The translations under genes and the position numbers were made by a program. DNA of 64,000 bases from Okeania sp. SIO2F5 (GTDB taxonomy: Bacteria > Cyanobacteriota > Cyanobacteriia > Cyanobacteriales > Microcoleaceae): positions 105,619 to 169,618 of the forward strand of contig NZ_JAAHGU010000008.1 of assembly GCF_010692685.1 (NCBI RefSeq), read 5' to 3'. This document shows positions 1 through 64,000 of this stretch, piece after piece (positions within the stretch are counted from its first letter, which is position 1; every line of letters starts with the position of its first letter). The notes beneath the pieces were generated by a model, which was not told the DNA's origin, did not search any database, and saw only the letters and a program-made list of their open reading frames with translations.

Positions 1-308
1 TCGATTGGATATGGCTCCGAGACCCGAAGAGTGACAGAGCCGCTCCGAAGATCGCCATCCCACCCTACGGGAAGCTCCGAAGATCGACCGCTGTCTTGGT
101 TGATTGGATATGGCGAGGGGACCTCGCCATCCCTCAACCGCTTTTTTTCCCCTTGAAAGGGGAGGCTTTTAACCAGAATTATTTAATTAATAATTATAAT
201 AATTATTAATTATTAATTATTAATTATTCGGTAAGAGGAAAGATTCCAGAAGGGAAGGGCTTTGTCATTTATTTGAGTTGGTAAATTTTCTGAGGTAGTT
301 AACAAAGT

Positions 309-577
309 CACCAAGTCAGTAGGGGTGGTTTCTGTTCCGGAATACTTTCAGTCCGCAAATGCAAAGCAGAACCTAAATGTGTAATTAGGAGCAAGACAAA
401 CACCAAATCACCAAGTCAGTAGGGGTGGTTTCTGTTCCGGAATACTTTCAGTCCGCAAATGCAAAGCAGAACCAAATCACCAAGTCAGTAGGGGTGGTTT
501 CTGTTCCGGAATACTTTCAGTTCGCAAATGCAAAGTAGAACCTAAACGCGTAATTAGGAGCAAGACAAACACCAAAT
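309..577. repeat. Three tandem direct repeats of a 65-bp core (caccaagtcagtaggggtggtttctgttccggaatactttcagtccgcaaatgcaaagcagaacc). Copies 1 and 3 carry an extra ~35-bp tail.
   Basis: Near-identical copies are directly visible starting at about 309, 409 and 478. Each contains TCCGGA. Confidence 0.8.
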
Positions 578-723
578 CACCCGCACAGAAGTTGTTTTTG
601 TCACGGGTTCCCTTGCAGATATATCCTCTAAAGGACTGTGCTACCAGGTGCGTCTGTAACACTCCGCGGGGTCGCACCGCTGTTCCCTGTATCGTGACTT
701 TAGCAATATTTTATCTTTTCTTT

Positions 724-817
724 TGCGGGTTTAATACCCCACCGTCAGTTGCAGTGCTTAAAATTGCTTGGGGTTATAAGACACGAAGTGGCTTGTCGTT
801 GACTATCCATAAGCAAT
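724..817. mobile_element. MITE-like dispersed repeat, family 1 (tgcgggtttaataccccaccgtca ... gtcgttgactatccataagcaat).
   Basis: The same element recurs at 18748-18976 and 51903-51984, with partial copies at 9700-9760 and 25958-26026. Its ends contain the inverted segment gggtttaatacccc / ggggtattaaaccc. Confidence 0.7.
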
Positions 818-825
818 TTTCCCCT

Positions 826-922
826 CAGTGCAAGATGGCAGAAATAACTAACCAGTTACAAAATCCTAAAAGCCTTACCAATCAATACTTTTGACTTTTG
901 ACTTGCGCGTAGCGGCACTTAG
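826..922. mobile_element. MITE-like dispersed repeat, family 2 (ctagtgcMg...ccgcgtagcggcactag terminal inverted repeats, ~100-125 bp).
   Basis: Copies with the same terminal inverted repeats are at 14697-14822, 16191-16301, 20538-20641 and 27672-27770. This copy abuts a family-1 copy. Confidence 0.75.
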
Positions 923-1234
923 CTCCCGCAGCTCCCGCTGCCTTCTGCCTTGTTCAAGCAATTGGTATAAAAATTAGTATGTTATTAGTATGACTATTAC
1001 TGTACTTGAAAAGCATACCAAAATATAAAGAAAATATTACGATTTTCCAAATTTACTAAAGCTGTATGAAATAATTGAATCTAATAAATATTAAATTGAG
1101 GCAAGCAAATATAAAGGCCTTAAATATAAAATTCTGAAAACACCAATCTCTTGTTTATTAAGGGTTTGGTGTTTTCTAATTTTGAGGTAATTTCTAAGAA
1201 TCGAAGCAATCAAAAATTAGTTCAATATTTTTCG

Positions 1235-2344
1235 ATGACAACAATAGTAATTAAAATAGGCACTTCCAGTCTGACTCGTTCTGAATCGGGAAATTTGGCC
1301 TTATCCACAATTGCTAGCTTGATCGAGACTATTGCCAATCTACGTTCTCAGGGACATCGAGTAGTTTTAGTTTCTTCTGGAGCAGTTGGTGTAGGTTGCG
1401 ATCGCTTAGGACTAAGTGAAAAACCTCGTAATATTTCCATCAAGCAAGCAGTAGCAGCAGTGGGTCAAGGAAGACTAATGCGAGTTTACGAAGATTTGTT
1501 TACATCTTTGCGACAAACAATGGCCCAAATATTACTGACTAGGAGCGAGCTTGCACGACGTAGTAGTTACGTCAATGCTTACAATACATTTCAACAATTG
1601 TTACGAATGGATGTAGTCCCAATTGTGAATGAAAATGACACTACTGCTGTGGAAGAACTGAAATTCGGGGACAACGATACTCTATCAGCTTTAGTTGCTG
1701 GTCTAGTAGAAGCTGATTGGTTATTTATATTAACCGACGTTGACAAGTTATATTCTGCGGACCCTAGAAATAATCCAGATGCTTTACCCATTACCTTAGT
1801 AGAGCGAATAGAACAACTCGAAGAATTTCAAGTTCAAACTGGAGATTCTGTTAGTGGACGGGGAACTGGTGGAATGATTACGAAAATTGAAGCTGCCAAA
1901 ATTGCCACAGCAGCGGGAGTGCGAACCGTTATTACTGATGGCCAAATTCCTGCCAATATACAAAAAATCCTAAATGGAGAATCTATTGGGACTCAGTTTG
2001 AACCTCAACCACAACCAGTAAATGCCCGCAAACATTGGATTGCCAATATTTTAGTACCTTCGGGTAAGCTGTATCTGGACATGGGTGCAGTTCAAGCAAT
2101 TTCTGAATCTGGTAAATCTCTATTAGCTGCTGGTATTACTCAAGTAGAAGGAGAGTTTTATCCATCGGATGCTGTAGAACTGTGCAATGAAGAAGGTGGG
2201 GAAATAGCTAGGGGACTTGTGAACTACAGCAGTACTGAATTGCAACAAATTCTGGGTTGTCGTTCAGAAGATATACCTGATATTTTGGGCTATACAGGAT
2301 CTGACACAGTAGTACATAGAGATAACCTTGTAATTAAATGTTAA
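1235..2344 (+). CDS. proB: Glutamate 5-kinase with C-terminal PUA domain.
   Basis: Amino acid kinase motifs ([21 protein letters not shown]) and a PUA-like C-terminus. The start was moved to the ATG at 1235 (MTTIVIKIG...), giving 369 aa. The upstream extension in the ORF track lies in repeat DNA. Confidence 0.85.
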
Positions 2345-2762
2345 CAGCCTTCTCCTGACGGAGACGCTGCGCGAACGACTGGAAGTCAGTCCTCAAGAAG
2401 ACCGAGTCAGTAGAATTTTTTGGCTTTGCTCATCGGATGGAAGCCTTATGGGGTATAGAACCCATTTGATAGCTATATAATTATGGTAGTCAAGTATTTT
2501 CGCACATCAATTTTGAGGAAAAATCTGAAGAAGGAGTGTTGAATTTTTTGTATTATTTCTCCCCACATCTTCCCTCTTACCGAATAATTAAGGTAAAAAT
2601 CCTCTCCTTTAAAGGAGAAACAAGCGGTCGTTAGCGGAGCTTCCCGAAGGGTGGGATGGCGAGGATATCGCCATATCCAATCGACCAAAAGAGAAAAAAT
2701 TTTCCTTTGAGTCAATCCTATCGGTTTTCAATAATAATTAATAATTAATTATTAATTATTAA

Positions 2763-2958
2763 TTAGGGCTGGCTGAATAAATCTCAAAGCATTTACAGGT
2801 AAAGGTTTTAGATTTTTTAGGTCTTGAAAAAGTACCTGGTTTTCAGCTCTTCATGCTCAAAAAGGAGCGTATTTTGGGCGAGAGTTGGGCAAAAAAATTC
2901 TCCCCTACTCCCCTACTCCCCTACTCCGGAAAAAAGACTTTTTCAGCAAACCCTAATT
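2763..2958. mobile_element. MITE-like dispersed repeat, family 3 (ends ttagggYtggctgaa ... ttcagcaaaccctaatta, 200-270 bp).
   Basis: Copies are at 21281-21544 and 47294-47555, with a partial inverted copy at 13426-13600. This copy carries a (CCCCTACT)n STRR in place of the GC-rich palindromic core. It is inserted next to a (TAATTAT)n microsatellite. Confidence 0.75.
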
Positions 2959-2993
2959 ATTGAACTCCTGTCTTCTGTCTCCTGACTCCTTCT

Positions 2994-4121
2994 TCAAATC
3001 ATTGTTTCTGGTGGAGCAACATCAGAACCAACAACTACACTACCTTTAGTAGATTTTAATCCTGGTGTTTGAGTAGTTTCTAAATGTTTATCTGAGTGAG
3101 CAACTGAATCAGGAGTGTCTAATTTATCTGGAGTGAGATTTGCTCCTGGACTTGGTTGTTGAGACATCCAACTTAGTCCACCTACTGCGCCGGCCATTAA
3201 AGCTGTATAACCTATATATAGATGAATGGGACCTATACCTAATCCAATGTCCTTATTGGAGTTAGACCAAGATGGTATTAAGCTTTGAAGTGGATCGGAC
3301 ATAGGTAAAGCTTCTGCTAAAGCTACTCCATCAAATCCTAAAGCGTTACCTATACGAAAGATGAATCCTCGAAGATATATATCTTCTGGTAGTTCATCTG
3401 TTTGGCCTTTTTCTATAGCTTCTAGATAATGAAGGGGTACGAAGGTTTGTTTATGAATTTGTTTCATAGATAAACAACGCATTTTTCGTGCTTTTTGTAG
3501 TTTTTCCCCTAGTTGCTGTAGGTATGTATTTTTTTCTTCAACTAATAAGGCTGCTTTTTCTGCTTTTGTAAGTTTTTTTCTCCGTTTTCGTCGATTATTT
3601 TCTAGTGGTAACTCTTCTGAGGAGTTTTGGTTATTTTCTGGGAGATGAGTTTCCATATTGTTGGAATCTATGGAGACTAAGGCTGATTCAGTAGTAATTT
3701 CTGATTCTACAGTAGTAGTTAGGTTAGTACTCATGTGTGTTTGAGGTTTATTTTGATGATTTTGGATTAACTGTTCCTGATTCATTTGTTGGTAATTAAT
3801 ACTTTTTTTCTGCTCATTCATATTTTGAGAATGAGAGTAAATTGGGTCTGCTGAAGATGCTTTTTTTTCTGGTATTAATGTTATAGTCAAGTTTTTTAGG
3901 CTAAGTTTTATTGCTTCTAGTCCTAAGACTTTGATTTGAGTTTCGGTGTGAGATACTGCTTCTTCGAGAGAAGTTTTTATGTCAGTCAACATTAGACTAT
4001 AAACTTTGCTAGTATCGGTTTCAGCTTCAATATTACTCAGTAGCGATCGCCAATCATCTTGACAAATTTCTATAGGAATATGACCAGAAAAACTATAGCC
4101 AGATGTAGGTTTTAATTCCAT
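2994..4121 (-). CDS. Helix-turn-helix domain membrane protein (RodZ-like architecture).
   Basis: Central XRE-type HTH (MKQIHKQTFVPLHYLEAIEKGQ...YLRGFIFRIGNALG). A single transmembrane segment lies near the C-terminus. There is an N-terminal low-complexity extension. Confidence 0.5.
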   Translation of the reverse strand: MELKPTSGYSFSGHIPIEICQDDWRSLLSNIEAETDTSKVYSLMLTDIKTSLEEAVSHTETQIKVLGLEAIKLSLKNLTITLIPEKKASSADPIYSHSQNMNEQKKSINYQQMNQEQLIQNHQNKPQTHMSTNLTTTVESEITTESALVSIDSNNMETHLPENNQNSSEELPLENNRRKRRKKLTKAEKAALLVEEKNTYLQQLGEKLQKARKMRCLSMKQIHKQTFVPLHYLEAIEKGQTDELPEDIYLRGFIFRIGNALGFDGVALAEALPMSDPLQSLIPSWSNSNKDIGLGIGPIHLYIGYTALMAGAVGGLSWMSQQPSPGANLTPDKLDTPDSVAHSDKHLETTQTPGLKSTKGSVVVGSDVAPPETMI

Positions 4122-4710
4122 CTTGGGGTTTGAGTTTTATATATTAATAGGAGTAATCTAAGTAATTTATTCTGGAATTTTGTGTTGATTCCGGATATAA
4201 AAAGTGCCAAGATTTAATTTTTGTTTTTTATACAAGTTTCCAAATATTTCAGTTTTTTTACTGGGAAATTTTTCTAACGAGTAACCTTTAATTTATCTAT
4301 TGCGAAATAGTTTTTGCAATTTAAATTTAATAAGGTCATTAATTTTATGTAAATTTTATAGATAGATTAATTACCTACAAATTAATAATCCAGTTAAAGT
4401 ATCAATAGAAAGTGCAATTCTACAAAACCATAACTGAATATACAATTTTTTTTCTCAAATAATTCTTGAATATAGTTTATAGGAGTTTTCAAACAGATAG
4501 GCTACAGTAGCCAAAGCATTCTCCTACTGCCTACTCCCTGGTTTCTCTCTTGGTAAGCATTCCCTTACCTCTACTTCTTCCAGTGTTAAATGCCTCTTAT
4601 GGATCAGCTAAAGCTAACGGCGATGCGGGGTCGCATCGCTACTCCCATGCCCCAAAATAATTTTGTAGTCTACTTAAATGAATTGCGCTGTAAAAACGCA
4701 ATTTTACTGA

Positions 4711-5262
4711 CTACTTATAAACCCGATCTAGTAAAAATAGTCCTACGACAATTCCGATAAAATGAGCCACAATAATGTGAGTATTACCCAACAGTATAAT
4801 AATATCCGGTGTAAATTTTTCTAGTTCTGTAGAGTTAAACATAGACGCTCCCATAACTAAAGATTCGCCTAATAAAATACCTCCAATTGCTTCTGCTCCT
4901 AATAAAGTTAGAGTAATCCCAACCAAGTTCGTAATTAAAGTCCTTTTCACTTGTTGAGTTGTATCTGCCCTGCTTGGCCTTGAAGAATCTGTAGGCGCTC
5001 GTAATTTCCTTGCCAAGCGAGTGTAACGAAATGACAAGAAGATGCTGAATCCTAGTACCACAAGTCCACAAATTGGAAAAAAGAGGCTACCTCCCGCACC
5101 TGCTTCATCCATTTGATTGGGTAAGATGAAAGCAGCAAATAAAAACATGAAGCCTGAAATTACCCCCAATGCAAGTTGGGACCAGAAACAAGTCCATCCG
5201 CCGAACCGGAGTGCATTAGCTACTTGTTTAACAGCAGTTGGTAGGTCTGATAAGTTTGACAT
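4711..5262 (-). CDS. Hypothetical integral membrane protein (cyanobacterial DUF3611-like).
   Basis: Four predicted hydrophobic helices. No catalytic motifs. Family assignment is from memory only. Confidence 0.4.
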   Translation of the reverse strand: MSNLSDLPTAVKQVANALRFGGWTCFWSQLALGVISGFMFLFAAFILPNQMDEAGAGGSLFFPICGLVVLGFSIFLSFRYTRLARKLRAPTDSSRPSRADTTQQVKRTLITNLVGITLTLLGAEAIGGILLGESLVMGASMFNSTELEKFTPDIIILLGNTHIIVAHFIGIVVGLFLLDRVYK

Positions 5263-5698
5263 ATTTATGCTTATGTATTGTCAATACTTTGATATACTCA
5301 CGACGTTGCCCTTGAGAGAAAATGCTATAGATGGTTTTTGTCTCTCTTGCACCGTTCTTGCCAGATTAATCTTGTTTGGTCTAAAGACGCCTTTCCCAGA
5401 TAACCCAAAACATTCTTGGAGTTTTATCAATAAGATACTGGCGCTGACAATATATAGACCTATGGCCTAAGTATATTTAAGACTGTAGCATTTATACTGA
5501 CATTTGAGCAATATGAAAAATATGGACTGATATTCCCATCAGATTCTTAATTAAGGATTACAGGGGGACTTCCTGGGGATATTGGAGCGAATTCTGGCAA
5601 TGTACTTGACTCTAGGTCAACTCCTTTTAAAATATATTTAAGAATTGTAAACAAACAACTCTATTTGTAAACGTTATTAAATTTGAGACCTACTGATT

Positions 5699-5869
5699 AT
5701 GACACAACCACAACCTACTACGAAACCGAATCTGGATGAACCAAAATTCGGTTTTAACCAATATTCAGAACGTCTGAATGGTAGAGCAGCTATGATTGGC
5801 TTTGTATTAACTCTGGCAATTGAATACTTGACTGGAGAAGGTTTACTATCTTGGTTAGGTCTCAATTAA
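5699..5869 (+). CDS. hli: High-light-inducible protein (one-helix CAB/ELIP/HLIP family), 56 aa.
   Basis: Translation is MTQPQPTTKPNLDEPKFGFNQYSERLNGRAAMIGFVLTLAIEYLTGEGLLSWLGLN, with the hallmark ERLNGRAAMIGF chlorophyll-binding helix. It is below the 60-aa cutoff of the ORF track. Confidence 0.8.
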   Translation: MTQPQPTTKPNLDEPKFGFNQYSERLNGRAAMIGFVLTLAIEYLTGEGLLSWLGLN

Positions 5870-6725
5870 AGTTTTAGCTATACCTAAATTATAGAGATCT
5901 ACTATATATAATAGGGATAGAGGTTAAACCAATACAAAAGTCTATCTATCATAATAAATGTTGAAAGAGATCGAGCCGTTATAATCGCAGTTATTTAACG
6001 GTGATACGGGGTCTATAAACTGCGCGGGAAACCTACGCAGACAGCCCCTCATAAATTTCAACCAGAAAAATAATTGAGCAATACGCGCGCACATTTTTGG
6101 CGTTATAATCCTATCAATAGCCATGGGACATATAGCTCGAGAAAAGCTCACCGCCTGCGCTCAGGTAATCTCAGGGTAAAGACGGAGCAAGAAAGCTTCT
6201 GGAGATGGTAGTGGAGGGGGTAAAACTCAGTTTATTTGATTTGTTACCTAGTTAAGAATCTAAGATACAAGAATCTCACGTTATAATCGCACTGATTTAA
6301 CGGTGAGAGTGTCAAAATAAAGATATGGTAAAGTCATATTGTTGGTAAGCCTAATATTGTCAACAACTTACCAACAATCTCTATCTAGTTTGCAATTATA
6401 CTGCATTAATCTAGACTATTCCTAGACTATTCCTAGAGTGAGAATTAGTTTTATGTAGCAATTAATCCACTATTCACCTTGGCAATCTCAATATATGAAT
6501 TGTAATTTTGGCGAAATACCAGGTTATTATAATTTTGTATTAATTGCTCAATATTGAATATTTAAGAAAAAATCAAAACTAATTTACTGATTTAAAGTTT
6601 AATACGGCAGTATAGTTAGTTATACATATCTATAAGAGGATAAAGGGAATTTATTAAATAATTAGCTAAATTCCTTGAAATTCAAGAAACTTACGAGTAA
6701 ATTTAAGTTGTATCAAATTAAGCTT

Positions 6726-7019
6726 ATGATCGACGCTTTATGGCCAAAAATCTTAAAAACTGCTTATCGAAAAGATCCTGTAGCAAGCTTTTTTGTAACA
6801 GTAGGATCGGTTGATGCTGTTATTGGTGGTTTAGGGACAAGTTGGTCTTTATTTAGTTTTGGCATAGGTACAGTAGGACTAGCAATTATATTACGTTTCT
6901 GGTTATTAAAGCGTTCTCAGATAGATCGAGCTACTCCTGTTCCAGAATATTATTTGCCTCCTAATTCTTCTCGTCCACAACTACCAATTCTAAGTAGAAA
7001 TAAAAAGCATCTTCCTTAA
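6726..7019 (+). CDS. Hypothetical small membrane protein.
   Basis: The ORF has one or two hydrophobic helices. The start at the internal ATG is uncertain. Confidence 0.3.
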   Translation: MIDALWPKILKTAYRKDPVASFFVTVGSVDAVIGGLGTSWSLFSFGIGTVGLAIILRFWLLKRSQIDRATPVPEYYLPPNSSRPQLPILSRNKKHLP

Positions 7020-7361
7020 ATTAAATAATCAGCCATACCCCCAAGCTCTGATAAAAATTAGTCAAGTTCCTAATATATTAAGTAGCTTTCTTGATTGGGG
7101 CTATCCCCTAATTAGAGATGGGAAGATTGAAGTGTAAATATAATGATAAACACATACTCTATAACCGGATTTTATATTAAGCCATTAATCCTAAAAAATA
7201 TATGTGGACAGTCTAAAGCCACAGCATAAGGTAAGACATTTTCTACAGTTCAAGAAGAAGTAAGGATAGTTAGAAGTTGAGAAAAAAGTTTTAGTCTCTG
7301 GAATGATTATAAGTACTAATCATGTATCAAGTTCGATCAAAGTTTTATAAAAAAATAAAAA

Positions 7362-7395
7362 ATGGGAACCAAGGTTCCCACTTTCCTGATTTTTG
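7362..7395 (-). terminator. Rho-independent terminator-like hairpin on the minus strand (gggaaccaaggttccc followed by a T-run).
   Basis: A perfect 7-bp GC-rich inverted repeat is followed by TTTTTTATTTTTTT on the minus strand, ~150 nt downstream of tRNA-Leu(CAA). Confidence 0.5.
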
Positions 7396-7548
7396 AGATT
7401 TTTTCTTAGTTGCTGTTGTTGCTTTTTGACTTGCCTTAACCTAACATTTCCTCCTCTGCCTTTAATATTTCTTCCCTGGTAACGAGGAGACTCCCATCTT
7501 TTCAACCTTTGTGCCATATCTTCAAATATAAACTCATTTTAGTATAAC

Positions 7549-7630
7549 TGGGCAGAGAGAGACTCGAACTCTCACGACCGAAGTCGCCACATTTTGAGTG
7601 TGGTGCGTCTACCAATTTCGCCACCCGCCC
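7549..7630 (-). tRNA. trnL-CAA: tRNA-Leu (anticodon CAA), type II with long variable arm.
   Basis: The reverse complement folds as a cloverleaf: acceptor GGGCGGG/…CTGCCC, anticodon loop CUCAAAA, T-arm GAGTTCGAGTCTC. Confidence 0.85.
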
Positions 7631-8481
7631 TTACTTTTACTATTATAATCACCTCTTGTCAAATTTTGCAAGATATCCTGATATTTTTGACTACTTGACC
7701 ATCTGTCAATTTCTCTAGCACGCAATACAGGTAATGGATGGGTTAGTTGAGCTGTTTGAAGTTGCCTTAAAACTTCACCCAGTTCCGTATTACTAAATTC
7801 TTTGTAAGCTCTTGCCTGAGCTAAAAAAGCATCAACATTAAGCTGAGCAGATATACTCGGAGAACCACCTGCCAACTTCATCAGAACTGATGCAACTACT
7901 TTTGGGTTTTGTGTTGCTAATAGAGCTGCGCGGTCGCAAGTAAATTCTGCATACCTGACCCATTCTAGTATTTGATTTTGTATGCTTTGAGCTACAATAC
8001 CACCCCATGTCGAAATTTGTCCAGCAGCCAGTACAATTAAATTACCTAAAGTAAGGTATACTCCATGTTCACACTTAAGATGTCCTAGTTCGTGACCTAA
8101 TACTGCTTGAATTTCTTCTAAATTCAGTAATTCTATCAAAGATGTATGAACAACAATGAAAGGTTGCTTACCTCGCATAGCAAATGTGTAAGCATTGGGA
8201 ACAGGATGTTGACGAACATATAATTGTGGTGGTTCTAAGTCTAGTGTTTGACAAGCATCTAAAAGTATTTTGTATAAATGTGGTAATTGATTCTCACCGA
8301 CTAATACACTAGATGCGATATTTTCCATGTAGAAAAATTGCTCTCCTAATGGTCCTAATAATTGCCTAACTAATAAATCTATGCCAGGTAGTTGTTTGAT
8401 AGTATTCGTTGCTTCTAAGTCTAATGGATGCCGAAAATTATCTGCTTTCAAGCCAATTAAGGGTATTGTTGCCAAAGACAT
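7609..8481 (-). CDS. M48-family zinc metallopeptidase (HtpX-like).
   Basis: HELGHLKCEHG zinc-binding motif. The last ~7 codons overlap the tRNA-Leu gene, so the true stop or C-terminus may differ. Confidence 0.7.
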   Translation of the reverse strand: MSLATIPLIGLKADNFRHPLDLEATNTIKQLPGIDLLVRQLLGPLGEQFFYMENIASSVLVGENQLPHLYKILLDACQTLDLEPPQLYVRQHPVPNAYTFAMRGKQPFIVVHTSLIELLNLEEIQAVLGHELGHLKCEHGVYLTLGNLIVLAAGQISTWGGIVAQSIQNQILEWVRYAEFTCDRAALLATQNPKVVASVLMKLAGGSPSISAQLNVDAFLAQARAYKEFSNTELGEVLRQLQTAQLTHPLPVLRAREIDRWSSSQKYQDILQNLTRGDYNSKSKGGWRNW

Positions 8482-9658
8482 ATTTTGTTAATAGTAACTA
8501 TAGTTACTGTGATTTTAGCACAATTTGAGAAAAATAATTTCTGTTTCAATGTTAAGGAAAGTTTTATTTTTTAGTTAGTTATTGTTATGTCGCACAAAAA
8601 AATTAACTAAATTTAGTTTAAGTTTGATATTAAGTAGAGCAAGCTAAAAAAAAGAGGTTACATTTTTAATCAAAAAAATACTCAAGGCAATGAATACCAA
8701 CTTTTGAGCTAATTTATAATTTGATACATAGGGCCCAAAATTTACCATTTTCTACTTAGAATGGTTTGGTGTAGTTCATTTATTCAAAAAGGATATTAAA
8801 AACTTTAAAAGCTTAAATATATACAGGATATTTCATAATCAATGAGGTACATGTGTGGCGGGAAATATGCCCGTACTTTATAGTTAATCTTTATTACCTC
8901 ATATACCACTGAATTTTCTGTATGTATTTAAAAGTAACTACTTTCACTATCAAGTAGATAAATTTAATGTTAATATAAGTTAATAACTTGATGATTAAAA
9001 TCTAGAGAAAAAATGTCTACATGATTAAATATATGTATTCATTGCGACGGGAAATCATTTAAAAACGCTTGTTTTTTTAGTAAGTAAATTTCATCAACAG
9101 AAAGGTAAAACAAATCACTAGATATTCTAGAGTTATACCAACTTTATAAATGTTTGCTACAAATAGCTAGGAGATTTTTTAGGAATCAGAATGAAAAGCT
9201 TAGATACCATTTCCATTTTTGAGTTCATAACTTATCTTTTTGGCGTTGCTGAATCAAGGGATGAATCTTTTTTGAACAGGTAAATCTCATCCTTAATACT
9301 TCATACTTCCTTTTTGTCCAAGCATACAATTATCCCACAAATATGCAACGCTTCTTTTTAGTCAAAGGAACATCTCCTATAAAACTAATGGCTATTCGTC
9401 CTTACTACCCTTATTTTTTTTAAAATACTTTTTTCAAATTAGTATTAGATACCATTAAAAAATGGTGGCAAATTATGGAATTATATTGCCAAAAATTAGT
9501 TTAGACTTTGACTAAAAAAACTAATATTAATCATTACAGCAATTTTCAAATTCAAAATCTTGTTCATCAAAAATCTAAAATTATTCCTCACTGTGCAATA
9601 CCATTAGACCTCTGCAGAATAGAGGTATTAGGGAGTAGGAAGTAGGGGGAATTGAAGA

Positions 9659-9692
<34 letters not shown>

Positions 9693-10522
9693 AAAATTAC
9701 ATGGGGATTCTCACCCCAAGTAATTTTGAACACCGTGTAGACGGTGGGGTATTAAACCCACAAAGAAAATGATAATTGATATATCTAGTGCGATAATTAA
9801 TTTTATTTTTTATGATTGGAGATGTCTATTAAAAAAGTAATTATAATGTACTTTATCGAAAGATAAATTCGAGCAGATCATTCTATCTAAGATAAGTTAA
9901 GTTATCAGAAGTGAAGTATTGATATTGAGTGCTGAAGTTTGCCAGCACTAGGTAACTATTGAAAAAATTCTACAGATTTCTACATTTATAACAAAAATTG
10001 GTATTTCTAATACCAGTTTTATATGAGGTTGCATAGAATGATGAAATTCATTAAATATATCTATCTTTATCTAGGCTTACCTGCGGTCAATTCTGCTTGA
10101 AATATTATTCTATGCAGCTTCATTTAAATTTGGTATAAAGTAGTTGAAATTGGTTATTTATTGAAGCAATGATACTGCATTTCATCTCGCGCAGTTAGAC
10201 CCAGACTTAATAAAGCTATTTATTATATGTACCTTGATACAAAAATATATTGATATGTGAAAAATAATCGACTATACTCTAAAAAATTGGAGAATAACAT
10301 TAGAGCTATCTAGTAATGCATTGACAACTACAACACACCCTTATTTTTTGAGGACGACCAAAAGAAATAAACTACCTAATAGTCTATTTTGTCAGTTTCA
10401 ATAAGATTATAAATTGTCACAATCAATTATTTTTCATAATTTGATAATGTACTTAACCCATCAAAATTAATTAAACAGACCATTAGTTTAAAGCTATTTC
10501 TTGTATGAAAAATTAAATCAAC

Positions 10523-11965
10523 TTAGACAGAAGTCTGCAATATTTCATGTTCTGTAGGTATATCTATTCTTTGCAACTGTGCTCCTAACTTTTGAAGTTT
10601 AACTTCTAGTTTTTCGTAACCTCGGTCTAAGTGTTGTAGACCTTGAAAAGTCGTTTCTCCTTCTGCGGCCAATGCTGCTATTACCAAGGCAGCAGAAGCT
10701 CTCAGGTCTGTACCAATTACTGGAGCTGCTGAAAGCTTGGACACACCTTCTACAATGGCATGATTTCCTTTCACCCTAATATTAGCACCCATTCTATTTA
10801 GCTCTGAAACATGACGCATACGATTCTCAAATACTGTCTCTGTAACAGAACTACTACCAGAACACACGCTTAACAAGGCCATAAAAGGAGCCTGCATATC
10901 TGTGGGAAAACCAGGATATGGCTGAGTCTCAATATCAGTAGCGACAAGGTTTTTACTAGGTATAACGCGTAAGCTTCCAGGTACTTCTTGTCTAATATTT
11001 ACTCCTACTGACTCAAGTTTAGAAATAACTGCACTCAAATGTTGAGGAACAACTGGTGAAATAGTTATGTCTGAATTAGTAATTGCACCAGCGATTAAAA
11101 ATGTCCCAGCTTCTATTCTGTCAGGTATAATAGTGTAATCTACAGAATGTAGCTTAGGGACTCCAGATATGACTATGTTCTTTGTGCCAGCACCAATAAT
11201 ATTAGCCCCCATAGCTATGCACAAGTTAGCTAGGTCTACTACTTCTGGTTCTTGAGCTGCATTTTCAATGATGGTTTCTCCCTCAGCCAAGGTTGCTGCC
11301 ATCATTAATGTTTCAGTAGCTCCAACACTAGGATAGTCAAGATATATTTTTGCTCCTTGTAACTTTTTTTTAGTACCAGTAATATAGGCGTTGACTATAC
11401 CATGCTCAATATGAACTTCTGCTCCTAAAGCTTGTAAACCTCGAACATGAAGATCGACAGGTCTAGCACCGATAGCACATCCACCTGGTAATGGAACGCG
11501 GGCTACCCCTAATCTGGCCAGAATAGGACCGATAACAAAAAAGCTAGCACGTAACTGTCTAACTAATTCATAAGGAGCTTCAGTAGTATCTAAATTACTC
11601 GCATCAACATCTAAAGTATTACCATTCTGTTCTAACTTTGCTCCCAATGCAGATAAAACCTGTCCCATTCTATTAATATCTGCCAGAGAGGGAACTTGGC
11701 GTAACCGACAAATGCCTGAACAAAGCAATGTTCCTGCCATGGTAGCTAGAGCAGAATTTTTGGCACCACTAATATTTATGTTTCCTTTAAGATCAGATGG
11801 ACCATGAATTTTCAGTATTGACTGGTTGATAGGAGATAATTTTGGGTTCTCTTTTGAATTTGATGGTTGATTGATGGCTCTATCCTCCCTCAATGACCTA
11901 ATTATTAATTTCCATTTTTGCTTCTGATTGTACTGGAAAGTTAGCAGATGTCTAGGGGTTGACAA
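10523..11965 (-). CDS. murA: UDP-N-acetylglucosamine 1-carboxyvinyltransferase.
   Basis: Full-length EPSP-synthase-fold MurA signature ([23 protein letters not shown]..., active-site Cys region LCSGIC). The ORF has a ~50-aa N-terminal extension relative to typical MurA, so the true start is probably internal or non-ATG. Confidence 0.85.
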
Positions 11966-12148
11966 ATCCTATTTATTAATATAAGTTGCAAAAAAAAATT
12001 AGATGTCTCCGGAATATATTGATACGGTGTATAGGTGAGAAAATATGACCTATATCTATTTATAAATAGCTGCTTAATTAATTTTGAGTTAGATTTTAAC
12101 TGGTCAGAATACAGTGATGTTTTCGACTACAGAATATAGAGGTTGTGA

Positions 12149-13240
12149 ATGGAAATAGGTATTCCCAAGGAAATTAAGGATCAAGAGTTTCGTGTAGGAC
12201 TAACTCCTGCAAGTGTCAGGGTATGTACTGAAGCTGGTCACCAGGTTTTCATCGAAACAGGAGCAGGGTTGGGTGCAGGTTTTAGTGATGAGGATTATAT
12301 CCAAGCAAAGGCCAAAATTTTACAAAATGCTGGAGAGGTTTGGAATTGCGAAATGATCGTAAAAGTTAAAGAACCTCTATCATCAGAATACCAATTTCTC
12401 AAATCAGGACAAATCCTGTTTACTTATCTACATTTGGCTGCTGACCGAAAGCTAACTGAAAGGTTGATTGAAAGTGGGGCGGTGGCGATCGCCTACGAAA
12501 CAGTTGAGCTGCCTGACCATAAGTTACCTTTGTTAACTCCCATGAGTATAATAGCTGGACGTCTTTCTGTGCAGTTTGGGGCGAGATTTTTGGAAAGGCA
12601 ACAGGGTGGTAGAGGTTTACTATTAGGGGGAGTTCCTGGTGTTATGGCTGGTAAGGTTATGATTTTGGGAGGTGGGGTTGTTGGTACAGAAGCAGCGAAA
12701 ATTGCTGTTGGTTTGGGGGCAAGGGTTCAAATTTTTGATATAAATGTGGAAAGGTTAGCTTATCTGGAGACTCTATTTGGTTCTAGAGTGGATTTGTTAT
12801 ACAGCAGTTCTTCTGCTATTGAAGCAGCTATTGTAGATTCCGATTTACTTGTAGGGGCAGTTCTAGTTCCTGGTCGTCGTCCTCCAGTTTTAGTGACTAA
12901 AAGTTTGGTAGCGCAGATGCGTTCTGGCTCTGTGATTATTGATGTAGCTGTGGATCAAGGTGGTTGTGTGGAAACTCTACGTCCAACTTCTCATACAAAT
13001 CCTACCTATGTGGAATCGGGAGTTTTGCATTATGGAGTGCCTAATATGCCTGGAGCAGTTCCCTGGACAGCTACTCAAGCTCTGAATAATAGTACTTTAC
13101 CCTATGTATTACAGTTGGCTCATTATGGGAGTGAAGCTTTAGAAAAAAATCCGGCCTTGGCTAAGGGTTTGAATGTTAAAGACCATTTTTTGGTTCATCC
13201 TGCTGTCCGAGAAGTATTTCCCGATCTAAGTAATAATTAA
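12149..13240 (+). CDS. ald: Alanine dehydrogenase.
   Basis: The N-terminus MEIGIPKEIKDQEFRVGLTP and a GGGVVG Rossmann motif are typical of the Ald/PNT family. Confidence 0.85.
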   Translation: MEIGIPKEIKDQEFRVGLTPASVRVCTEAGHQVFIETGAGLGAGFSDEDYIQAKAKILQNAGEVWNCEMIVKVKEPLSSEYQFLKSGQILFTYLHLAADRKLTERLIESGAVAIAYETVELPDHKLPLLTPMSIIAGRLSVQFGARFLERQQGGRGLLLGGVPGVMAGKVMILGGGVVGTEAAKIAVGLGARVQIFDINVERLAYLETLFGSRVDLLYSSSSAIEAAIVDSDLLVGAVLVPGRRPPVLVTKSLVAQMRSGSVIIDVAVDQGGCVETLRPTSHTNPTYVESGVLHYGVPNMPGAVPWTATQALNNSTLPYVLQLAHYGSEALEKNPALAKGLNVKDHFLVHPAVREVFPDLSNN

Positions 13241-13425
13241 GTTTAAAAATCACACTCCTTGAACATCATTAAGAATAGAATCATTAGATTTATATCAATA
13301 TCTAAGATAAGATAAGTTTTTCAGCAATTTTCATAGATAGTTTTTTTTGAAATTATCTTCATTCTATCTCTTTTATTTCTACTACTCTTTATTTGACATC
13401 CTCTTTGGTAAATCGGTTCGATAAG

Positions 13426-13600
13426 TAATTAGGGTTTGCTGAATCAGTGTGCATGGTAAGGGTAGAAGTCAGGATAAACGGGGAATTATAGAGGATATAG
13501 TAGGAAGAATCGTCCCTTGATTTTTTTGCCCAACTCTTGATCAAAATCCTAAATTTTTGAACCATTACCACCTAAAACATTGCACTTTTTGATACTTAAA
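13426..13600. mobile_element. Partial, inverted copy of MITE family 3.
   Basis: The terminal taattagggtttgctgaatcag and the internal segment match the reverse complement of the 47294-47555 copy. Confidence 0.6.
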
Positions 13601-14608
13601 AAGGCTAAAACCTTATTTAGATTTATAGTTGATTAAAACTAGCAGAGTGATTATTTATGAGGAGGCTAAATTTATCTTTGGTCATATTCCTAAAACTGGA
13701 GTGACTAGCATAACACTATCTCTAGAAGAACGTTTTGAGGTCTAAAGACATTTTTATAGGAGAAAGTAAATATGGTGATAAGTTACAACAGATTTATGAA
13801 AAAAAAAATTGGGATGTGTAAACAATAGTCTACTATTAAAGATTATTTAGATACTACTAACTTTTCTGAGTTTATTCGCCATCCTATTCTTTTCTGGTAA
13901 AAGATAATTCTTTTTATACTCAATAGACATGGCTATCAAATCGCGATCGCCAGTTCCTGATAGTTAATAGGGTCATTAGTTAGAAAAAATTGGCTCTGCA
14001 TGGTCAAAATTATGCTAAGGATGAGGAATCAGTTGTAAACTAAGCTATGAAAATAAATCGGCTTTTAGAACTGTTGAGTTGATTTCTGAAGACCGTAGCT
14101 ATATATATTCGTAATTCAAATTGAAACTCTGAGCGTTAAATCTCGCGATTATAACGGGAGTTCTCTTTCAACATTTATGATAGAATTTGATGTCAGATAT
14201 CATCAAAAATTTATTTAGTCAAATAGTGTAGAAAAAAGTGTTAAGCTTCATAAATTAAAAAAAACTATTTACTGCTGGTGAAATAACCATTTATACAGTT
14301 AAAGTTAACGGTGGAATGAGACTTATACACTCCTAATTTATTTAAAGTTAAAATGCTCTGCAAGATTATAGATTAATGTTTATATTATACCAAATCAACC
14401 AAACAACGTAAATAGGTAAAAATAAATGAGAATATTCTCAATAATCAGCATTTAATTAATTTTTGTAACAATTGAAAAGATTAAAAATTATCTTTGTAAT
14501 TTTTAATATTTATTAGTTTTAGTTATAAAAAATATGGTAGTAAAAAAACTTAATTTAAAGTGATTGACAAATTGAAGTAGATCGGCAATAATAAAAAATT
14601 GTGATTTA

Positions 14609-14692
14609 GCGGAACTGGCGGAATTGGTAGACGCGCTAGATTCAGGTTCTAGTGTTCGCAAGGACTTCCGGGTTCAAGTCCCGGGTTCCGCA
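14609..14692 (+). tRNA. trnL-CAG: tRNA-Leu (anticodon CAG), type II.
   Basis: The sequence is almost identical to the canonical bacterial tRNA-Leu(CAG) (GCGGAAUUGGUAGACGCGCUAG...UUCAGG...GGGUUCAAGUCCC). CCA is not encoded. Confidence 0.9.
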
Positions 14693-14696
14693 TTAT

Positions 14697-14822
14697 CTAG
14701 TGCTGCTACGCGGAAGTTAAAAATCAAAAATCAAAAATCAAAAATCAAAAATCAAAAATATTGATTGGTAAGGCTTTTAGAATTTTGTAACTGGTTAGTT
14801 ATTCCTACCATCCTGCATTAGG
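14697..14822. mobile_element. MITE family 2 copy inserted 5 bp downstream of tRNA-Leu(CAG). It contains an internal (AAAATCA)5 microsatellite.
   Basis: Terminal inverted repeats ctagtgctgctacgcgg ... cctgcattag, matching the other family-2 copies. Confidence 0.75.
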
Positions 14823-14941
14823 TATATGGAGTATTTCTTGATTAGCGATCAAAATCTAATGGGTAGGAAAATCACAATATCCTGCTCGTGTTTCACTCCT
14901 CAAATAAAATCAGTAATAAATACTAGATAAAAATATAAGTA

Positions 14942-15727
14942 GTGCTGACCAGTTTAAAAAATCCTTTAGTAAAGGAAATCCGTAAGCTTCATCAATCCAA
15001 AGGAAGAAAGGAGAGGCAGTTATTTTTATTAGAAGGAACTCATATCCTAGAAGAAGCTTGCCACAAAAGTTATCCTCTTTTAACTGTATGTTGTACGCCT
15101 GAATGGCAAGAAAGACATCAATTTTTGTGGGAATTATTATCTCAAAAAGCTCAAAGGATAGAATTAGTAAGTGAAAGGGTTTTGAAGTCTCTTACTACTA
15201 CAGTTAATCCTGATGGAATAATAGCTATAGCACCACAAAAGTCAAAAAATTCTGTCAAAATTGCTAGTTTGGGAATTGCTTTGGACAAATTGCAAGACCC
15301 TGGTAATTTTGGTACTATCATCAGGACAGCTACGGCAACAGATGTAGATGGTTTGTGGTTAAGTGCAGATAGTGTGGACTTATATCATCCTAAAGTAGTT
15401 AGAGCTTCAGCAGGGGTATGGTTTAAGTTACCTATGGCAATTTCTGAAAATTTAAAGGCCGAGGTATTAAAGTTACAAAATCAAGGTTTGCAAATTGTAG
15501 CAACAGTACCAAATTCTACTATAAACTATTGGCAGATTGACTTACGAAAACCGACACTAATAATCTTAGGAAATGAGGGTTCTGGTATTTCACAAGATTT
15601 ACTTGAGTTGGCTGATTATTCTGTCAAGATTCCTTTGGGTAACGAAGTGGAATCTTTGAATGTTGCTGTCTGTACAGCAGTAATTTTGTATGAAGTTCAA
15701 CGTCAACGTCAATCTCAATCAAATTAG
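14942..15727 (+). CDS. TrmH/SpoU-family RNA 2'-O-methyltransferase (RlmB-like).
   Basis: SPOUT motifs NFGTIIRTA, GNEGSGIS and SLNVAVCTAVILYE. Confidence 0.8.
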   Translation: MLTSLKNPLVKEIRKLHQSKGRKERQLFLLEGTHILEEACHKSYPLLTVCCTPEWQERHQFLWELLSQKAQRIELVSERVLKSLTTTVNPDGIIAIAPQKSKNSVKIASLGIALDKLQDPGNFGTIIRTATATDVDGLWLSADSVDLYHPKVVRASAGVWFKLPMAISENLKAEVLKLQNQGLQIVATVPNSTINYWQIDLRKPTLIILGNEGSGISQDLLELADYSVKIPLGNEVESLNVAVCTAVILYEVQRQRQSQSN

Positions 15728-15869
15728 TAAATTATGAACCTATTCCAGTAATAAGATTTTTGCTAAAAACCCTAAATATTTTGATAGTTAAAAACTAAAG
15801 ATTAAACTTTTCAGACACATTTTAATTGAACAAATTAGCCTGTGAAAAATAGTGGGATAGGTTATTATA

Positions 15870-16109
15870 TTATTCTGAATCCGCTTCCGATAATGGTTGG
15901 CTTTGATGATTTGTTTCCATATATTGGTCTATGTCAGCGATCGCTTCCTCTAACTCTGATAAACCAAATTTTTGATTGGACTTTTCACTATCTTGAAGAT
16001 CGGAATTAGACTTTTCATAGTTGGGTTCCTGAAGAGAGTTATCCAATTGTTTCTCAAAGCTATCAACAAATGTTTTTGCAGCCTGACTACGAATATCTTT
16101 TTTATCCAT
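15870..16109 (-). CDS. Hypothetical small acidic protein.
   Basis: ORF only. No recognizable motifs. Confidence 0.25.
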   Translation of the reverse strand: MDKKDIRSQAAKTFVDSFEKQLDNSLQEPNYEKSNSDLQDSEKSNQKFGLSELEEAIADIDQYMETNHQSQPLSEADSE

Positions 16110-16190
16110 ATTAATTTCTGTCCTTGTTATCTTCTTGTTAACAGTTCAACTTATTTTTATATAAAAAAAAGGCATACAAACAGCAGGAGT

Positions 16191-16301
16191 CTAGTGCCGC
16201 TACGCGGAAGTTAAAAGTCAAAAGTTAAGAGTCAAAAGTATTGCTTAGTAAGGCTTTTAGGATTTTGTAACTTGTCAGTTATTTCCGCCATCCTGCACTA
16301 G
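16191..16301. mobile_element. MITE family 2 copy.
   Basis: Terminal inverted repeats ctagtgccgctacgcgg ... cctgcactag. Confidence 0.75.
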
Positions 16302-17036
16302 ATATTTTATTTCTAGATATCTTTCCGGAGCAAAAGTTAAATCTGCTCTATATTATTAATTAATAGCTAATATTTTGATGATTTGGGGCTTTTGATTTTT
16401 TTTATAGAGCGATCAGATTATTAATTTTGACATCTTTGTTGAGCTTTTAAATTTGCTCTACAATCAATGAATATTTTAAGCTATTTTTAGCCATTTATCA
16501 TTCAAAATGTATCTAAAGTAAGTTTATATAAACTCTTTTTAATCAAATGAAATCATTATCTAAATAGTAATATAAACTGAATACTTATAGATTTCAGTAT
16601 TTTATCTGAAATAATGAGATTTGTTTTTTTAGGCTCATTATATCATAAACATATAGCTAAGAAAGAATTGGTTAGGACGTAGACTAATAACCAATCTTAG
16701 ACTAGAAAATGTTTTTCCAACTGTTGCCTGTTCCCTGCTATAAAAGTTTTGTTTGTCGCAGCAAAAAAAAAGACTAAGTGAAGTAATGTCTGTATGCAAG
16801 GCTAGCTCATACAGACACGAATGAATAGTTTCCCAATATGGATTATGTACTTAATTTTCTCGCTCCTTGTGCTTTCAACTTAACTATTGCAGTTTATTTT
16901 GGTCAAGAATTAAGTTAATCTGGGATCTAGAGCAAATTAAGTTCAAACAAATCCCAAATAAAATATTTAGCTACATTCCTATAATTTCTAATATTATAGT
17001 TTTTGCAAACATACAAACAGGTTTTAAAAACAACAG

Positions 17037-18467
17037 ATGACTCAAGAATTTGATTACGACTTAATAATTATTGGTGCAGGTGTTGGTGGACATGGTGCGG
17101 CATTACACGCCACAAGTTGTGGCCTAAAAACAGCTATTGTAGAAGCAGCGGAAATGGGTGGGACTTGTGTTAACCGAGGTTGTATACCATCCAAGGCGCT
17201 TTTGGCAGCATCTGGTAAAGTTCGAGAGTTACGGGATACTCACCACTTAAAAACTCTGGGTATTCAATTAGATAATGTAGCTTACGACCGACAAGTTATA
17301 GCTTCTCATGCTAGTAACATTGTTGACAAAATTAGAGGTGACATGACTAACAGTCTGAAACGTCTAGGTATAGATTTGATTAAAGGCTGGGGGCAAATGG
17401 CAGGTCAACAAAAAGTTATGGTCAAGACAGATAAGGGAGAAGAATACTTTACTGCTAAAGATATTATACTTGCCCCTGGCTCTATTCCATTTGTTCCTCC
17501 TGGAATAGAATTAGATGGTAAAACAGTTTTTACCAGTGATGATGCTTTGAAACTAGATTGGTTGCCACCCTGGGTAGCAATTATCGGTAGTGGTTATATT
17601 GGACTGGAGTTTTCTGACATCTATACTGCTCTTGGATCTGAAATTACAATGATTGAGGCATTAGACCAATTAATGCCTACTTTCGATCCAGATATAGCAA
17701 AAATTGCAAAAAGAGTTCTAATTGAATCAAGAGATATTGAAACTAAAGTGGGTAAGTTGGCGATTAAGGTAATTCCTGGATCTCCGGTAATTATTGAACT
17801 AGCTGATGCTAAAACTAAGGAAGTAGAAGAGGTTCTGGAAGTAGATGCTTGTTTAGTTGCTACAGGTCGCATTCCCTATACAAAAAATTTGGGACTAGAT
17901 TATGTTGGTGTAGAGACTGACCGTCGGGGTTTTATCCCAGTAAATGACAAAATGGCTGTTTTGTCAAGTGGTGAACCAGTACCTAATTTATGGGCGATCG
18001 GTGATGCTACTGGAAAAATGATGTTAGCTCATACAGCTTCAGCTCAAGGTATAACAGTGGTAGAAAATATTTGTGGTCGTCATCGGGATGTAGATTATCT
18101 TAGTATTCCGGCGGCTGCTTTTACTCATCCAGAAATTAGCTATGTTGGTATGACTGAAACAGCAGCTAAGGATTTAGGTAAAGATCAAGGATTTGAAGTA
18201 GGCAGTGTAAAAACTTATTTTAAGGGTAATTCAAAAGCAATTGCTGAAGGAGAAACAGATGGTATTGCTAAAGTCATTTATCGTCAAGATACAGGAGAAT
18301 TATTAGGAGTACATATTATTGGCCTTCATGCATCCGATTTAATTCAAGAAGCAGCAAATGCTATGGCTCAAAAGCAATCTGTTAATCAGTTATCTTTTAA
18401 TGTACATACTCATCCTACTTTGTCAGAGGTTTTGGATGAGGCATTTAAACGAGCAACTGTTAGTTAG
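17037..18467 (+). CDS. lpdA: Dihydrolipoyl dehydrogenase (E3 component).
   Basis: FAD-binding GAGVGG, redox-active disulfide [13 protein letters not shown], and a C-terminal dimerization domain with HPTLSE. Confidence 0.9.
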
Positions 18468-18747
18468 TTATTAAGCTGAAGCAAATTGTTATTTTAGTAA
18501 TCGCACTAATATAGCAATTTGGTCTTCAGTCATCATTATTTTTGTTTCTCAGAACTTAATTTTGCTTTTCAACTTAGTTATTGTAACTTCAGTAGATTAA
18601 TAAAGTCTATACTTCCAAGTATTGAAAATCTGAAGGCTACAAAAAGAATCATTAAAAAAATGGGGTCTTCCTAAAAATGTAAGGATATTCGTTAATATAT
18701 TCCTTTAATTTTCAGGAGTCTAAGGCAGCAAAAATTATCTTTGATTT

Positions 18748-18976
18748 TGCGGGTTTAATACCCCACCGTCAACCCAGGGGCAATTTATTGTCACTAGAGA
18801 AAAATTGTATCCTTTGAAATCTCGTACATTTTGCTAGAATTAGTTAACCAAAAATATTAGAGTTGTAAATATTCTCTAATGATAAAGAATTAGCCCTGCA
18901 CCGTCAACGAGGATGCTTAAAATTGTTTGAGGTTATAAGACAGGAAATGGCAAGTCGTTGACTATCCATAAGCAAT
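18748..18976. mobile_element. MITE family 1 copy with an internal ~120-bp insertion.
   Basis: The ends are the same as the 724-817 copy. The interior is expanded. Confidence 0.65.
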
Positions 18977-19058
18977 TAGACCTTCTGCCTTCTGCCTTCT
19001 GCCTTCTTCAATACTTATTTAAACTACAAAAAATAGTAAATTATCAAGATAAAATATA

Positions 19059-19940
19059 ATGCAAATTCGTCGCCGACCGCCAACTTCAGCAGTAGAAATG
19101 GGTAGTTTACGCTATGAAGTTGCTTTGCCAAACTCAAAACCTCAAAATATTCTGGAAGAAATTGTTTGGTATAAAGAAAAAGAGGTAGATTCTCTGCGGG
19201 ATAAACAACCATTAATTGAGTTAAAAAAGAAAATCAACTCAATGTCTGCTCCTCTGGATTTTTTGGCTATCTTGTCAACAGGAAAAACTCAACCTGCTGT
19301 AATTGCTGAAGTTAAAAAAGCTTCTCCTAGTAAAGGGATAATTAGAGAAGATTTTGAACCAGTTGCCATAGCTAAAGCATATCAACAAAATGGTGCAACT
19401 TGTATTTCGGTTTTGACAGATAAAAAATTTTTTCAAGGTAGCTTCGAATATTTGTCAAATATTAGGAAAAATGTTGACCTACCACTACTGTGTAAAGATT
19501 TTCTGATTTATCCATATCAAATATATCTTGCTCGTTTATATGGAGCTGATGCTGTATTGCTAATTGCGGCAATTTTATCAGACCAAGATTTAAAGTATTT
19601 TATCAAGATAGTTAATACTTTAGGAATGACTCCTTTAGTTGAAGTTCATAGTTTAACAGAGTTAGACCGGGTATTGACAATAGAAGGAGTTAAGTTGGTC
19701 GGTATAAATAATCGCAACTTAGAAGATTTTTCAGTAGATTTACAAACAACTTATAAATTAATGGAAGCGAGGAAGAAAGAGTTAGAAAAACTTGGAATTT
19801 TAGTAGTAAGTGAATCAGGAATACATGAATATCAAGATGTAAACGTTGTTAAAAATGCTGGTGTGGATGCTGTTTTAATAGGTGAGTCTCTGATGAAAAA
19901 AGCAGATCCAGGTGCAGCATTGCTACAGTTATTTACCTAA
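19059..19940 (+). CDS. trpC: Indole-3-glycerol phosphate synthase.
   Basis: [14 protein letters not shown]-terminus, [12 protein letters not shown], and the (beta/alpha)8 phosphate-binding segments. Confidence 0.85.
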
Positions 19941-20537
19941 TAATTAAGGGGTAAAGTTTTCCTTTACTGTACAAAAGTTTGTCGGTCTACAAGGGGAGAA
20001 AAGAAAAAAAATATTTTAGTCAATTATATAATTTTAAGGAGAAGTTATTGTTCATTATTAATTGTTAATTGTTGAAAGAGTATAGTAGTCGAAGCAAAAG
20101 TTAGGACATATCAAAAACTTAAAACTTAGACAAGACAAAATTTTTATTCTTCCTTCTTTCTTCCTTCTGCTATAACAGGTTAACTCAAACTTTTAAAAAT
20201 ATAGGCTTTTAGATTTAGATTAGATATTGACAATTTTTCAGATAAAAGCTGTAGGCGATAGAATTATCAAAAAAATTATTGAATAATTAAATTTTCAACC
20301 CTCTCCTTGAAACTCGAAAGGAGAAAAAAATATTTTATTCAGTGCTCTTGTTTTAAAAAGGGTTTCCTGACGGAATCCTCCACAAACAGCAATTCAGCAC
20401 TCAGCATTTTCCAAAAGGAATGCTCCGCAAACAGCAAGTGATTTATATAGCTGTACTAAATAGGTTTTAAACAAATGTTAGTTATCGAAATACTGATGGT
20501 TACTTCTCTTGATATGTAGCTAATGTTCATATTCTAT

Positions 20538-20641
20538 CTAGTGCAGAATGGCAGAAATAACTAACCAGTTACAAAATCCTAAAAGCCTTACCAATCAATA
20601 CTTTTGACTTTTAAATTTTGACTTCCGCGTAGCAGCACTAG
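20538..20641. mobile_element. MITE family 2 copy.
   Basis: Terminal inverted repeats ctagtgcagaatggc ... ccgcgtagcagcactag. Confidence 0.75.
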
Positions 20642-20868
20642 GATAGCTATAGTGATTTATGTTCATATTAATTATCTTTTAACTTATGGGTTTAATATCC
20701 TAGCTTTACCCACGGTGTCTACAATTATTTGGGGTTTTAATTCCCATAACTTTTTTTTGTTCCTTCTTCAAGAATAATTACTAATGCAGTAGTTCTCTGA
20801 TTTCTATTTGTTGTTCAAGTTCCCACATAGCATAATCAATCAATCTGTAAACCGTTAGAAATAAAACT

Positions 20869-21099
20869 ATGGAAGCAATACCAGTTCCCTCCCGTATTCA
20901 TTATGAATTGCTACTTCAGTTATTAGAAAAAAAGACGATTTTAGCAGTAGACTATCATACAAAACAGCACGAAAAAGCACGGGAACTTATTGTAACTGTG
21001 AGAAAAGCTTTAGCACTACAAAAACAATTTGAAGAAAGTTGCAAGCAAGCAAATTTACCAATTGAATATCAATGGTCTCTCAATGAAACAGAAAAATAA
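20869..21099 (+). CDS. Hypothetical small protein.
   Basis: ORF only. Helical, no motifs. Confidence 0.25.
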   Translation: MEAIPVPSRIHYELLLQLLEKKTILAVDYHTKQHEKARELIVTVRKALALQKQFEESCKQANLPIEYQWSLNETEK

Positions 21100-21280
21100 A
21101 TATTAAGTGCATTAGAACAAGCAAAAAAAGGTATTTCTGAATTTGATAATACTCAAAAATTAATATCTAAGACTTTTGAAAATCCAAAGGTAGAATTGGC
21201 AATTAATAACTTCACTAAATAAGACCTAGAATAAAACTAACAATAGATAATTAATTAACAATCATTCATTAATTATTTCT

Positions 21281-21544
21281 CTGCTGATTAAATCTCAAAG
21301 CACTGCTAAATAAAGGTTTTAGCCTTTTTGGGGCCTTTAAAAAGTGCCTGGTTTCCAGTCTAAAACGCTCAAAAAGGAGCGTATTTTAGGCGCATAGTTG
21401 GGTAGAAAAATCATTCTTACAATTGTTACTCCTACCTCCTCGCTCATTCCCATTCCTCCCCTCCTGGGAGGGGGAGGGGCGAGGGGTGGGTTTTCTCCTG
21501 TCTCCTACCCCTACTAAAAGACTTTTTCAGCAAACCCTAATTAG
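21281..21544. mobile_element. MITE family 3 copy with GC-rich palindromic core (cccctcctgggagggggagggg).
   Basis: Ends match the 2763 and 47294 copies. Confidence 0.75.
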
Positions 21545-21997
21545 AAGAAGTAATTATCAATTATTGATTTAGTCTACCTAACTAATAAATACAATTCTTA
21601 GGGGTCTCACAATTGATAGATTTGTTCAATGTAAAGTTTTTGGGAATGATTAGGAGCAGTTAATACAGTTAGTATTTCGGCAATAATTTGTGAAACCATT
21701 CAAAACCATTACTCTAACAACAAAAACTTTGTGGTTAGTTATAACTTCTAACTTTTACCAGATAAATAGTTGCTTCAAGCATTGAATTATCCGTTAATAT
21801 CTTAAATGTAAATTCTATAGAAAGAAAAATCAAAAATTTCCTCAAAAAAAAATAATTAAAATTAAATAACTCCCAAAATAACAAAAAGATTCCAACTTTG
21901 GAATCTTAAAGAAAAAATAAGTTTTTTCAATGAAATGCTTCTCAATCAATAAACATATAAACTAACTCAAGTAACACAAAACAAAGGAATAGAAAGA

Positions 21998-23155
21998 ATG
22001 AATGACAAACTAATGTTAATGATTCCCGGACCTACTCCAGTACCAGAAACAGCCTTACTAGCTATGGCTAAACATCCAATAGGCCATAGAAGTGGTGACT
22101 TTTCCAAAATTATGGCCGAGGTGACAGAAAACCTCAAATGGCTACATCAAACCAAAAATGATGTGCTAATTTTAGCATCTAGTGGAACTGGGGCCATGGA
22201 AGCAGGTATCATTAACTTTCTCAGTCCAGGCGATCGCGTACTATGTGGATGTAATGGTAAATTTGGCGATCGCTGGGCAGAAGTAGCTACGGCCTATGGT
22301 CTCCAAGTAGAAAAAATCACAGCAGAATGGGGCCAACCTCTGGACTCAGAAAAATTTCGTGAACAACTAGAAGCAGATAAAGATAAAAAAATCAAGGCGG
22401 TTATTATTACCCATAGTGAAACTTCTACAGGTGTTCTCAATGACCTAGAAACTATTAATAGTTATGTTAAAGCTCATGGCGAAGCATTAATTATAGTAGA
22501 TGCCGTCACCAGCATTGGGGCAGTCAATATACCAATAGATGAGTTGGGTCTTGATGTTGTTGCTTCAGGTTCTCAGAAAGGTTATATGATACCCCCTGGT
22601 TTAGCTTTTGTAGCAGTAGGTGCTAAAGCTTGGACTGCATATGAAACGGCCAAATTACCACGTTACTATCTTGACTTGGGTAAGTATCGTAAAGATGCAG
22701 CTAAAAATACTACACCTTTTACCCCGCCAGTAAATTTATTCTTTGCCTTGCAAGCTACGCTTAGGATGATGCAGGATGAAGGATTAGAAAATATATTTGC
22801 TCGGCATCAACGTTTAATGAGTACGACTCGTGCAGCAGTCAAAGCTTTAGGGTTGCCCCTATTTGGACCAGATGCAGTAGCTAGTCCTGCTATTACGGCA
22901 GTTGCTCCTCCACCAGAAGTAGACGCAGAAAAAATACGGACTATTGTAAATAAGCGTTTTGATATTGCTTTAGCTGGTGGACAAAACCACTTGAAAGGGA
23001 AAATTTTCCGTATTGGACATTTGGGTTTTGTCAGCGAACGGGATATTCTCACCGCTATCTCTGCATTAGAAGTTGCTTTGCGAGAGTTGGGATATGAAGC
23101 TTTTACTCCAGGAGCAGGTGTAGCTACTGCTTCTAGAGTTTTAGCTGAGTCATAA
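21998..23155 (+). CDS. Class-V aminotransferase (alanine-glyoxylate / serine-pyruvate aminotransferase family).
   Basis: PLP-lysine motif SGSQKGYM. Overall length and motifs are typical for AGT-family enzymes. Confidence 0.8.
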   Translation: MNDKLMLMIPGPTPVPETALLAMAKHPIGHRSGDFSKIMAEVTENLKWLHQTKNDVLILASSGTGAMEAGIINFLSPGDRVLCGCNGKFGDRWAEVATAYGLQVEKITAEWGQPLDSEKFREQLEADKDKKIKAVIITHSETSTGVLNDLETINSYVKAHGEALIIVDAVTSIGAVNIPIDELGLDVVASGSQKGYMIPPGLAFVAVGAKAWTAYETAKLPRYYLDLGKYRKDAAKNTTPFTPPVNLFFALQATLRMMQDEGLENIFARHQRLMSTTRAAVKALGLPLFGPDAVASPAITAVAPPPEVDAEKIRTIVNKRFDIALAGGQNHLKGKIFRIGHLGFVSERDILTAISALEVALRELGYEAFTPGAGVATASRVLAES

Positions 23156-23754
23156 TTTAACATCTAAAATGTTGCAATAGTAGGGGCGGGTTCTACGTTA
23201 AATTAATGAGTCTTAACCAATTTAGATGAACCCGCCTCCACCCCATTTACGAAGTCATAATTCAGAAGTCAGAAGTCAGAAGTCAGAAGTTATTTTTGTA
23301 ACGGGGATGTGAGCAACTCTCCAAAAATTTTTTGCCTTAAAAGGTGGGGTGACACGACCCAATTATTTTGATAATCTAACGCTAGCTACATATTGAAGAA
23401 CCGTTATTTTCAAGGTTTAATAATAGAATAGATTTTAAGTTTGATTTTAAATTGAGTTCTGAACTAGAGTTAAATTGATTATTTCTAGTAATTATTCTGT
23501 AAGTATTCTGTAATTATTCAGCTATTAGTTGTCAGCTTAGGGCAATAAGACTCCCTCCTGAAGGAAGTATTTAAATGAATATAGACTTTCAGGTTAAAAG
23601 AACCTGCTTTTGTAAGATTTAATTATGACTGGATTATGGCTTAATAAGAACCCTTAATATAGGGTTTAAATCAAGCTCAAAAAATAGCTGATAGCTAATA
23701 GCTGATGGCTGTTTGCGCAGCATGACCTAGGAAATACTTAGATTATTCTGGCAT

Positions 23755-23982
23755 TTAGTTGAAATCATAAGTGGTTTCTAGCCAATCAAATATTTTATCT
23801 AATTGCTCTAGAGTAACTAAACCATATTGCCATAAAATCATTGGAAAAGCACTGAAGTCTGGTTTACGATCTACTAATGTTGAACTAATACTAGCTCTTT
23901 CTGCAACTGCTATAGAAGCTGAAGAAATAGATAAATCATCTTTCAAGAAATGAATAAAGCGAGCATAATTATTTGGTGTCAT
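23755..23982 (-). CDS. Small conserved cyanobacterial hypothetical protein (DUF2949-like).
   Basis: The N-terminus MTPNNYARFIHFLKDDL resembles a cyanobacteria-restricted family from memory. Low certainty. Confidence 0.35.
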   Translation of the reverse strand: MTPNNYARFIHFLKDDLSISSASIAVAERASISSTLVDRKPDFSAFPMILWQYGLVTLEQLDKIFDWLETTYDFN

Positions 23983-25367
23983 TTTTCTTTACCTCCTATT
24001 TTTCAGACACCATTCTCTTTGTAACTCTTGTTGACAATAGAATATATAGAGTCACATATTTAAGAGAATTATCATGTCAATAAAATTAATATTTTTTTTG
24101 GATATTATCGATAGTTATTTACTATCATCAAGCAATAAGTTTTCTTGGATATTGCTAGGATATGCCAGTTTTTTATCTGTTTACTAAACTCTGCATTTTT
24201 TCAGAAACTTGAGAGTGAAACTAAACTAGATATAGTACTCCTGGACTATACTAAGTTTTGAGAATAGCTTGGTTTGAATCTACATAAGTTGCCTATGCTA
24301 TTCCGCAAAAGCTAGCTATTAATTTCTAGAAAAATTTAGTGAAATTATCGTTACTCAAAATGTATATACATTCAGGTTGAAAAAAAATTCACTATCTGTC
24401 TCAACATTACAGAAGACTTTCTATTGAATTCTCTCTCTAGTCAAAAGATATAAACAGCGCAGACAGAGGTTCTAAGTAGGTAGTTGCCTTTTTTCAAACT
24501 ATTACTACTTACAAGGCTAAACTTGGTCAAGTCAAATTTTGGCAAAATAACTACGACAAAATAACTACTTTGGTTTGAATATTTGTATGTATTTTAATTC
24601 ACAATACGAACCATCTCTATATGCATAAATGCGCAAAAATATACAACTAGATTTTCACTCTTAGCACAAAATATCATTATCCTCACACCAATCAACAGAA
24701 TTAAATTAAGCAAAGCAAAAATAGACTCTTAGTAAGACAAGTTTTTCTATATCTTCTATACCTTCTTGGTAAAAGTAATACTCATCAAAACTTCAGCACT
24801 ATCGATATTGTCAAAATATTTCTCTTACAGCTTGCGAAACTTAATTTATCTTTATTTATTTCCGATGAATAGAATAGCAGTATTACAAACCATCAAAAGC
24901 TTAAGAATACATATTCTGCACTTTAGGTGAACAATACTTTGAATCCATCTAAATAATGTCTAGCTTACCAATATAGCAAATTAAAACTTTAGTGTAAATA
25001 TATAGTAAGTAAAATAATAAAAAGTTTTATTAGGTTTTGTCAAAATAATTCAGAGTTTTGCGATATTTTAGCTTGTTGTACAAAAACTATAGGTCTGGGG
25101 AATAGCAAAAAATAAATCATCCAATTTTTGGATTCAATTTGTTTGTTTTGTACCAGAAGGAAAAGGAAAAAACTTTGATTATTGATATTCCGTTATTTTT
25201 ACTCCGAAGTACTATGTAGACAGCTATTTCATAATTCAAATAAAGGAATGGCAACTGCTATAATTTTTGTTGACATACTACCTTCTTCTCAATTCAACCT
25301 AAAACCTAAAACCTACCACCTTCTTCAATGAATGATAATTTCCTCTAATCTCAGTTCTGTCAAATAC

Positions 25368-25889
25368 CTAAATTTTTGTAATCATTATCCGGTCTCCTAC
25401 TTTCAAACCTAATTCCTTTGCACGTCTTCCCCGAAGTTCAATTACTCGATCGACTAACACATCAGGTCCATAAGTAGGGCAAGGGTCAGCTAAACAAGGA
25501 GGGACATTATCAGCGATCGCCTTAACTATGCCAGAATTTATGAATATAATATCAAGAGATATTTGGCAATTTTTCATCCAAAAGCTAACTTTCCTAGGTG
25601 GGTTAAAAGAGAATAACATTCCTCGGTCATCAGCAAGTTTAGTCCTGTACATTAAACCTATTGCTTTCTCTTGAGGGGTTTTCGCCACCTCTAAATTAAT
25701 TATCTGATTAGATATATGAGCTTTTGCCGTAATTGGTAAAATTTGGCCTTGTGGAGATATCTGAGAATCTGATATATTTTGAGCTTGTGCTGGAGTATGA
25801 AAAACTTGAACAAATATTATTTGTAGCAAACAGCAAAGCAACAGAAATAAGATGATTCCAGACTTAAGTAAACCAATTTTACGACCCAT
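25368..25889 (-). CDS. DUF192 (COG1430) domain protein with N-terminal signal peptide.
   Basis: Hydrophobic N-terminus followed by the DUF192 core (GLMYR...GMLF...FWMKNCxIxLDIIF). Confidence 0.7.
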   Translation of the reverse strand: MGRKIGLLKSGIILFLLLCCLLQIIFVQVFHTPAQAQNISDSQISPQGQILPITAKAHISNQIINLEVAKTPQEKAIGLMYRTKLADDRGMLFSFNPPRKVSFWMKNCQISLDIIFINSGIVKAIADNVPPCLADPCPTYGPDVLVDRVIELRGRRAKELGLKVGDRIMITKI

Positions 25890-26250
25890 AATTAATTATT
25901 TCTCAGATATTCTATGTATGTTTTATTCTTGAAGAAACAAGAAGGAAAAAGGAAAAAGTAGATGGGGACTCAAACCCCAAAAAGCTTGTAAACACCCCAA
26001 GTGACGGCGGGGAATTAAACCCAAAATAAAAAGATAAATAATAATTTTATAGTAATTTTTTTGAGATTTCACTTATTTTGACATTCTTGTCGTTAGATCA
26101 AAGATTATAATGGAAAATTCTTGCTTCTGTGATTCTAGGGTTAGGCGAAAAATCAAACAACTTATATTATGTCCGGATAATTAGTGATAAAAAAACTTTC
26201 TCTTTCTTCTTCTTTCTTTCCTCCTGACTCCTAACTCCTGAGTCGTTTAT

Positions 26251-26451
26251 TTATAACTGTTCAACCGGACATGATATTAAGTTATGCTCCACGACGATTA
26301 AATATCTGTTTATAGTTACTTTTGCAGCAGCTATATCACGATTTATTTGATTTCCACAACTACTGCAATTATGTTTTCTATTCCTGCGGAATATTGCGTA
26401 AACAGAAAGTTTTTTCTGATTAATATGCCCAAATTTAATATCAAGTCTCAT
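26251..26451 (-). pseudogene. C-terminal remnant of an IS200/IS605-family TnpB (zinc finger plus RuvC-III RDxNAAxNI).
   Basis: The translation contains CSSCGNQINRDIAAAKVTINRYL. There is no upstream tnpB body, and degenerate direct repeats flank it. Confidence 0.5.
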
Positions 26452-26746
26452 TAATTAGCCATAATAAAAATGTTCTTCTTTTGATAGAGAATATTTTTTC
26501 GGTGCGGAATGCGGAGCAAACAAATTTCCCCTACTCCCTACTCCCTACTCCCTAAATTTTTCCGAAGTGGTTATTCAAACAGACATGATATAAGACATTC
26601 TTGAGAAATATAATTTTTATCAACTTTAGCAAAATACTTACCTCAATTCCTGCAAATATCAGCCAATATTTCATTGATAAATTGACCTATACCAGAATCC
26701 TTTGATTGTTTTCTAACAAGACCTTGCTTACCAAGAATTAAAGACT

Positions 26747-27442
26747 CTAAGTTTCCCTCAAAACATATCCAATACCACGGACTGTCTGAATTAATCTCTT
26801 CTCGCCTTCTCGTTCAATTTTCAGGCGCAAATATCTAATATATACCTCAATTACATTAGACTCACCCAAAAAATCATAACCCCAAACATTTTCCAAAATC
26901 TGTTCGCGACTCAATACTTCGCGAGGATGCTCCATTAAAAACCTTAATAACTCAAATTCCTTCATAGTCAACTCAATACTACGACCATGACATAAGACCC
27001 GTCGAGTAGCCAACTCTAAAATTAAACTCCCAAATCTCAATTGGTCCTTTTCTGCTATAGTAGGTTGTAAATAAAAACGGACTAATTTTAAGAATTCATC
27101 ACTGCGATAAGGTTTGAGAAAATAGTCATCAGCTCCAGACTCCAGACAAGCAATTCGGTCGTCAATTTGGTCGCGACCCATCAACAATAATATGGGCATA
27201 TTATTACCCATTTTTCTCAGATGACTGCACAATGATAGTCCAGATTCACCAGCTAACATTCGGTCAATTACAATCAGAGCAGGTTTAATTTCTATTGCCC
27301 TGTGAAGACCCGCGGTAGAATTAGTAGCTACAATTGGATGATAGCCTGACTCTTCTAGATCCAAACTCACATATTGGGCGAGAATTTCATCAGTCTCTAT
27401 TAGTAAGACTGAACGATCTCGATCTATAGTTAAGGTAGTCAT
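26747..27442 (-). CDS. OmpR-family response regulator (NblR-like).
   Basis: Receiver domain (LLIETDE...LIVIDRML) plus a C-terminal winged-helix (GYDFLGESNVIEVYIRYLRLKIE). The resemblance to NblR, including LKPYRSDEFLKLVRFYLQP, is from memory. Confidence 0.7.
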   Translation of the reverse strand: MTTLTIDRDRSVLLIETDEILAQYVSLDLEESGYHPIVATNSTAGLHRAIEIKPALIVIDRMLAGESGLSLCSHLRKMGNNMPILLLMGRDQIDDRIACLESGADDYFLKPYRSDEFLKLVRFYLQPTIAEKDQLRFGSLILELATRRVLCHGRSIELTMKEFELLRFLMEHPREVLSREQILENVWGYDFLGESNVIEVYIRYLRLKIEREGEKRLIQTVRGIGYVLRET

Positions 27443-27615
27443 AGCAATATGATTTTAATTGTGAGATATTGGAGACTTTGTTTTAGGTATGGAGGGAATA
27501 GGGAATAGGTATGGAGGGAAGAAACGAATATATATGAATAAAATAACTGCTATATTCTATGCTTTAAAGGAACACCTCAATTCTCACATCTGATTCGGTG
27601 ATTGCTATATTTCTG
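27443..27615. repeat. ~170-bp element immediately 5' of the response-regulator start codon. It is shared with the region 5' of the permease gene (48960-49157).
   Basis: Blocks atgattttaRttgtgagatattgga and ataactgctatattcYWYSctttaaaggaacacctcaattctcacatctgattcggtgattgctatattt are identical in the two copies. They are separated by different heptamer STRs. Confidence 0.7.
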
Positions 27616-27671
27616 TACAAAATTTATGATACTAACACCCTCTCATATAATCCCGGCATATTGAAGTTAAT

Positions 27672-27770
27672 CTAGTGCAGGATGGCGGAAATAACTGACC
27701 AGTTACAAAATCGCGCGAACAATTACAAATCAAAAATGATTGACTTTTAACTTCCGCGTAGCGGCACTAG
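27672..27770. mobile_element. MITE family 2 copy.
   Basis: Terminal inverted repeats ctagtgcaggatggcgg ... ccgcgtagcggcactag. Confidence 0.75.
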
Positions 27771-27805
27771 CAGTGAAAATTGTGAAAAATAACCACCAGA
27801 ATAAT

Positions 27806-28723
27806 TTAAGGTAATTCAACAGAAGTTGGCTTGGCAATGTGCGGTAGTCCCCATCCCAATTTCTCGCGCAGAACATGGAAAAACTCTGGTGGCTTAAGTC
27901 GAATGAAACGTGCTTTATAATGTGATTGTTTCACTCGTACTCGGTCCTCTGGCAAGACATAACATCCTCCATTACCATCTACAATCATCATCATACGATT
28001 TGGACTAGCAGGAAAAACAGTTACTGGTTCAGTATCAGCAAAAACCAAAGCACGGGATGCTAGAGAATGGGGACAAATAGGTGAAAGCTCCAAAACGGGA
28101 ACTCCCGGAGTCACAACAGGGCCACCTGCCGATAAAGAATAAGCAGTAGAACCAGTAGGAGTAGAAATAATAATACCGTCTGCCGCAATATCTATAGGAG
28201 CGTGCCGACCAATTTGGATTTCAAAATGGCACATACAGGTCATAGGTTCCCGATGTAAAACCATTTCATTTAAACAAAGGGCTTCCCATAATAACTCATT
28301 ATCTCGGAACAGACGTACTTCTAGCATTGTCCTTTCTTCTACTTCATAGTCTCCTGCTAATACCTGTTCAATAGCTGGATATAACTGATTGACAAAAGTC
28401 TCAGTCAAAAAACCCATGTGACCTGTATTGACGGTCAATAGTGGAATATGGCAAGGTGCTACTTGACGAAATGCAGATAAGACTGTACCATCCCCTCCTA
28501 GGACTACAGCAAAAGTCATGTCTTTGGTAAAGCCAGAGGGAACTAATTGGTCTATAGAAGTATGACATAAAGGACGTTCTAGGCTGGGATAACCTAAGAT
28601 TCCTCCCGATCCATTATTGATGTGAATATCATAGCCATAAGCTGTCAGCTTGTCTTTTAACTCATTAGTTATGCGACAAGCTATTGGTTTGGCATCGTTA
28701 TAAATGATTCCTATTTTTGACAC
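27806..28723 (-). CDS. nadK: NAD(+) kinase.
   Basis: GGDGTVL and NEMVL motifs. It is adjacent to ycf39, as in other cyanobacteria. Confidence 0.85.
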
Positions 28724-28756
28724 TCGAAAAAATCTAGTTCAGGGTGGTTAGAAACT

Positions 28757-29734
28757 TTAGAAAAAGAAAGGTTTATTCTTGGAAGTTGATTTTCCTAATT
28801 TTGCTTGCTCGTACTCTATTTCCTTCAACTTTTTCATAATCCGACTATAGTATTCTTGCAAATAAGATTCTAGTGTGGTTATTTCTTCAGGATTAATGCC
28901 AAATACAGGATAAACATCATCCATTGAAGCTGTTAAAGGCTGACTGTTGGCTAATACTTCTGCAAAAGCTAGTCTATCAGCGACATTCCAACCCCATTGA
29001 AATGACCTAGTAAGCTGACGAAATATACGCAATAAGTTAATATTGGTACGGGTTACTTTTGCTTTTTCTCCAGACAGTCTTTCACACATCCGAATAATTT
29101 CACTAGCATCCCAAGCACGGGGACCTACTACCGGAAAGCTTTGATTTTCTGTTTCGGGAACTGAAATACTACGGACAGCAAACTTAGCAATATCTTGAGT
29201 ATCCATATATGCAATCGCTGTTCCTTGACCGGGAACCCAAACTGCTTGCTTATCTAAAATTGGCACTGCATACTGGCCAATTAATCCCTGTAAAAAACCA
29301 CAAGGTTTTAAGATCGTGTATTTTAAGCCAGATTCAGCAATAAAAAGTTCTGTACATCGCTTAATTTCTAGGAGAGGGACTTGGGGATATTTCTCTGCAT
29401 TTAAAAAGGAGAAAAATATAAAACGTTCTACACCTTTAGCCACTAGAGCTTGAATCAGTGATACTTTTCCTTCCCAGTCTACCTGTTTAATACTCAGAGA
29501 GTCTGTTGGTCTCGCAGTTGCAGCATCAATCACTGCATCAACTCCTTCCAAAGCTGGTAGTAGAGTTTTAGGCTTACAGAGATTTCCTCCTATTAGTTCA
29601 GCCCCCCACTCTTTTAAAAAAGATGCTCTACTGTAGCTTCTGATTAAGCAGCGTACTTCATAACCTTCGTTTAGGGCACAACGCACTATTTGTCTACCAA
29701 GAGTACCAGTAGCCCCTACGATTAATAGTTTCAT
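28757..29734 (-). CDS. ycf39: NAD(P)-binding NmrA/SDR-like protein Ycf39.
   Basis: N-terminal Rossmann motif MKLLIVGATGTLGRQIVRCAL...VRCLIR and overall similarity to Ycf39, from memory. Confidence 0.6.
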   Translation of the reverse strand: MKLLIVGATGTLGRQIVRCALNEGYEVRCLIRSYSRASFLKEWGAELIGGNLCKPKTLLPALEGVDAVIDAATARPTDSLSIKQVDWEGKVSLIQALVAKGVERFIFFSFLNAEKYPQVPLLEIKRCTELFIAESGLKYTILKPCGFLQGLIGQYAVPILDKQAVWVPGQGTAIAYMDTQDIAKFAVRSISVPETENQSFPVVGPRAWDASEIIRMCERLSGEKAKVTRTNINLLRIFRQLTRSFQWGWNVADRLAFAEVLANSQPLTASMDDVYPVFGINPEEITTLESYLQEYYSRIMKKLKEIEYEQAKLGKSTSKNKPFFF

Positions 29735-30189
29735 AAACAGTTTATTGATTATATTAAAGATTCTTTATCACTTTATCAAAGTTATCTCATTTTTTTACAA
29801 AACTTAATATTTTGAGTTAAATATGTTTTAGCTTATATTTTTATTAATCTATTTAAGATACCATAATATCCATAGAAAGTAAATACCACCATAGGCATTC
29901 CCCACTAGAAAAAATTAATGAGGAAATGCTCCTATAGCAAAATGTCAGTCAGTTAAGCGATCGTAATACTTTAGAGACCGGGAAATTTGATTATTCGCCT
30001 CCTTGTAATTTAAGTAATAGGAAACCTCCTGCTAAACCAATCAGAATCACAGAAAAAGACAAAATAGCTGCATTGAAAATCTCACCACTCATATTCTTAA
30101 AATACTCCTATGTAATTTGTGATATATATTTTAAGACATTTTGACTTCTCCCCAGACTAAAGTCATAAGTATTCTTCAGCGGAATAAAT

Positions 30190-31260
30190 ATGAAAATATC
30201 AGCAACAGAAATAGAAAATACAAATCCTCGTTTAGGATTGACAATTGGAGATCCTGGGGGCATAGGACCAGAAATAATTCTTAAGGCTTTAGCAGACCCT
30301 ACTGTTACAGAAAATTGTGACTTGACAATTATAGGCAGTCATCGCATTTTGCAACAAACCTATCAAAAACTATCTCAACTCTCGAAAAAAACTCAATCGC
30401 AACAATTACTTGTCAAATGGGAAAATTTAAAAATTTTAGATGTAGAGTTTAATGGAAAATTAGAAAATATTTTTCCCGGCAAAGGTAATGCTGTGAGTGG
30501 GGAAGCTAGCTTTTGTTTCATGGAAACAGCCATTGCTCAGACTTTAGCTGGAAAATTTCAAGGTATTGTTACTGCTCCTATTTCCAAAACTTGCTGGCAG
30601 ATGGCTGGTCATAAATACCCTGGTCAAACTGAACTTTTAGCAGAAAAAGCAGGAGTAAAAAAATTTGGGATGCTATTTTTTGCGCGATCGCCCCACAGTA
30701 ATTTTGTACTCCGCTCTCTTTTAGCTACCACACATATACCATTATGTCAAGTCCCAAAAGCTTTAACGCCAGAGTTGCTGAGTTGGAAATTAGAGTTACT
30801 AATAGAAAGTTTACAAAAAGATTTTGGGATTTCTCGGCCAAAAATTGCTGTTGCTGGTTTAAACCCTCACAGTGGAGAAAATGGACAATTAGGAACAGAA
30901 GAGCAAGATTGGCTCATCCCTTGGTTGGACAAACAATGCGATCGCCGACCGGACATAGAGTTAGATGGGCCAGTGCCACCGGATACTATGTGGGTCAAAC
31001 CAGGTCAAGCTTGGCTAGGTTTACCAGCTAAAACTTATGATGCTTATTTGGCGCTATATCATGACCAAGGCTTAATTCCAGTTAAACTAATGGCTTTTGA
31101 TTTAGCAGTGAATACTACCGTTGGTTTACCATTTGTTCGTACCTCTCCTGACCATGGTACAGCTTTTGATATTGCGGGTCAGGGTATTGCTGATGCGACG
31201 AGCATGAAAGCAGCAATAAAGTTAGCTAAAGAATTGATATTACAAAGAACTTATTCATAG
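30190..31260 (+). CDS. pdxA: 4-hydroxythreonine-4-phosphate dehydrogenase.
   Basis: Motifs [17 protein letters not shown] and HDQGLIP. Confidence 0.85.
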
Positions 31261-31769
31261 CAAAAGTAGCCAAATTAATAGAATTGTTTCTGCAATAGTT
31301 GACTTAGTGAATCTACAATCTAAAATATACAAATAGGAGGTATAAGAAAGCTGACAAATTTGATTGTCAAGCAAATATACCTACTAATACCATTTTAGTT
31401 AGCTCTCAGGGGTGAGAAGAAAAGATTCTTACTTCAAAATAAGTCTATTAAGGCATGAGTTAATAAACAATAAAAGTAAGCATTTCCTACGGAATGCTGG
31501 GCAAACAGTTATTAGCATTTCCTACGGAATGCTCCGCAAACAGTAATCAGATGCATGAACTTATGCAAGTAATAACTGAGGTTAGGTTATAGCCAATTTC
31601 ATTAATGAATTTTAATTCTCAAATGAATTTTAATTCTCATTGGTGGATAATTCCTTTCTAGTTATGATAATTAGTTAATAGCAAATAGCTGATAGCTGAT
31701 AGCTGATGTCTGACTGCTGAATGCTTACCAATAAAATGGTAAAAAAATCAAAATTTATTTGAGAAAACT

Positions 31770-32570
31770 TTGAAAACTATATCCTTTGCTATCCAGGGAA
31801 AAATGGATTATGAAACTTTAGGAAAAGCAGGAGGAATTAGCACAACTCCTGGTACACCCCAATGGGCACTTGCTATTAAGTTAAAACTACAATCTGTTCT
31901 GAAAAAAGATGTAGTTGTTAATGGGGAACAATTAAAAGCATGGCGTGAATTAATGAAACAACCAGCAGCTTATCAACAATTACTTGATGAGCAAGGAAAA
32001 GCATTTAATAGTTATGAAGAATTATGTCGTGCTCAACCACCTTATGGATTAGGTTGTGAAGCTAAAGAAATTGAAGAATTAATTAGTAAATTAGAATCAA
32101 CTGAAACAAAAACAGTCGATCTACCGGAAGACCCATTAAAAGATTTAGGAAATCCATCAAATTACTTTCATAAATTTTCTAAACTTGTGGAAGCTTGCTC
32201 AGATAATCAAGCTTTAAATGCACCGAAAATCGGGGAGATTTTAGATTATGCTCATAGCACTGCTCAATTATGGAGAAAAAGATGGGAACATTTAGGATGG
32301 TTAGAACAATCAAAAAGTAGTGGGAGAGGTTTTTACCAAATTACTGAATCAGGAAAAAATGCAGTTAAAAATTGGTTAGAGCAACAGCCAGAAGGTAAGT
32401 TGAATCAAGAACTTTGGGTAGTAGTTCCTAAAAATCCTCAAAAGGCTGCAGAAAAATTGATTAAGTCGTTTAAGGGTGAAGATTTAAGAGAGATTTACAA
32501 ACTAATTGGAGAGTCTTTTAGTCAAGAATTAACTGTATTTCATTCAGATTCAGGTATGGAAAAAAATTAG
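31770..32570 (+). CDS. Hypothetical protein with C-terminal winged-helix-like segment (cassette gene 1).
   Basis: TTG start at 31770, with an alternative ATG at 31803. The segment ...LWRKRWEHLGWLEQSKSSGRGFYQITESGKNAV is wHTH-like. No family recognized. Confidence 0.45.
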   Translation: MKTISFAIQGKMDYETLGKAGGISTTPGTPQWALAIKLKLQSVLKKDVVVNGEQLKAWRELMKQPAAYQQLLDEQGKAFNSYEELCRAQPPYGLGCEAKEIEELISKLESTETKTVDLPEDPLKDLGNPSNYFHKFSKLVEACSDNQALNAPKIGEILDYAHSTAQLWRKRWEHLGWLEQSKSSGRGFYQITESGKNAVKNWLEQQPEGKLNQELWVVVPKNPQKAAEKLIKSFKGEDLREIYKLIGESFSQELTVFHSDSGMEKN

Positions 32571-33114
32571 TATTTAGTTATTAGCAGATTACCTAATCTA
32601 TCAATGTCAGGGTTAACAGCATAAATTAAGAGTTTAATTTTTTTATCCTTCAATGTAATTTAATGCTGAAAAAATAAAAGGTTGTTTTTGAGGAGATTAT
32701 TAATGTTAAAAGTAGTCCTGAACTGTATGGAATAAGTAAATTATTGAATCAATGAAAATAGGAGTTTTTCTTCTGAGTAAATGTTCCTTATAAAATAGCT
32801 ATAGGGATTACTTTTAACGGGGGTATTTTGAGTGAAATAAATTGTGTCATACTTGAATCAAAATTTAACTTATCCGAAAATTAATAAATAAGTAATAAAC
32901 AGCCTCTACTCCCATTAAAAATTTAGGTATATTGGTAGTTTAAATTTTGTAGAGATACTCTATTCTAAGTTGTTATTTAAGTTATCAGTTAGCCTCCTGC
33001 TCCCTCTACTAATTTTTCTTCTTCTTTCTTTCCTCCTGACTCCTGACTCCTAAATAATTAAGATTAATATCACACACTAATTCACCAACGCCGTAAATTT
33101 TATAAGAGGAACTA

Positions 33115-33690
33115 ATGACAGAGCTTTCCACTGAACAATTGCTTTATTTGCTTTACACATTTGCTTATTCAACAGAAGGAACTGTTACTAGAAGTACAGT
33201 TAGGAATCATTTATCTAAAAAACGCCGCCCCAATGCAAAACAGGTTTGTGAGAGTTTATGTGAGCTGAAGTTATTGGAGTCTCCTAAACGAGGGAGAATT
33301 AAAGTTACTGAGATGGGAATGAAAGCTCTAGTTCTTAATCTTCAAACAACGGAGTATAAATTTAGGTCTAACAAAGGACCTAAAATTTTAAATGCTCTGA
33401 TGGCTTGTTTAAAATTAACAGCAAAATATAATCAGATAAATTATCAAAATGAGGATATGGATTTTGAGACTTTTGTAGATAAGTTTAAAAAGCTTTACCT
33501 TGAAGAAAGGAGGCGTCAAGAATTGGAAGGTGTTGTGGCTATTCGTAGTAAAGAAATTTGCCAAAAGTTTAGGCAAAATAATCATATTTCTGAATTGCTA
33601 CTAGAAAAATATTTTGAGCAATTGAAATCTGATGGTTTAGTATTTGCGGTACAAGAAAACAATAAAGAATTAATTCAATGGGTGAACTAA
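33115..33690 (+). CDS. Hypothetical protein with N-terminal winged-helix-like segment (cassette gene 2).
   Basis: The segment ...CELKLLESPKRGRIKVTEMGMKAL follows a pattern similar to gene 1. The stop is 3 nt before the gene-3 start codon. Confidence 0.45.
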   Translation: MTELSTEQLLYLLYTFAYSTEGTVTRSTVRNHLSKKRRPNAKQVCESLCELKLLESPKRGRIKVTEMGMKALVLNLQTTEYKFRSNKGPKILNALMACLKLTAKYNQINYQNEDMDFETFVDKFKKLYLEERRRQELEGVVAIRSKEICQKFRQNNHISELLLEKYFEQLKSDGLVFAVQENNKELIQWVN

Positions 33691-33693
33691 ATT

Positions 33694-35508
33694 ATGCCGG
33701 AAGATGCAGGAAAAAAAAGATATATTAGAAAGTTTTTACAGCAAATTCAACCAGGAGAAGGTTATGTGGAAAATATTTGGGTTGAACGTGATGTAAGATT
33801 ACCAGGAAAAGAGGGTGAAGATGATACTACAACTACAGCTGAAAGTTTATCTGGTAACTCTTCAATATCAAATATAACGGAATTGCTTCGAGACGATCTT
33901 AAACATACTTTTGATGATAGATCTTTTACATTTAGATTTGTGGCGGCATTTCTTGGTAGTGGTAAAACTTCCCTATTAACTTATTTGCATGAATTAACAA
34001 CAACTCAGTCAAATTATGAAAAACATTCTGTAGTAATTCAGTTTCCACTTTCTCATTTACGGACAGTTGGTAGTAGTCATAATTTTAGCATTAAACTTTA
34101 CTGTTATATTTTAGGAGATACTTTTTGGCAATTAATACATAATCAAAATTTATTGCCAGATGTAAAAGAAGTTGCTAAAAACATTCTCGAAGAATTTGAT
34201 GCAGGGTCATTATTAAATACAGGAACTAGAGAAGAGATAAAATTAAATCCTTTTAGGTCAAAATTTAGTAAATTTTTCGCAACAAGTGAAGTAAATTTTG
34301 TTGAATTATTTTTTGATGTGATATCTCAAGTCACAAAAGTAGACCCCAGATTTACTTTTGTCTATCTAACAGATGAATTAGATTCATTAGAAAAATTTCA
34401 ACAAGAAATAGAAGAAACTAGAGTAATTTTTAGAGCATTAATCAAGCAAGCTGCTCAGAAATTTAGAAGAAGTATTCCTCTGCTAATTTATTTGGTAGGT
34501 ACATCAGATAATGTCAGTTCTTTAATTGAAGGAGACTCTGTATTAAAAAGTTTAGTCAAAAAGTCAACGATTAATCTTAGTTTAGGTTCTGATAAAGAAT
34601 TTATGATGATTAAACAAGAGATAGATGAAAGAATTAAAGGAGCATATAAAGGATATAAAAATTTTAATAATGCTTGGCAAGAAATTCAGAATATACCTTT
34701 GAGACCAGCTAAAAATTTTAGAGAATTTTGTCAATATTATTCAGGAAAAGTTCTAGAAATACATGAAAGGTATTTTGCCGAAGCAGAAGAGCAGAAATTT
34801 GAAGGTGATGCTCGTGAATTAGTCAAAGCAGAATGTCAAAAAAGGTGGGGAAAATATTTACAACAGAGAGTATACACATTATCAACAGTGGAAACTACAA
34901 AAGTAATTCAAGGCAAAAAAACAGGACAAAAGCATGCCTTAGATTGTTATGTAGAATTGCTTGATAATAATAGAGTAATAGCTAGAACTTTTGGTGAAGC
35001 TAAAAATTATAAATTGATTATTGAACACTTGGATGATTTTAGTCGATGGTTAGATGATTTAGGATTTAATCCATACCCTTCAGAAAATACTCCTCCGGAC
35101 TTAGCTTTTATGATTGCTCCTTCATGTCCAGAACGTCTTAAAAGAAAGCTAGAGTTACAAAATATTGAATTTATTCAAGTAGATAAGGTTATTGATAAAA
35201 AATCAAGTAAATTACCAAATTCAACAAGTTCAACTATAGAGAAAATTATTGAAACAAAATCAACTTCATCCTCACATTCGACAAGCTCAACTGCTGTTAA
35301 TATCAATACAGCGAACGAAGCAAAATTAATAATTGCTTTTAGAGGAACAAGTATTAAGAACAAAACTATTCAAAAGCTGCTAAATAATAGAAAAAGTAAT
35401 CCTTACAAAGACTTAAATAATCTGGTATCCGATCTTAAGTTTAGCGATAATGTAAAAGCTAAACTTCAAATTAAACTCGATAATGAAGAAATTAGTTTTT
35501 CTGATTGA
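33694..35508 (+). CDS. P-loop NTPase of unknown family with C-terminal ComEA-like helix-hairpin-helix tail (cassette gene 3).
   Basis: Walker A AAFLGSGKTSLL, Walker B FTFVYLTDELD, possible sensor LVGTSD. The C-terminus (NINTANEAKLIIAFRGTSIKNKTIQKLL...LVSDLKFSDNVKAKL) resembles an HhH DNA-binding motif. Confidence 0.55.
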   Translation: MPEDAGKKRYIRKFLQQIQPGEGYVENIWVERDVRLPGKEGEDDTTTTAESLSGNSSISNITELLRDDLKHTFDDRSFTFRFVAAFLGSGKTSLLTYLHELTTTQSNYEKHSVVIQFPLSHLRTVGSSHNFSIKLYCYILGDTFWQLIHNQNLLPDVKEVAKNILEEFDAGSLLNTGTREEIKLNPFRSKFSKFFATSEVNFVELFFDVISQVTKVDPRFTFVYLTDELDSLEKFQQEIEETRVIFRALIKQAAQKFRRSIPLLIYLVGTSDNVSSLIEGDSVLKSLVKKSTINLSLGSDKEFMMIKQEIDERIKGAYKGYKNFNNAWQEIQNIPLRPAKNFREFCQYYSGKVLEIHERYFAEAEEQKFEGDARELVKAECQKRWGKYLQQRVYTLSTVETTKVIQGKKTGQKHALDCYVELLDNNRVIARTFGEAKNYKLIIEHLDDFSRWLDDLGFNPYPSENTPPDLAFMIAPSCPERLKRKLELQNIEFIQVDKVIDKKSSKLPNSTSSTIEKIIETKSTSSSHSTSSTAVNINTANEAKLIIAFRGTSIKNKTIQKLLNNRKSNPYKDLNNLVSDLKFSDNVKAKLQIKLDNEEISFSD

Positions 35509-35515
35509 AGTAACA

Positions 35516-36445
35516 AAAGTCAAAGAGATACTTGCCATGGAATAAATCATTTATATCTCTCCACCCTTCCACTACTAAAAATTTTCTAGGCACCTCTATA
35601 AATTATCCGAAAAAATCAACAATATTGAGATTTTGCTAGTGTGACAATGACCAAAGTCAAAGAGATACTTGCCATAGAGTAAATCATTTATATCTCTCCA
35701 CCCTTCCACCACTGAAAATTTTCTAGGCAACTCTATAAATTATCCGAAAAAATCAACAATATTGAGATTTTGCTAGTGTGACAATGACCAAAGTCAAAGA
35801 GATACTTGCCATAGAGTAAATCATTTATATCTCTCCACCCTTCCACCACTGAAAATTTTCTAGGCAACTCTATAAATTATCCGAAAAAATCAACAATATA
35901 TATATGGAGTAAATCATTTATATCTCTCCACCCTTCCACCACTAAAAATTTTCTAGGCAACTCTATAAATTATCCGAAAAAATCAACAATATTGAGATTT
36001 TGCTAGTGTGACAATGACCAAAGTCAAAGAGATACTTGCCATAGAGTAAATCATTAGTCAAAGAGATACTTGCCATAGAGTAAATCATTTATATCTCTCC
36101 ACCCTTCCACTACTGAAAATGTTCTAGGCACCTCTATAACTTATCCAAAAAATTCAACAATATTGACCAAAGTCAAAGAGATATTTGTCATAGAGTAAAT
36201 CATTTATATCCCTCCACCCTTGCACCACTGAAAATGTTCTAGGCAACTCTAGAACTTATCCGAAAAATTCAACAATATTGAGATTTTCCTAATGTGACAA
36301 TGACAAAAGTCAAAGAGATATTTCCCATAGAGTAAATCATTTATATCTCTCCACCCTTCCACCACTGAAAATTTTCTAGGCAACTCTATAAATTATCCGA
36401 AAAAATCAACAATATTGAGATTTTCCTGATGTGACAATGACAAAA
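35516..36445. repeat. Tandem array of about 7 units of ~137 bp. Units 3-6 carry indels.
   Basis: The unit is aaagtcaaagagatacttgccatagagtaaatcatttatatctctccacccttccaccactgaaaattttctaggcaactctataaattatccgaaaaaatcaacaatattgagattttgctagtgtgacaatgacc. The array begins 8 nt after the stop of the 604-aa NTPase. There are no ORFs and no unique spacers. Confidence 0.85.
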
Positions 36446-36517
36446 GTTAGACGTTCTTTACTTGATAAAAATCCAATCAACTTCTAAGATTAAATCAACC
36501 ATTCACAAATCAAAAAT

Positions 36518-38629
36518 ATGAAATATCCAAAAGAACCTCTAACATATCCCATCACCCACAAAACAGACATAGTAGAAAATTATCATGGTGTAGAAGTGGC
36601 AGATCCCTATCGATGGTTAGAAGACCCTAATTCAGAAGAAACTCAAGAGTGGGTAAAGGCGCAGAATGAAATTACTTTTAATTATCTCGCAGAAATTTCC
36701 GAAGGAGAAAACATCAAAAAACGACTGACTAAAATCTGGGATTATGAAAAATATAGCGTTCCTTTCAAACAAGGCGATCGCTACTTTTATTACAAAAATG
36801 ATGGTTTACAAAATCAAAGTATTTTATACACTTTGCCTACTCTTGATGCCGAACCAAAAGTTTTGATAGACCCTAATAAATTATCAGAAGATGGAACAGT
36901 CGCTCTTTCGGGAATTGCTATTAGTAAAGACGGCAAATTAATCGCTTATGGTATTTCTAATTCTGGTTCAGACTGGCAAGAATGGCGGATTAAAAATATT
37001 GAGACAGGAGAAGATTTACCAGATGTTTTGCAATGGATAAAATTTAATGTACCAGCTTGGAAAAATGATAATCAAGGTTTGTTTTATAGTCGCTACGAAC
37101 AACCACAAGCAGGAGAATTAGAAGAAACTAATTATTTACAAAAAATTTACTACCATAGTTTAGGTACTCCTCAAAGTGATGATGTACTAATTTATGAAAA
37201 ACCAGAGCGAAAAGAATGGAGTTTTAATTGCTATGTCACGGAAGATAGTAAATATTTAGTTATTACAGTTTGGCAAAGTACAGACCGCAAAAATTTGGTT
37301 TTTTATCAAGATTTAACTATAGAAGATGCGCCGATAGTAGAACTAATTAGTGAGTTTGAAGCCGAATATCGTCTAATTGATAATGATGATAATATCTTTT
37401 GGTTTGTCACAGATTTTGATGCTCCGAAAAGACGAGTTATTGCCATTGATATTAATAATTCTCCATCTCCTTCTTTAGTCACAGGAGAAAATAAGGATAA
37501 ATGGCAAGAAATTATTCCTGAAACAACAGATACATTGAGAGGGGTAGGCACACTTAATAATCAGTTTGTTGCTTTCTATTTAAAAGATGCTCATACTCAG
37601 GTAAAAATATTTAATCTTGATGGTTCCCCAGTCAGAAATGTAGACTTACCCGGAATTGGTTCTGTGGGTGGTTTTTATGGTAAACGTCATGACACAACCA
37701 CATTTTATAGTTATGTTAGTTTCACAACTCCATCAACTATTTATCAGTACGATATGGTAAGTGATGAAAGTAAAATTTATCGCCAACCAACTGTAGATTT
37801 TAATCCTGATGAATTTGAAACCAAGCAAATTTTTTATAGTAGTAAGGATGGTACAAGTATCCCCATGTTTATTACTCATAAAAAAGGTGTAAAGCTAGAT
37901 GGCAATAGCCCAACTATTCTTTATGGATATGGAGGATTTAATATTTCTCTGACTCCCAACTTTTCTATTAGTAGATTAGTTTGGTTAGAGATGGGTGGGG
38001 TATATGCAGTTGCCAATATTCGTGGTGGTGGAGAATATGGTGAAGAGTGGCATAAAGCAGGGATAAAACAACAGAAACAAAATGTATTTGATGACTTTAT
38101 TAGTGCTGCTGAATGGTTGATTGAAAATAAGTGGACTTCATCGAAAAAATTAGCTATTACTGGTGCAAGTAATGGTGGTTTATTGGTAGGTGCTTGTATG
38201 ATTCAAAGACCAGAATTATTTGGTGCAGCTCTACCTGCAGTAGGAGTAATGGATATGTTACGTTTCCATAAATTTACTATTGGTTGGGCATGGGTTGCTG
38301 ATTTTGGTTCTCCAGATAATCCAGAAGAATTTAAAGCTTTATATGCTTATTCTCCTCTACATAATTTAAAGCCTGAAAAATCTTATCCTGCAACTTTAGT
38401 TACTACTGCTGACCATGACGACCGAGTTGTTCCAGCTCATAGTTTTAAGTTTATTTCTGCTTTACAAGCAGCCCATATTGGAGATAATCCAGTATTAATT
38501 AGAATAGAAACTAAAGCAGGTCATGGAGCAGGAAAACCTACTACGAAAATAATTGAAGAAATTACAGACGAATTTGCTTTTTTGCTGAGAAATTTTGAGA
38601 TTGAATTGCCAAAAAATTTTGGTAATTAA
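36518..38629 (+). CDS. Prolyl oligopeptidase (S9A family).
   Basis: Beta-propeller N-terminal domain. Catalytic GGSNGGLL serine motif. C-terminal Asp/His region. Confidence 0.85.
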   Translation: MKYPKEPLTYPITHKTDIVENYHGVEVADPYRWLEDPNSEETQEWVKAQNEITFNYLAEISEGENIKKRLTKIWDYEKYSVPFKQGDRYFYYKNDGLQNQSILYTLPTLDAEPKVLIDPNKLSEDGTVALSGIAISKDGKLIAYGISNSGSDWQEWRIKNIETGEDLPDVLQWIKFNVPAWKNDNQGLFYSRYEQPQAGELEETNYLQKIYYHSLGTPQSDDVLIYEKPERKEWSFNCYVTEDSKYLVITVWQSTDRKNLVFYQDLTIEDAPIVELISEFEAEYRLIDNDDNIFWFVTDFDAPKRRVIAIDINNSPSPSLVTGENKDKWQEIIPETTDTLRGVGTLNNQFVAFYLKDAHTQVKIFNLDGSPVRNVDLPGIGSVGGFYGKRHDTTTFYSYVSFTTPSTIYQYDMVSDESKIYRQPTVDFNPDEFETKQIFYSSKDGTSIPMFITHKKGVKLDGNSPTILYGYGGFNISLTPNFSISRLVWLEMGGVYAVANIRGGGEYGEEWHKAGIKQQKQNVFDDFISAAEWLIENKWTSSKKLAITGASNGGLLVGACMIQRPELFGAALPAVGVMDMLRFHKFTIGWAWVADFGSPDNPEEFKALYAYSPLHNLKPEKSYPATLVTTADHDDRVVPAHSFKFISALQAAHIGDNPVLIRIETKAGHGAGKPTTKIIEEITDEFAFLLRNFEIELPKNFGN

Positions 38630-39164
38630 GGTTTGCTGAAAAAGTCTGATGAGTAAAGGTAGGAGATAAGCATTCAGCATTCAGCGGTCAGCTATTAGCT
38701 TTACTACCTTTAGTGGACAATTTAAGCTCTTTGTTCTTGTGCTTCAGTTCTTTGTTCAAAAATGCAGTAGAAGTTAAGCAAATATTTGGTTCATTCATTT
38801 TTATTGCGCTCGATCTGACTGCTAATAGGTGAATGCTTACGGTAGGAGTAATTTCAGTTATTCAATTATCAGTTACAGCGGATTCTACTTTGGTGAGATA
38901 CACCCATCTTGCATTCATTTAATTGTTAATATCTGTACTTCATGTACTTGGAATCTGCTGTATCAGAAGTTTATCTTTGTTTTATACCCTTGAAAGGGGA
39001 GGCTTGAGACCTTATTTTTTTGTCAGGAGTAAGGAGAATAATAGAGGAGGTAGAAGAAAAAATTGTCTCTTTATTTTTCTGGGTTTAGTTTTTCCTGGAT
39101 ATGGATATTTTAACAGAACCAAAATCAGATTTCTACATCTATAAAAGTTATGAAAAATATCTAA

Positions 39165-39608
39165 TTAAACTCCACAAATACCCCTTTCTTGGTTCCACTG
39201 GTTGTCAACTGATACTGATACTTCTGAACCAGGTTTGACATTACCTCCTGATGTATCGATAAGAACTACATCTGCTGCTCCTAAATAACCACCTCGGTAA
39301 ATTGGTTGACCTTGCTCATTTACAGTATCGTAGGTTAATTCCGAGACTACAGGGGGTAAATCTAGAGAACGATCAAACCTGACTTGAGTAAATAATCCAT
39401 CTACATAGGTTGCTGTATAAGGGTAGCCACCATGATCCAATCCATCACAGTATAAGACCATTGCTGCGTGGGCGAAAGGTACTGGTAGAAAAATTGTGCC
39501 GACAAATAGTAGGACAAATGTTGCTACTAATGTAGCTACTAATTTAGATATTTGTTGTGGGAACTTATGCCACACACTGCTGAAAAACTTAGTCATAAGA
39601 TTGTTCAT
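39165..39608 (-). CDS. Hypothetical signal-anchored protein.
   Basis: N-terminal transmembrane or signal segment. No motifs. Confidence 0.3.
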   Translation of the reverse strand: MNNLMTKFFSSVWHKFPQQISKLVATLVATFVLLFVGTIFLPVPFAHAAMVLYCDGLDHGGYPYTATYVDGLFTQVRFDRSLDLPPVVSELTYDTVNEQGQPIYRGGYLGAADVVLIDTSGGNVKPGSEVSVSVDNQWNQERGICGV

Positions 39609-39812
39609 GTTTTTTCCTCGTTGAAAGATTCAATAAATAGTGAATGTTATGACAATATCAAAAAATTACTCTTCGTCAACAAAATAATTTATTACTCCAA
39701 GTAATGTTTATACTAAAATTTTTCCAGAAGAATTTTATGATGACAAATTTTTGTCCAGAATTTGTTAACAAAAAACTCTTGATTATCCAACCTATTATGT
39801 AGGAGTTAAACA

Positions 39813-40811
39813 ATGTCCTTACAACCTTTGACCATTATCAATGACAACTATCAAGCAGTGAAAAATGATGGACAAGATGTGATTGCCGGATTGAAAAAAA
39901 GTCCCAAGAGTTTGCCACCCAAATATTTTTATGACGATCGCGGTTCAGAACTATTTGAAGAAATTTGTCAGTTACCTGAATATTATCCGACTCGTACAGA
40001 AGCTTCTATTCTAGAGGAATATGCAGATGAAATTGCTCAACTAACTGGATGTTGTGAATTAGTAGAATTAGGCAGTGGTAGTTCGACCAAAACTCGCTTG
40101 TTGTTGGATGCTTATCAAAAAATAGGTGGTTCTTTTAGATATGTACCTACTGATGTAAGTGGGGGAATACTCAAAACTAGCGTACTAGAGCTACAAGAAA
40201 AATATCCAAATTTCTCCATTGAGGGATTTATTGGCACTTATGATGAAACTTTAGCTCATCTAAAGTCAAACCCTACACCAACCTTTTTTGAAGGAACTTC
40301 CCTAAACAGAACAATTTGTTTTCTGGGAAGTTCTGCCGGCAATTTTCCACCACAAGAATTCGACCGTTTTTTGAAGCAAGTTACTGATGCTTTAAAACCA
40401 GGAAATTATTTTTTACTTGGCATTGATTTACAAAAACCCAAAGAAATTTTAGAACCAGCTTATAACGATAGTAAAGGAGTTACAGCTGCTTTTAATTTGA
40501 ATATGTTATCCCATTTGAATTGGCGTTTCCAAGGCAATTTTGACCTCGATTTATTTACTCATAAAGCTATTTATAATCAAGAAAAATCGCAAATAGAAAT
40601 GCGTCTTTATTGTCAAGAAAATGTCACATTCTCTTTGGAAATTCTAGATGTAAAGGTTGATTTTGAGAAAGGGGAAAGTATTCTGACTGAAGTTTCTCGC
40701 AAGTTTGATTTAGCAGTTATTCAAACAGAGCTGGAAACAAAAGGACTTAAAGTTAAGAAAATGTGGACAGACCCTAAAAGATGGTTTGGATTAATTCTTT
40801 GTCAAGCTTAA
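39813..40811 (+). CDS. egtD: L-histidine N-alpha-methyltransferase (ergothioneine biosynthesis).
   Basis: Block-for-block match to EgtD: KSLPPKYFYDDRGSELFEEICQLPEYYPTRTE, VELGSGSSTKTRLLL, GVTAAFNLN, ILTEVSRKF. Shine-Dalgarno AGGAG at -12. Confidence 0.85.
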   Translation: MSLQPLTIINDNYQAVKNDGQDVIAGLKKSPKSLPPKYFYDDRGSELFEEICQLPEYYPTRTEASILEEYADEIAQLTGCCELVELGSGSSTKTRLLLDAYQKIGGSFRYVPTDVSGGILKTSVLELQEKYPNFSIEGFIGTYDETLAHLKSNPTPTFFEGTSLNRTICFLGSSAGNFPPQEFDRFLKQVTDALKPGNYFLLGIDLQKPKEILEPAYNDSKGVTAAFNLNMLSHLNWRFQGNFDLDLFTHKAIYNQEKSQIEMRLYCQENVTFSLEILDVKVDFEKGESILTEVSRKFDLAVIQTELETKGLKVKKMWTDPKRWFGLILCQA

Positions 40812-41178
40812 TTTGAAGGAAGAAGGAAGAAGGAAGAAGGAAGAAAAAAAATATGGTAAACATTTCCTATGGAATGTTGCCCAAAGAGAGGTCATGTCTC
40901 AGCAATTAGTGGGAAAAAACTGTAGGGTTTTGGTTTCCAAATTCCTACGGTAAAATATTAAAACCTATAGCGTTTTCAAATGAAGTGTAAATCTAGATTG
41001 AGGTTTTTTATCATAAAAATAATCCTGTCTTGAGTGCCTACTAATCCTTGTGGAAAGCTACTACTTAATGTTGTTTTCCTTTACTTTCTTTATTACTTAT
41101 TCACAAAAAAACTGAATCCTAAATCTTAAACACCTTGCAAAAGTAAACAATTAAAATTATTTTCCCGTTAATAACACT

Positions 41179-42522
41179 ATGAACCAGATAAAATCTACTA
41201 CTCCACCAAAACTTGATAATAGTAATACTAACAATAAACTACGCCAAGATATCCTTGATTACTTTAACAATGCTTGGCAACTTGAAGATATTTTGATGAA
41301 CAGTCTAGTTGGTGAAGAAACATTTTATTCCAATCCCGACCCTTTGAGAAATCCTTTAATTTTTTATCTCGGACATTCAGCAGTTTTCTACATCAATAAA
41401 TTAATTCGTGTGGAATTATTAGAAAAACGCCTCAACCCTAACTACGAAATATTATTTGAGCTAGGAGTAGATCCAGAAATACCAGAAGAGTTAGACCAAG
41501 CGATCGCCCATATCAACTGGCCTAAACTTGAAGATGTTTGGCAGTATCGAGAAAAAGTCTATCAAATCATTTTGGACCTAATTGAGAAAACCCCTCTAAA
41601 TCTCCCTATCCATCAAAATCATCCTCTGTGGGCATTGATGATGGGTATCGAACATCAACGCATTCATATCGAAACTTCATCCATGTTGTTTCGGCAACTA
41701 CCTGTAGAAAAAGTAAAACGTCCTAGTAATTGGGAATATGCTCCTACAAATGCTAGGCCAATTAATAATGAAATGGTTGAAGTTTCTGGTGGGGTAGTAA
41801 AAATAGGTAAACCAGAAGATAATCCTACTTTTGGTTGGGATATAGAATATGGCGATCGCCAAGTTGAAGTCTCGTCTTTTGTTGCTAGTAAATATTTAAT
41901 TACTAACGCAGATTTTCTAGAATTTGTCAAGTCTGGTGGTTACGAAAATCAAGATTTTTGGACTCAAGAAAGTTGGCATTGGAAAACTGAAAATAACATC
42001 AAACATCCTAAATTTTGGATAGCTGAAAATGGTGGTTATAAATATCGAGCTATGTTTGATGAAATAGATTTACCCTTAGATTGGCCTGTAGAAGTTAATC
42101 ATTATGAAGCAATGGCATATTGTTGTTGGAAAGGTGAAAATACTCGGTTAATGAGTGAAGCTGAATATAATTTAGCAACTTATGGAAATGGTAAAGAAGT
42201 AGAGGTAGATAATTATAATCTAAATTTTAAATTTGGTTCTCCTACTCCTGTTGGTTTATTAGAAACTGCAAAAAATGAATCGGGATTATATGATTTGCGG
42301 GGTAATGTTTGGGAATGGTTAACTGATAATTTGAATCCTCTTTCAGGATTTAAAACTCATCAACTCTATGAAGATTATTCGGCTCCATTTTTTGATAGTC
42401 AACATAATATGATGTTAGGGGGATGTTGGATAACTAATGGAACAGAAGCTTTGAAATATTATCGTAATTGGTTCCGTCCAAACTTTTATCAACACGCTGG
42501 TTTTAGGATTGTTCAAGGGTAG
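41179..42522 (+). CDS. egtB: EgtB-type sulfoxide synthase (DinB_2 domain plus FGE-sulfatase domain).
   Basis: Iron-binding HQRIHIE (HX3HXE). N-terminal DinB-like (PLIFYLGHSAVFYINKL). C-terminal FGE-like (GGCWITNGTEALKYYRNWFRPNFYQHAGFRIVQG). Confidence 0.8.
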   Translation: MNQIKSTTPPKLDNSNTNNKLRQDILDYFNNAWQLEDILMNSLVGEETFYSNPDPLRNPLIFYLGHSAVFYINKLIRVELLEKRLNPNYEILFELGVDPEIPEELDQAIAHINWPKLEDVWQYREKVYQIILDLIEKTPLNLPIHQNHPLWALMMGIEHQRIHIETSSMLFRQLPVEKVKRPSNWEYAPTNARPINNEMVEVSGGVVKIGKPEDNPTFGWDIEYGDRQVEVSSFVASKYLITNADFLEFVKSGGYENQDFWTQESWHWKTENNIKHPKFWIAENGGYKYRAMFDEIDLPLDWPVEVNHYEAMAYCCWKGENTRLMSEAEYNLATYGNGKEVEVDNYNLNFKFGSPTPVGLLETAKNESGLYDLRGNVWEWLTDNLNPLSGFKTHQLYEDYSAPFFDSQHNMMLGGCWITNGTEALKYYRNWFRPNFYQHAGFRIVQG

Positions 42523-42952
42523 TAATAACAGGTAAATAAGCTCTAAATATTCTTGAATAAAACATTCCTCTGGTCTTGGTAAAAATTTGGCATAATTATA
42601 GACTAACAGAAGTTATGACTCAGAAAAAGTTTTACCTACTAACTGACTCAAGCATTATTTTTTCTTATCTGGTATCTAAATGGATTGAAGCTTTTGAAAA
42701 AATGCCAGAATTTCAAGGAATATTAGTTAAAGAGGAAGTTCAATCAAACAAAGTAATTACAGAAAGAAAAAACTTTCATCAAAAATACTTTGGTCAAAAA
42801 AAATTGACTGAAGTTATCTCTGGAAAAGTTAGAAAATTTAGGAAGAGCAATTGATAATTTTAGTAGTTTAGAAGATTTGTCTAATTTGCACCAAGAATCA
42901 GAACAGTAGTAGGTGGTAAATTGACGTTAAAATATTATAGTAAAAGGCTATT

Positions 42953-43318
42953 TTGTCTGGGAAAAGAGTCTTAGAAACGAGTCATACTCCTACCTATTAT
43001 TTTTCCCCCGAAGATATTAAATTAGAACATCTAATTGAAACACCAAAGAAAGGTTTTTGTGAGTGGAAAGGTATTTATCAATATTACGATGTTTGTATTG
43101 GTGAAAAGTATATAAAAAATGCCGCTTGGCGATGTGTTGAACCTACGGCAAATTTTGTAGCTATTCAAGAATACTATAGTTTTGTGGCTGCTTTAATGGA
43201 TGCTTGTTATGTTAATGATGAGTTAGCTACGCCTCAAGCAGGAGATTTTTATGCAGGATGGATTACTGCTGATATTGTCGGGCCATTTAAAGGCGAACCA
43301 GGTACAAGATGGTGGTAA
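42953..43318 (+). CDS. DUF427 family protein.
   Basis: Small beta-rich protein with YYFSPEDI and CEWKGIYQYYDV motifs, recalled as DUF427. Confidence 0.45.
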   Translation: MSGKRVLETSHTPTYYFSPEDIKLEHLIETPKKGFCEWKGIYQYYDVCIGEKYIKNAAWRCVEPTANFVAIQEYYSFVAALMDACYVNDELATPQAGDFYAGWITADIVGPFKGEPGTRWW

Positions 43319-43446
43319 ATAATTAAATAATGAAAATATAAGTAATTGAAAATTAAGACAGTTCTCAAAAAGCAAGCATATGATAATTATTATTTGTTAT
43401 ATAATACTTATAATGACCTTTTTATAACTACAAAATTCAAAATAAT

Positions 43447-44289
43447 ATGAAATTAACAAATGATAATTATAATCCTTCAAAATCTTATTATCAAGCAGAA
43501 AAGTTAGACCTAGATTCATGGTTTCAGGTGACTCAAATAGATTATGAAAAATTAATTGAAGAATATTCATTTAATAATCTATTTAAAGGATTTGCTAAAA
43601 ATAAACTCAAGCTTCTAGATATAGGATGTGGTACTGCTAAATTTCCTAGTTTGTTAGACAAGAAACTTGAGGGCGATATTCATATATCAGCAGATTTACT
43701 TGACATTTCAGAATACTGTCTACAGGTAGCGCAAAAACAATTTGATAGTTGTCAGCATTTTAGTATAAATAAAACCTACTTATCTGGGACAGAAAATCTT
43801 CAACAATTAGTTGAAAAAACTAATAGCTACGATATTATATGGGCAATTCATTCTCTTTGCACTGTCGATCCAAATAGAATGGCAGATGTATATCTTTATT
43901 GTTTAGATTTATTAGGTGATAATGGTAAGTTTTTAATTTATCAACTTGCTGAAAAATCTTCTTACAACAATTTATATAGTTTTTATCTGAGCCATTATGC
44001 AGAACGAAAAAATACCACATATTTTCTAACATCTGAAGACCACAAACAAATTTTGGATACGTTAGGAATAAATTATGAAAATATTAGATTCCGTTTTTCC
44101 CACAGGATAAATTTTGAAAGTAAGAATATACTAGAAATATATTTGAAAAAATGTGTTTTTGATAATACATTAGATGTATTGAATTTTTTTCAACCTATAT
44201 TACAAGAGTCTTTTGATCGAGAAACTAATCAATACCAATTTGAGCAGATAGTTGATTTGCTTATCATTGACGAAGTTAGCAATATTTAG
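43447..44289 (+). CDS. Class-I SAM-dependent methyltransferase.
   Basis: Motif I LDIGCGTAKF. AT-rich codon usage. Confidence 0.6.
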   Translation: MKLTNDNYNPSKSYYQAEKLDLDSWFQVTQIDYEKLIEEYSFNNLFKGFAKNKLKLLDIGCGTAKFPSLLDKKLEGDIHISADLLDISEYCLQVAQKQFDSCQHFSINKTYLSGTENLQQLVEKTNSYDIIWAIHSLCTVDPNRMADVYLYCLDLLGDNGKFLIYQLAEKSSYNNLYSFYLSHYAERKNTTYFLTSEDHKQILDTLGINYENIRFRFSHRINFESKNILEIYLKKCVFDNTLDVLNFFQPILQESFDRETNQYQFEQIVDLLIIDEVSNI

Positions 44290-44310
44290 CAAGATAAGGA
44301 GATAAATTCC

Positions 44311-45666
44311 GTGAAAATAGAAGTGATTAAAATATCTGATTTTACAATTCACGAACATCATCTAAATGTTATCTATAGTGCCGATAAATTTCAATTCTCA
44401 ACAAAAGTTTTTTATCAGGATGTATCTTTCTCTGCCTTGCAACAAAAATACTCTCAAGAACTTATCGAAAAAATAGCAAGTTATATTGCTTTATTTGAAG
44501 GGATGAAGTTATGTTCGTTATTTCCGAAATATTACGATATTTCTAGAATAGCTACACATTTAGAAAAACCTGTTTTAGAATTTTTTGTCAAAATTTATCA
44601 AGGGGTATTTGGTCAGCATTGGTATGAAAATAATATTACAGATTATCAGCAACCAGAATTTATTTATGCACAAGATTTAGGAGAGGCTAATCCTGTATCA
44701 ATATTAGGAGATAATCGTACTATTCTGACAGGTTGTGGCGGTGGTAAAGATAGTATTGTTGCTATGAAAATGTTAGAAGAAGCAAATATTCCTTTTGCCT
44801 CTATGCAATATTCTCATAGTATTTATGGAAAAGCAGATTTACAACATAATTTAATTGCTGGAGTAGTAGCAGAGGTGAATCCAGTTAAAAGTCATAAAAT
44901 TTCTATTTTTGATGATTTTGTTGACTTTCCTCTTTTTCAATTATATTTCCCAGAAAATTCAGGAATTATCGCTCCAGAAACTCCAGTATCTGTCTTTGAA
45001 TCATTATTTTTAATGTTGGATAAAGGATACAATTACTTATGTTTAGCTCACGAAAAAAGTGCTAATACGGGAAATATGTTTTGGGAAGAAATAGGCAGAG
45101 AAGTTAACCATCAATGGGGAAAAGGTCTAGAAGCAGAAAAACTTTTAGACCAATTTATTCGGGATAATCTCTTATCTAATTTTAAATACTTTAGTATCCT
45201 ACAACCTATTTACGACCTTCGTATTTTTCAAAACTTGAGTAAATATCCTGAAGTTATTCCGAAAATTCATTCCTGTAATATTAAAAAACCTTGGTGTAAA
45301 AAATGCCCGAAATGTGCCTATGTTTGGTTAGGGTTAATGGCTTTTTGTCAGACAGATATTGTTGATGAAGTTTTTCAGGTAAATTTATTTGATGATGAAG
45401 ATTTACTGCCGATTTTTCAAGCAATGATAGGTTTATCAACCCATACTCCCTTTGAATGTATTGGCGAAATTGATGAAAGTCGTTTGATGATGAAAAAATG
45501 TCTGGAAAAAGGTTTATCTGGTAAAGCATTAAATATGTTTGCTGAAGAAGTTTTATCGGATACTAGAATTGACTGGGAAAAAATAGAATATAAATATAAT
45601 TCTGTGTATGAAAAAGAACACGCAATCCCGGACTGGTTATTTGAAAAGACTAAAGAAAAATTGTAA
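44311..45666 (+). CDS. PP-loop (SGGKDS-type) ATP pyrophosphatase superfamily protein with C-terminal CX6CX2CX2C cluster.
   Basis: ILTGCGGGKDSIVAM PP-motif at about residue 140. Cys cluster SCNIKKPWCKKCPKCAY. Starts 22 nt after the upstream methyltransferase. Confidence 0.5.
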   Translation: MKIEVIKISDFTIHEHHLNVIYSADKFQFSTKVFYQDVSFSALQQKYSQELIEKIASYIALFEGMKLCSLFPKYYDISRIATHLEKPVLEFFVKIYQGVFGQHWYENNITDYQQPEFIYAQDLGEANPVSILGDNRTILTGCGGGKDSIVAMKMLEEANIPFASMQYSHSIYGKADLQHNLIAGVVAEVNPVKSHKISIFDDFVDFPLFQLYFPENSGIIAPETPVSVFESLFLMLDKGYNYLCLAHEKSANTGNMFWEEIGREVNHQWGKGLEAEKLLDQFIRDNLLSNFKYFSILQPIYDLRIFQNLSKYPEVIPKIHSCNIKKPWCKKCPKCAYVWLGLMAFCQTDIVDEVFQVNLFDDEDLLPIFQAMIGLSTHTPFECIGEIDESRLMMKKCLEKGLSGKALNMFAEEVLSDTRIDWEKIEYKYNSVYEKEHAIPDWLFEKTKEKL

Positions 45667-45856
45667 ATTTAATTGAGAGTAGGGAGTAGGGAGTAGGGAG
45701 TAGGGATAGGGTTCGACCGAATAAAATCTCCTCAGTCTTTTCCTATAATCCTTACAAACATTTTATTACTTAATAACTGAAGTCTTGAGGAAATATCGCG
45801 TGATTTTTGGGAATTGATATAATCAGTAATCAAAGGTAGAGGAAAAAATAGAAAAA

Positions 45857-46801
45857 ATGATGATGGATAGTTTACAAAAATCAGTGATCGCTAACTTTAT
45901 CTCAGACCCAAAACTCAAGCTCGTCAAACTTAATGAGCAAGAATATATGGAGGGACTAATTGCTTATCGCAGTCAGCAAAATGAACAAGAAATAATCCTT
46001 GAAGCTACATTTCAGGCCATAGAAAAATATAAGTCTTCAGAAGAAAGTTACACTATTTTGAGTATAGGTTGTGGCAGTGGAATTTTTGAGAAACCTTTTT
46101 TGACAAAGCTGCTTGAGTTGAACAAATCTATTCATTTTGTTGGAGTAGACCCAAACAAAGTAGAATGTGCAAAAACACAAGAATGGTGTCAGGAACTTAG
46201 CAGATTTAAACCAGAGAAATTTAGATTTAAAATTCATCCGGTTAAATTGGAAAAATTTGAATCATCCCAAAGTTTTGACATCATTCTATTAATTTATTCA
46301 TTTTACTATTTTTCAGAAATTGAATCCTCTTTTGAGAAAATTCACGAACTTCTGAGAGAAGAAGGGATAGCAATTATTGTAATAGCCATAAAAACAGAAA
46401 TAAGCGAACCTTATTACTATGTAAATCAGCGACTTGATCAAAGATCAATGCTTTTTAGCGACGATTTACATCAATTATTTTCTGAACACAATATTTCTGT
46501 TCATCAAGAAATTATAGAATCTCCATTGAATATTACAGAATGTTTTCAGAATGATTCTCATTTGGGTAAACATTTACTAGATTTTATAGTTGGTGCTAAT
46601 ACGACATATTTTTCTCCTTCGCAATTACAAGTATTGCTGGATTATTTGAGCAGCAATTCCCAAAAATTGGAGGGGGGAGAAATTATGATTCCAACTTCTG
46701 TAAGCTTTTATTATTTTCAAAAGCAGAAGGAAGAGGGAAGAAGGAAGAAGGAAGAAGGTTTTAGTTATCTAGGAGAGAAGGAAGAAGGAGGAAGGTTTTA
46801 G
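45857..46801 (+). CDS. Class-I SAM-dependent methyltransferase. The 3' end runs into a (GAAGGAA)n STRR.
   Basis: Motif I LSIGCGSGIFEKP. The last ~30 codons (KQKEEGRRKKEEG...) are translated heptamer repeat. Confidence 0.55.
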   Translation: MMMDSLQKSVIANFISDPKLKLVKLNEQEYMEGLIAYRSQQNEQEIILEATFQAIEKYKSSEESYTILSIGCGSGIFEKPFLTKLLELNKSIHFVGVDPNKVECAKTQEWCQELSRFKPEKFRFKIHPVKLEKFESSQSFDIILLIYSFYYFSEIESSFEKIHELLREEGIAIIVIAIKTEISEPYYYVNQRLDQRSMLFSDDLHQLFSEHNISVHQEIIESPLNITECFQNDSHLGKHLLDFIVGANTTYFSPSQLQVLLDYLSSNSQKLEGGEIMIPTSVSFYYFQKQKEEGRRKKEEGFSYLGEKEEGGRF

Positions 46802-47046
46802 TGTAAGCATTCAGCAATTAGCGGTCAGCTTTCAGGAATTAGTAGTTTAAGGATTTGAGTAATATTGAGTCGTGAGCAAGTAGCTAATTTATTTCAGACT
46901 TTTAATTCTATTAAATCTTTCAAATCTGATTTCTCTTTCAAGGGAAATTAAGTTAATATAAGAAAACTTAAAAAACTATAGAAGCCTAAATTATTGTTGT
47001 CGAGCAAGATTTTATAAGTAATTTTCAAGAGAAATGGAGTAAATTT

Positions 47047-47277
47047 ATGTTTGTCAAAGGAATCAAAAAAGGTAAAATTATTGAGTTATTAGAGGAGGTA
47101 GATTTTCCTGATAATCAAGAGGTTTTAGTAGAAATTAAAAAGGTAGGTGATTTTTGGTCAGCTTTACAAGATTTTAGGAAAAGGGTAGATTTAGAAAGTA
47201 TTGATGACGATTCTTTTGAGAATTTACGGGATAAGTCACCGGGGAGAATGGTTCAACAATTAATAATTAATTATTAA
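47047..47277 (+). CDS. DUF104-like (VapB-type) antitoxin homolog, orphan.
   Basis: N-terminus MFVKGIKKGKIIELLEEVDFPDNQEVLVEIKK. C-terminus ...FENLRDKSPGRMVQ, typical of small antitoxins. No toxin ORF follows, and MITE family 3 starts ~17 nt downstream. Confidence 0.45.
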   Translation: MFVKGIKKGKIIELLEEVDFPDNQEVLVEIKKVGDFWSALQDFRKRVDLESIDDDSFENLRDKSPGRMVQQLIINY

Positions 47278-47293
47278 TTATTAATTATTAATT

Positions 47294-47555
47294 ATTAGGG
47301 TTTGCTGATTAAATATCAAATTATTGACTGATATTGGTTTGAGCAATTTTAGCTCTGGAGGGGGTGCAAGGTTTTAGGTGGTAATGGTTCAAAAATTCAG
47401 GATTTTGGTCAAGAGTTGGGCAGAACTATCTTGGGAAAATTCTTACTCCTACCTCCTCGCTCATTCCCATTTCTCCCCTCCACCGGAGGGGTTAGGGGTG
47501 GGTTGTCTCCTGTCTCCTACCTTCACCCATAAGACTTTTTCAGCAAACCTTAATT
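47294..47555. mobile_element. MITE family 3 copy, adjacent to a (TAATTAT)n microsatellite.
   Basis: Terminal inverted repeats tagggtttgctgatt ... tcagcaaaccttaatta. GC-rich palindromic core cccctccaccggagggg. Confidence 0.75.
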
Positions 47556-47641
47556 AACAATTACCTCTCCTTGAAAAGAAGAGGATTGACTAAAAAGAAA
47601 ATATTTTCTTTTTTCACCTTTAAAGGAGAGGAAAATTAAAT

Positions 47642-48943
47642 CTATTCGTTAATTAATCTATGAATTAAACTATGCCAAATTAAACCAACAATAATTAACC
47701 CTAAACCAACTAACCAAATTTGCTGGTCTACCCAAAAAGCTAAAAACAAACAAGCAGCTAAACCGACCCAACCTAACCACTTAGGATAAAGTCTTTCTTC
47801 TGGAGAAAGTTTCAGAGCAGCAAAATTAGTAATAGCATAATAAATCAAAACATTAAAAGCACTAAAAGACCAAGTAGTCTTCACATCACCAATTAAAACC
47901 AAAAAAGCGATCGCTACTCCCACTACTATCACAGCTATATAAGGAGTAGTTTGCTCATTATTCAATCTAGCAAAAACTCTCGGTACATCTCGCCGACGCC
48001 CCATTGCCAACAAAACCCTGGACAAACCCAAAATTAAATTTAACAATACTCCTAACATTGCCGTCACAGCACCAATAGCAATTAACTTCGGAATTACAGG
48101 AACACCTAAACCTCCTACTTTAGCAATAACCTCTAAAGGAGCAGCTAGACTAACATCTGCTTGAGACAATTTATTAATCACTTCCTGACCAACTACCACA
48201 GTTACTACAGCGATCGATATATATAACAGACAGGTAACTATCATAGTTAAAGCGATCGCTCTCGGAATAGTACGTCGTGGTTCCTTAACCTCCTCCCCCA
48301 AAGTTGCAATACGACCGTAACCAGTATAAGCAACAAACATTAAAGCAGCAGCTTGAAGTAAAGATGCTATAGGTTTATCCCCAGGAAAAAAAGGCGTTAA
48401 ATTTTCCCCAGCAGACCATACTACTTGAGGCACCCCTGCCAAGATAAACAAAACCAGAGAAAATAACGTAATCGAAACAATAATAATATTAGTAAAATTA
48501 GAACGACGAATTCCACTTAACACAACTATTGTTAATACAACCACAGCAGTTAAAGCAGTCAACACCAACCAAGTCTGATTATTGATACCAAAAGCATTCA
48601 ACAAATAACCAGCAAAACCCAAAGCAGCAGTAGCAGCAGAAGCACTTTTCGCCAACAGAAACATCCATCCAGCAATAAAACCCAACCAATGATTCAGATA
48701 TTTATAACCATATTCATAAGTACCGCCACTCACAGGATGGTTTGCTGCTAACTGAGCGCTATTAAAACCATTGCAGATAGCAACAACAGCACCTATTGCC
48801 ACCGCAATAATTACCGATGGACCCGCAATACCAGCAGCAATACCAATACTGACAAATACTCCCGTACCCACAATTGAACCTAAACCCATGAGGGTAGCGC
48901 CGAACACACCAATTTCTCGTCGAAGTAAAGGCGGAGATGTCAT
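47642..48943 (-). CDS. APC-family amino acid permease.
   Basis: 12 predicted transmembrane helices. Glycine-rich helix motifs typical of amino acid/polyamine transporters. Confidence 0.75.
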   Translation of the reverse strand: MTSPPLLRREIGVFGATLMGLGSIVGTGVFVSIGIAAGIAGPSVIIAVAIGAVVAICNGFNSAQLAANHPVSGGTYEYGYKYLNHWLGFIAGWMFLLAKSASAATAALGFAGYLLNAFGINNQTWLVLTALTAVVVLTIVVLSGIRRSNFTNIIIVSITLFSLVLFILAGVPQVVWSAGENLTPFFPGDKPIASLLQAAALMFVAYTGYGRIATLGEEVKEPRRTIPRAIALTMIVTCLLYISIAVVTVVVGQEVINKLSQADVSLAAPLEVIAKVGGLGVPVIPKLIAIGAVTAMLGVLLNLILGLSRVLLAMGRRRDVPRVFARLNNEQTTPYIAVIVVGVAIAFLVLIGDVKTTWSFSAFNVLIYYAITNFAALKLSPEERLYPKWLGWVGLAACLFLAFWVDQQIWLVGLGLIIVGLIWHSLIHRLINE

Positions 48944-48959
48944 GAGATTTTTATCCTTA

Positions 48960-49157
48960 GTATAGTAATATGATTTTAGTTGTGAGATATTGGATACTTT
49001 TAGAGAACAGAGAACAGAGAACAGGGAACAGGGAACAGGGAACAGGGAACAGGGAAGAAGAAAAAAATAAAATATATCAATAAGATAACTGCTATATTCC
49101 TTCCTTTAAAGGAACACCTCAATTCTCACATCTGATTCGGTGATTGCTATATTTTTG
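48960..49157. repeat. Second copy of the ~170-bp start-proximal element, here with (AGAACAG/GGAACAG)n in the middle.
   Basis: See 27443-27615. Confidence 0.7.
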
Positions 49158-49369
49158 TTTTTTATATAGCAGAAGGAAAAATCTGGCGTTGTCTGAATTT
49201 TAAGCATTTGATATGTCCGCCCCCTTTGCTTCGATTGCTATAGAATCCTTATGGTATCTTTGCACGGGGTACGGGTTTTTGGCAAAGGAGTCATTTCAGT
49301 AGGGGTTATATCAAATCCTTTCGGGTTCGGTATAAAAAAATGTTCCATCTGAGCGCCATTGCCACATCT

Positions 49370-49555
49370 TTCTCGATATCCCCACCTCTCCATCTCCCCA
49401 TCTCCCCACACTCCCCACACTCCCCACACTCCCCACACTTCCCACCCTCTTTCTTCCTTCTTCCTTCTTCCTTCTTCCTTCTTCCTTCTTCCTTCTTCCT
49501 TCTTCCTTCTTCCTTCTTCCTTCAGACTTCAGACTTCAGACTTCAGACTTCAGAA
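49370..49555. repeat. Compound STRR block: (CCCCACACT)n, (TTCCTTC)12, (AGACTTC)4.
   Basis: Perfect tandem heptamer and nonamer repeats. All ORFs called here are repeat artefacts. Confidence 0.9.
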
Positions 49556-50976
49556 GCATCTCCACCAACAACAACATTCCTAATACGCAAACTCGGACCG
49601 CCACAACCAACAGGTAAACCATCTTGCCCACCCTTACCACAACCCCCTGACTCATCCCAATAAAAATCATCGCCGATCGCCTCAATATCAGCCAAAGTCT
49701 CAAACACATTTCCAGAAAGAGTCACATCCCGCACGGGTTCAGCTAACTTACCATTTCTAATCATCCAAGCTTCTCCAGCACTGAAAGTAAACATTTCCCC
49801 ATTAGTCATTCCACCCAACCAGTTGCGAGCATAAACTCCCTCCTTAATATCAGTAAATAAATCTGAAGTAGGAGTATTTCCTGGTGCTATCCAAGTATTA
49901 GTCATCCTGACTATAGGTGGATAATGATAATCAAGACAACGTGCATTACCCGTAGGTGCTTCTCCCAATTTTCCCGCAGTCTCCCGCGAGTGTAAACGTC
50001 CTACCAAAACACCATCTTGAATCAACTGGGTAGTAGTTGCTGGAGTACCTTCATCATCATATATATAACTACCCCGATGTACTTCTTCTTCTACATTATT
50101 ATTTAGCAAAGGCGACACCTTAGCACCATCAAATATTTGTAAATTTTCAGGACCAAACCTCCGACCAATTGTCATCACTTCCAATAAATCGGGATTTTCA
50201 TAGACCATATCTGCTTCCGAGAGATGACCAAAAGCTTCGTGAACAAATAGACCTGTGAGAATTGGGTCAATAACTACAGTGTAAGTATTACCTTGAACAA
50301 TAGGCAAAGCTAGAGAATTCACAGCTCTTTCCGCAGCACTACGAACATAATTATCTAAATTAGTTAAATCTTCATAAGCTTTGCGGGAACCAGTAGTTTC
50401 CCTACCTGTTTGTACGGTTTCCCCATCCCTGGCGGTGGCAGCAAAACGTATTTCCATATCTACCCAAGATTGTTCTAGCATAGTGCCTTCGGAAGTAGCG
50501 AGAATTACTTTTTGGGTACTATCCCCATAACGAACAGATACGGTGGCAATTCGACCATCAACACTCCGCAATATTTGGCCATAATGTTCGCATAGTTCTT
50601 TTTTGTTGGCCAAAGATATATGGCGTGGATCTGTACCTGTGAGATGAACTGCATGAGTTGCTTGAATTATGGGGATGGGAGCTAGAATTGTTTCTTCTTC
50701 TCCAATCAATTTGGCCACAGCGATCGCTTCTTCTATTCTGTCTTTCAAGGTTGAGAGTTGATTAAAGCTGGCAAAACCCCAACCTCCTCGGTAACAAGCT
50801 CGAACTTGACCACCTATGGAAAGACCTTCGCTTAGGGTTTCTATTTTGTTGCCTCGCAAGAGAATATCTGTTCCTTGAGATTCTTCTAGGCGAATGGCCA
50901 GATAATCCACTTGAGAACTATAATTAGCGAGCAAGTCGGATAACATATTTTTTGCGTCAGTCAGTAATACAGGCAT
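49543..50976 (-). CDS. TldD/PmbA-family metallopeptidase.
   Basis: Conserved TldD/PmbA blocks throughout. The stop codon TGA is supplied by the first unit of the (AGTCTGA)n STRR. Confidence 0.75.
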   Translation of the reverse strand: MPVLLTDAKNMLSDLLANYSSQVDYLAIRLEESQGTDILLRGNKIETLSEGLSIGGQVRACYRGGWGFASFNQLSTLKDRIEEAIAVAKLIGEEETILAPIPIIQATHAVHLTGTDPRHISLANKKELCEHYGQILRSVDGRIATVSVRYGDSTQKVILATSEGTMLEQSWVDMEIRFAATARDGETVQTGRETTGSRKAYEDLTNLDNYVRSAAERAVNSLALPIVQGNTYTVVIDPILTGLFVHEAFGHLSEADMVYENPDLLEVMTIGRRFGPENLQIFDGAKVSPLLNNNVEEEVHRGSYIYDDEGTPATTTQLIQDGVLVGRLHSRETAGKLGEAPTGNARCLDYHYPPIVRMTNTWIAPGNTPTSDLFTDIKEGVYARNWLGGMTNGEMFTFSAGEAWMIRNGKLAEPVRDVTLSGNVFETLADIEAIGDDFYWDESGGCGKGGQDGLPVGCGGPSLRIRNVVVGGDASEV

Positions 50977-51902
50977 TAGAGGTTTTGATAAGTTAAAAAA
51001 GATTGTACAGGTGTTTATAAGTCAAAAGTTACAAGTTAAAAGTCAAAAGTCAAAAGTTACAAGTTACAAGTTACAAGTTACAAGTAATCTCTAACTTACT
51101 TTCAGCATTTAGTATTGTCTGTGCCCTAATTGCGTAGTGCTATATGATATCTATTGCTAAATATAAGGACTAAAAACTTTGACACTAACTATAGCAATCC
51201 TAAATAGGTCGTGACAAATCAAAAAGTAAATAAAAAAACTAAAACTCTTACCTGTTTCCTGTTCCCAGTTAAGTGTTCCCTAAAAAGCAGTAAGATTTTT
51301 GACACGAATAAAATAGGATTGCTATATAGTAATTTAAAATAATTATTTCACATCATCAGAAGCGAAATTATTTGTGAAATCTTTCAACTGAATTGGTATT
51401 AGTTAAAGTTTTTTATCAAGTCAACAATCAAATTATTGACTTTTGTCATAATAAGCGGACATTGCGGTTATTTAGTTCGGTTCTACCAACATCAGTAACG
51501 GATAAATACCGATACCCTAAGTATTAATGATTTACTTATTTTTTGGACAACTAATCGGGGAATGCTTCAATCTATAGCAATTCGCAAAAAGAGTGAGGTA
51601 CAAAATTCCTTGGTTTTAGGCATTAGGGAGTAGGGAGTAGTAATTCTGGTTCTGTAGGGATCGATAAAAAAGAAAAACAACTGTACCTCATTAGCTTGGG
51701 AAAGACTATAACTAAGGAAGAGGAGCAATTTTCCCATTAATTAAATATGATCCAATTTTTTCTTCTTGTGCGGAAAACTTAATACACAAAATTTAAGATA
51801 TAAGACAAGAAAAAAATATTGAAAGTTTTGCATTTTATTTTACTATTTTTTTTAGCAAAGCTAGTTAAAGTTTCTGTAGAAGTTTAAATTTATCTTTTTA
51901 TT

Positions 51903-51984
51903 TTGGGTTTAATACCCCACCGTCAACGGGGGTGTTTACAATTGGTTGGAGGTTGTAGACGCGGAGCGGCTTGTCGAAGACTAT
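51903..51984. mobile_element. MITE family 1 copy.
   Basis: gggtttaataccccaccgtcaacggg...gtcgaagactatcccc. Confidence 0.65.
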
Positions 51985-52058
51985 CCCCATCCATTTTTTC
52001 TTCCTTCTTCCTTCTTCCTTCTTCAACAGTTAATAAATTAAGATTATTTATTTATATT

Positions 52059-53762
52059 ATGAAAAAAATGGACAACTATAACTATATATTACCAACTATA
52101 AGTGACATTTTTGCCCTAGAAATGTCAAGTGATGATTTGCCTAAAAAAACAATGGAACTGGCAAAAGAAAATTCTCCTCCTTCTATGAGACAGAGAAATC
52201 AAAATTTGTATTTAAAGGCTCAAAAGGAATGGTATAGTGCGATCGCTACTGTTAATCAATTATTGGAAAATTCATCAAAAAAGTCTGGTTCTCAAGATTT
52301 TCAAAATCAAGAGATGACAAAAACTATTTATTCATTAAATGAGAGAGATTTTATCGACAATTCAAAAAAATCTACTCCTAATTCGTTATTCTCTGATATC
52401 AAATCATATCGTGGATTAGTATTATCTAGTCCTACTCCTATCTTAACAAATCCTGCTTTAACTAAGAATTTTTATACTTCAGTTTTTACCAGTAAAATAC
52501 AGGAAAATTCAGACTGGTTATCCATTTTTAGAAGACAAAGTTTGCCTCTATTACCAGCAGCAGATAGTATTAATTCCTTATCTACTGTTATACCAATACT
52601 ACCTTTATCAACTAAAGACCCAATAACAAATGAGCAGTTTTGTTTGGTTTTAACTGCTGAGTTTAGTTTAGTTATGGTCTTAGGAAAAAGCATAAATAAT
52701 ACACCAGCTTTTCTATTTTCTTTTGACCCAGAAGTAGTTGAAAGAGCATGGATTATCTTACGTCAACGAATAGTATTACCTACCCATTTTCATTCTCAAA
52801 ATGTCGATAAACATCAAAAAATAATCGATCAATATTCTCAATATTTAGCAATTTTAGACGGTGTTTTTGATAAATTTACACCCCGCGAACCAGACTATAA
52901 AATAGTTATGAAATTTAGTCGTTTATTATTAGATAATTTACCAACTGTAGATAGTAAAAATAAAATATTAGAACTCAATACTGATGACCAAAGTCAAAAA
53001 GACCGGGAAATTACTGTATCGCTAAAATCTCCCATTGAAAATTTCAAATCTCCTGATGTAGAATTGTTACAAGCGATCGCCCATGAAGTCAAAACTCCTT
53101 TAGCCACAATTCAGACTTTAACTCGCCTATTATTAAAACGCCCTCATCTAAATCAAGAAGTAATAAAAAAGCGTTTACAAATGATTGATGCTGAATGTAC
53201 TTCCCAAATAAACCGCTTTAATCTAATTTTTAGAGCGACAGAATTAGAAACTCAGCAACTCTTAAAAGAAAAACATTCATACCTACAATTAACAACTATT
53301 CCTCTAGCTCAAGTCTTTGAAAATAGTATACCTCATTGGCAACAAAAGGCAACTCAAAGAAATCACACTCTAAAAGTTATTTTACCTCCTAATATGCCAA
53401 CGGTTGTTAGTGACCCTGTTATGCTTGACCAAGTATTAGGAAATTTGATTGAAAACTTTTCGCGAAATTTACCTCCTGGCAGTCTTATTCAGGTAGAGGT
53501 AATGTTAGCTGGAAGTCAGTTAAAATTACAGCTTAAATCTGATTCTAATATGGGTGGAAAAAGTCACTCACCTTTTACAAGTTGCACAAAAACACCCTTT
53601 AAATCTATCGGTCCTTTATTAATGTTTCAACCAGAAACAGGTAATCTTAGTTTAAATTTAAAGGTGACTAAAAATCTTTTTCAAGCAATGGGAGGAAAAT
53701 TAGTAGTGCGACAACGACCAACTAAAGGAGAAATAATGACTATTTTCTTACCAGTTCAATAA
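52059..53762 (+). CDS. Histidine kinase with an uncharacterized soluble N-terminal region.
   Basis: H-box IAHEVKTPLATIQ, N-box LDQVLGNLIENFSRN, G-box region. No transmembrane helices and no recognizable sensor domain in the first ~380 aa. Start set to the ATG at 52059. Upstream ORF sequence is MITE/STRR. Confidence 0.65.
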   Translation: MKKMDNYNYILPTISDIFALEMSSDDLPKKTMELAKENSPPSMRQRNQNLYLKAQKEWYSAIATVNQLLENSSKKSGSQDFQNQEMTKTIYSLNERDFIDNSKKSTPNSLFSDIKSYRGLVLSSPTPILTNPALTKNFYTSVFTSKIQENSDWLSIFRRQSLPLLPAADSINSLSTVIPILPLSTKDPITNEQFCLVLTAEFSLVMVLGKSINNTPAFLFSFDPEVVERAWIILRQRIVLPTHFHSQNVDKHQKIIDQYSQYLAILDGVFDKFTPREPDYKIVMKFSRLLLDNLPTVDSKNKILELNTDDQSQKDREITVSLKSPIENFKSPDVELLQAIAHEVKTPLATIQTLTRLLLKRPHLNQEVIKKRLQMIDAECTSQINRFNLIFRATELETQQLLKEKHSYLQLTTIPLAQVFENSIPHWQQKATQRNHTLKVILPPNMPTVVSDPVMLDQVLGNLIENFSRNLPPGSLIQVEVMLAGSQLKLQLKSDSNMGGKSHSPFTSCTKTPFKSIGPLLMFQPETGNLSLNLKVTKNLFQAMGGKLVVRQRPTKGEIMTIFLPVQ

Positions 53763-54586
53763 TTTATAGCTAATCTTTAGAAGGAGAAATAATGACTATT
53801 TTCTTGCCAGTTCAATAATTTATAGCTAATCTTTAGTAAGCATTCAGCAGGAAGAGTTGACCACGAATAACTAAATGCTTAGAATCTTTTTTGTTAATAA
53901 AGTATAACACGCTCGCTCTTACAGAGTACTTCCCCTTTGTATGTCGGCGATAGCTATTAAGAGGGTTATATCAAATCCGCTCGGGTTCGGTATAAAAAAT
54001 GTTCCATCTTCAGCTATTGCCAAATATGAAGCTTATTTCCCCAAACTCCCCAAACTCCCCACAAATTACACCAATGCTACCGGATTTGATATTATGCGCC
54101 AGCAAAACTACCGTTTCTTCCCTTGAAAAGGGAAGCTTTAAACATGAATTATTTAATTGTTAATTATTCAGTAATTGGTATAGCAATCCGCGCTTATGTT
54201 GTCAGATTTTCTCAATGCAGGGTTTGGTCTCCAAATCCCTTGGCGCTTTGGTTTAGAGACCAAACCCCTACAATTTTTTCTCACGAATGATTTCATATTG
54301 CTATATAAGATTTATATATATTTCTAAACATATATTTGTTTTAGTAAAGAAATGTTTTTAAGCCATTGCATTTCCAAGAAATTTAAGGTAATAAACTAAT
54401 AATCAATTAGGAGCTAAGTAGGAAGGGCTGAATAAAGTTGAGACTTATAACCATCAGTCTCTTGAGAGATATTAAAGTTTTACAAGCAGTCACAGTTCGG
54501 AGTTTTCATACAGAAATAACCTGACTTATTTAACATAACCTACTATCTCCTTTCTATTCTATTAGACCATAATTATTGGTAAATTA

Positions 54587-56149
54587 TTGATGAGTAAAAT
54601 AGCTAATTGGAATCCAGAAAATACAGATTTTTGGCAACAACAAGGATCGAAAATAGCAAATCGTAATCTTTGGTCTTCTATCCCTTGTTTATTATGTGCT
54701 TTTGCTATATGGCTCTATTGGAGCATTATTACCGTACAAATGAAGAACTTAGGTTTTCCATTTGAGACAGCTCAACTTTTTAACTTGAGTGCAGTTGCTG
54801 GACTTACTGGTGCAACTTTACGCATTCCAAATTCCTTCTTAATTGCTATATCCGGGGGAAGAAATGTAATCGTTATCACCACAACATTACTAATTATTCC
54901 CTCATTAGGTACAGGGATAGCTCTACAAAATCCCAATACTCCCTACAGTCTATTCATTATCTTAGCTGCTTTGTCAGGTTTTGGAGGTGGAAATTTTGCT
55001 TCCTCCATGTCTAACATTAGCTTCTTCTTTCCCAAGAAAAATCAAGGAGCAGCTTTAGGTTTAAATGCTGGTTTGGGAAATGTCGGTGTTAGCGTCATGC
55101 AGGTTTTATTGCCTTTTGTGATGACTTTTCCTTTATTCGGACCTTTAAGCGGACAGGGAATTCCTTTACCTACAGATATAGGAGATAAAGCTGCCGGGAC
55201 ATTAGTTTGGATACAAAATTGTGGACTGGTTTGGGTTCCTATTTTGGTCATCCTAGCGATTAATGCTTGGTTTAACATGAATAATTTAATAACAGCTAGT
55301 CCCGATGTTGGTTCAACAATAAAAGACACTTTGATAGCTTTATTAAAATCTCTTGCCCTAATTTTCTGTGCTTTTGTTAGTGCAGCGATCGGGTTATATA
55401 TGCTTCTGGTAGTTAATATCAATATGTGGATTGTTTTACCAATCACAATTGCCTTGACTGTGGTAATTATGGGTATGGTGCAAAAGCCTTTCCAAATTTC
55501 CCTCAGTCCCCAATACCGAATTTTTAAGAATAAGCATAATTGGATTATGACTTGGTTATATACCATGACATTCGGTTCATTTATTGGTTATTCAGCAGCC
55601 TTTCCTTTATTAATTAGAGTTGTATTTGGAGAGTTACCAGATGGTACAGTAAATCCCAATGCGATTAATCCTTTTGCTTATGCTTGGTTAGGTCCTTTAG
55701 TAGGTTCATTGATTCGACCTTTAGGTGGTTGGTTGTCTGACAAACTAGGAGGTGCAAATGTTACTCATTGGGATACAATTGTGATGATTGGTTCAGCTTT
55801 GGGAGTAGCTTATTATGTTAAACAAGCAAGTGTTTCTCAAACTCCTGAAATTTATTTCATGCCATTTCTGCTCCTTTTTCTCATTCTTTTCATTACTACT
55901 GGTATAGGTAATGGTTCAACTTTTCGGATGATTCCTATTATTTTTGAACCTAATCAAGCCGGACCAGTTTTAGGCTGGACTTCAGCCGTTGCTGCTTATG
56001 GTGCGTTTATTATTCCTAAAGTTTTTGGTGGTCAAATCAAAGCTGGTCATCCTGAATATGCACTGTATGGTTTTGCAATTTATTACCTCAGTTGTTTAAT
56101 TGTTAATTGGTGGTTTTATGCCAGAAAAAATGCTGAAATTAGTTGCTAA
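54587..56149 (+). CDS. narK: NNP-family (NarK/NrtP) nitrate/nitrite MFS transporter.
   Basis: Signature GGGNFASSM and GLGNVGVSV motifs. 12 transmembrane helices. Confidence 0.75.
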   Translation: MMSKIANWNPENTDFWQQQGSKIANRNLWSSIPCLLCAFAIWLYWSIITVQMKNLGFPFETAQLFNLSAVAGLTGATLRIPNSFLIAISGGRNVIVITTTLLIIPSLGTGIALQNPNTPYSLFIILAALSGFGGGNFASSMSNISFFFPKKNQGAALGLNAGLGNVGVSVMQVLLPFVMTFPLFGPLSGQGIPLPTDIGDKAAGTLVWIQNCGLVWVPILVILAINAWFNMNNLITASPDVGSTIKDTLIALLKSLALIFCAFVSAAIGLYMLLVVNINMWIVLPITIALTVVIMGMVQKPFQISLSPQYRIFKNKHNWIMTWLYTMTFGSFIGYSAAFPLLIRVVFGELPDGTVNPNAINPFAYAWLGPLVGSLIRPLGGWLSDKLGGANVTHWDTIVMIGSALGVAYYVKQASVSQTPEIYFMPFLLLFLILFITTGIGNGSTFRMIPIIFEPNQAGPVLGWTSAVAAYGAFIIPKVFGGQIKAGHPEYALYGFAIYYLSCLIVNWWFYARKNAEISC

Positions 56150-56195
56150 TTGAGGTTAATTGATAATTTAAAATATGGAGAAATTAATCAGGCAA

Positions 56196-56639
56196 ATACC
56201 TGTAACTCATCTGGAAGATACTCTAAGTAAAATCTGCAAATTGACGGATTTTCATTATGGTTAAATTTGGTTACCTAACCGGGAAAATAATTTATTAGAA
56301 CTTAGCCCTTATCACCATATTGTTGTGGGTAATTACCAAGATAATTTAGAAAAATTTCACCTCTGTAGTCAAGACTTTATCATATCTGAAGGTGAAGGAT
56401 TACCTGGACGAGTTTGGTTATACAAACAGCCGGAATGGATACTAAATGTCTCGGTTGAATCGGAAGGATATTTTTTGAGAAATCAAATTGCTAAAGCTTT
56501 TGGAGTTAGAACTGGCTTTGCTGTTCCTATGATAATCGAGGAAAAAGTATTAATGATTCTTGCTTTTTTTGCTTGTGATATTCGCTCTTATTCATCTGAT
56601 ATTTTAGCACTAGCAATGGATGCAACAATACACTTCTAA
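56196..56639 (+). pseudogene. GAF-domain gene, apparently frameshifted.
   Basis: The C-terminal two thirds of a GAF fold is intact at 56325-56639 (...GEGLPGRVWLYKQPEWILNV...GFAVPMI...). An N-terminal GAF-like segment (LEDTLSKICKLTDFHYG) lies in another frame at 56196-56250, followed by stops. Confidence 0.4.
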
Positions 56640-57014
56640 ACTTTTCTTGGAGTAATTGATACAGCAGATTCCAAGTAGATGAAGTACAGATATTAACAAT
56701 TAAATGTTTCTAGTGCGGGCATCTTGCTCGCTAAGGTAAGGAACTCATCTTAGGAACTGATATGAATCCAGTAATTTTCCCAACTATATGAGAAAATCAT
56801 AGATAAAAATCAGATTAATATGACTACTAAAAATCCATATATGAATCTAAGTTGCTAGTAATGTTTATCCTAAATTTATTTATGGGGTTTAGACAGTAAG
56901 AAAAAATAACTTTTACCAAAAAATTGGGTTTAACGCCTCGCCCTAGAAGGGCGACTTTTTAGTGGTTTTTTTTTAATAAATATGTTATCGTGCTGTTTAG
57001 TTTAGATAGGAATT

Positions 57015-58205
57015 ATGAAAGCTAGATTTAAGTATCGTATCTATCCAACACCGGGACAAAAATACTGATTAGCAAAGCTATTTGGTTGTGTCCGTGTGGT
57101 TTGGAATGATAGCCTAGCTGTTGTCAAGAAAAATATAGATCGGGAGAAAAGAAACCCACGAATTCTCAACTACAAAAACAGTTTATCACTCAATCGAAAA
57201 ATACTGAAGACAGAGAATGGTTATCAGAAGTTTCTGCTATACCATTGCAGCAATCTTTAAATGATTAAAACCAGGCTTATCAAAATTTTTTCAAATCGAC
57301 AAAAGGTCAACAGAAAGGTAGACCTATAAAACCTCCTAAATTTAAAAGTAGAAAGTCAAAGCAAACTGCTAGGTTTACAAAAGGAGGATTTAAAGTTGGT
57401 CAACATAAAGTTTATTTGGCTAAGATTGGAAAGCTGAAAATAGTCTGGTCAAGAGAGTTACCCGCTGCCCCATCATCAGTAACAGTAATCAAAGATTCAG
57501 CTCATAGATATTTCTTGAGTTTTGTAGTAGAAATACAACCAGAAACTTTACCTAAAACTGATAATTCAGTAGGTATAGATTTAGGCATTTCAACCTTTGC
57601 TACATTTAGTGACGGTACAAAAGTTGATGATCCTAAGCCACTTAAGAAAAGAATTAAGAAGCATCGAAAGTTAAGTAAGTCATTATCTCATAAAACTAAG
57701 GGGTCTAGAAGGTATGAGAAAGCGAGAGTAAGAGTTGCCAAATTTTCCTACAGAATGCTACGCAAACATGCCAAACTAAAAGATACGCTTGACAGATTTT
57801 CTGCATAAATTATCTACTAAAATAATTCGTGAAAACCAAACAGTTGTTTTAGAAGATTTAAACGTTTCTGGTATGGTGAAAAAGCGGTGCGACCCCGCGA
57901 CGACGACAGCTCGCTTGCGGAACGCGCACCAAGAGACCGTAAATTATCCAGAGCCATATCAGATTTAGGTTGGAGACAATTTAGGACACTGTTAGAAGGA
58001 AAAACTGAAAAATACGGTCGTGATTTTAGAGTAATTAGCAAGTGGGAACCAACATCACAAAAGTGTTCATGTTGTGGATTCAAGGGTGGAAAGTTAGACC
58101 TTTCAGTAAGGGAGTGGGAATGTCTCAACTGTGGTACAAAACACGACCGTGATGAAAATGCAGCAATAAATATATTGGTCGCGGGCGGGCAGTCCGAGAC
58201 AAAAA
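57015..58205 (+). pseudogene. tnpB: IS200/IS605-family (IS1341-type) tnpB, disrupted by multiple frameshifts, stops and a 51-bp GC-rich insertion.
   Basis: Pieces lie in three frames: MKARFKYRIYPTPGQK (57015), LAKLFGCVRVVWNDSLAV, the 57416-57808 ORF, ...VVLEDLNVSGMVKK, then [insertion], then LSRAISDLGWRQF...CSCCGF...CLNCG...RDENAAINIL. A GC-rich structured 3' flank runs 58190-58375. Confidence 0.75.
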
Positions 58206-58378
58206 ACGGACGCGGAGGCAAGCGTAACCTACCCCCATCCCCTCCCGGGAGGGGAGCAAGAGGGGTGGGTGCAGCAGCCTGTGTTAGCGGAGCTTTGCGC
58301 CAGCAAAACGTCAACCCGCCGAGGAGCTACGGCTCGGTAGGAATCCCCCTGCCTTTAGGCCGGGGAGGATGTCAAAGG

Positions 58379-58957
58379 TTAATTATGCTCAAAATTATTC
58401 CCTTCAATGGAAATTTCTTCTAGGTCAACATAATTTACTTTCCCTAATTTAACTTCCTTGGGCACATTAGTTACCTCATATTTAGTACCTTTGGGAACTA
58501 AAACTTCGCTTTCACTATACATTGCAGAAAAATCACTAATAGACACTCCCGAATGATTATGCTTTACCCGAATCACTACTTGGTAACAATGACCGGAATA
58601 AGTCTCAGCAATCTTTGGATCGCAAGTAAAACTGGTGACTGAATCTAAAGTATAATCTCCGTGGGGTTTTAATTGTTTAATAAAAGATTTTATTGATTTT
58701 TCACTAAAAGACATACCCCGATAAATATCACCATCATAAGCGGGCATTTTGTGCATAAAATTGTTAAGAATTTTAACATTCCCTTCGTTTTTTCCTTCTT
58801 TATCTGCCCGTCTAATTTTACGAAAATCTGAAGTAGTAAATCTTTCAAGTGCGGATAATGATTTTGCTGCTTCAATAGAACTCATTCCGCTTAATTTAGC
58901 AACCTGAGCAACGAGTTTGTTGTTTTCGCAAAGTACAACATTGTTCATAAAGTTCAT
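58379..58957 (-). CDS. ADP-ribosyltransferase-like protein, R-S-E class (C2/C3/Vip2-type fold), 192 aa.
   Basis: Motifs occur in the order YRG (DIYRGMSF), S-T-S-like (DSVTSFT), and a Glu-x-Glu ARTT-loop (MYSESEVLVPKGTKYEV, compare iota toxin EYEVLL). No signal peptide. No partner ORF of 60 aa or more nearby. Confidence 0.5.
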   Translation of the reverse strand: MNFMNNVVLCENNKLVAQVAKLSGMSSIEAAKSLSALERFTTSDFRKIRRADKEGKNEGNVKILNNFMHKMPAYDGDIYRGMSFSEKSIKSFIKQLKPHGDYTLDSVTSFTCDPKIAETYSGHCYQVVIRVKHNHSGVSISDFSAMYSESEVLVPKGTKYEVTNVPKEVKLGKVNYVDLEEISIEGNNFEHN

Positions 58958-59714
58958 CTCAACTCGATACTTTTTATTATCTCCTAAAATTACTCAAAAA
59001 GTAACCCATTCATTTAGATGATTTTTGCCTCATCCATATGGGTGAGTTTGAAGCTTAAAATTGATCCTGATCTAATATTGCCAGCAATTTCTCAATAATT
59101 CTTCAAGAAAATTCAATAAGTATAAATAACTAATAAGTCCTAATAAAATACTATAAATTCTAATTTAATTAGTAAATTAGTAAGAAATAATCTATCAATA
59201 CTTTCCCGATCAACTTGTAAAAGTACAAACTTTAGCAATAACTACCTGGACTTAAATCTTAGCAAGACCTTCCTAAAATATGAAGATAAATTACGGTATT
59301 TTTGAGTGTAGGTTATGACCATGTTATATCATGTCAGCTCGGGTAGCGCGATAGAACTCCGTTCCGCGCTGCGAACATAAAATTCTTAGGTGGCGCGATG
59401 GTATAGCGCTGCGCGCAGGCAACAGCTCATTTGGGAACAGCTCCGGAAGGGGGAATAAAAAGCTGATAATATAAGAATTTTAGCTATTGGACAACTCCTG
59501 CAATTTGTAAATATGCCAGCGAACATTGCTATAGGTGTAAATTCAAGAGGGAACACTGGAAACGGAGCGAAAATGTGAGATATTTCTTCAATATTTAGGG
59601 GAGAATATTTTTATGATACTTAATCATCCGGATATGATGTTATACCAAGTGTGATAAATGTTTGCTACATTATTTTTATACCTAATTAAATGGATTTGAT
59701 ATCAAAGATAGCTC

Positions 59715-60232
59715 GAAAAACTATAACGTTGGAGTTTTTTTGATGGCTCTATTCTATTGCTAGAGTCTGGCAAAAGCCTTAATTTACCGTCGGTACAATA
59801 ATTCCATTCCCCAAGGCGATCGCTTTTGTGGGTCGGTTAAACATCTCAAAACTATTGTACAATAGATAAATAAGAACCCCGTTGAAAAACTATAACGTTG
59901 GAGTTTTTTTTGATTTATCTATTTATTTTATTGCTAGAGTCTGGCAAAAGCCTTAATTTACCGTCGGTACAATAATTCCATTCCCCAAGGCGATCGCTTT
60001 TGTGGGTCGGTTAAACATCTCAAAACTATTGTACAATAGATAAATAAGAACCCCGTTGAAAAACTATAACGTTGGAGTTTTTTTGATGGCTCTATTCTAT
60101 TGCTAGAGTCTGGCAAAAGCCTTAATTTACCGTCGGTGCAATAATTCCATTCCCCAAGATGATCGCTTTTGTGGGTAAGAATTCCGTCGAAAAACTATAA
60201 CGTTGGAGTTTTTTTTGATTTATAGCAATGTG
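59715..60232. repeat. About 3.3 tandem units of a ~172-bp non-coding repeat.
   Basis: The unit begins gaaaaactataacgttggagttttttt and contains ccgtcggtacaataattccattccccaaggcgatcgcttttgtgggtcggttaaac and the palindrome ctattgtacaatag. Confidence 0.8.
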
Positions 60233-60836
60233 CGCTGGTATATTTACATACTACATACAAATCTATAATAGTATTGCAGCGACTGTATGACCTATATTTT
60301 TCATAAATTACGCGCTCGAACTCCGTGACGCTGTCGCGATCGCGTCTTTGTCAAAATGTTCAGGATGCCTGTTCAGGTATTTACAATTTACAGTTAATAA
60401 TTGGCAAAAGCTTGGCCAAAAATTTTGTTTGCGCAGCATTCCGCAGGAAAAGAACCTTAGAAAATGCCACAGCCAAGGTCAATCTTTGTTTTGTGAGACT
60501 GCTGCTTAAGAGATTGGCGATCGCCTGATTATTGAAAAAAAAGATACCATCAGGGTTCTATATAACCGGATTTTATATTACAGCAGTTTTCGAGTTGATC
60601 AGGTACAAGGTACAAGGTACAAAGTTCTATGCTTTTAGGGAATAGAGAACAGGGAACAGCAGTGCAACCCCGCGTCAGCGACAGACGCAAGCGGTCGGAA
60701 TCCGTCTTTTGCTCGCGCAAAGCTCCGCTTTATATGTTGCAGAGCAAAAGGTAAACTACAGACAAAATATAAGTATCTTTGAAGTTTAATAATTACAGAC
60801 TTAATAACTGTATTCTATGTTAATGAAAACTGCTAT

Positions 60837-61345
60837 AAAATGACGGTTATTTAAGTTTTTATGGATAGATATAGAATCAGAAATACTGGGCGATCGCTCT
60901 GTTAAAATTATAGCGTTAGCGGAGCTTTGCGTCAGCAATCGCTCTATTTGCAATGCGCCATATATAGTGTCTTTCCCTAAGTCCTGACTATTTATCAACT
61001 CAAACATCAATTATTATCCAAATATCTAGTATCAGAGCTCAAATATCCTAGGCGTTGGTGATGCGTGGTTATGATTGTGCTTGAATGGCAATTGTCTAAC
61101 TATTAACTGAAAAACATTTTATATTTGGCTAAATTTAGGTTTCATAGCTTGATTCACCAACGCCATATCCTACAATTAAAATGACGGTTATTTAAGTTTT
61201 TATGGATAGATATAGAATCAAAAATAGTAGGTGATCGCTGCAAAAATCATAGCGTTAGCGGAGCTTTGCGTCAGCAATCGCTCTATTTACCATGCGCTAT
61301 ATATAGTGTATTTGCGTAAGTCCTGATGTATTTAATTTAATTGCT
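60837..61345. repeat. Two ~165-bp direct repeats (60837-61000 and 61177-61345) around a short element bounded by an 11-bp inverted repeat.
   Basis: The repeats begin aaaatgacggttatttaagtttttatggatagatatagaatca and contain gcgttagcggagctttgcgtcagcaatcgctctattt. The 11-bp inverted repeat is ggcgttggtga ... tcaccaacgcc. Confidence 0.75.
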
Positions 61346-61386
61346 GTAAATATGTCGGCGACAGTCGAAACAGACGGTAGAGTATG

Positions 61387-61791
61387 TCAATTAATGTGGA
61401 TTTTTTTCAGAGCAGTAATAATCTGACTATTTGCTTGGGGAAATGTAAATTGCTCGATATTATCTAAAGTTACCCACTTAAACTCATCACATTCTATAGT
61501 TTTTGCTGTTCCCCGCAAATAGCGACAATGATAGACATGAAGTGTTACTTTAACTTCAGAATAACTATGTTCTATAGTAATTAAATGTTCTTCTACTGCA
61601 ATCTCAATTCCTAACTCCTCTAAGATTTCTCTTTTAATACAATCTTCTATTGTTTCCCCTGCTTCTATTTTGCCACCTGGAAATTCCCATAAACCGCCAA
61701 ATGCACCCCCAGGTAGTCGTTTATCAATTAAAATTTGTCCTGCTTCATTCCAGATGACAGCAACACCAATTAACTTATGAGGCAATATCAT
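61387..61791 (-). CDS. Nudix hydrolase (MutT-like).
   Basis: Nudix box GGKIEAGETIEDCIKREILEELGI. Confidence 0.8.
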   Translation of the reverse strand: MILPHKLIGVAVIWNEAGQILIDKRLPGGAFGGLWEFPGGKIEAGETIEDCIKREILEELGIEIAVEEHLITIEHSYSEVKVTLHVYHCRYLRGTAKTIECDEFKWVTLDNIEQFTFPQANSQIITALKKIHIN

Positions 61792-61863
61792 ATTTTAATC
61801 TTTTCTATTTCAAACAAAAATCCTCTGGTTAATTAACCAAGAGGACGATCAAAACTTAATTAA

Positions 61864-62205
61864 TTAACCTTCATTATTGCTGATTTGATTTCCTGGCAAA
61901 GATTTTTCAAATGTCATTCTCTGTTCAGCATTTCTGAGAAAATAACCACTGATCATTGCTGAAGCTAATAACTTACCTAAATTTTCTCTACTGGTTGTTA
62001 CACTTACATTAAATTGTTCTGAGGGTAGATTGCCTAAAAGTCCAACAATGTTTCTTTCCATCACTTGAAAAACTTCTTGAGAATTTGGCTTTGATAATTG
62101 AGAAACTGTGTCTGAACTCATAGATTGGACATATTCCCAGAGTAAATTACTTCCTTCTGAACTTTCTTCAAAAAACTCTCGGGTTTGATTTCTTCTATTG
62201 GTCAC
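61864..62205 (-). CDS. DUF760-family protein (cyanobacterial/plastid conserved).
   Basis: The sequence LLWEYVQSMSSDTVSQLSKP...MERNIVGLLGNLPSEQFNVSVTTSRENLGKLLASAMISGYFLRNAEQRM matches DUF760, from memory. Confidence 0.55.
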   Translation of the reverse strand: MTNRRNQTREFFEESSEGSNLLWEYVQSMSSDTVSQLSKPNSQEVFQVMERNIVGLLGNLPSEQFNVSVTTSRENLGKLLASAMISGYFLRNAEQRMTFEKSLPGNQISNNEG

Positions 62206-63544
62206 TTTACTAACTCCGTTTCAGAAACTTTGTTTATATCGACAAATCAAATGTGGTTGATTGACTTAACCACATAATATATTGGGGTTGTTAATATTCT
62301 TACTTCCTATAAACTAATGTAACAGCATAATTGTCACATCAAAGTAGATATAACCGAAATTATTACTTCAGGTATTTCCAATGTCCATTATTTAAAAGCT
62401 AGCTTAAAATGTGCGTAGAAATTATGGCAGCTAGAATATTAACCATTGGTTGGGACAAAATTTGCATATCATTTTAATAGGATCTATAAGTATATATTAT
62501 GAATAATACATTTTGAAGCTTTAAATGTCAATATAACTCAAGTCCGACAGCATCGGTATGATCGAGTGCAAGCAATAACAAATTCAAAAAAGGTAGTGAC
62601 ATCTTAATTGGTAATTGATTCCGACAATAAAAAACCATCAATTCCATAAATTATAAAAATTCAACACTTTTTCCTCTTTTTAATCCTGTTTTTCTTTCCC
62701 TGTTTCCTGTTCCCTATGTTGTGACTGTAGAAATATTTTATGAACTATAAGGAAGAAAGAAAAAGTAGAGATTTACCCAGTTTTTATACAAACGATATCA
62801 ATGGACATGATATGATCGATAAATTGATTTAGAAGCTGAGAAAGCTAAAGCAGAGAAAAAGTATTTTATTTCCTCTGCCTCTTGTTCTATTTCTTTACAG
62901 GGTTATTGACATCCTCACTCGTTAAATCGCTCGATTATAACGAGGAATTCCCAAACCTCATGATTTAGGTTTACTGCTTGAGTGGCACTTATCTAGATTG
63001 TTTCCAACCCCCGACAGTGCGCCTACACAGTCAATTTGTTGAACCACTATCTGTAAAGGCGGCAGTAACACCTCAATGACAAATCACTTTTGCAACTGAC
63101 ACATGACGCATTATTTCGTGATTATAACATAATTCGGTAGTGGTGTACAAGTAGCAATCTTCTTAAAAAAATTAAGTGGGCAAGCAAATACTATTCCGAT
63201 AAAACGATTGAATTAGATATATTTTCTCTTGCCTTTTGCCAGATGAGTGGTGTTAAGTTAGACTCTTGCAAATCAAGGTCAGTATCTGTTTTTATTTTGG
63301 TCACGATTCACCTTCCGGTAAATCTAAGATTATACCGAGAGTCCTCTCGCTCCATTTTAGATAGGTTTTGATAAACTCCCGACGCTACACTTGAGCAACA
63401 ACGCGGGATTATTCAACCCGCAGAAGAGTTGCAGCTTGTATAGAGGTAATGTCTTCCCCCTATGCCCATTAGTATTCCATATTATGGCTCTCCCATAGGG
63501 CCTTGAATCAAATATTATAGGGTGGGGACTTTCCGCCAGAAAAG

Positions 63545-64000
63545 TTAACTAGCTAAATAATCATTCATATCTTGTTTTCTTTTACGAAGTTTACTTAGAG
63601 CTTCTCTTTCTATTTGTCGTACTCTTTCACGACTAATATTTAGGCGATCGCCAATTTTTGAGAGAGTCATACTTTGTCCATCCTCTAAGCCAAATCTTAA
63701 GGCCAAAACTTGCTTTTGTTGGGGAGTCAGGTCAGTCATAATTGATTCTAAATCACTACGCATGGAAGATTGGAGAGCATAATCTTCTGGAGAAGCTCCT
63801 GTATCTTCAAGTAGGTCTCCTAACTCCGTATCTTGATTGTCCCCTACTCGTAAATCTAGTGACAGAGGTAAGCGAGCGCGTTCCAAACATTCACGAATTT
63901 GTTTTGGAGTGAAACCTAGTTCTTCTGCTAGTTCATGGGTAGTGGCAGAGCGTCCTAACTCTTGAGTTAGTTGGCGTTGGGCTTTTTTGATCTTATTCAG
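63545..64000 (-). CDS. Sigma-70 family RNA polymerase sigma factor (group 1/2), C-terminal regions 3-4 only. The gene continues beyond the window.
   Basis: Region 4.2 HTH (LTPQQKQVLALRFGLEDGQSMTLSKIGDRLNISRERVRQIEREALSKLR) and region 3 upstream. The reading frame is open to the window edge. Confidence 0.8.
   Translation of the reverse strand: MNKIKKAQRQLTQELGRSATTHELAEELGFTPKQIRECLERARLPLSLDLRVGDNQDTELGDLLEDTGASPEDYALQSSMRSDLESIMTDLTPQQKQVLALRFGLEDGQSMTLSKIGDRLNISRERVRQIEREALSKLRKRKQDMNDYLAS

Follow-up and report, generated by a model that had tools for sequence, protein, structure and literature searches.

A coupled cyanobacterial gene pair encoding a double winged-helix protein and an ORC/Cdc6-type ATPase with a predicted nuclease domain, a candidate anti-phage defence system

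The locus was analysed within a window of 64,000 nucleotides (the whole stretch of DNA studied here) from Okeania sp. SIO2F5. Three open reading frames described in an earlier note were found on the + strand: gene 1 (31770-32570, 266 aa), gene 2 (33115-33690, 191 aa) and gene 3 (33694-35508, 604 aa). The stop codon of gene 2 is separated from the ATG of gene 3 by 3 nt (TAA att ATG). The flanking housekeeping genes were confirmed as pdxA and the prolyl oligopeptidase gene (POP). The host had been assigned to the Nostocales; it belongs to Okeania (Oscillatoriales, Microcoleaceae; Okeania hirsuta-like). The genes had also been described as an insertion between pdxA and POP. Synteny, with the order petM-pdxA-gene 1-gene 2-gene 3-POP, extends over the whole Okeania/Dapis/Trichodesmium clade, and no integrase or transposase was found at the syntenic locus. 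This exact locus is therefore conserved in relatives within the Okeania clade without mobile hallmarks, which rules out a recent insertion there. The note had been unable to name a family for any of the three proteins, and indeed no library model reached threshold for any of them; genes 2 and 3 were covered by no Pfam, NCBIfam, PADLOC or PHROG model.

Gene 1 would encode 255 aa instead of 266 aa if translation started at the ATG at 31803. It contains an HTH/wHTH-like segment at about residues 149-200, with sub-threshold profile matches to HTH_23 and Mrr_N. Homologues were found in Okeania, Trichodesmium and Dapis only (identity 61% or more). Gene 1 evolves at the rate of the flanks, lies 0.3-1.4 kb from gene 2 and is kept at a locus where genes 2 and 3 have decayed (L065). 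Because gene 1 and the tandem array downstream of gene 3 persist beside decayed copies of genes 2 and 3, their membership in the module is not established. Gene 1 is a lineage-restricted neighbour, and the functional unit consists of two genes, not three. Upstream of gene 1, a cluster of palindromes had been announced at 31480-31730. Small repeats do occupy the pdxA-gene 1 spacer (31479-31707), mostly as short direct repeats and not as a palindrome cluster: two copies of a 35-nt unit, each with an internal hairpin (31479-31548), two copies of an 18-nt unit (31604-31639) and a run of AGCTGAT heptamers seen by eye (about 31686-31707). This spacer is conserved in the closest relative only, and no link between its repeats and the module was found.

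In the product of gene 2, a helical linker connects two winged-helix domains (about residues 1-80 and 140-191). A winged-helix-like pattern common to the products of genes 1 and 2 had been noticed previously; the pattern corresponds to the generic winged-helix wing motif, and the two proteins have no detectable mutual similarity (BLASTP E = 40). As for gene 1, the Mrr_N match of gene 2 was below threshold. Gene 2 is the obligate partner upstream of gene 3.

Gene 3 encodes, in order, an N-terminal region, an ORC/Cdc6-clade AAA+ ATPase with its lid, a PD-(D/E)xK-like alpha/beta domain, a disordered linker and a ComEA-like helix-hairpin-helix (HhH) tail. The ATPase core and lid occupy residues 76-390 (33919-34863, + strand). 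On the same strand lie Walker A (GSGKTS, G88-S93; 33955-33972), Walker B (YLTDELD, residues 224-230; 34363-34383), a sensor-1-like LVGTSDN (residues 267-273; 34492-34512) and a sensor-2-like EGDAR (residues 370-374; 34801-34815). The two Walker motifs, already recognized in the earlier note, are real and invariant family-wide; among 37 aligned sequences GSGKTS, YLTDELD, VGT (268-270) and EG[DN]AR (370-374) are invariant or nearly so. Together, Walker A/B, the VGT sensor-1 and the EG[DN]AR sensor-2 are what we take to be signatures of the ORC/Cdc6 clade. A large helical insert (about residues 119-216) separates strand 2 from Walker B. In structure searches the alpha/beta core and helical lid were most similar to members of ORC and Orc1/Cdc6, with further matches to Avs3, NOD2 and plant NLRs. 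No significant sequence match to Cdc6/ORC, AAA_22 or AAA_16 was obtained with Pfam or NCBIfam; AAA_22 and AAA_16 were matched below threshold, by diverged relatives only. The protein does not have the make-up of STAND NTPases, an NB-ARC or NACHT module matched by NACHT or NB-ARC models together with a winged-helix/helical arm and a C-terminal repeat sensor.

Residues 391-497 (34864-35184, + strand) are predicted to form a PD-(D/E)xK nuclease, an assignment based on motif, predicted topology and local Foldseek matches. The invariant motif H414-x-x-D417 ... G434-E435-A436-K437-N438-Y439 (34933-35010, + strand) places D417 and E435-A-K437 on adjacent beta strands, as in the alpha-beta-beta-beta-alpha-beta core of PD-(D/E)xK enzymes. 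In the AF2 model, which has beta-beta-beta-alpha-beta secondary structure here, these residues lie on the hairpin strands 413-424 and 427-436, followed by a helix (439-455) and a strand (470-475). The D...ExK motif is invariant in A1, and nearly every intact genomic copy has it; the two most distant relatives (P0289 and P0298) have GEFT in place of GEAK. Foldseek returned matches to NucS/EndoMS and Cdn1 (prob 0.92-1.00), local over about 100-125 columns and obtained with the whole protein rather than the isolated domain as query, the aligned query residues being unreported; among them were NucS 2vld (E 6.5e-3, prob 1.00) and EndoMS 5gke (prob 0.99). Sequence profile searches gave nothing significant. 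The following Ser/Thr-rich, low-complexity linker (residues 498-535; 35185-35298, + strand; pLDDT below 50) varies in length and sequence across the family and consists of tandem repeats of about 57 nt in relatives. The tail (residues 536-604 plus the stop codon; 35299-35508, + strand) had been called ComEA-like. Its approximately 70 aa are similar to such domains and the 'VNINTA' start fits, with all profile matches below threshold: T2SSK (E 0.006), GspK (E 2.4e-4) and HHH_3 (E 0.0066, in the relative P0245). AF2 models four confident helices. The NINTA...G...R...L...L pattern is conserved in the tails, the GIG hairpins are degenerate, and JGI labels some homologues 'ComE-like'.

Genes 2 and 3 are a conserved but uncharacterised pair, linked by translational coupling and restricted to cyanobacteria. 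They co-occur in about 70 cyanobacterial species in unrelated neighbourhoods, almost always with a 3-nt spacing. The pair is rare: 185,579 species genomes contained only 72 loci, and 1.84 billion proteins yielded only 78 representative clusters. In many cyanobacteria the pair comes with neither gene 1 nor any array, and one Nostoc genome carries two divergent copies. Decay or internal deletion affects at least 12 copies; genes 2 and 3 have decayed at L065, L017, L058 and L082, where gene 1 or the array persists.

The C-terminal effector part of gene 3 is exchanged in some relatives. Five variants bear a TIR domain; in all of them GGAR or GGCQ stands in place of GEAK, and the Asp is missing from four. 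Close full-length members without TIR (E below 1e-100) all keep D...EAK. The TIR variants retain the gene 2 partner, at a gap of 1-2 nt. Because the five probably form one clade, the swap may be a single evolutionary event. Another family member has a WD40 propeller in place of the tail. One TIR variant (L085) adjoins a phage integrase, a ThsB-like TIR protein, a TIR-LD_cluster2 protein and two TIR-GUN4 proteins. At 31 other loci, a collection with no control set, the neighbours include mad2/3/8, AriA, four integrases, Uma2 and toxin-antitoxin (TA) toxins, mixed with housekeeping genes. The association with defence islands is partial. Many loci, including the one in the window, have ordinary metabolic neighbours without mobile hallmarks; the context is PriA/CobN in Planktothrix, and Zn-ADH/radical-SAM recurs in Nostoc. 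The PADLOC check proposed in the earlier note gave no match of any PADLOC-DB v2 model to gene 2 or gene 3; relatives were matched through their TIR or WD40 parts only, besides weak hits to mad8 (1e-4) and PifA (1.6e-5).

Within Okeania, the flanks are 93-99% identical whereas identity in gene 3 falls to 52-60%. The gene 3 tree there does not follow the relationships of the species, and the alleles of the Okeania clade are monophyletic. Together with the syntenic locus, this monophyly fits a long vertical residence. In the 5' block dS reaches about five times the value in the flanks, and this block is a recombination mosaic. The variable block spans the C-terminal winged helix of gene 2 and the ATPase insert of gene 3. 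Here dN/dS is 0.26-0.53, higher than in the flanks (0.08-0.18), but stays below 1 overall, a range in which relaxed constraint and diversifying selection are not separable. Since the alleles are hypervariable and recombining, conservation of the locus throughout the clade is compatible with a role in defence.

These data bear on whether the pair might serve chromosomal DNA metabolism in filamentous cyanobacteria, for example as a NucS/EndoMS-like endonuclease that acts in repair or recombination under ATP control, and have no immune role. The Foldseek likeness to NucS/EndoMS repair endonucleases, the HhH DNA-binding tail, the housekeeping neighbourhoods in many genomes, the stable site with monophyletic alleles in the Okeania clade, and the strict conservation of catalytic and ATPase motifs in proteins of 50% overall identity would all suit such an enzyme. 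A core repair function would be atypical, however, for genes that are this rare, that decay or suffer internal deletions independently and frequently, that occur as two divergent copies in one genome, that swap TIR and WD40 domains (one member within a TIR-rich island) and that are hypervariable within a genus, with raised dN/dS, between conserved flanks. We consider a repair or recombination enzyme unlikely.

The earlier note had also reported a 0.93-kb tandem array downstream of gene 3. The array is real: it begins 5-8 nt past the gene 3 stop and was delimited by TRF, a repeat finder and a unit profile search as about 7-8 copies of a 137-nt unit (35513-36447), with four full copies and partial copies spanning unit positions 1-113, 25-137, 1-40 and 6-116. 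It occupies the whole gene 3-POP spacer. The unit was found solely at this locus in all data searched, and the array is restricted to the marine Okeania/Dapis/Trichodesmium clade. Across species the unit is 78-90% identical over nearly its full length, whereas in adjacent spacers only 8-40% of the length can be aligned. No Rfam match, conserved promoter, terminator or stable fold was found in it. TRF detected no array beside the pair in Planktothrix and Nostoc WHI, and the unit profile had no match in T. erythraeum, in several Okeania or at the remaining non-marine loci of the pair.

Such an arrangement had led to the proposal of a plasmid- or phage-derived replication/partition module, in which the 137-nt repeats would be iterons or origin repeats recognised by the ORC-like ATPase and the winged-helix proteins. 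The nearest structural relatives of the ATPase are indeed the origin-binding initiators ORC and Orc1/Cdc6, winged-helix proteins are encoded alongside it, and an unusually conserved unit starts immediately after its gene; archaeal Orc1/Cdc6 proteins are encoded beside their origin repeats. The array and the pair are nevertheless found apart in both directions, the array being missing from most pair-carrying genomes and persisting next to deleted or truncated gene 3 (L017, L058 and L082), so that no iteron-type co-occurrence or dependence of the repeats on the initiator gene was seen across genomes. Moreover, the chromosomal site is syntenic, no GC-skew switch or anomaly of base composition was found at the locus, and no relatives of the pair were found on viral or plasmid-like contigs. 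A nuclease or TIR effector also has no place in a replication initiator. We therefore regard a replication or partition module as highly improbable. Another possibility is that the array is a functional third component in Okeania/Dapis, a DNA platform or processed non-coding RNA bound by, loading, titrating or regulating the pair. This idea draws on a unit that is specific to this locus, invariably begins 5-8 nt downstream of the gene 3 stop and, unlike neighbouring spacers, is about as conserved as coding sequence. We give it little credence; if true, a bacterial ORC-like protein acting on dedicated adjacent repeats would have no described counterpart.

Genes 2 and 3 probably constitute a two-gene cyanobacterial conflict system, most likely for defence against phages or mobile DNA, with gene 1 and the array as neighbours in one marine clade. 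The suggestion of an uncharacterised defence or abortive-infection module is the best-supported reading for genes 2 and 3, and does not extend to gene 1 or the array. The TIR subfamily without ExK, the TIR-rich island, the WD40 swap, the decayed copies and the hypervariable ATPase block point to an immune-type effector activated by oligomerisation, and the pair looks like a new candidate anti-phage defence system. A published comparative analysis points out that ORC/Cdc6-like ATPases, fast-evolving winged-helix domains and effector nucleases recur together in anti-invader systems (PMC12839542).

A mechanism can be proposed for such a defence system. Gene 3 would act as an ATP-dependent switch of the ORC/Cdc6/BrxC type, binding DNA with its HhH tail and possibly also with the helical insert in the AAA+ domain. 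Gene 2, supplied in a fixed ratio through translational coupling, would serve as DNA-recognition adaptor or regulator and may dock on the ATPase via its C-terminal winged helix. A trigger, presumably some property of foreign DNA that invades or replicates, would cause gene 3 to oligomerise on DNA in an ATP state, and the oligomer would juxtapose PD-(D/E)xK domains, leading to DNA cleavage. In the sister subfamily with a dead nuclease site, the C-terminal TIR domain would be the oligomerisation-activated effector. A small DNA-binding protein encoded directly upstream of, and coupled to, a larger enzyme of toxic type (nuclease or TIR) is also what would be expected of a TA-like or addiction module. 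Gene 2 would then be the antitoxin or autorepressor and gene 3 the toxin, maintained selfishly with or without anti-phage benefit. The patchy distribution with frequent decay and the TA genes near some loci agree with this. A large conserved ATPase switch would however be unusual for a type II TA toxin, the pair has long been stably resident at a single chromosomal site in Okeania, and plasmid-like and viral contigs yielded nothing. An addiction module overlaps in mechanism with abortive-infection defence and does not separate cleanly from the main explanation; as an account of its own we find it rather improbable.

The candidate defence pair was finally compared with known systems. NucS/EndoMS and Cdn1 have the same D...ExK on an adjacent beta-hairpin, but no sequence-level relationship was found, and gene 3 has neither the NucS N-terminal domain nor a CARF domain. 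In McrBC (type IV restriction), an AAA+ protein assembles on DNA in a nucleotide-dependent manner and is coupled with a PD-(D/E)xK nuclease, and DNA recognition resides in a separate domain. The pair likewise combines an AAA+ ATPase expected to act on DNA, a predicted PD-(D/E)xK nuclease and a separate putative DNA reader. It differs in that its AAA+ belongs to another clade, ATPase and predicted nuclease are one polypeptide and the putative reader is a protein of its own; neither McrB nor McrC was among the sequence or structural matches of gene 3. Compared with the BREX BrxC/DUF499/DUF6079 ATPases, gene 3 is half the size (604 aa versus about 1200 aa) and has its own D...ExK motif and HhH tail. 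BrxC unites AAA+, wHTH, alpha+beta, wHTH and dimerisation domains in one protein, whereas here the winged helices are on the separate gene 2; structural likeness to gene 3 is confined to the ATPase. PADLOC BrxC models did not match gene 3, and the Pfam BrxC_BrxD model matched distant relatives only, at or below cut-off. BREX operons include the phosphatase/nuclease PglZ and the methyltransferase PglX. At the loci with gene tables, neither of these nor BrxA, BrxB or BrxL adjoins the pair, and PglZ and PglX were absent from the top 25 neighbour families in two libraries; the neighbours at the window and the tabulated loci are pdxA, gene 1, POP, CobN, a glycosyltransferase, ADH and a radical-SAM protein. 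Archaeal Orc1/Cdc6 and eukaryotic ORC/Cdc6, to which gene 3 has no significant sequence-level match, carry a C-terminal winged helix in the same polypeptide, with which they bind origin DNA. In the AF2 model the lid of gene 3 is followed by the nuclease-like domain and HhH tail without a winged helix, which the pair supplies in trans through gene 2; to the ATPase, gene 3 adds these two domains or a TIR domain. The pair is also patchy and accessory, unlike those initiators, with no origin association found. With Avs and other bacterial NLR-like STAND NTPases, the pair appears to have in common an NTPase oligomerisation switch joined to interchangeable effectors (a PD-(D/E)xK nuclease or a TIR domain), with WD40 in one member.

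The three flagged ORFs lie on the + strand, exactly where the earlier note had placed them: gene 1 at 31770–32570 (266 aa from a TTG start; 255 aa if the ATG at 31803 is used), gene 2 at 33115–33690 (191 aa) and gene 3 at 33694–35508 (604 aa). The flanking genes are indeed pdxA (30190–31260) and the prolyl oligopeptidase gene POP (36518–38629), and 3 nt separate the gene 2 stop from the gene 3 ATG (…AAC TAA att ATG CCG…). As the first reading had indicated, none of the three proteins could be named: no family reached threshold in Pfam, NCBIfam, PADLOC or PHROGs. PDB profile searches with gene 3, gene 2, the nuclease-like region of gene 3 and gene 1 gave no significant sequence match, and the Rfam search of the region gave no match. 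GC content (0.30–0.33) and GC skew are unremarkable for the window. The host had been taken as one of the Nostocales. The nearest homologs of the window genes were found in Okeania, Trichodesmium and Dapis, and gene 3 is 100% identical to that of Okeania hirsuta PAB10Feb10-1 over the aligned segment; the host therefore belongs to the marine Oscillatoriales (Microcoleaceae).

The locus had been described as a three-gene cassette. Gene 1 homologs, none below 61% identity, were confined to the Okeania/Trichodesmium/Dapis clade, and a gene 2 homolog was found directly upstream of every intact gene 3, nearly always with a 3-nt gap. The conserved unit is thus the gene 2 and gene 3 pair, and gene 1 is a clade-specific neighbour. 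Full-length homologs of both genes (43–60% identity) were recovered from Nostoc, Planktothrix, Microcoleus, Tychonema, Lyngbya, Stigonema, Anabaena, Richelia, Heteroscytonema, Halomicronema, Acaryochloris, Chamaesiphon and others, and a remoter branch (33–36%) from Laspinema, Oscillatoria and Adonisia. Neighbourhoods are otherwise unrelated, for example CobN and a glycosyltransferase in Planktothrix, or a Zn-ADH and a radical-SAM protein in Nostoc. Members are few and the family stands isolated: a scan of 185 579 species genomes, which depended on peptide patterns and may miss some, counted 72 loci, and an exhaustive profile search gave 78 matches, mostly fragments, among 1.84 billion representative proteins. 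No members were found on viral contigs. In an uncultured Oscillatoria sp. MAG (L068:1–3184), a gene 3 homolog (53% identity) is followed ~430 nt later by POP (68%), so gene 3 and POP are neighbours outside the Okeania/Trichodesmium clade as well, an arrangement that may go back to the ancestor of part of the Oscillatoriales.

Nothing in evolutionary rate, retention or spacing ties gene 1 functionally to the pair. Its rate of evolution is that of the flanks (dN/dS 0.14), it lies 0.3–1.4 kb from gene 2 and it is kept in locus L065 despite the decay of the pair there. Residues ~149–200 gave only sub-threshold helix-turn-helix signals (HTH_23 in 12/12 members, Mrr_N in 10/12). Paralogy of genes 1 and 2 was rejected, as no similarity was detectable (BLASTP E = 40).

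The Walker A (GSGKTS, 88–93) and Walker B (YLTDELD, 224–230) motifs recognized from the sequence in gene 3 are invariant or nearly so in the family alignment. The same holds for a sensor-1-like LVGTSDN (267–273) and for EG[DN]AR (370–374) in the last lid helix, which we take to be the Orc1/Cdc6 ‘GDAR’ sensor-2 signature. E370 had been considered as the first acidic residue of the nuclease and was reassigned to this motif of the ATPase lid. A large helical insert (~119–216) separates strand 2 from Walker B. In ORC-type and BrxC-type ATPases, the DNA-contacting insert sits between these same elements (PMC12839542).

Residues 391–497 of gene 3 form an alpha/beta domain with an invariant D417 and an invariant E435-A-K437; these sit on neighbouring strands of a hairpin, after which come a helix and a strand. 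This arrangement is that of a PD-(D/E)xK fold, and the domain is a predicted nuclease. Sequence profiles of the region gave no match. Foldseek returned local matches of ~100–125 columns to NucS (2vld, E 6.5e-3, prob 1.00), EndoMS (5gke, prob 0.99) and the cOA-activated nuclease Cdn1; as its output does not give the aligned query residues, the matches offer the nuclease prediction support rather than proof. A disordered, Ser/Thr-rich linker (498–535) leads to a four-helix tail (536–604) beginning with ‘NINTA’. The ComEA-like helix-hairpin-helix (HhH) label proposed for this tail is a fair description, with the reservation that the hairpin glycines are degenerate and that the matches to T2SSK, GspK and HHH_3 were all sub-threshold. 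In relatives, the linker is encoded by about two copies of a 48–57-nt tandem repeat (L004:7488–7600, L008:8533–8662, L006:8484–8594 and L005:8485–8576; window equivalent ~35185–35298). Its length and sequence differ between alleles, so its evolution seems to proceed through gain and loss of repeat copies.

A TIR domain is added at the C-terminus of five representative members of the family, which are ~720–733 aa long (Pfam TIR_2; the three variants scanned gave E 1e-16 to 5e-22). None of the five retains ExK (GEAK has become GGAR or GGCQ) and four have a replacement of the Asp as well, whereas D…EAK is kept in all close full-length members lacking the TIR domain (E below 1e-100). A gene 2 homolog (hhalign probability 100%; BLASTP E 2e-49) lies directly upstream of the TIR variants with a gap of 1–2 nt. 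In one other family member, a WD40 propeller replaces the tail. TIR effectors are activated through induced oligomerization in Thoeris, Avs/NLR-like proteins and SARM1. The exchange of nuclease for TIR therefore argues for the D…ExK site as the effector of the main family and for the ATPase as an oligomerization switch. The five TIR variants probably form one clade, so the swap may have been a single evolutionary event.

Genes 2 and 3 probably constitute a two-gene defence-type system. For its trigger, oligomerization, DNA cleavage and phenotype, the following scheme is proposed. The HhH tail and the ATPase insert of gene 3 would be its contacts with DNA, and gene 2, a double winged-helix protein made in a fixed ratio with gene 3, would act as a DNA-reading adaptor or regulator. 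Upon triggering by foreign DNA, gene 3 would assemble in the ATP-bound state, as do ORC, Cdc6, TnsC and BrxC, and the assembly would juxtapose the nuclease domains and lead to cleavage. In the sister subfamily, the TIR domain would replace the nuclease as effector. No description of the gene 2 and gene 3 family was found in the searchable literature. Folds and motifs, the coupling of the genes, the swaps of domains and the mode of evolution are observed features of the pair. It is presented as an uncharacterized, cyanobacteria-restricted candidate for a defence pair, and not as something categorically new.

Genomic neighbourhoods were inspected for defence genes. One TIR-bearing pair (L085:1–12202, JGI metagenome 3300035685) lies in a TIR-rich island with a phage integrase, a ThsB-like TIR protein (191 aa), a 685-aa TIR-LD_cluster2 protein, two ~350-aa TIR–GUN4 fusion proteins and a ParA-like ATPase; it is unusual for TIR to be joined to GUN4, a porphyrin-binding domain. 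Among the matches of 147 neighbouring ORFs from 31 other loci were MADS mad2/3/8, AriA, four phage integrases, seven Uma2 proteins, toxins of the Gp49 and PemK types and many metabolic genes, a set that was analysed without controls and gives a qualitative picture only. The association of the pair with defence genes is suggestive. An addiction module resembling toxin–antitoxin systems was also considered for the pair itself and appears improbable. A mobile element was rejected, as relatives were absent from viral contigs and no integrase or transposase adjoins the cassette in the syntenic loci examined.

Pairs appear dispensable and are frequently decayed. Among the at least 12 such loci, L007/L009, L028 and L067 show a frameshift or truncation. 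In L017, L052, L073, L074 and L076, an internal deletion of a recurrent type has joined an N-terminal piece of gene 2 to a C-terminal piece of gene 3, and L058, L065, L077 and L082 are fragments. Nostoc mirabile CHAB5784 carries two complete, divergent pairs (L019 and L024, 55% and 52% identity to the query) that fall in different Nostoc lineages of the family. In O. hirsuta PAB10Feb10-1 (L013:7007–7330; window ~34700–34775), gene 3 is 100% identical to the window copy through residue 361 and is then broken by a ~125-nt duplication with an inverted segment (GGAAAAGTTCTAGAAATAC...GTATTTCTAGAACTTTTCC palindrome) leading to a premature stop. Either a genuine disruption or an artefact of the assembly could account for this; on the same contig, the pdxA match exceeds its expected length by ~57 nt.

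Between O. hirsuta and Okeania SIO1I7, identity is 99% for the NmrA-like protein, 94% for pdxA, 93% for gene 1, 86% for gene 2, 60% for gene 3 and 95% for POP; gene 3 identity falls to 52–57% in other Okeania genomes. In the gene 3 tree, all marine-clade alleles are monophyletic, yet they conflict with species relationships, and the O. hirsuta allele clusters with Trichodesmium and Dapis, not with other Okeania. The divergent block spans the C-terminal winged helix of gene 2 and the N-terminus, AAA+ core (46%) and insert (33–50% in sliding windows) of gene 3; identity is at the level of the flanks in the N-terminal half of gene 2 and in the HhH tail (83%). dN/dS is 0.26–0.53 for gene 3 versus 0.08–0.18 for the flanks, and synonymous divergence is 0.7–0.96 in the 5′ block versus 0.15–0.19 in the flanks and 0.08 at the 3′ end. 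From these synonymous values, the locus is a recombination mosaic of anciently diverged alleles, and such a mosaic at a fixed site is typical of conflict genes. A role for the pair as a chromosomal repair or recombination factor is unlikely, if a little less so than an addiction module. The shared block also indicates that the gene 2 C-terminal winged helix and the gene 3 ATPase co-evolve, from which we infer that the two touch.

The 137-nt array occupies 35513–36447, with four full units and truncated ones (unit positions 1–113, 25–137, 1–40 and 6–116). As first described, it lies immediately downstream of gene 3; it starts 5–8 nt past the stop and ends ~70 nt before the POP start codon. A search of the window and of 88 fetched loci, together with the scan of one metagenome, found the unit only at the pdxA–POP locus; all four metagenome matches are this locus. 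The array is present in O. hirsuta, Okeania SIO2C9, SIO1I7, SIO2B3 and SIO3I5, Dapis M172 and M229 and the MO_207 MAG, irrespective of gene 3 allele class. It was not found in T. erythraeum, Okeania SIO2F4 and 1238230, Dapis M126 or any non-marine genome. It is retained beside truncated gene 3 copies in L017 (11 units), L058 and L082. In the last of these (L082:1–1927, metagenome contig JAAUYJ010124195.1), gene 3 is cut to its first ~75 codons and the array directly abuts the remnant; the deletion took almost all of gene 3 and spared the array. The array is thus no obligate partner of the pair, nor does it behave as the iterons of an initiator would. The earlier note had offered a replication or partition module with iteron-like repeats. 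The array is absent from many genomes with the pair, to which it is not linked elsewhere, and no GC-skew switch was seen; a replication or partition role is thus very improbable, well below the other alternatives.

The unit is 78–90% identical between species over nearly its full length, whereas other spacers align over only 8–40%, and the truncated-unit junctions are identical in the window and L014. An NsiR1-like tandem sRNA array was rejected: Rfam gave no match at gathering or permissive thresholds, no promoter or terminator conserved across species was seen in the unit alignment, and fold z-scores were only −0.1 to −2.8. Full unit junctions hold an 11-codon ORF (e.g. 35644–35682, ATG ACC AAA GTC AAA GAG ATA CTT GCC ATA GAG TAA, MTKVKEILAIE), and other species have it in most of their units in the form MTK..EIFA.E. 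It was rejected as coding because it reads through in L028 and its substitutions have no synonymous bias. A motif shared by the unit and the gene 1–gene 2 spacer, TTATCCGAAAA, is probably due to chance, as it is not conserved in sister genomes; the spacer copy TAACTTATCCGAAAA at 32866–32880 (15 nt) matches the unit at 14/15 bases and was found only in O. hirsuta. Judged from its sequence, the array appears to be a conserved, constrained, locus-specific non-coding element.

The repeats upstream of gene 1, reported as a palindromic cluster, are mostly direct repeats: a 35-nt unit with internal hairpins and an 18-nt unit, each present twice in the pdxA–gene 1 spacer. An AGCTGAT heptamer, read directly from the sequence, occurs three times at ~31686–31707, and CTCCTGA-type heptamers are repeated at ~33036–33053 in the gene 1–gene 2 spacer. 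These heptamers (33000–33055 and 31686–31707) resemble the short heptamers in tandem repetition that are known in filamentous cyanobacteria. The pdxA–gene 1 spacer of Dapis sp. BLCC M172 (L005:3848–4301) holds a different tandem repeat, of 193-nt period (2.3 copies, 94% matches). Around this locus, genomes of the Okeania/Dapis/Trichodesmium clade seem often to carry tandem arrays between genes.

Among the hosts of the pair are filamentous cyanobacteria that form blooms and are of ecological importance (Trichodesmium, Planktothrix, Nostoc, Microcoleus, Okeania). To our knowledge, phage defence is poorly charted in these organisms, and it bears on their ecology and genetic tractability. The hypervariable block of Okeania, set between near-identical flanks, is a clean natural case of recombination-driven allele turnover at a fixed site, and the nuclease-to-TIR swap is a natural, built-in test of activation by oligomerization.

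Among known systems, Orc1/Cdc6 has its fold and motifs in common with gene 3; the pair lacks a cis winged helix, a sequence-level match and an association with origins. The logic is like that of Avs/NLR-like STAND proteins, in which an NTPase switch works with swappable nuclease or TIR effectors, and of McrBC, which combines an AAA+ motor with a PD-(D/E)xK nuclease; membership tests placed the pair outside both. By ATPase type and parts (AAA+, winged helix, alpha/beta domain), BrxC/DUF499/DUF6079 of BREX and BREX-related systems are closest. In the loci with gene tables, the pair has neither PglZ, PglX nor any other BREX component beside it; gene 3 is half the size of BrxC and BrxC models gave no match to it. 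Should the pair be a defence system, the growing group of immune modules that rely on switches of the ORC/Cdc6-like AAA+ type (BrxC, DUF499, DUF6079) would gain a compact member specific to cyanobacteria. The system would be self-contained: sensor/switch, nuclease and DNA anchor would reside together in a single 600-aa protein, with one small adaptor beside it. This two-protein design would make it far more tractable than BREX for studying how an ORC-type ATPase converts the recognition of DNA to activation of an effector.

What the first reader, a model, noticed from the sequence alone, without database searches (positions are those of the whole stretch)
39813..46801. egtD-egtB ergothioneine core followed by a co-oriented DUF427 / methyltransferase / PP-loop ATPase / methyltransferase set
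EgtD and EgtB are unambiguous. EgtD matches at YYPTRTE, VELGSGSSTKTRLLL and GVTAAFNLN. EgtB has HQRIHIE (HX3HXE) plus DinB_2 and FGE domains. Four more genes lie immediately downstream on the same strand, with gaps of 430, 129, 22 and 190 bp: a DUF427 protein, a SAM methyltransferase, an SGGKDS-type PP-loop ATPase with a C-terminal Cys cluster, and a second SAM methyltransferase. No egtE or egtC is present. PP-loop ATPases of the SGGKDS type (TtcA/TtuA/Ncs6/LarE-like) typically adenylate substrates for sulfur insertion. Together with two extra methyltransferases, this raises the possibility of a tailored thiohistidine or another S/N-methylated small molecule, not just ergothioneine. The downstream genes are noticeably more AT-rich than egtDB.
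Basis: partly seen in the sequence, partly recalled or inferred. Interest (0 to 1): 0.6.

Follow-up and report, generated by a model that had tools for sequence, protein, structure and literature searches.

The report
Ergothioneine genes with conserved unknown partners
A cyanobacterial gene cluster for the antioxidant ergothioneine is followed by uncharacterised genes (a small DUF427 protein and an ATP-using MurL-like enzyme) that accompany ergothioneine or ovothiol genes in many bacteria, which points to an undescribed step in this chemistry; in this genome the set is partly eroded by deletions.

Summary
All six genes are present at the stated coordinates, but three details need correcting. 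The "EgtB" is the OvoA-derived cyanobacterial type: it passes the ovoA_Nterm model and fails the EgtB model. The PP-loop reads GGGKDS, not SGGKDS. The DUF427 gene lacks its first ~45 conserved codons because of a deletion.

[quoted passage not shown] It keeps the conserved motifs found in MurL–MurD fusion proteins but has no Mur ligase partner, so it is not a thiolation enzyme of the TtcA/TtuA type.

- In the cyanobacterial clade, DUF427 lies within 300 bp of the homologue in 35 of 59 loci.
- EgtD or a sulfoxide synthase lies within 10 kb in 22 of 33 loci with full flanks.
- Outside cyanobacteria the homologue sits beside true EgtB, beside a full-length OvoA, and beside a novel radical-SAM enzyme.

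Both methyltransferases resemble histamine N-methyltransferase, which methylates an imidazole ring. They are restricted to a few lineages.

The "tailored thiohistidine" idea is therefore supported by genomic context. The chemistry is most likely carboxylate adenylation or epimerisation, not sulfur insertion. The product is unknown.

The parts
39813..40811 (+). egtD, L-histidine N-alpha-trimethyltransferase (makes hercynine)
   Evidence: TIGR03438 scores 394 bits against a cut-off of 290.9, and PF10017 has E = 7e-116. dN/dS against Okeania relatives is 0.28-0.33.
41179..42522 (+). Sulfoxide synthase of the OvoA-derived cyanobacterial type ('EgtB-IV'): DinB_2 plus FGE-sulfatase domains, with no C-terminal methyltransferase domain
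   Evidence: TIGR04344 ovoA_Nterm scores 614 bits against 400, while TIGR03440 EgtB scores 198 against 360. For the literature on OvoA-like enzymes that make ergothioneine in cyanobacteria, see PMC8433421, PMC11030361 and PMC11993508, all citing Liao & Seebeck 2017. dN/dS is 0.14-0.17.
42576..42811 (+). 5' remnant of a formyltransferase-like gene (the 92-aa ORF runs on to 42854); a deletion junction lies at 42811/42812
   Evidence: Window 42522-42811 aligns to L003 5032-5321, the start of a 288-aa protein with a PF00551 Formyl_trans_N domain. The alignment then jumps 2.3 kb.
42812..42921 (+). 3' remnant of an Rpn-family PD-(D/E)XK 'transposase'-like gene
   Evidence: It aligns to L003 7637-7746, L001 8848-8951 and L052 9036-9185, which are the ends of ORFs matching PF12784/TIGR01784.
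42953..43318 (+). DUF427 gene truncated at its 5' end (probable pseudogene or crippled copy)
   Evidence: PF04248 matches only profile positions 17-92. Orthologues are 164-165 aa, and the window copy starts at their residue 46. The missing segment holds three beta-strands of the predicted fold. Near-invariant P55 is replaced by T. dN/dS of the remnant is 0.22-0.32, which is not clearly relaxed.
43447..44289 (+). MT1, an HNMT-like class I SAM methyltransferase
   Evidence: It gives generic methyltransferase Pfam hits. The only PDB relatives at E < 1e-3 are histamine N-methyltransferase chains (profile E = 1.4e-8, next best hit 1e-3). Orthologues occur only in Okeania and two Calothrix-type loci.
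44311..45666 (+). MurL-like PP-loop (QueC-fold) ATP-dependent enzyme: GGGKDS at residues 143-148, Cys322/329/332/335 cluster and invariant Cys383
   Evidence: - NF041275 MurL scores 141 bits against a cut-off of 700.
- Pfam assigns MurL_N and MurL_epimerase_C.
- The AF2 model has pLDDT 95.
- Invariant residues come, and are shared with MurL–MurD fusions.
- dN/dS is 0.18-0.20.
45857..46801 (+). MT2, an HNMT-like SAM methyltransferase; the 3' end runs into a heptamer repeat
   Evidence: The family profile hits human histamine N-methyltransferase at E = 3.4e-15 over 231 of 289 positions; the next best hit is 8e-6. MT2 is distantly related to MT1 (hhalign probability 95%). Relatives carry 1-4 tandem copies. 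dN/dS is 0.45-0.57. The repeat lies at 46725-46758.

Best explanation
The locus is a cyanobacterial ergothioneine cluster: EgtD plus the OvoA-derived sulfoxide synthase. It is joined to a conserved but uncharacterised accessory module.

The core of that module is a MurL-family PP-loop enzyme. In cyanobacteria it is paired with a 164-aa DUF427 protein, and often with a ~510-aa radical-SAM enzyme that is absent here.

Proposed mechanism. The MurL-like enzyme uses ATP to adenylate a carboxylate of a histidine-betaine or thiohistidine pathway metabolite. Candidates are hercynine, ergothioneine or the cysteine-sulfoxide adduct. Adenylation activates the alpha-carbon, as in MurL, for a one-way L-to-D epimerisation or a related step that starts with removal of the alpha-proton. 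DUF427, and the radical-SAM enzyme where present, would carry out or assist a further step.

In the Okeania/Trichodesmium lineage, two families of histamine-N-methyltransferase-like enzymes (MT1 and MT2) were added. They probably methylate the imidazole ring of the product.

In this genome the module is partly decayed. Two deletions removed neighbouring genes and the first 45 codons of DUF427.

Shown: gene identities, the fold, conserved motifs, cross-phylum gene linkage and the deletions.
Inferred: the substrate, epimerisation as the outcome, the role of DUF427 and the target of the methyltransferases.

My estimates: the functional link to thiohistidine or hercynine metabolism is real, ~0.85. 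The enzyme adenylates a carboxylate, ~0.8. It epimerises a hercynine- or ergothioneine-type substrate, ~0.35. The methyltransferases methylate the imidazole ring, ~0.4.
For: Linkage
- Among 59 species loci of the cyanobacterial clade, DUF427 is within 300 bp in 35 and within 10 kb in 45. It usually lies on the same strand, often within a few bases of the MurL-like ORF (my ORF calls put 0-3 bp between them in about 11 loci).
- EgtD or a sulfoxide synthase is within 10 kb in 33 of 59 loci, and in 22 of 33 loci with at least 8 kb of flank on both sides. By my estimate, chance gives about 0.3% for two single-copy genes in a genome of about 6 Mb.
- Independent public gene calls in Cylindrospermum stagnale PCC 7417 give the order FGE-sulfatase, EgtD, MscS, DUF427, MurL-like, Radical_SAM, with a 4-bp overlap between the last two.
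- The family sits beside three evolutionarily distinct sulfoxide synthases. These are the OvoA-derived cyanobacterial type, true EgtB (TIGR03440 552 and 567 bits in L076 and L080) and a full-length OvoA (both domains pass; ORFs abut in L077). Every EgtD-like neighbour tested passes TIGR03438.

Chemistry
- MurL is the only curated family hit, aligned over residues 83-448.
- MurL uses ATP, releases AMP and epimerises L to D only (PMC8788868, PMC5808125).
- GGGKDS, E248, S250, NHQ266-268, K271, SCN321-323, C329, C332, C335, F-[E/D]-C383-x-G and E389 are conserved between the window protein and Mur-ligase-fused members of the family.
- The top fold matches, QueC and Cap9, are QueC-type PP-loop proteins; QueC adenylates a carboxylate (the chemistry is from my own knowledge, not from a tool result).

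Methyltransferases
- Histamine N-methyltransferase is the outstanding PDB relative of both MT families.
- A stand-alone ring N-methylase has a precedent in a selenohistidine cluster (OvsM, PMC11030361).

Decay
Against: - No experiment or metabolite supports any product.
- 26 of 59 cyanobacterial loci show no Egt gene within 10 kb, although many of those contigs are short.
- DUF427 is absent from the non-cyanobacterial loci, so it is not needed for the core chemistry.
- Other clades of the family are linked instead to a DAO-type FAD oxidase or to an EctC-like cupin, so the substrate clearly varies across the family.
- Neighbours are also rich in betaine transporters and MscS channels. This would fit a general compatible-solute island equally well.
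- No D-configured or ring-methylated ergothioneine is known to me from cyanobacteria (own knowledge).
- The similarity to histamine N-methyltransferase is moderate and says nothing direct about the substrate.
- dN/dS does not show clear relaxation of the truncated DUF427.
Confidence: 0.5

Rival explanations
1. This is a stress or compatible-solute island without a shared substrate. The MurL-like, DUF427 and radical-SAM genes would make or recycle a different osmolyte or betaine. They would be merely co-located and co-regulated with hercynine/ergothioneine genes, betaine transporters and mechanosensitive channels.
For: Neighbours repeatedly include fused OpuA-type permease/binding proteins (14 loci), BCCT and SSF transporters, MscS channels and, in one clade, EctC-like cupins. 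26 of 59 cyanobacterial loci have no Egt gene within 10 kb.
Against: The family shows operon-tight adjacency to EgtD or to sulfoxide synthases in several phyla. Examples are EgtD to MurL-like gaps of 18-264 bp in L030, L040, L045 and L056, abutting OvoA and MurL-like ORFs in L077, and the order MurL-like, rSAM, EgtD in L079. Recruitment next to three different sulfoxide synthase types is hard to explain without a shared pathway.
Confidence: 0.2
2. The PP-loop enzyme would be a sulfur-transfer enzyme of the TtuA/NcsA/LarE kind. It would adenylate its substrate, and its four-Cys site would carry an Fe-S cluster that delivers sulfide. The result would be a thiocarboxylate or an alternative sulfur insertion.
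Against: No thiolation-family model matches at the sequence level. The same Cys residues and motifs occur in Mur-ligase-fused family members, which I take to be the true MurL branch; characterised MurL does not transfer sulfur (PMC8788868). The best fold matches are QueC and Cap9, and from my own knowledge an equivalent Cys site in QueC binds zinc. Sulfur insertion is already provided by the adjacent sulfoxide synthase.
Confidence: 0.1
3. The MurL-like enzyme, with DUF427, would be a PLP-independent substitute for the C-S lyase EgtE/OvoB. Adenylating the cysteinyl carboxylate of the sulfoxide adduct would acidify the alpha-proton and drive beta-elimination, releasing the thiohistidine.
For: Most clusters, including this window, have no EgtE/OvoB gene. 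The family associates with both ergothioneine-type and ovothiol-type sulfoxide synthases, and the step these pathways share is C-S cleavage. MurL chemistry starts with alpha-carbon activation.
Against: The Thiomargarita locus L080 has a class-V aminotransferase (EgtE-like) directly beside the MurL-like gene. Several loci have EgtD but no sulfoxide synthase nearby. Many ergothioneine producers are already known to keep their lyase elsewhere in the genome (own knowledge).
Confidence: 0.1
4. The juxtaposition is fortuitous. The 451-aa protein would be a genuine MurL that makes D-Glu for peptidoglycan, unrelated to the ergothioneine genes.
For: Some public sources name homologues 'UDP-N-acetyl-alpha-D-muramoyl-L-alanyl-L-glutamate epimerase'. 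The catalytic motifs are conserved.
Against: It scores 141 bits against the curated cut-off of 700. It is only about 30-34% identical to MurL–MurD fusion proteins. No Mur-ligase homologue occurs in any of the 80 loci or in the 64-kb window. The N-terminal ~85 residues do not align to the MurL model. Linkage to DUF427 and Egt genes is strong. The MurD2/MurL pathway is reported for bacteria that lack other D-Glu routes, and that report does not list cyanobacteria (PMC8788868).
Confidence: 0.03

Closest known systems
Cyanobacterial ergothioneine pathway, EgtD plus the OvoA-derived sulfoxide synthase ('EgtB-IV'; Liao & Seebeck 2017)
   Same: The egtD and OvoA-like sulfoxide synthase genes lie next to each other. 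An OvoA–EgtD cluster has been reported for Cylindrospermopsis and Microcystis (PMC8433421). A relative, Raphidiopsis brookii D9 (L036), has the same pair.
   Different: The published descriptions that I could search do not mention the DUF427, MurL-like or radical-SAM genes, which lie a few kb away or directly adjacent. They also do not mention HNMT-like methyltransferases.
[quoted passage not shown]
   Same: Both have the two-domain architecture (Pfam MurL_N and MurL_epimerase_C). Both carry the PP-loop GGGKDS, the NHQ motif, the four-Cys cluster and the F-E/D-C-x-G motif.
   Different: Identity to Mur-ligase-fused members is only about 30-34%, and the score is far below the curated cut-off. 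There is no MurD2 partner. The N-terminal ~85 residues and several clade-specific residues differ (K66, Y172-G173, H320, K326-P327, C397). The genomic partners are DUF427 and Egt genes.
QueC / Cap9 (QueC-type PP-loop proteins; QueC adenylates a carboxylate)
   Different: Sequence identity is about 11%. The window protein is 451 aa and has additional N- and C-terminal domains. There are no queuosine or CBASS genes nearby.
Histamine N-methyltransferase (HNMT)
   Same: MT2 aligns to HNMT over nearly its full length (E = 3.4e-15), and MT1 over about 170 residues (E = 1.4e-8). HNMT methylates an imidazole ring nitrogen.
   Different: These are bacterial proteins of low identity with untested substrates. 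They are not related to the OvoA C-terminal N-pi-methyltransferase beyond the SAM motif.
DUF427 (PDB 3DJM), a member of the beta-tent fold group
   Same: The full-length orthologue models onto 3DJM with E = 2e-9 and TM 0.88 on the target. PMC4287342 places DUF427 in the beta-tent fold group, without a zinc site.
   Different: The cyanobacterial subfamily has a conserved N-terminal PGQESVWDYPRP segment and a ~45-aa C-terminal extension. No function is known for any member. The window copy is truncated.

Membership tests
EgtD (L-histidine N-alpha-methyltransferase, TIGR03438) | Score above the curated equivalog cut-off over the full length of the model | tested here: met
   394 bits against 290.9, covering profile positions 3-301 of 301
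EgtB (TIGR03440) | Score above the curated equivalog cut-off | tested here: not met
   197.7 bits against 360
OvoA (5-histidylcysteine sulfoxide synthase) | N-terminal sulfoxide synthase domain (TIGR04344) above its cut-off | tested here: met
   613.8 bits against 400
OvoA (5-histidylcysteine sulfoxide synthase) | C-terminal N-pi-methyltransferase domain (TIGR04345) | tested here: not met
   The protein ends at 447 aa and gives no hit to this model. The full-length OvoA in L077 scores 317 bits against 170.
EgtB-IV (OvoA-derived enzyme that sulfurises hercynine at C2) | Regioselective C2 sulfoxidation of hercynine with cysteine | not testable with these tools
   Inferred only from adjacency to egtD and from the literature (PMC8433421, PMC11030361)
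[quoted passage not shown] | Score above the curated cut-off | tested here: not met
   140.6 bits against 700. The match covers residues 83-448 only.
[quoted passage not shown] | Partnership with a MurD2-type Mur ligase (adjacent or fused) | tested here: not met
   tblastn with three MurD-like C-terminal halves found no hit in the 80 loci or in the window. Fusions do exist in the more distant branch.
MurL superfamily (Pfam MurL_N + MurL_epimerase_C) | Both domains and the conserved motifs (GGGKDS, NHQ, four Cys, FxCxG) are present | tested here: met
   Precomputed Pfam assignments and motif conservation
PP-loop ATP pyrophosphatase fold (adenine nucleotide alpha-hydrolase) | PP-loop motif SGGxDS and the Rossmann-like fold | tested here: met
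TtcA/TtuA/Ncs6 tRNA thiolases | Match to the family models | tested here: not met
   No Pfam or NCBIfam hit to any thiolase family at E <= 0.01. Similarity is at fold level only.
TtcA/TtuA/Ncs6 tRNA thiolases | tRNA substrate | not testable with these tools
   No assay is possible with these tools
DUF427 (PF04248) | Complete domain | tested here: not met
   The domain is recognised (74.7 bits) but only from profile position 17. Orthologues cover positions 1-92.
Histamine N-methyltransferase-like methyltransferases | Full-length sequence similarity to HNMT beyond the SAM-binding core | tested here: met
   MT2 profile: E = 3.4e-15 over positions 28-258 of 289. MT1 profile: E = 1.4e-8 over positions 50-221 of 280.
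Histamine N-methyltransferase-like methyltransferases | Methylation of an imidazole ring nitrogen | not testable with these tools
   Requires an enzyme assay

The most novel reading that the evidence does not exclude
The MurL-like enzyme, with DUF427 in cyanobacteria and a novel radical-SAM enzyme in many lineages, would perform a widespread and so far unrecognised step on hercynine, ergothioneine or ovothiol intermediates. One candidate is an ATP-driven L-to-D epimerisation of an amino acid whose alpha-amine is quaternised and therefore out of reach of PLP racemases. In Okeania and Trichodesmium, HNMT-like enzymes would then methylate the ring. Together this would yield a new family of thiohistidine natural products and a second function for the MurL enzyme class.
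Probability: 0.35. Interest if true: 0.8.

Novelty: new variant of a known kind. Interest (0 to 1): 0.6.

Why it matters
Ergothioneine and ovothiol pathways are thought to be essentially complete: methyltransferase, sulfoxide synthase and lyase. Here a gene module keeps turning up beside these genes in at least five phyla, next to three independently evolved sulfoxide synthases. That implies a missing reaction or a missing product.

MurL is so far the only known ATP-consuming epimerase. A second substrate class for its family would broaden that chemistry. It could also reveal modified, possibly D-configured or ring-methylated, thiohistidines in bloom-forming marine cyanobacteria.

The idea is directly testable with a handful of recombinant enzymes.

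Tried and rejected
- Rfam scan of 36000-50000 for a riboswitch in the intergenic gaps found nothing above chance.
- The promoter and terminator scan was uninformative, with counts at shuffle level.
- The literature lead 'DUF427 downstream of glutamine riboswitches' was a false hit on DUF4278.
- Literature searches for any link between MurL, DUF427 or radical SAM and ergothioneine or hercynine found none. The only relevant remark is that low-similarity MurL homologues exist in cyanobacteria (PMC5808125).
- A sequence search of the PDB with the 451-aa protein gave nothing significant.
- A Foldseek search with the DUF427 model gave only the uncharacterised 3DJM.
- The radical-SAM partner could not be placed. 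It gave only weak B12-rSAM/HpnR hits and marginal RimO hits.
- dN/dS did not discriminate the truncated DUF427 from intact orthologues.
- The afdb50 fold library was unavailable.
- I considered 'MurL-like replaces EgtE' and down-weighted it, because of the EgtE-like gene in L080.
- I considered 'MT1/MT2 functionally replace DUF427'. DUF427 is absent in L001, L019, L021, L023 and L032, where a methyltransferase abuts the MurL-like gene. I left this open because L002, L003 and L052 have both.
- P0364 looks like a DAO–MurL-like fusion, but both halves are partial. It may be a gene-calling artefact, so I did not use it as evidence.

Full report
1. What is in the window

- ORF 39813-40811 is EgtD. 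It scores 394 bits on TIGR03438 against a cut-off of 290.9.
- ORF 41179-42522 has the DinB_2 and FGE-sulfatase domains of a sulfoxide synthase. It passes the OvoA N-terminal model (614 bits against 400) and fails the EgtB model (198 against 360). It has no OvoA C-terminal methyltransferase domain. This is the OvoA-derived cyanobacterial enzyme that the literature calls EgtB-IV and reports to make the ergothioneine precursor. An OvoA-like gene clustered with egtD has been noted in Cylindrospermopsis and Microcystis (PMC8433421, PMC11030361 and PMC11993508, all citing Liao & Seebeck 2017).
- The source organism is an Okeania/Trichodesmium-type filamentous cyanobacterium. The 451-aa protein is 95% identical to one from Okeania sp. 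SIO2C9. An 8.5-kb NCBI contig (GCA_010692585.1) is 99.988% identical over window 39419-47939.

2. The region between the sulfoxide synthase gene and the 451-aa gene is eroded

I compared the window with Okeania hirsuta (L003), Okeania SIO2C9 (L001) and a Trichodesmium MAG (L052).

- The window sequence jumps at 42811/42812 from the start of a 288-aa formyltransferase-like gene to the last ~110 bp of an Rpn-family PD-(D/E)XK transposase-like gene. This skips 2.3 kb, which also holds a small SET-domain ORF.
- A second deletion removes the stretch that contains the first ~45 codons of DUF427.
- Orthologous DUF427 proteins are uniformly 164-165 aa in public annotation. They carry a near-invariant N-terminal PGQESVWDYPRP...VLAET segment.
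- The window ORF (121 aa, TTG start) begins at orthologue residue 46 and Pfam position 17. It therefore lacks three beta-strands of the predicted fold and also has P55T in the near-invariant SHPP motif.
- Pairwise dN/dS of the remnant is 0.22-0.32, which is not clearly higher than orthologue controls at 0.16-0.26. The loss is therefore either recent or tolerated.

3. The 451-aa protein

- Its PP-loop is GGGKDS, not SGGKDS, and this motif is invariant in 73 family members. Also invariant are Cys322/329/332/335 (Cx6CxxCxxC) and Cys383 within an FECIGE motif.
- The only curated family match is MurL, at 141 bits against a cut-off of 700, aligned from residue 83 onward. Pfam assigns MurL_N and MurL_epimerase_C.
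[quoted passage not shown] It consumes ATP, releases AMP and works in one direction only. The proposed mechanism is adenylation of the alpha-carboxylate (PMC8788868, PMC5808125). The second paper remarks that low-similarity homologues exist in cyanobacteria but assigns them no function.
- An exhaustive HMMER search finds 1,901 representative clusters at E <= 1e-3.
- Members about 30-34% identical to the window protein include 830-920-aa fusions to a complete MurD-type Mur ligase. I take this to be the genuine MurL branch.
- The window protein shares GGGKDS, E248, S250, NHQ, K271, SCN, all four Cys, the F-[E/D]-C-x-G motif and E389 with those fusions. It differs at clade-specific positions.
- No Mur ligase homologue lies in any of 80 related loci or in the 64-kb window.
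- Conclusion: the catalytic machinery is the same as MurL's, but the substrate is different.

I fetched 80 species-level loci encoding relatives of the 451-aa protein. I clustered all neighbouring ORFs without prior labels.

The most frequent neighbour families were:
- DUF427, 45 loci
- EgtB/OvoA-type sulfoxide synthase, 30 loci
- EgtD, 27 loci
- a ~510-aa radical-SAM protein, 21 loci
- a fused OpuA-type betaine permease/binding protein, 14 loci
- porins and MscS channels

In the cyanobacterial clade of 59 loci:
- DUF427 is within 300 bp in 35 loci. In about 11 loci my ORF calls leave only 0-3 bp between DUF427 and the MurL-like ORF.
- An Egt gene is within 10 kb in 33 loci, and in 22 of the 33 loci with at least 8 kb of flank on both sides. 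By my estimate, chance would give about 0.3%.
- Public gene calls for the complete genome of Cylindrospermum stagnale PCC 7417 give the order sulfoxide synthase, EgtD, MscS, DUF427, MurL-like, radical SAM. The last two overlap by 4 bp, and an OpuA-type ABC transporter lies opposite.

Outside cyanobacteria the family sits in these arrangements:
- L076 (Bacteroidota): true EgtB, EgtD, a BCCT transporter, then the MurL-like gene.
- L080 (Thiomargarita): class-V aminotransferase (divergent), MurL-like, rSAM, then EgtD and EgtB on the opposite strand.
- L079 (Parabeggiatoa): P-type ATPase, MurL-like, rSAM, EgtD.
- L070 (Caldilineaceae): halogenase-like gene, EgtD, then further along P-type ATPase, rSAM, MurL-like.
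- L077 (Alphaproteobacteria): full-length OvoA abutting the MurL-like gene.

All tested EgtD-like neighbours pass the EgtD cut-off. The sulfoxide synthases are of three distinct kinds. A neighbour-joining tree shows that the Egt-linked members fall in at least two separate clades. Other clades are linked to a DAO-type FAD oxidase (Legionella, Chlamydiota, Babeliae) or to an EctC-like cupin.

5. The methyltransferases

- MT1 and MT2 give only generic class I hits in Pfam.
- Against PDB sequences, the outstanding relative of both is human histamine N-methyltransferase. The MT2 family profile scores E = 3.4e-15 over 231 of 289 positions, with the next best hit at 8e-6. MT1 scores 1.4e-8, with the next best at 1e-3.
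- MT1 and MT2 are distant relatives of each other (hhalign probability 95%). They are unrelated to the OvoA C-terminal methylase beyond the SAM motif.
- They occur beside the MurL-like gene only in Okeania/Trichodesmium, Moorena, Roseofilum-type and some Calothrix-type loci. MT2 is present in 1-4 tandem copies and has an elevated dN/dS of 0.45-0.57. They are lineage-specific tailoring candidates, not part of the core.
- A stand-alone ring N-methylase in a selenohistidine cluster (OvsM) is a precedent (PMC11030361).

6. Interpretation

Shown:
- This is a known type of ergothioneine cluster joined to a conserved, uncharacterised module.
- The module's key enzyme is a MurL-family, QueC-fold, ATP-dependent enzyme.
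- The module is partly deleted in this genome.

Inferred:
- The enzyme adenylates a carboxylate of a hercynine-, ergothioneine- or ovothiol-pathway metabolite and exploits the resulting alpha-carbon acidity. Most simply this would be an L-to-D epimerisation, as in MurL.
- The chemical argument is inference only. MurL's substrate has an acylated alpha-amine and hercynine has a quaternised one, so neither can use a PLP racemase. An ATP-driven route is a logical alternative.
- DUF427 has the beta-tent fold and no known function (PMC4287342). It and the radical-SAM enzyme, which could not be placed, would add or assist further steps.
- The HNMT-like enzymes would methylate the imidazole ring.

Rivals considered:
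- A compatible-solute island with no shared substrate. Transporters and MscS channels are common neighbours.
- A sulfur-transfer role.
- A PLP-independent C-S lyase. This is weakened by the EgtE-like gene in L080.
- Genuine MurL. This is essentially excluded.

7. Novelty and verdict

The egtD and OvoA-like pair is known. Its recurrent association with a MurL-like enzyme, DUF427 and a radical-SAM enzyme was not found in any paper I could search. The library lacks most subscription journals, so prior description cannot be excluded.

I rate this a new variant of a known kind, with interest 0.6. The genomic evidence for a missing step is strong and crosses phyla, but the chemistry and product are unknown, and this particular copy is eroded.

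Noticed in passing
window 40815-40845, 45677-45711, 46725-46758, 47259-47297, 49005-49056, 49379-49554: Short tandem heptamer repeats (GAAGGAA, GAGTAGG, AGAAGGA, ATTAATT, GAACAGG, TTCTTCC and others) fill the intergenic spaces. They look like cyanobacterial STRR elements. One runs into the 3' end of the MT2 ORF and supplies its odd KEEGRRKKEEG tail. The 107-aa ORF at 49340-49663 is simply a translation of such repeats.
   Followed up: partly
window 42811/42812 and 42812-42921; L003 6772-7734, L052 8117-9133: Relatives carry an Rpn-family PD-(D/E)XK 'transposase'-like gene inside the cluster. Only its last ~110 bp survive in the window, at a deletion junction. This suggests that the element was involved in the rearrangement.
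   Followed up: partly
L003 5125-5991 and 6190-6480; L052 5873-6766: Close relatives encode a formyltransferase-like protein (PF00551) and a small SET-domain protein between the sulfoxide synthase gene and DUF427. These are further candidate tailoring genes that are lost in the window.
   Followed up: partly
L001 11397-15187; L003 11393-13217: MT2 is tandemly amplified in relatives (four copies in Okeania SIO2C9, two in O. hirsuta, one in the window). dN/dS is relatively high at 0.45-0.57.
   Followed up: partly
L082 11359-12921 and 21 other loci (e.g. L045 1876-3420, L079 11474-12994, L080 11340-12944): A ~510-aa radical-SAM protein is conserved across phyla. It has a CxxxCxxC motif, a Rossmann-like N-terminal domain, only weak B12-rSAM/HpnR similarity and no PDB relative. 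It is tightly coupled to the MurL-like gene but absent from the window.
   Followed up: partly
L061-L065, L067 (Babeliaceae, Chlamydiota, Legionella gresilensis, Verrucomicrobia): A separate clade of the MurL-like family always lies directly downstream of a DAO-family FAD oxidase that resembles N-methyl-tryptophan or sarcosine oxidase. This suggests an epimerase-plus-oxidase pair in intracellular bacteria.
   Followed up: partly
L057-L059 (Desulfonema, Leptolyngbyaceae, Oculatellaceae): Another clade of the family is adjacent to a solitary EctC-like cupin and to a protein that fuses a solute-binding domain to a glycine-transporter domain.
   Followed up: no
P0392, P0400, P0417, P0418, P0422 (830-920 aa): Natural fusions of a MurL-type domain to a complete MurD-type Mur ligase exist in metagenomic proteins. 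They mark the genuine peptidoglycan branch of the family.
   Followed up: partly
L070 2815-4557: A tryptophan-halogenase-family flavoenzyme lies immediately upstream of EgtD in a Caldilineaceae locus. That locus also carries the rSAM and MurL-like genes.
   Followed up: no
window 39165-39608 (- strand): A 147-aa protein with no family match and a hydrophobic N-terminus lies upstream of and divergent from egtD. It is conserved at 90-93% in the same position in Okeania relatives (L001, L003).
   Followed up: no

Follow-up and report, generated by a model that had tools for sequence, protein, structure and literature searches.

The gene at 58379..58948 (minus strand) of the 64,000-nucleotide stretch of Okeania DNA analysed here (the window) is confirmed, by profile, motif and modelled-fold comparisons, as encoding a predicted ADP-ribosyltransferase (ART) of the R-S-E clade (C3/VIP2/Alt-like, PF03496). 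Our main reading, to which we assign a probability of roughly 0.6, is that the predicted product is a domesticated, partner-less and intact mono-ADP-ribosyltransferase of phage-head origin which acts in its own cell. ADP-ribosylation is a major currency of phage–host conflict, and very little is known of it in cyanobacteria; the locus would provide a clean case of a phage head-injected effector module that has long been kept by a host lineage, intact, selected and without an immunity partner. The ART belongs to a well-characterised family, and the result is mainly one of careful classification rather than of discovery.

The 192-aa ORF on the minus strand (58379..58957) was found exactly as given in an earlier note on this DNA, which was made from the sequence alone. 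Because its first ATG (58957) is replaced by GTG, ATA, ATT or TTA in most orthologues, the second methionine (58948) is, by comparison of these sequences, the conserved start, giving a 189-aa product (189 codons, with a TAA stop at 58379–58381); the three additional in-frame codons (ATG AAC TTT; 58949..58957, minus strand) are the source of the longer ORF. The whole of the 189 aa is made up of the ART module, with no additional domain detected by Pfam or module alignment, and none of the trafficking domains PAAR, MIX, LXG, Rhs or other was found in it. The absence of a signal peptide, as previously described, is borne out by the lack of any hydrophobic or membrane segment (Kyte–Doolittle maximum 0.82 in a 15-residue window). 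The base composition of the gene is native.

The product scores 30.1 bits with PF03496 (ADPrib_exo_Tox; E 3.7e-7), above the gathering cut-off of 23.4, and falls slightly short of the cut-off for PF01129 (21.1 versus 22.3); the only other Pfam match in a scan at E values up to 10 is a weak one to DUF4026_N. The best profile match is PHROG 16619 ('minor head protein', E 1.2e-26), and PHROG 832 ('RNA polymerase ADP-ribosylase', Alt-type) is also matched (E 3.7e-5). These matches are far beyond chance, and orthologues in public databases are already annotated as ADP-ribosyltransferases. The three R-S-E motifs are present as Y79-R80-G81, T108-S109-F110-T111 and E149-S150-E151 (192-aa numbering; the catalytic residues R80, S109, E149 and E151 become R77, S106, E146 and E148 in the 189-aa numbering). 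S109, E149 and E151 are invariant and R80 nearly invariant among 19 homologues; in a set of 20 sequences at ~30–50% identity, the arginine, the serine and the second glutamate are invariant and the first glutamate is kept in at least 90%.

An AlphaFold2 model of the ART (pLDDT 78.7, pTM 0.74) was compared with the PDB by Foldseek, and the top 50 matches are all R-S-E ARTs (probability 1.0, TM 0.43–0.71), the model resembling Vis, Tre1, C3 (C3bot) and ExoS/T. The closest solved structures are those of Vis from Vibrio splendidus (PDB 4XZJ/4Y1W) and Tre1 from Serratia proteamaculans (6DRE/6DRH), with Foldseek E values of 3.5e-10 and 6.5e-10 and a profile E value of 6.9e-8. These proteins are of similar size (~170–220 aa) and their YRG, S-x-S/T and E-x-E motifs align with those of the Okeania ART, although sequence identity is only 17–21%; the R80/S109/E149-E151 motifs align residue by residue with the YRG, S-T-S and E-A-E of arginine-specific Vis, and with the YRG and E-A-E of Tre1. 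The profile and structure comparison named in the earlier note as the check on its ART call and motif assignment was thus run; the catalytic residues align, the best matches are ARTs, and both the call and the assignment stand on the Pfam score, the Vis/Tre1 motif alignment and the fold match.

The E-x-E motif is intact and preceded by an aromatic residue (Y-S-E-S-E), an arrangement common to arginine-specific Vis, Tre1 and VIP2, and because of this motif and the nearest solved relatives the modified side chain is probably arginine. A fold of this type could also belong to an enzyme that does not act on protein arginine, such as an NAD+ glycohydrolase or one that modifies nucleic acids or small molecules; the R-S-E clade includes NADases and DNA/RNA modifiers (PMC9503650; cf. 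Tne5), and sequence alone cannot give specificity. We consider this improbable, given the intact Y-S-E-S-E shared with the arginine-specific enzymes and given that the nearest structural neighbours modify proteins.

What the earlier note overlooked is the nearest kin of the gene, namely the ART modules found in portal and minor-head proteins of cyanophages. The closest outside relatives are portal+ART and Mu-F+ART fusions, mostly from cyanophages and a cyanobacterial genome, and the only matches in the phage database are minor-head proteins of cyanophages PSS2 and PaV-LD. Phage portal and Mu-F/SPP1-gp7 minor-head ARTs (PSS2, Planktothrix phage PaV-LD and the Phormidium/Stenomitos protein WP_190450554) share with the Okeania ART a full-length homologous module at 27–36% identity, comprising an N-terminal helical part and the R-S-E catalytic core; one Phormidium/Stenomitos relative (P0019) carries two ART modules, each spanning residues 10–180, at 30–36% identity. 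The phage-head ARTs provide not only the best profile match (PHROG 16619) but also the best structural one, with the best viral matches being portal, head-morphogenesis and minor-capsid proteins (TM 0.69–0.73). Small stand-alone relatives also occur in phage genomes, where one adjoins a terminase gene.

The Okeania gene corresponds to one excised module of this head-packaged effector kind. Unlike the phage-head ARTs, it has no portal or Mu-F anchor, lies away from phage or prophage and is single-copy and vertically inherited; at the Okeania locus it is neither fused to nor next to portal, Mu-F or terminase genes, and the ORFs scanned from 33 to 62 kb include no phage genes near it. ARTs of the Alt/VIP2 family are frequently fused to MuF or portal proteins and packaged in heads (PMC9503650), and host copies of such effector domains that are free of contextual associations have been read as acquired from element remnants (PMC5512222). 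Cyanophages fuse ART modules to portal or Mu-F/SPP1-gp7 minor-head proteins and inject them with their DNA. We propose that, long ago, an ancestor of several oscillatorian lineages of filamentous marine cyanobacteria captured one such module minus its head-packaging anchor; since then it would have been passed on in the chromosome as a solitary gene, equipped with a conserved promoter and leader of its own. The direction of transfer, from phage to host rather than from host to phage, is inferred on the grounds that the phage-fused population is far larger and more diverse.

A scan of species-representative genomes returned 26 loci related to the ART, with no match reported for Trichodesmium erythraeum. 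Orthologues occur in Okeania, Dapis, Limnoraphis, Lyngbya, Capilliphycus and Spirulina. Synteny is kept within Okeania, and Spirulina and Limnoraphis have in common an orthologous SSF neighbour of the ART (66% identity). An ancestral FGGY–ART synteny between Spirulina and Okeania was ruled out, the two kinases being only 21% identical. Across 78 pairs, dN/dS of the ART is 0.20 overall and 0.14 in the core; the gene is intact, under purifying selection and selectively maintained. Two orthologues (L022 and L030) are pseudogenes, and the ART is therefore dispensable in some lineages. Its non-synonymous rate is 2–6 times that of syntenic neighbours, and in one genome pair its dS is ~3 times higher than theirs; such fast evolution is more in keeping with a conflict gene or with allele exchange than with a housekeeping regulator. 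Both the pseudogenes and the fast evolution tell against the main reading.

Immediately upstream of the start codon lies a 60-nt leader/core-promoter block (58949..59008, minus strand), which is nearly invariant and surpasses the coding sequence in conservation. Within it lie a TTACT-N5-AGTAA palindrome (58990–59004), AGGAGATAAT (58976–58985), which may be read as a -10-like GATAAT or an SD-like AGGAG, and GTATCGAGTTGAG (58958–58970). A sigma-70 promoter scan of the conserved leader did not find a consensus promoter, the -10-like GATAAT being our own reading. Conservation continues in the DNA farther upstream (59009..59150, minus strand), which holds a AAGAATTGTTGAGAAATTGCTG block common to Okeania and most Dapis loci and is probably regulatory. 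RNAalifold gave a weak consensus for the leader (-6.5 kcal/mol; 1 covarying pair out of 23), and no Rfam match was found in it. Given the weak fold, the absence of covariation support and the lack of an Rfam match, no structured RNA is claimed, and a promoter with a 5′UTR is the simpler reading of the leader, because the RNAalifold consensus is weak and unsupported by covariation. A tandem 174-nt array considered as a small-RNA array was set aside, with all frames closed, a weak fold (z -1.2 to -1.7) and no Rfam match.

Neither side of the ART gene has a flanking ORF of 60 aa or more, as had been noted before, and the proposed search for a smaller antitoxin ORF (300-nt flanks of 15 orthologous loci, both strands, ORFs of at least 15 aa) revealed none conserved in the flanks, including on the ART strand. 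A 33-aa antisense TTG frame over the start codon was rejected as an antitoxin since it is broken in 5 of the 15 loci; it is a by-product of the invariant leader. The ART is solitary in every chromosomal lineage examined; its contexts vary between genera, with no neighbour gene conserved across them, and its neighbours are chromosomal genes (TldD, HisKA, MFS, GAF and NUDIX). The ORFs scanned from 33 to 62 kb include no ARH, DraG or macro genes, no adjacent immunity gene, of ARH type or a binding inhibitor, was found at the loci examined, and no secretion-system genes lie near the ART. A 202-aa gene upstream of the divergent paralogue P0018 was dismissed as an immunity gene, having only a sub-threshold GNAT match and being absent from all other loci.

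These observations bear on whether the gene encodes a toxin held in check by a partner, be it in a toxin–antitoxin or an abortive-infection system. Such a system would need either an unlinked neutraliser or an RNA one (type I or III) encoded in the conserved region upstream, and phage infection would free the ART to kill or arrest the cell. ART toxins of this sort exist (ParT, DarT and CmdT; PMC9503650), and the near-invariance of the 60 upstream nucleotides, the antisense frame overlapping the start codon at most loci and the faster evolution of the ART relative to its neighbours all speak for it. We nonetheless hold this to be unlikely: PADLOC returned 0 families at E values up to 10, Pfam gave no match to the ParT, DarT or RES families, no small ORF is conserved on either side at the 15 loci, the leader has no covariation-supported RNA structure or Rfam family, and the loci are not defence islands. 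The related proposal of the earlier note, a toxin of a decayed toxin–antitoxin system, is not supported, given purifying selection (dN/dS 0.20) and the solitary state of the gene in every chromosomal lineage examined. Of the three functions which that note had offered, mobile-element cargo is refuted by the IS-free loci described below, and a regulatory ART remains a candidate.

Export into other cells is harder still to reconcile with the gene. Okeania and Lyngbya are toxin-rich benthic mat formers, and the ART domain structurally resembles C3bot, Vis, ExoS/T and Tre1, so that a secreted or contact-delivered exotoxin (C3 exoenzyme- or Tre1-like), exported by a non-classical route against competitors or grazers, might be envisaged. 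Vis is an exotoxin and Tre1 is a PAAR-linked T6SS effector with an adjacent immunity protein, Tri1, whereas the Okeania ART has neither an export determinant nor an adjacent immunity gene. With no signal peptide or hydrophobic segment, no PAAR, MIX, LXG, Rhs or other trafficking domain, no secretion-system genes nearby and no immunity gene next to it, in contrast to the Tre1–Tri1 and Bxa–Bsi/BAH pairs, an exotoxin is very unlikely. Bxa of Bacteroides stercoris is, like the Okeania ART, a phage-derived R-S-E ART resident in a bacterial genome, but it lies in a prophage, carries a delivery domain at its N-terminus and adjoins the immunity genes bsi and BAH (PMC11699363); none of this applies to the Okeania ART.

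The domesticated phage-head enzyme that we favour would transfer ADP-ribose from NAD+ to a specific target protein, with the evidence pointing to an arginine side chain. Lacking a signal peptide, any trafficking domain and a packaging anchor, it is predicted to act inside the producing cell; since neither an antitoxin nor an immunity gene was found beside it in any lineage, its behaviour would be closer to that of an Alt-type reprogramming enzyme than to that of a lethal toxin. Presumably, modification of the target is tolerated, or expression is tightly controlled via the invariant upstream region. T4 Alt, which at ~680 aa is much larger and is phage-encoded, is packaged in the head and modifies Arg265 of the RNA polymerase alpha subunit. 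Both enzymes are in the R-S-E clade and have a phage-head association, although the relationship is a distant one only (PHROG 832, E 3.7e-5). Alt reprogrammes its host without killing it and without an immunity partner (PMC5512222), and the same probably holds for the Okeania ART. Its purpose may be host regulation or interference with infecting phages, both being possible.

A more specific version, in which the cyanophage module was domesticated before several oscillatorian genera diverged and now serves partner-less arginine ADP-ribosylation of an endogenous cyanobacterial protein, is advanced only as a rather doubtful proposal; if true, cyanobacteria would have in it their first regulatory modification system of this kind. 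By analogy with Alt, RNA polymerase is among the candidate targets. The nitrogenase Fe protein is a more speculative candidate. Diel mobility-shift modification of the Fe protein is reportedly seen in non-heterocystous diazotrophs such as Trichodesmium, and has no known DraT/DraG explanation. Several carriers of the gene (Okeania, Lyngbya and Limnoraphis) are non-heterocystous diazotrophs, a phylogenetic signal that is confounded with ancestry. A DraT-type dinitrogenase reductase ART was itself discarded, with no DraT-family match in Pfam at E values up to 10 (model PF07357) and no draG partner among the ORFs between 33 and 62 kb. Identification of the target could reveal the host process at which cyanophage head-ARTs aim, and could also show if hosts put enzymes of this kind to new use, either in regulating themselves or in forestalling infection.

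The degraded IS605-family tnpB which the earlier note placed beside the ART is indeed there and is dead. This pseudogene (57015..58200, plus strand; N-terminus MKARFKYRIYP), from an element of the IS200/IS605 family (IS1341-type, no tnpA), is split over three frames; it has an in-frame stop and no fewer than three frameshifts, and a GC-rich insertion of ~60 nt occupies 57877–57936. The left-end region (56894..57014, plus strand; boundary approximate) has a subterminal hairpin, CGCCCTAGAAGGGCG, at 56939–56953, and as far as 56893 the DNA shows homology with what lies downstream of the ART at Dapis loci. The right end finishes at 58373, and a 5-nt spacer, AAAGG (58374..58378), at which homology with IS-free loci resumes, separates it from the ART stop codon. 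An insertion at this site is seen only in O. hirsuta (the window and L009); it is absent from 20 other loci with an aligned ART 3′ end, in which the homology ends at the stop codon or no more than ~30 nt from it. The ART does not lie between the IS ends, as an IS200/IS605 passenger would, and the idea that it is mobile-element cargo is refuted by the IS-free orthologous loci and by a right end outside the gene. The element is an unrelated, recent O. hirsuta insertion 5 nt past the stop codon that left the ART gene undamaged.

The view that the ART is a functionless remnant of a prophage in decay, or was carried in by the adjoining IS, accordingly receives almost no credence from us. The phage affinity of the family, the adjoining tnpB remnant together with TnpB genes beside distant relatives, and the two pseudogene orthologues could be cited in its favour; a dN/dS of 0.20 with catalytic residues invariant across genera, native base composition without phage genes nearby, and an IS confined to O. 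hirsuta, its right end outside a gene at whose stop codon IS-free homology begins, all stand against it.

TnpB genes also adjoin distant ART relatives at loci L006 and L037. The right-end segment of the IS (58190..58373, plus strand) is G+C-rich, resembles a TnpB omega-RNA or HgcC-type scaffold and terminates in GGAGGATGTC; HgcC has been linked with tnpB 3′ RNAs (PMC4615843). In a local scan Rfam RF00062 matched here with 32.3 bits, under the gathering score of 50 (E 6.6e-6). A possible read-through 'guide', predicted to run from 58374 to ~58393, would be antisense to the final codons of the ART.

The ADP-ribosyltransferase (ART) gene lies on the minus strand exactly where the earlier note placed a 192-aa ORF (58379-58957). 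In Pfam the protein scores 30.1 bits against PF03496 (ADP-ribosyltransferase exoenzyme; curated threshold 23.4, E 3.7e-7) and just under threshold against PF01129, and a PDB sequence search returned R-S-E ARTs only (XopAI, Tre1, Vis, SpvB, C3, ExoT). A profile built from 19 homologues matched Vis at E 6.9e-8, aligning YRG with YRG, S109-F-T111 with S-T-S and E149-S-E151 with E-A-E; an AlphaFold2 model (pLDDT 78.7, pTM 0.74) retrieved Vis, Tre1, C3bot, ExoS/T, XopAI, HopU1 and VIP2, with probability 1.0 throughout. Since the Pfam, PDB sequence, profile and model comparisons all give an ART, with catalytic residues aligned to those of Vis and R-S-E ARTs rather than non-ART proteins as matches, the ART call of the earlier note stands: an intact R-S-E catalytic site is carried on an ART fold. 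Public orthologues are already annotated 'ADP-ribosyltransferase'.

The ORF itself was correctly recognised, but its length requires revision. The first ATG is GTG, ATA, ATT or TTA in most orthologues and the second methionine (MNNVVL...) is kept, so the true start is at 58948, giving a product of 189 aa (residue numbers here follow the 192-aa form). The protein contains no hydrophobic segment (Kyte-Doolittle maximum 0.82 over 15 residues) and therefore neither a membrane anchor nor a signal peptide, the latter as already noted from the sequence. Its features are cytoplasmic and the gene is solitary; that it is an exotoxin exported by a non-classical route appears highly doubtful.

Across 13 intact orthologues (78 pairs) the dN/dS ratio is 0.20; by region it is lowest in the catalytic core (0.14), intermediate in the N-terminal helices (0.22) and highest in the C-terminal tail (0.35). 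S109, E149 and E151 are invariant and R80 nearly so among 19 homologues; in a set at ~30-50% identity the arginine, the serine and the second glutamate are invariant, and the first glutamate is kept in at least 90%. The GC content (33.9%; GC3 24%) is like that of the neighbouring genes and the window average (34.6%). The gene appears to be functional and is under long-term selection. Orthologues in a Microcoleaceae MAG (L022, 2765-3340) and a Trichodesmium-labelled MAG (L030, 6001-6560) are pseudogenes with internal stops or frameshifts, so it is dispensable and can be lost in some lineages. The dN of the ART is 2-6 times that of syntenic genes in the same genome pairs; its dS is 0.33 against 0.11 in syntenic genes (~3 times higher) in the comparison with Okeania sp. 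SIO2C2 (L002), and 0.17, similar to 0.13-0.15, in that with L001. Given the higher dN and the raised dS against L002, the ART protein evolves comparatively fast, and alleles may have been exchanged within the genus.

The neighbouring IS, a degraded IS200/IS605-family (IS1341-type) element at the 3′ end of the ART gene, is as decayed as had been proposed. Its tnpB (start at 57015, MKARFKYRIYP) contains an in-frame stop, at least three frameshifts that leave OrfB_IS605 in two frames and the TNB zinc-finger domain in a third, and a GC-rich insertion of ~60 nt (57877-57936) that is found alone at other loci; tnpB is dead. The G+C-rich right end gives a sub-threshold Rfam match to HgcC (32.3 bits vs gathering score 50), a family that has been connected with RNAs derived from IS1341-type tnpB 3′ ends (PMC4615843), and we infer an omega-RNA scaffold ending at 58373 (GGAGGATGTC). 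Homology with all IS-free loci restarts at 58374-58379; the IS therefore landed 5 nt beyond the stop codon of the ART, leaving the encoded C-terminus (...EGNNFEHN) unaltered. The element is common only to the window and L009, both O. hirsuta, and is a recent insertion unrelated to the ART. Cargo status, raised in the earlier note, is abandoned, as the element ends outside the gene and the other loci are IS-free. That the ART is a dead relic or IS cargo is very improbable indeed, being contradicted by the dN/dS of 0.20 and by these IS-free orthologous loci.

Because the scaffold-like end of the dead tnpB lies at 58373, any read-through 'guide' (58374-58393, plus strand) would run antisense to the stop and the final four codons of the ART; TnpB being dead, we regard such putative read-through as a curiosity. 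TnpB genes occur directly beside family ARTs in three independent, non-orthologous loci: the window (57015-58373; dead and convergent with the ART), the uncultured cyanobacterial MAG L006 (2661-3869; overlapping the start of a 259-aa ART) and Floridanema L037 (5865-7058; intact, 200 nt downstream of the ART). This recurrence may simply reflect the abundance of TnpB in filamentous cyanobacteria.

A scan of one genome per species yielded 26 ART loci. The window protein is 100% identical to that of Okeania hirsuta PAB10Feb10-1, and orthologues with 73-95% identity are present in other Okeania, Dapis, and Trichodesmium-labelled and Microcoleaceae MAGs; a clade at ~52% identity comprises Limnoraphis, Lyngbya PCC 8106, L. 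aestuarii and Capilliphycus, and remoter stand-alone members occur in Spirulina, Floridanema, Lyngbya CCY1209 and others. The gene order is TldD, HisKA, (MFS, GAF), ART, a non-coding tandem array and then variable genes in Okeania; glyoxalase, ART, SSF in Limnoraphis; and polysaccharide lyase, ART, DUF3611 in a further cyanobacterial lineage. In Spirulina, XisH/XisI genes surround the ART and an SSF transporter lies 1.9 kb from it; as the SSF proteins of Spirulina and Limnoraphis are 66% identical, their linkage to the ART is ancestral. FGGY kinases near the Okeania and Spirulina ARTs were rejected as common synteny, being unrelated paralogues (21% identity).

No neighbouring gene is common to all ART lineages among the loci compared across genera; at every chromosomal locus the ART is solitary and preceded by a long intergenic region. 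The lack of an evident antitoxin, noted earlier, extends to small ORFs, none of which is conserved on the ART strand in the 300-nt flanks of 15 loci. PADLOC returned no match for the protein, and the ORFs scanned at 33-62 kb of the window include no phage genes, ADP-ribosylhydrolase or macrodomain. With no immunity gene linked, the ART would be either not acutely lethal or under tight control; a toxin countered by an unlinked or RNA antitoxin is unlikely.

Candidate accessory genes occur at L006 only, where a methyltransferase and a 202-aa protein weakly resembling GNAT lie between two paralogous stand-alone ARTs (3838-6717; 259 and 238 aa, both sharing ~35% identity with the window protein). 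In the window, the GAF-domain ORF (56325-56639, plus strand) encodes 104 aa vs 154 aa in the orthologous L002 gene (DNA 97% identical), and may be N-terminally truncated or disrupted. Further away, an EgtD-type histidine methyltransferase (Methyltransf_33) and an EgtB-like FGE-sulfatase-domain gene adjoin (39813-42522, plus strand), which suggests an ergothioneine biosynthesis pair; two more methyltransferases follow.

The relationships of the family lie with phage heads. Among the profile matches of the ART, PHROG 16619 'minor head protein' ranks first (E 1.2e-26, covering positions 831-995 of the 1440 in the profile); the next are further head and virion PHROGs and the Alt-type 'RNA polymerase ADP-ribosylase'. 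Among 2,834 cluster representatives from an exhaustive HMM search (E up to 1e-3), the best beyond the cyanobacterial clade are portal+ART proteins (P0019, from Phormidium/Stenomitos, and P0028) and Mu-F+ART proteins (P0021 and P0023); P0019 has two ART modules, each aligned to Okeania residues 10-180 at 30-36% identity, N-terminal helices included. The only matches in 50,697 phage records were minor-head proteins of cyanophage PSS2 and Planktothrix phage PaV-LD. Structurally, the model is matched best among viral proteins by portal, head-morphogenesis and minor-capsid proteins (TM 0.69-0.73, RMSD ~3 Å), which fit it more tightly than any solved toxin does. Small stand-alone relatives also occur in phage genomes, one adjoining terminase. 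This relationship agrees with published comparative genomics: ARTs of the Alt/VIP2 family often form fusions with MuF or portal proteins or lie next to packaging genes, and it has been inferred that they are packaged and injected (PMC9503650). Where such effector domains occur in hosts with no contextual associations, they have been interpreted as derived from element remnants and possibly put to defensive use (PMC5512222). Host capture as an idea, like the enzyme family and its link with phage heads, is already in the literature. What is new is that oscillatorian cyanobacteria are shown to have a clade of ARTs that is inherited vertically, lacks partners and is under selection; the revised start codon and the demonstration that the IS is incidental are also new.

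With NAD+ as substrate, the enzyme would transfer a single ADP-ribose to a protein. Arginine is the likeliest acceptor, in view of the E-x-E motif and of Vis, Tre1 and VIP2 as nearest relatives with solved structures; activity of the ART fold as an NADase or nucleic-acid modifier is improbable. Lacking both an export signal and a virion anchor, it would act in the producing cell, where it might regulate a host process or interfere with incoming phages, the sequence favouring neither. That the ART is a domesticated regulator which ADP-ribosylates arginine in an endogenous protein, with RNA polymerase and the nitrogenase Fe protein as speculative targets, is in itself unlikely.

The 60 nt before the ART start are nearly invariant in Okeania and Dapis, more conserved than the coding sequence, and contain a TTACT-N5-AGTAA palindrome and AGGAGATAAT. 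RNA structure in this block found no support, and we read it as a probable promoter, operator and 5′UTR. All Okeania loci carry, ahead of the ART and in one orientation throughout, a non-coding tandem array of 174-nt period (window 59715-60223; L001 4370-5793; L012 1254-3497; L002 3899-5234; L010 4380-5627), which abuts the conserved upstream region directly in the IS-free loci L001, L010 and L012. Copy number ranges from 1.7 to 12.9 (2.7 in the window vs 5.3 in the conspecific L009), and each unit combines a HIP1 site and an A/T hairpin with the perfect 14-bp palindrome CTATTGTACAATAG; none of the six frames is open, and there is neither a significant RNA fold nor an Rfam match.

Short G+C-rich islands lie within A+T-rich DNA at window 57877-57936 and 59337-59430, L001 2812-2860, L018 5698-5752 and L021 10500-10553; recurrence alone in other genomes of the island that interrupts tnpB suggests a miniature mobile repeat. 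A second GC-rich block, partly palindromic, is located upstream of the ART. In L002 (6571-6762) a second copy of the final 63 nt of the ART (corresponding to window 58378-58440) stands ~130 nt past the stop inside a larger direct repeat, as if a further insertion or duplication had left its mark at the site used by the IS in O. hirsuta. Finally, the 50-nt stretch at 56657-56706, just after the GAF gene, has an inverted copy of 98% identity ~18 kb away (38916-38965), and related copies in L002, L017 and L019 mark it as a small dispersed repeat.
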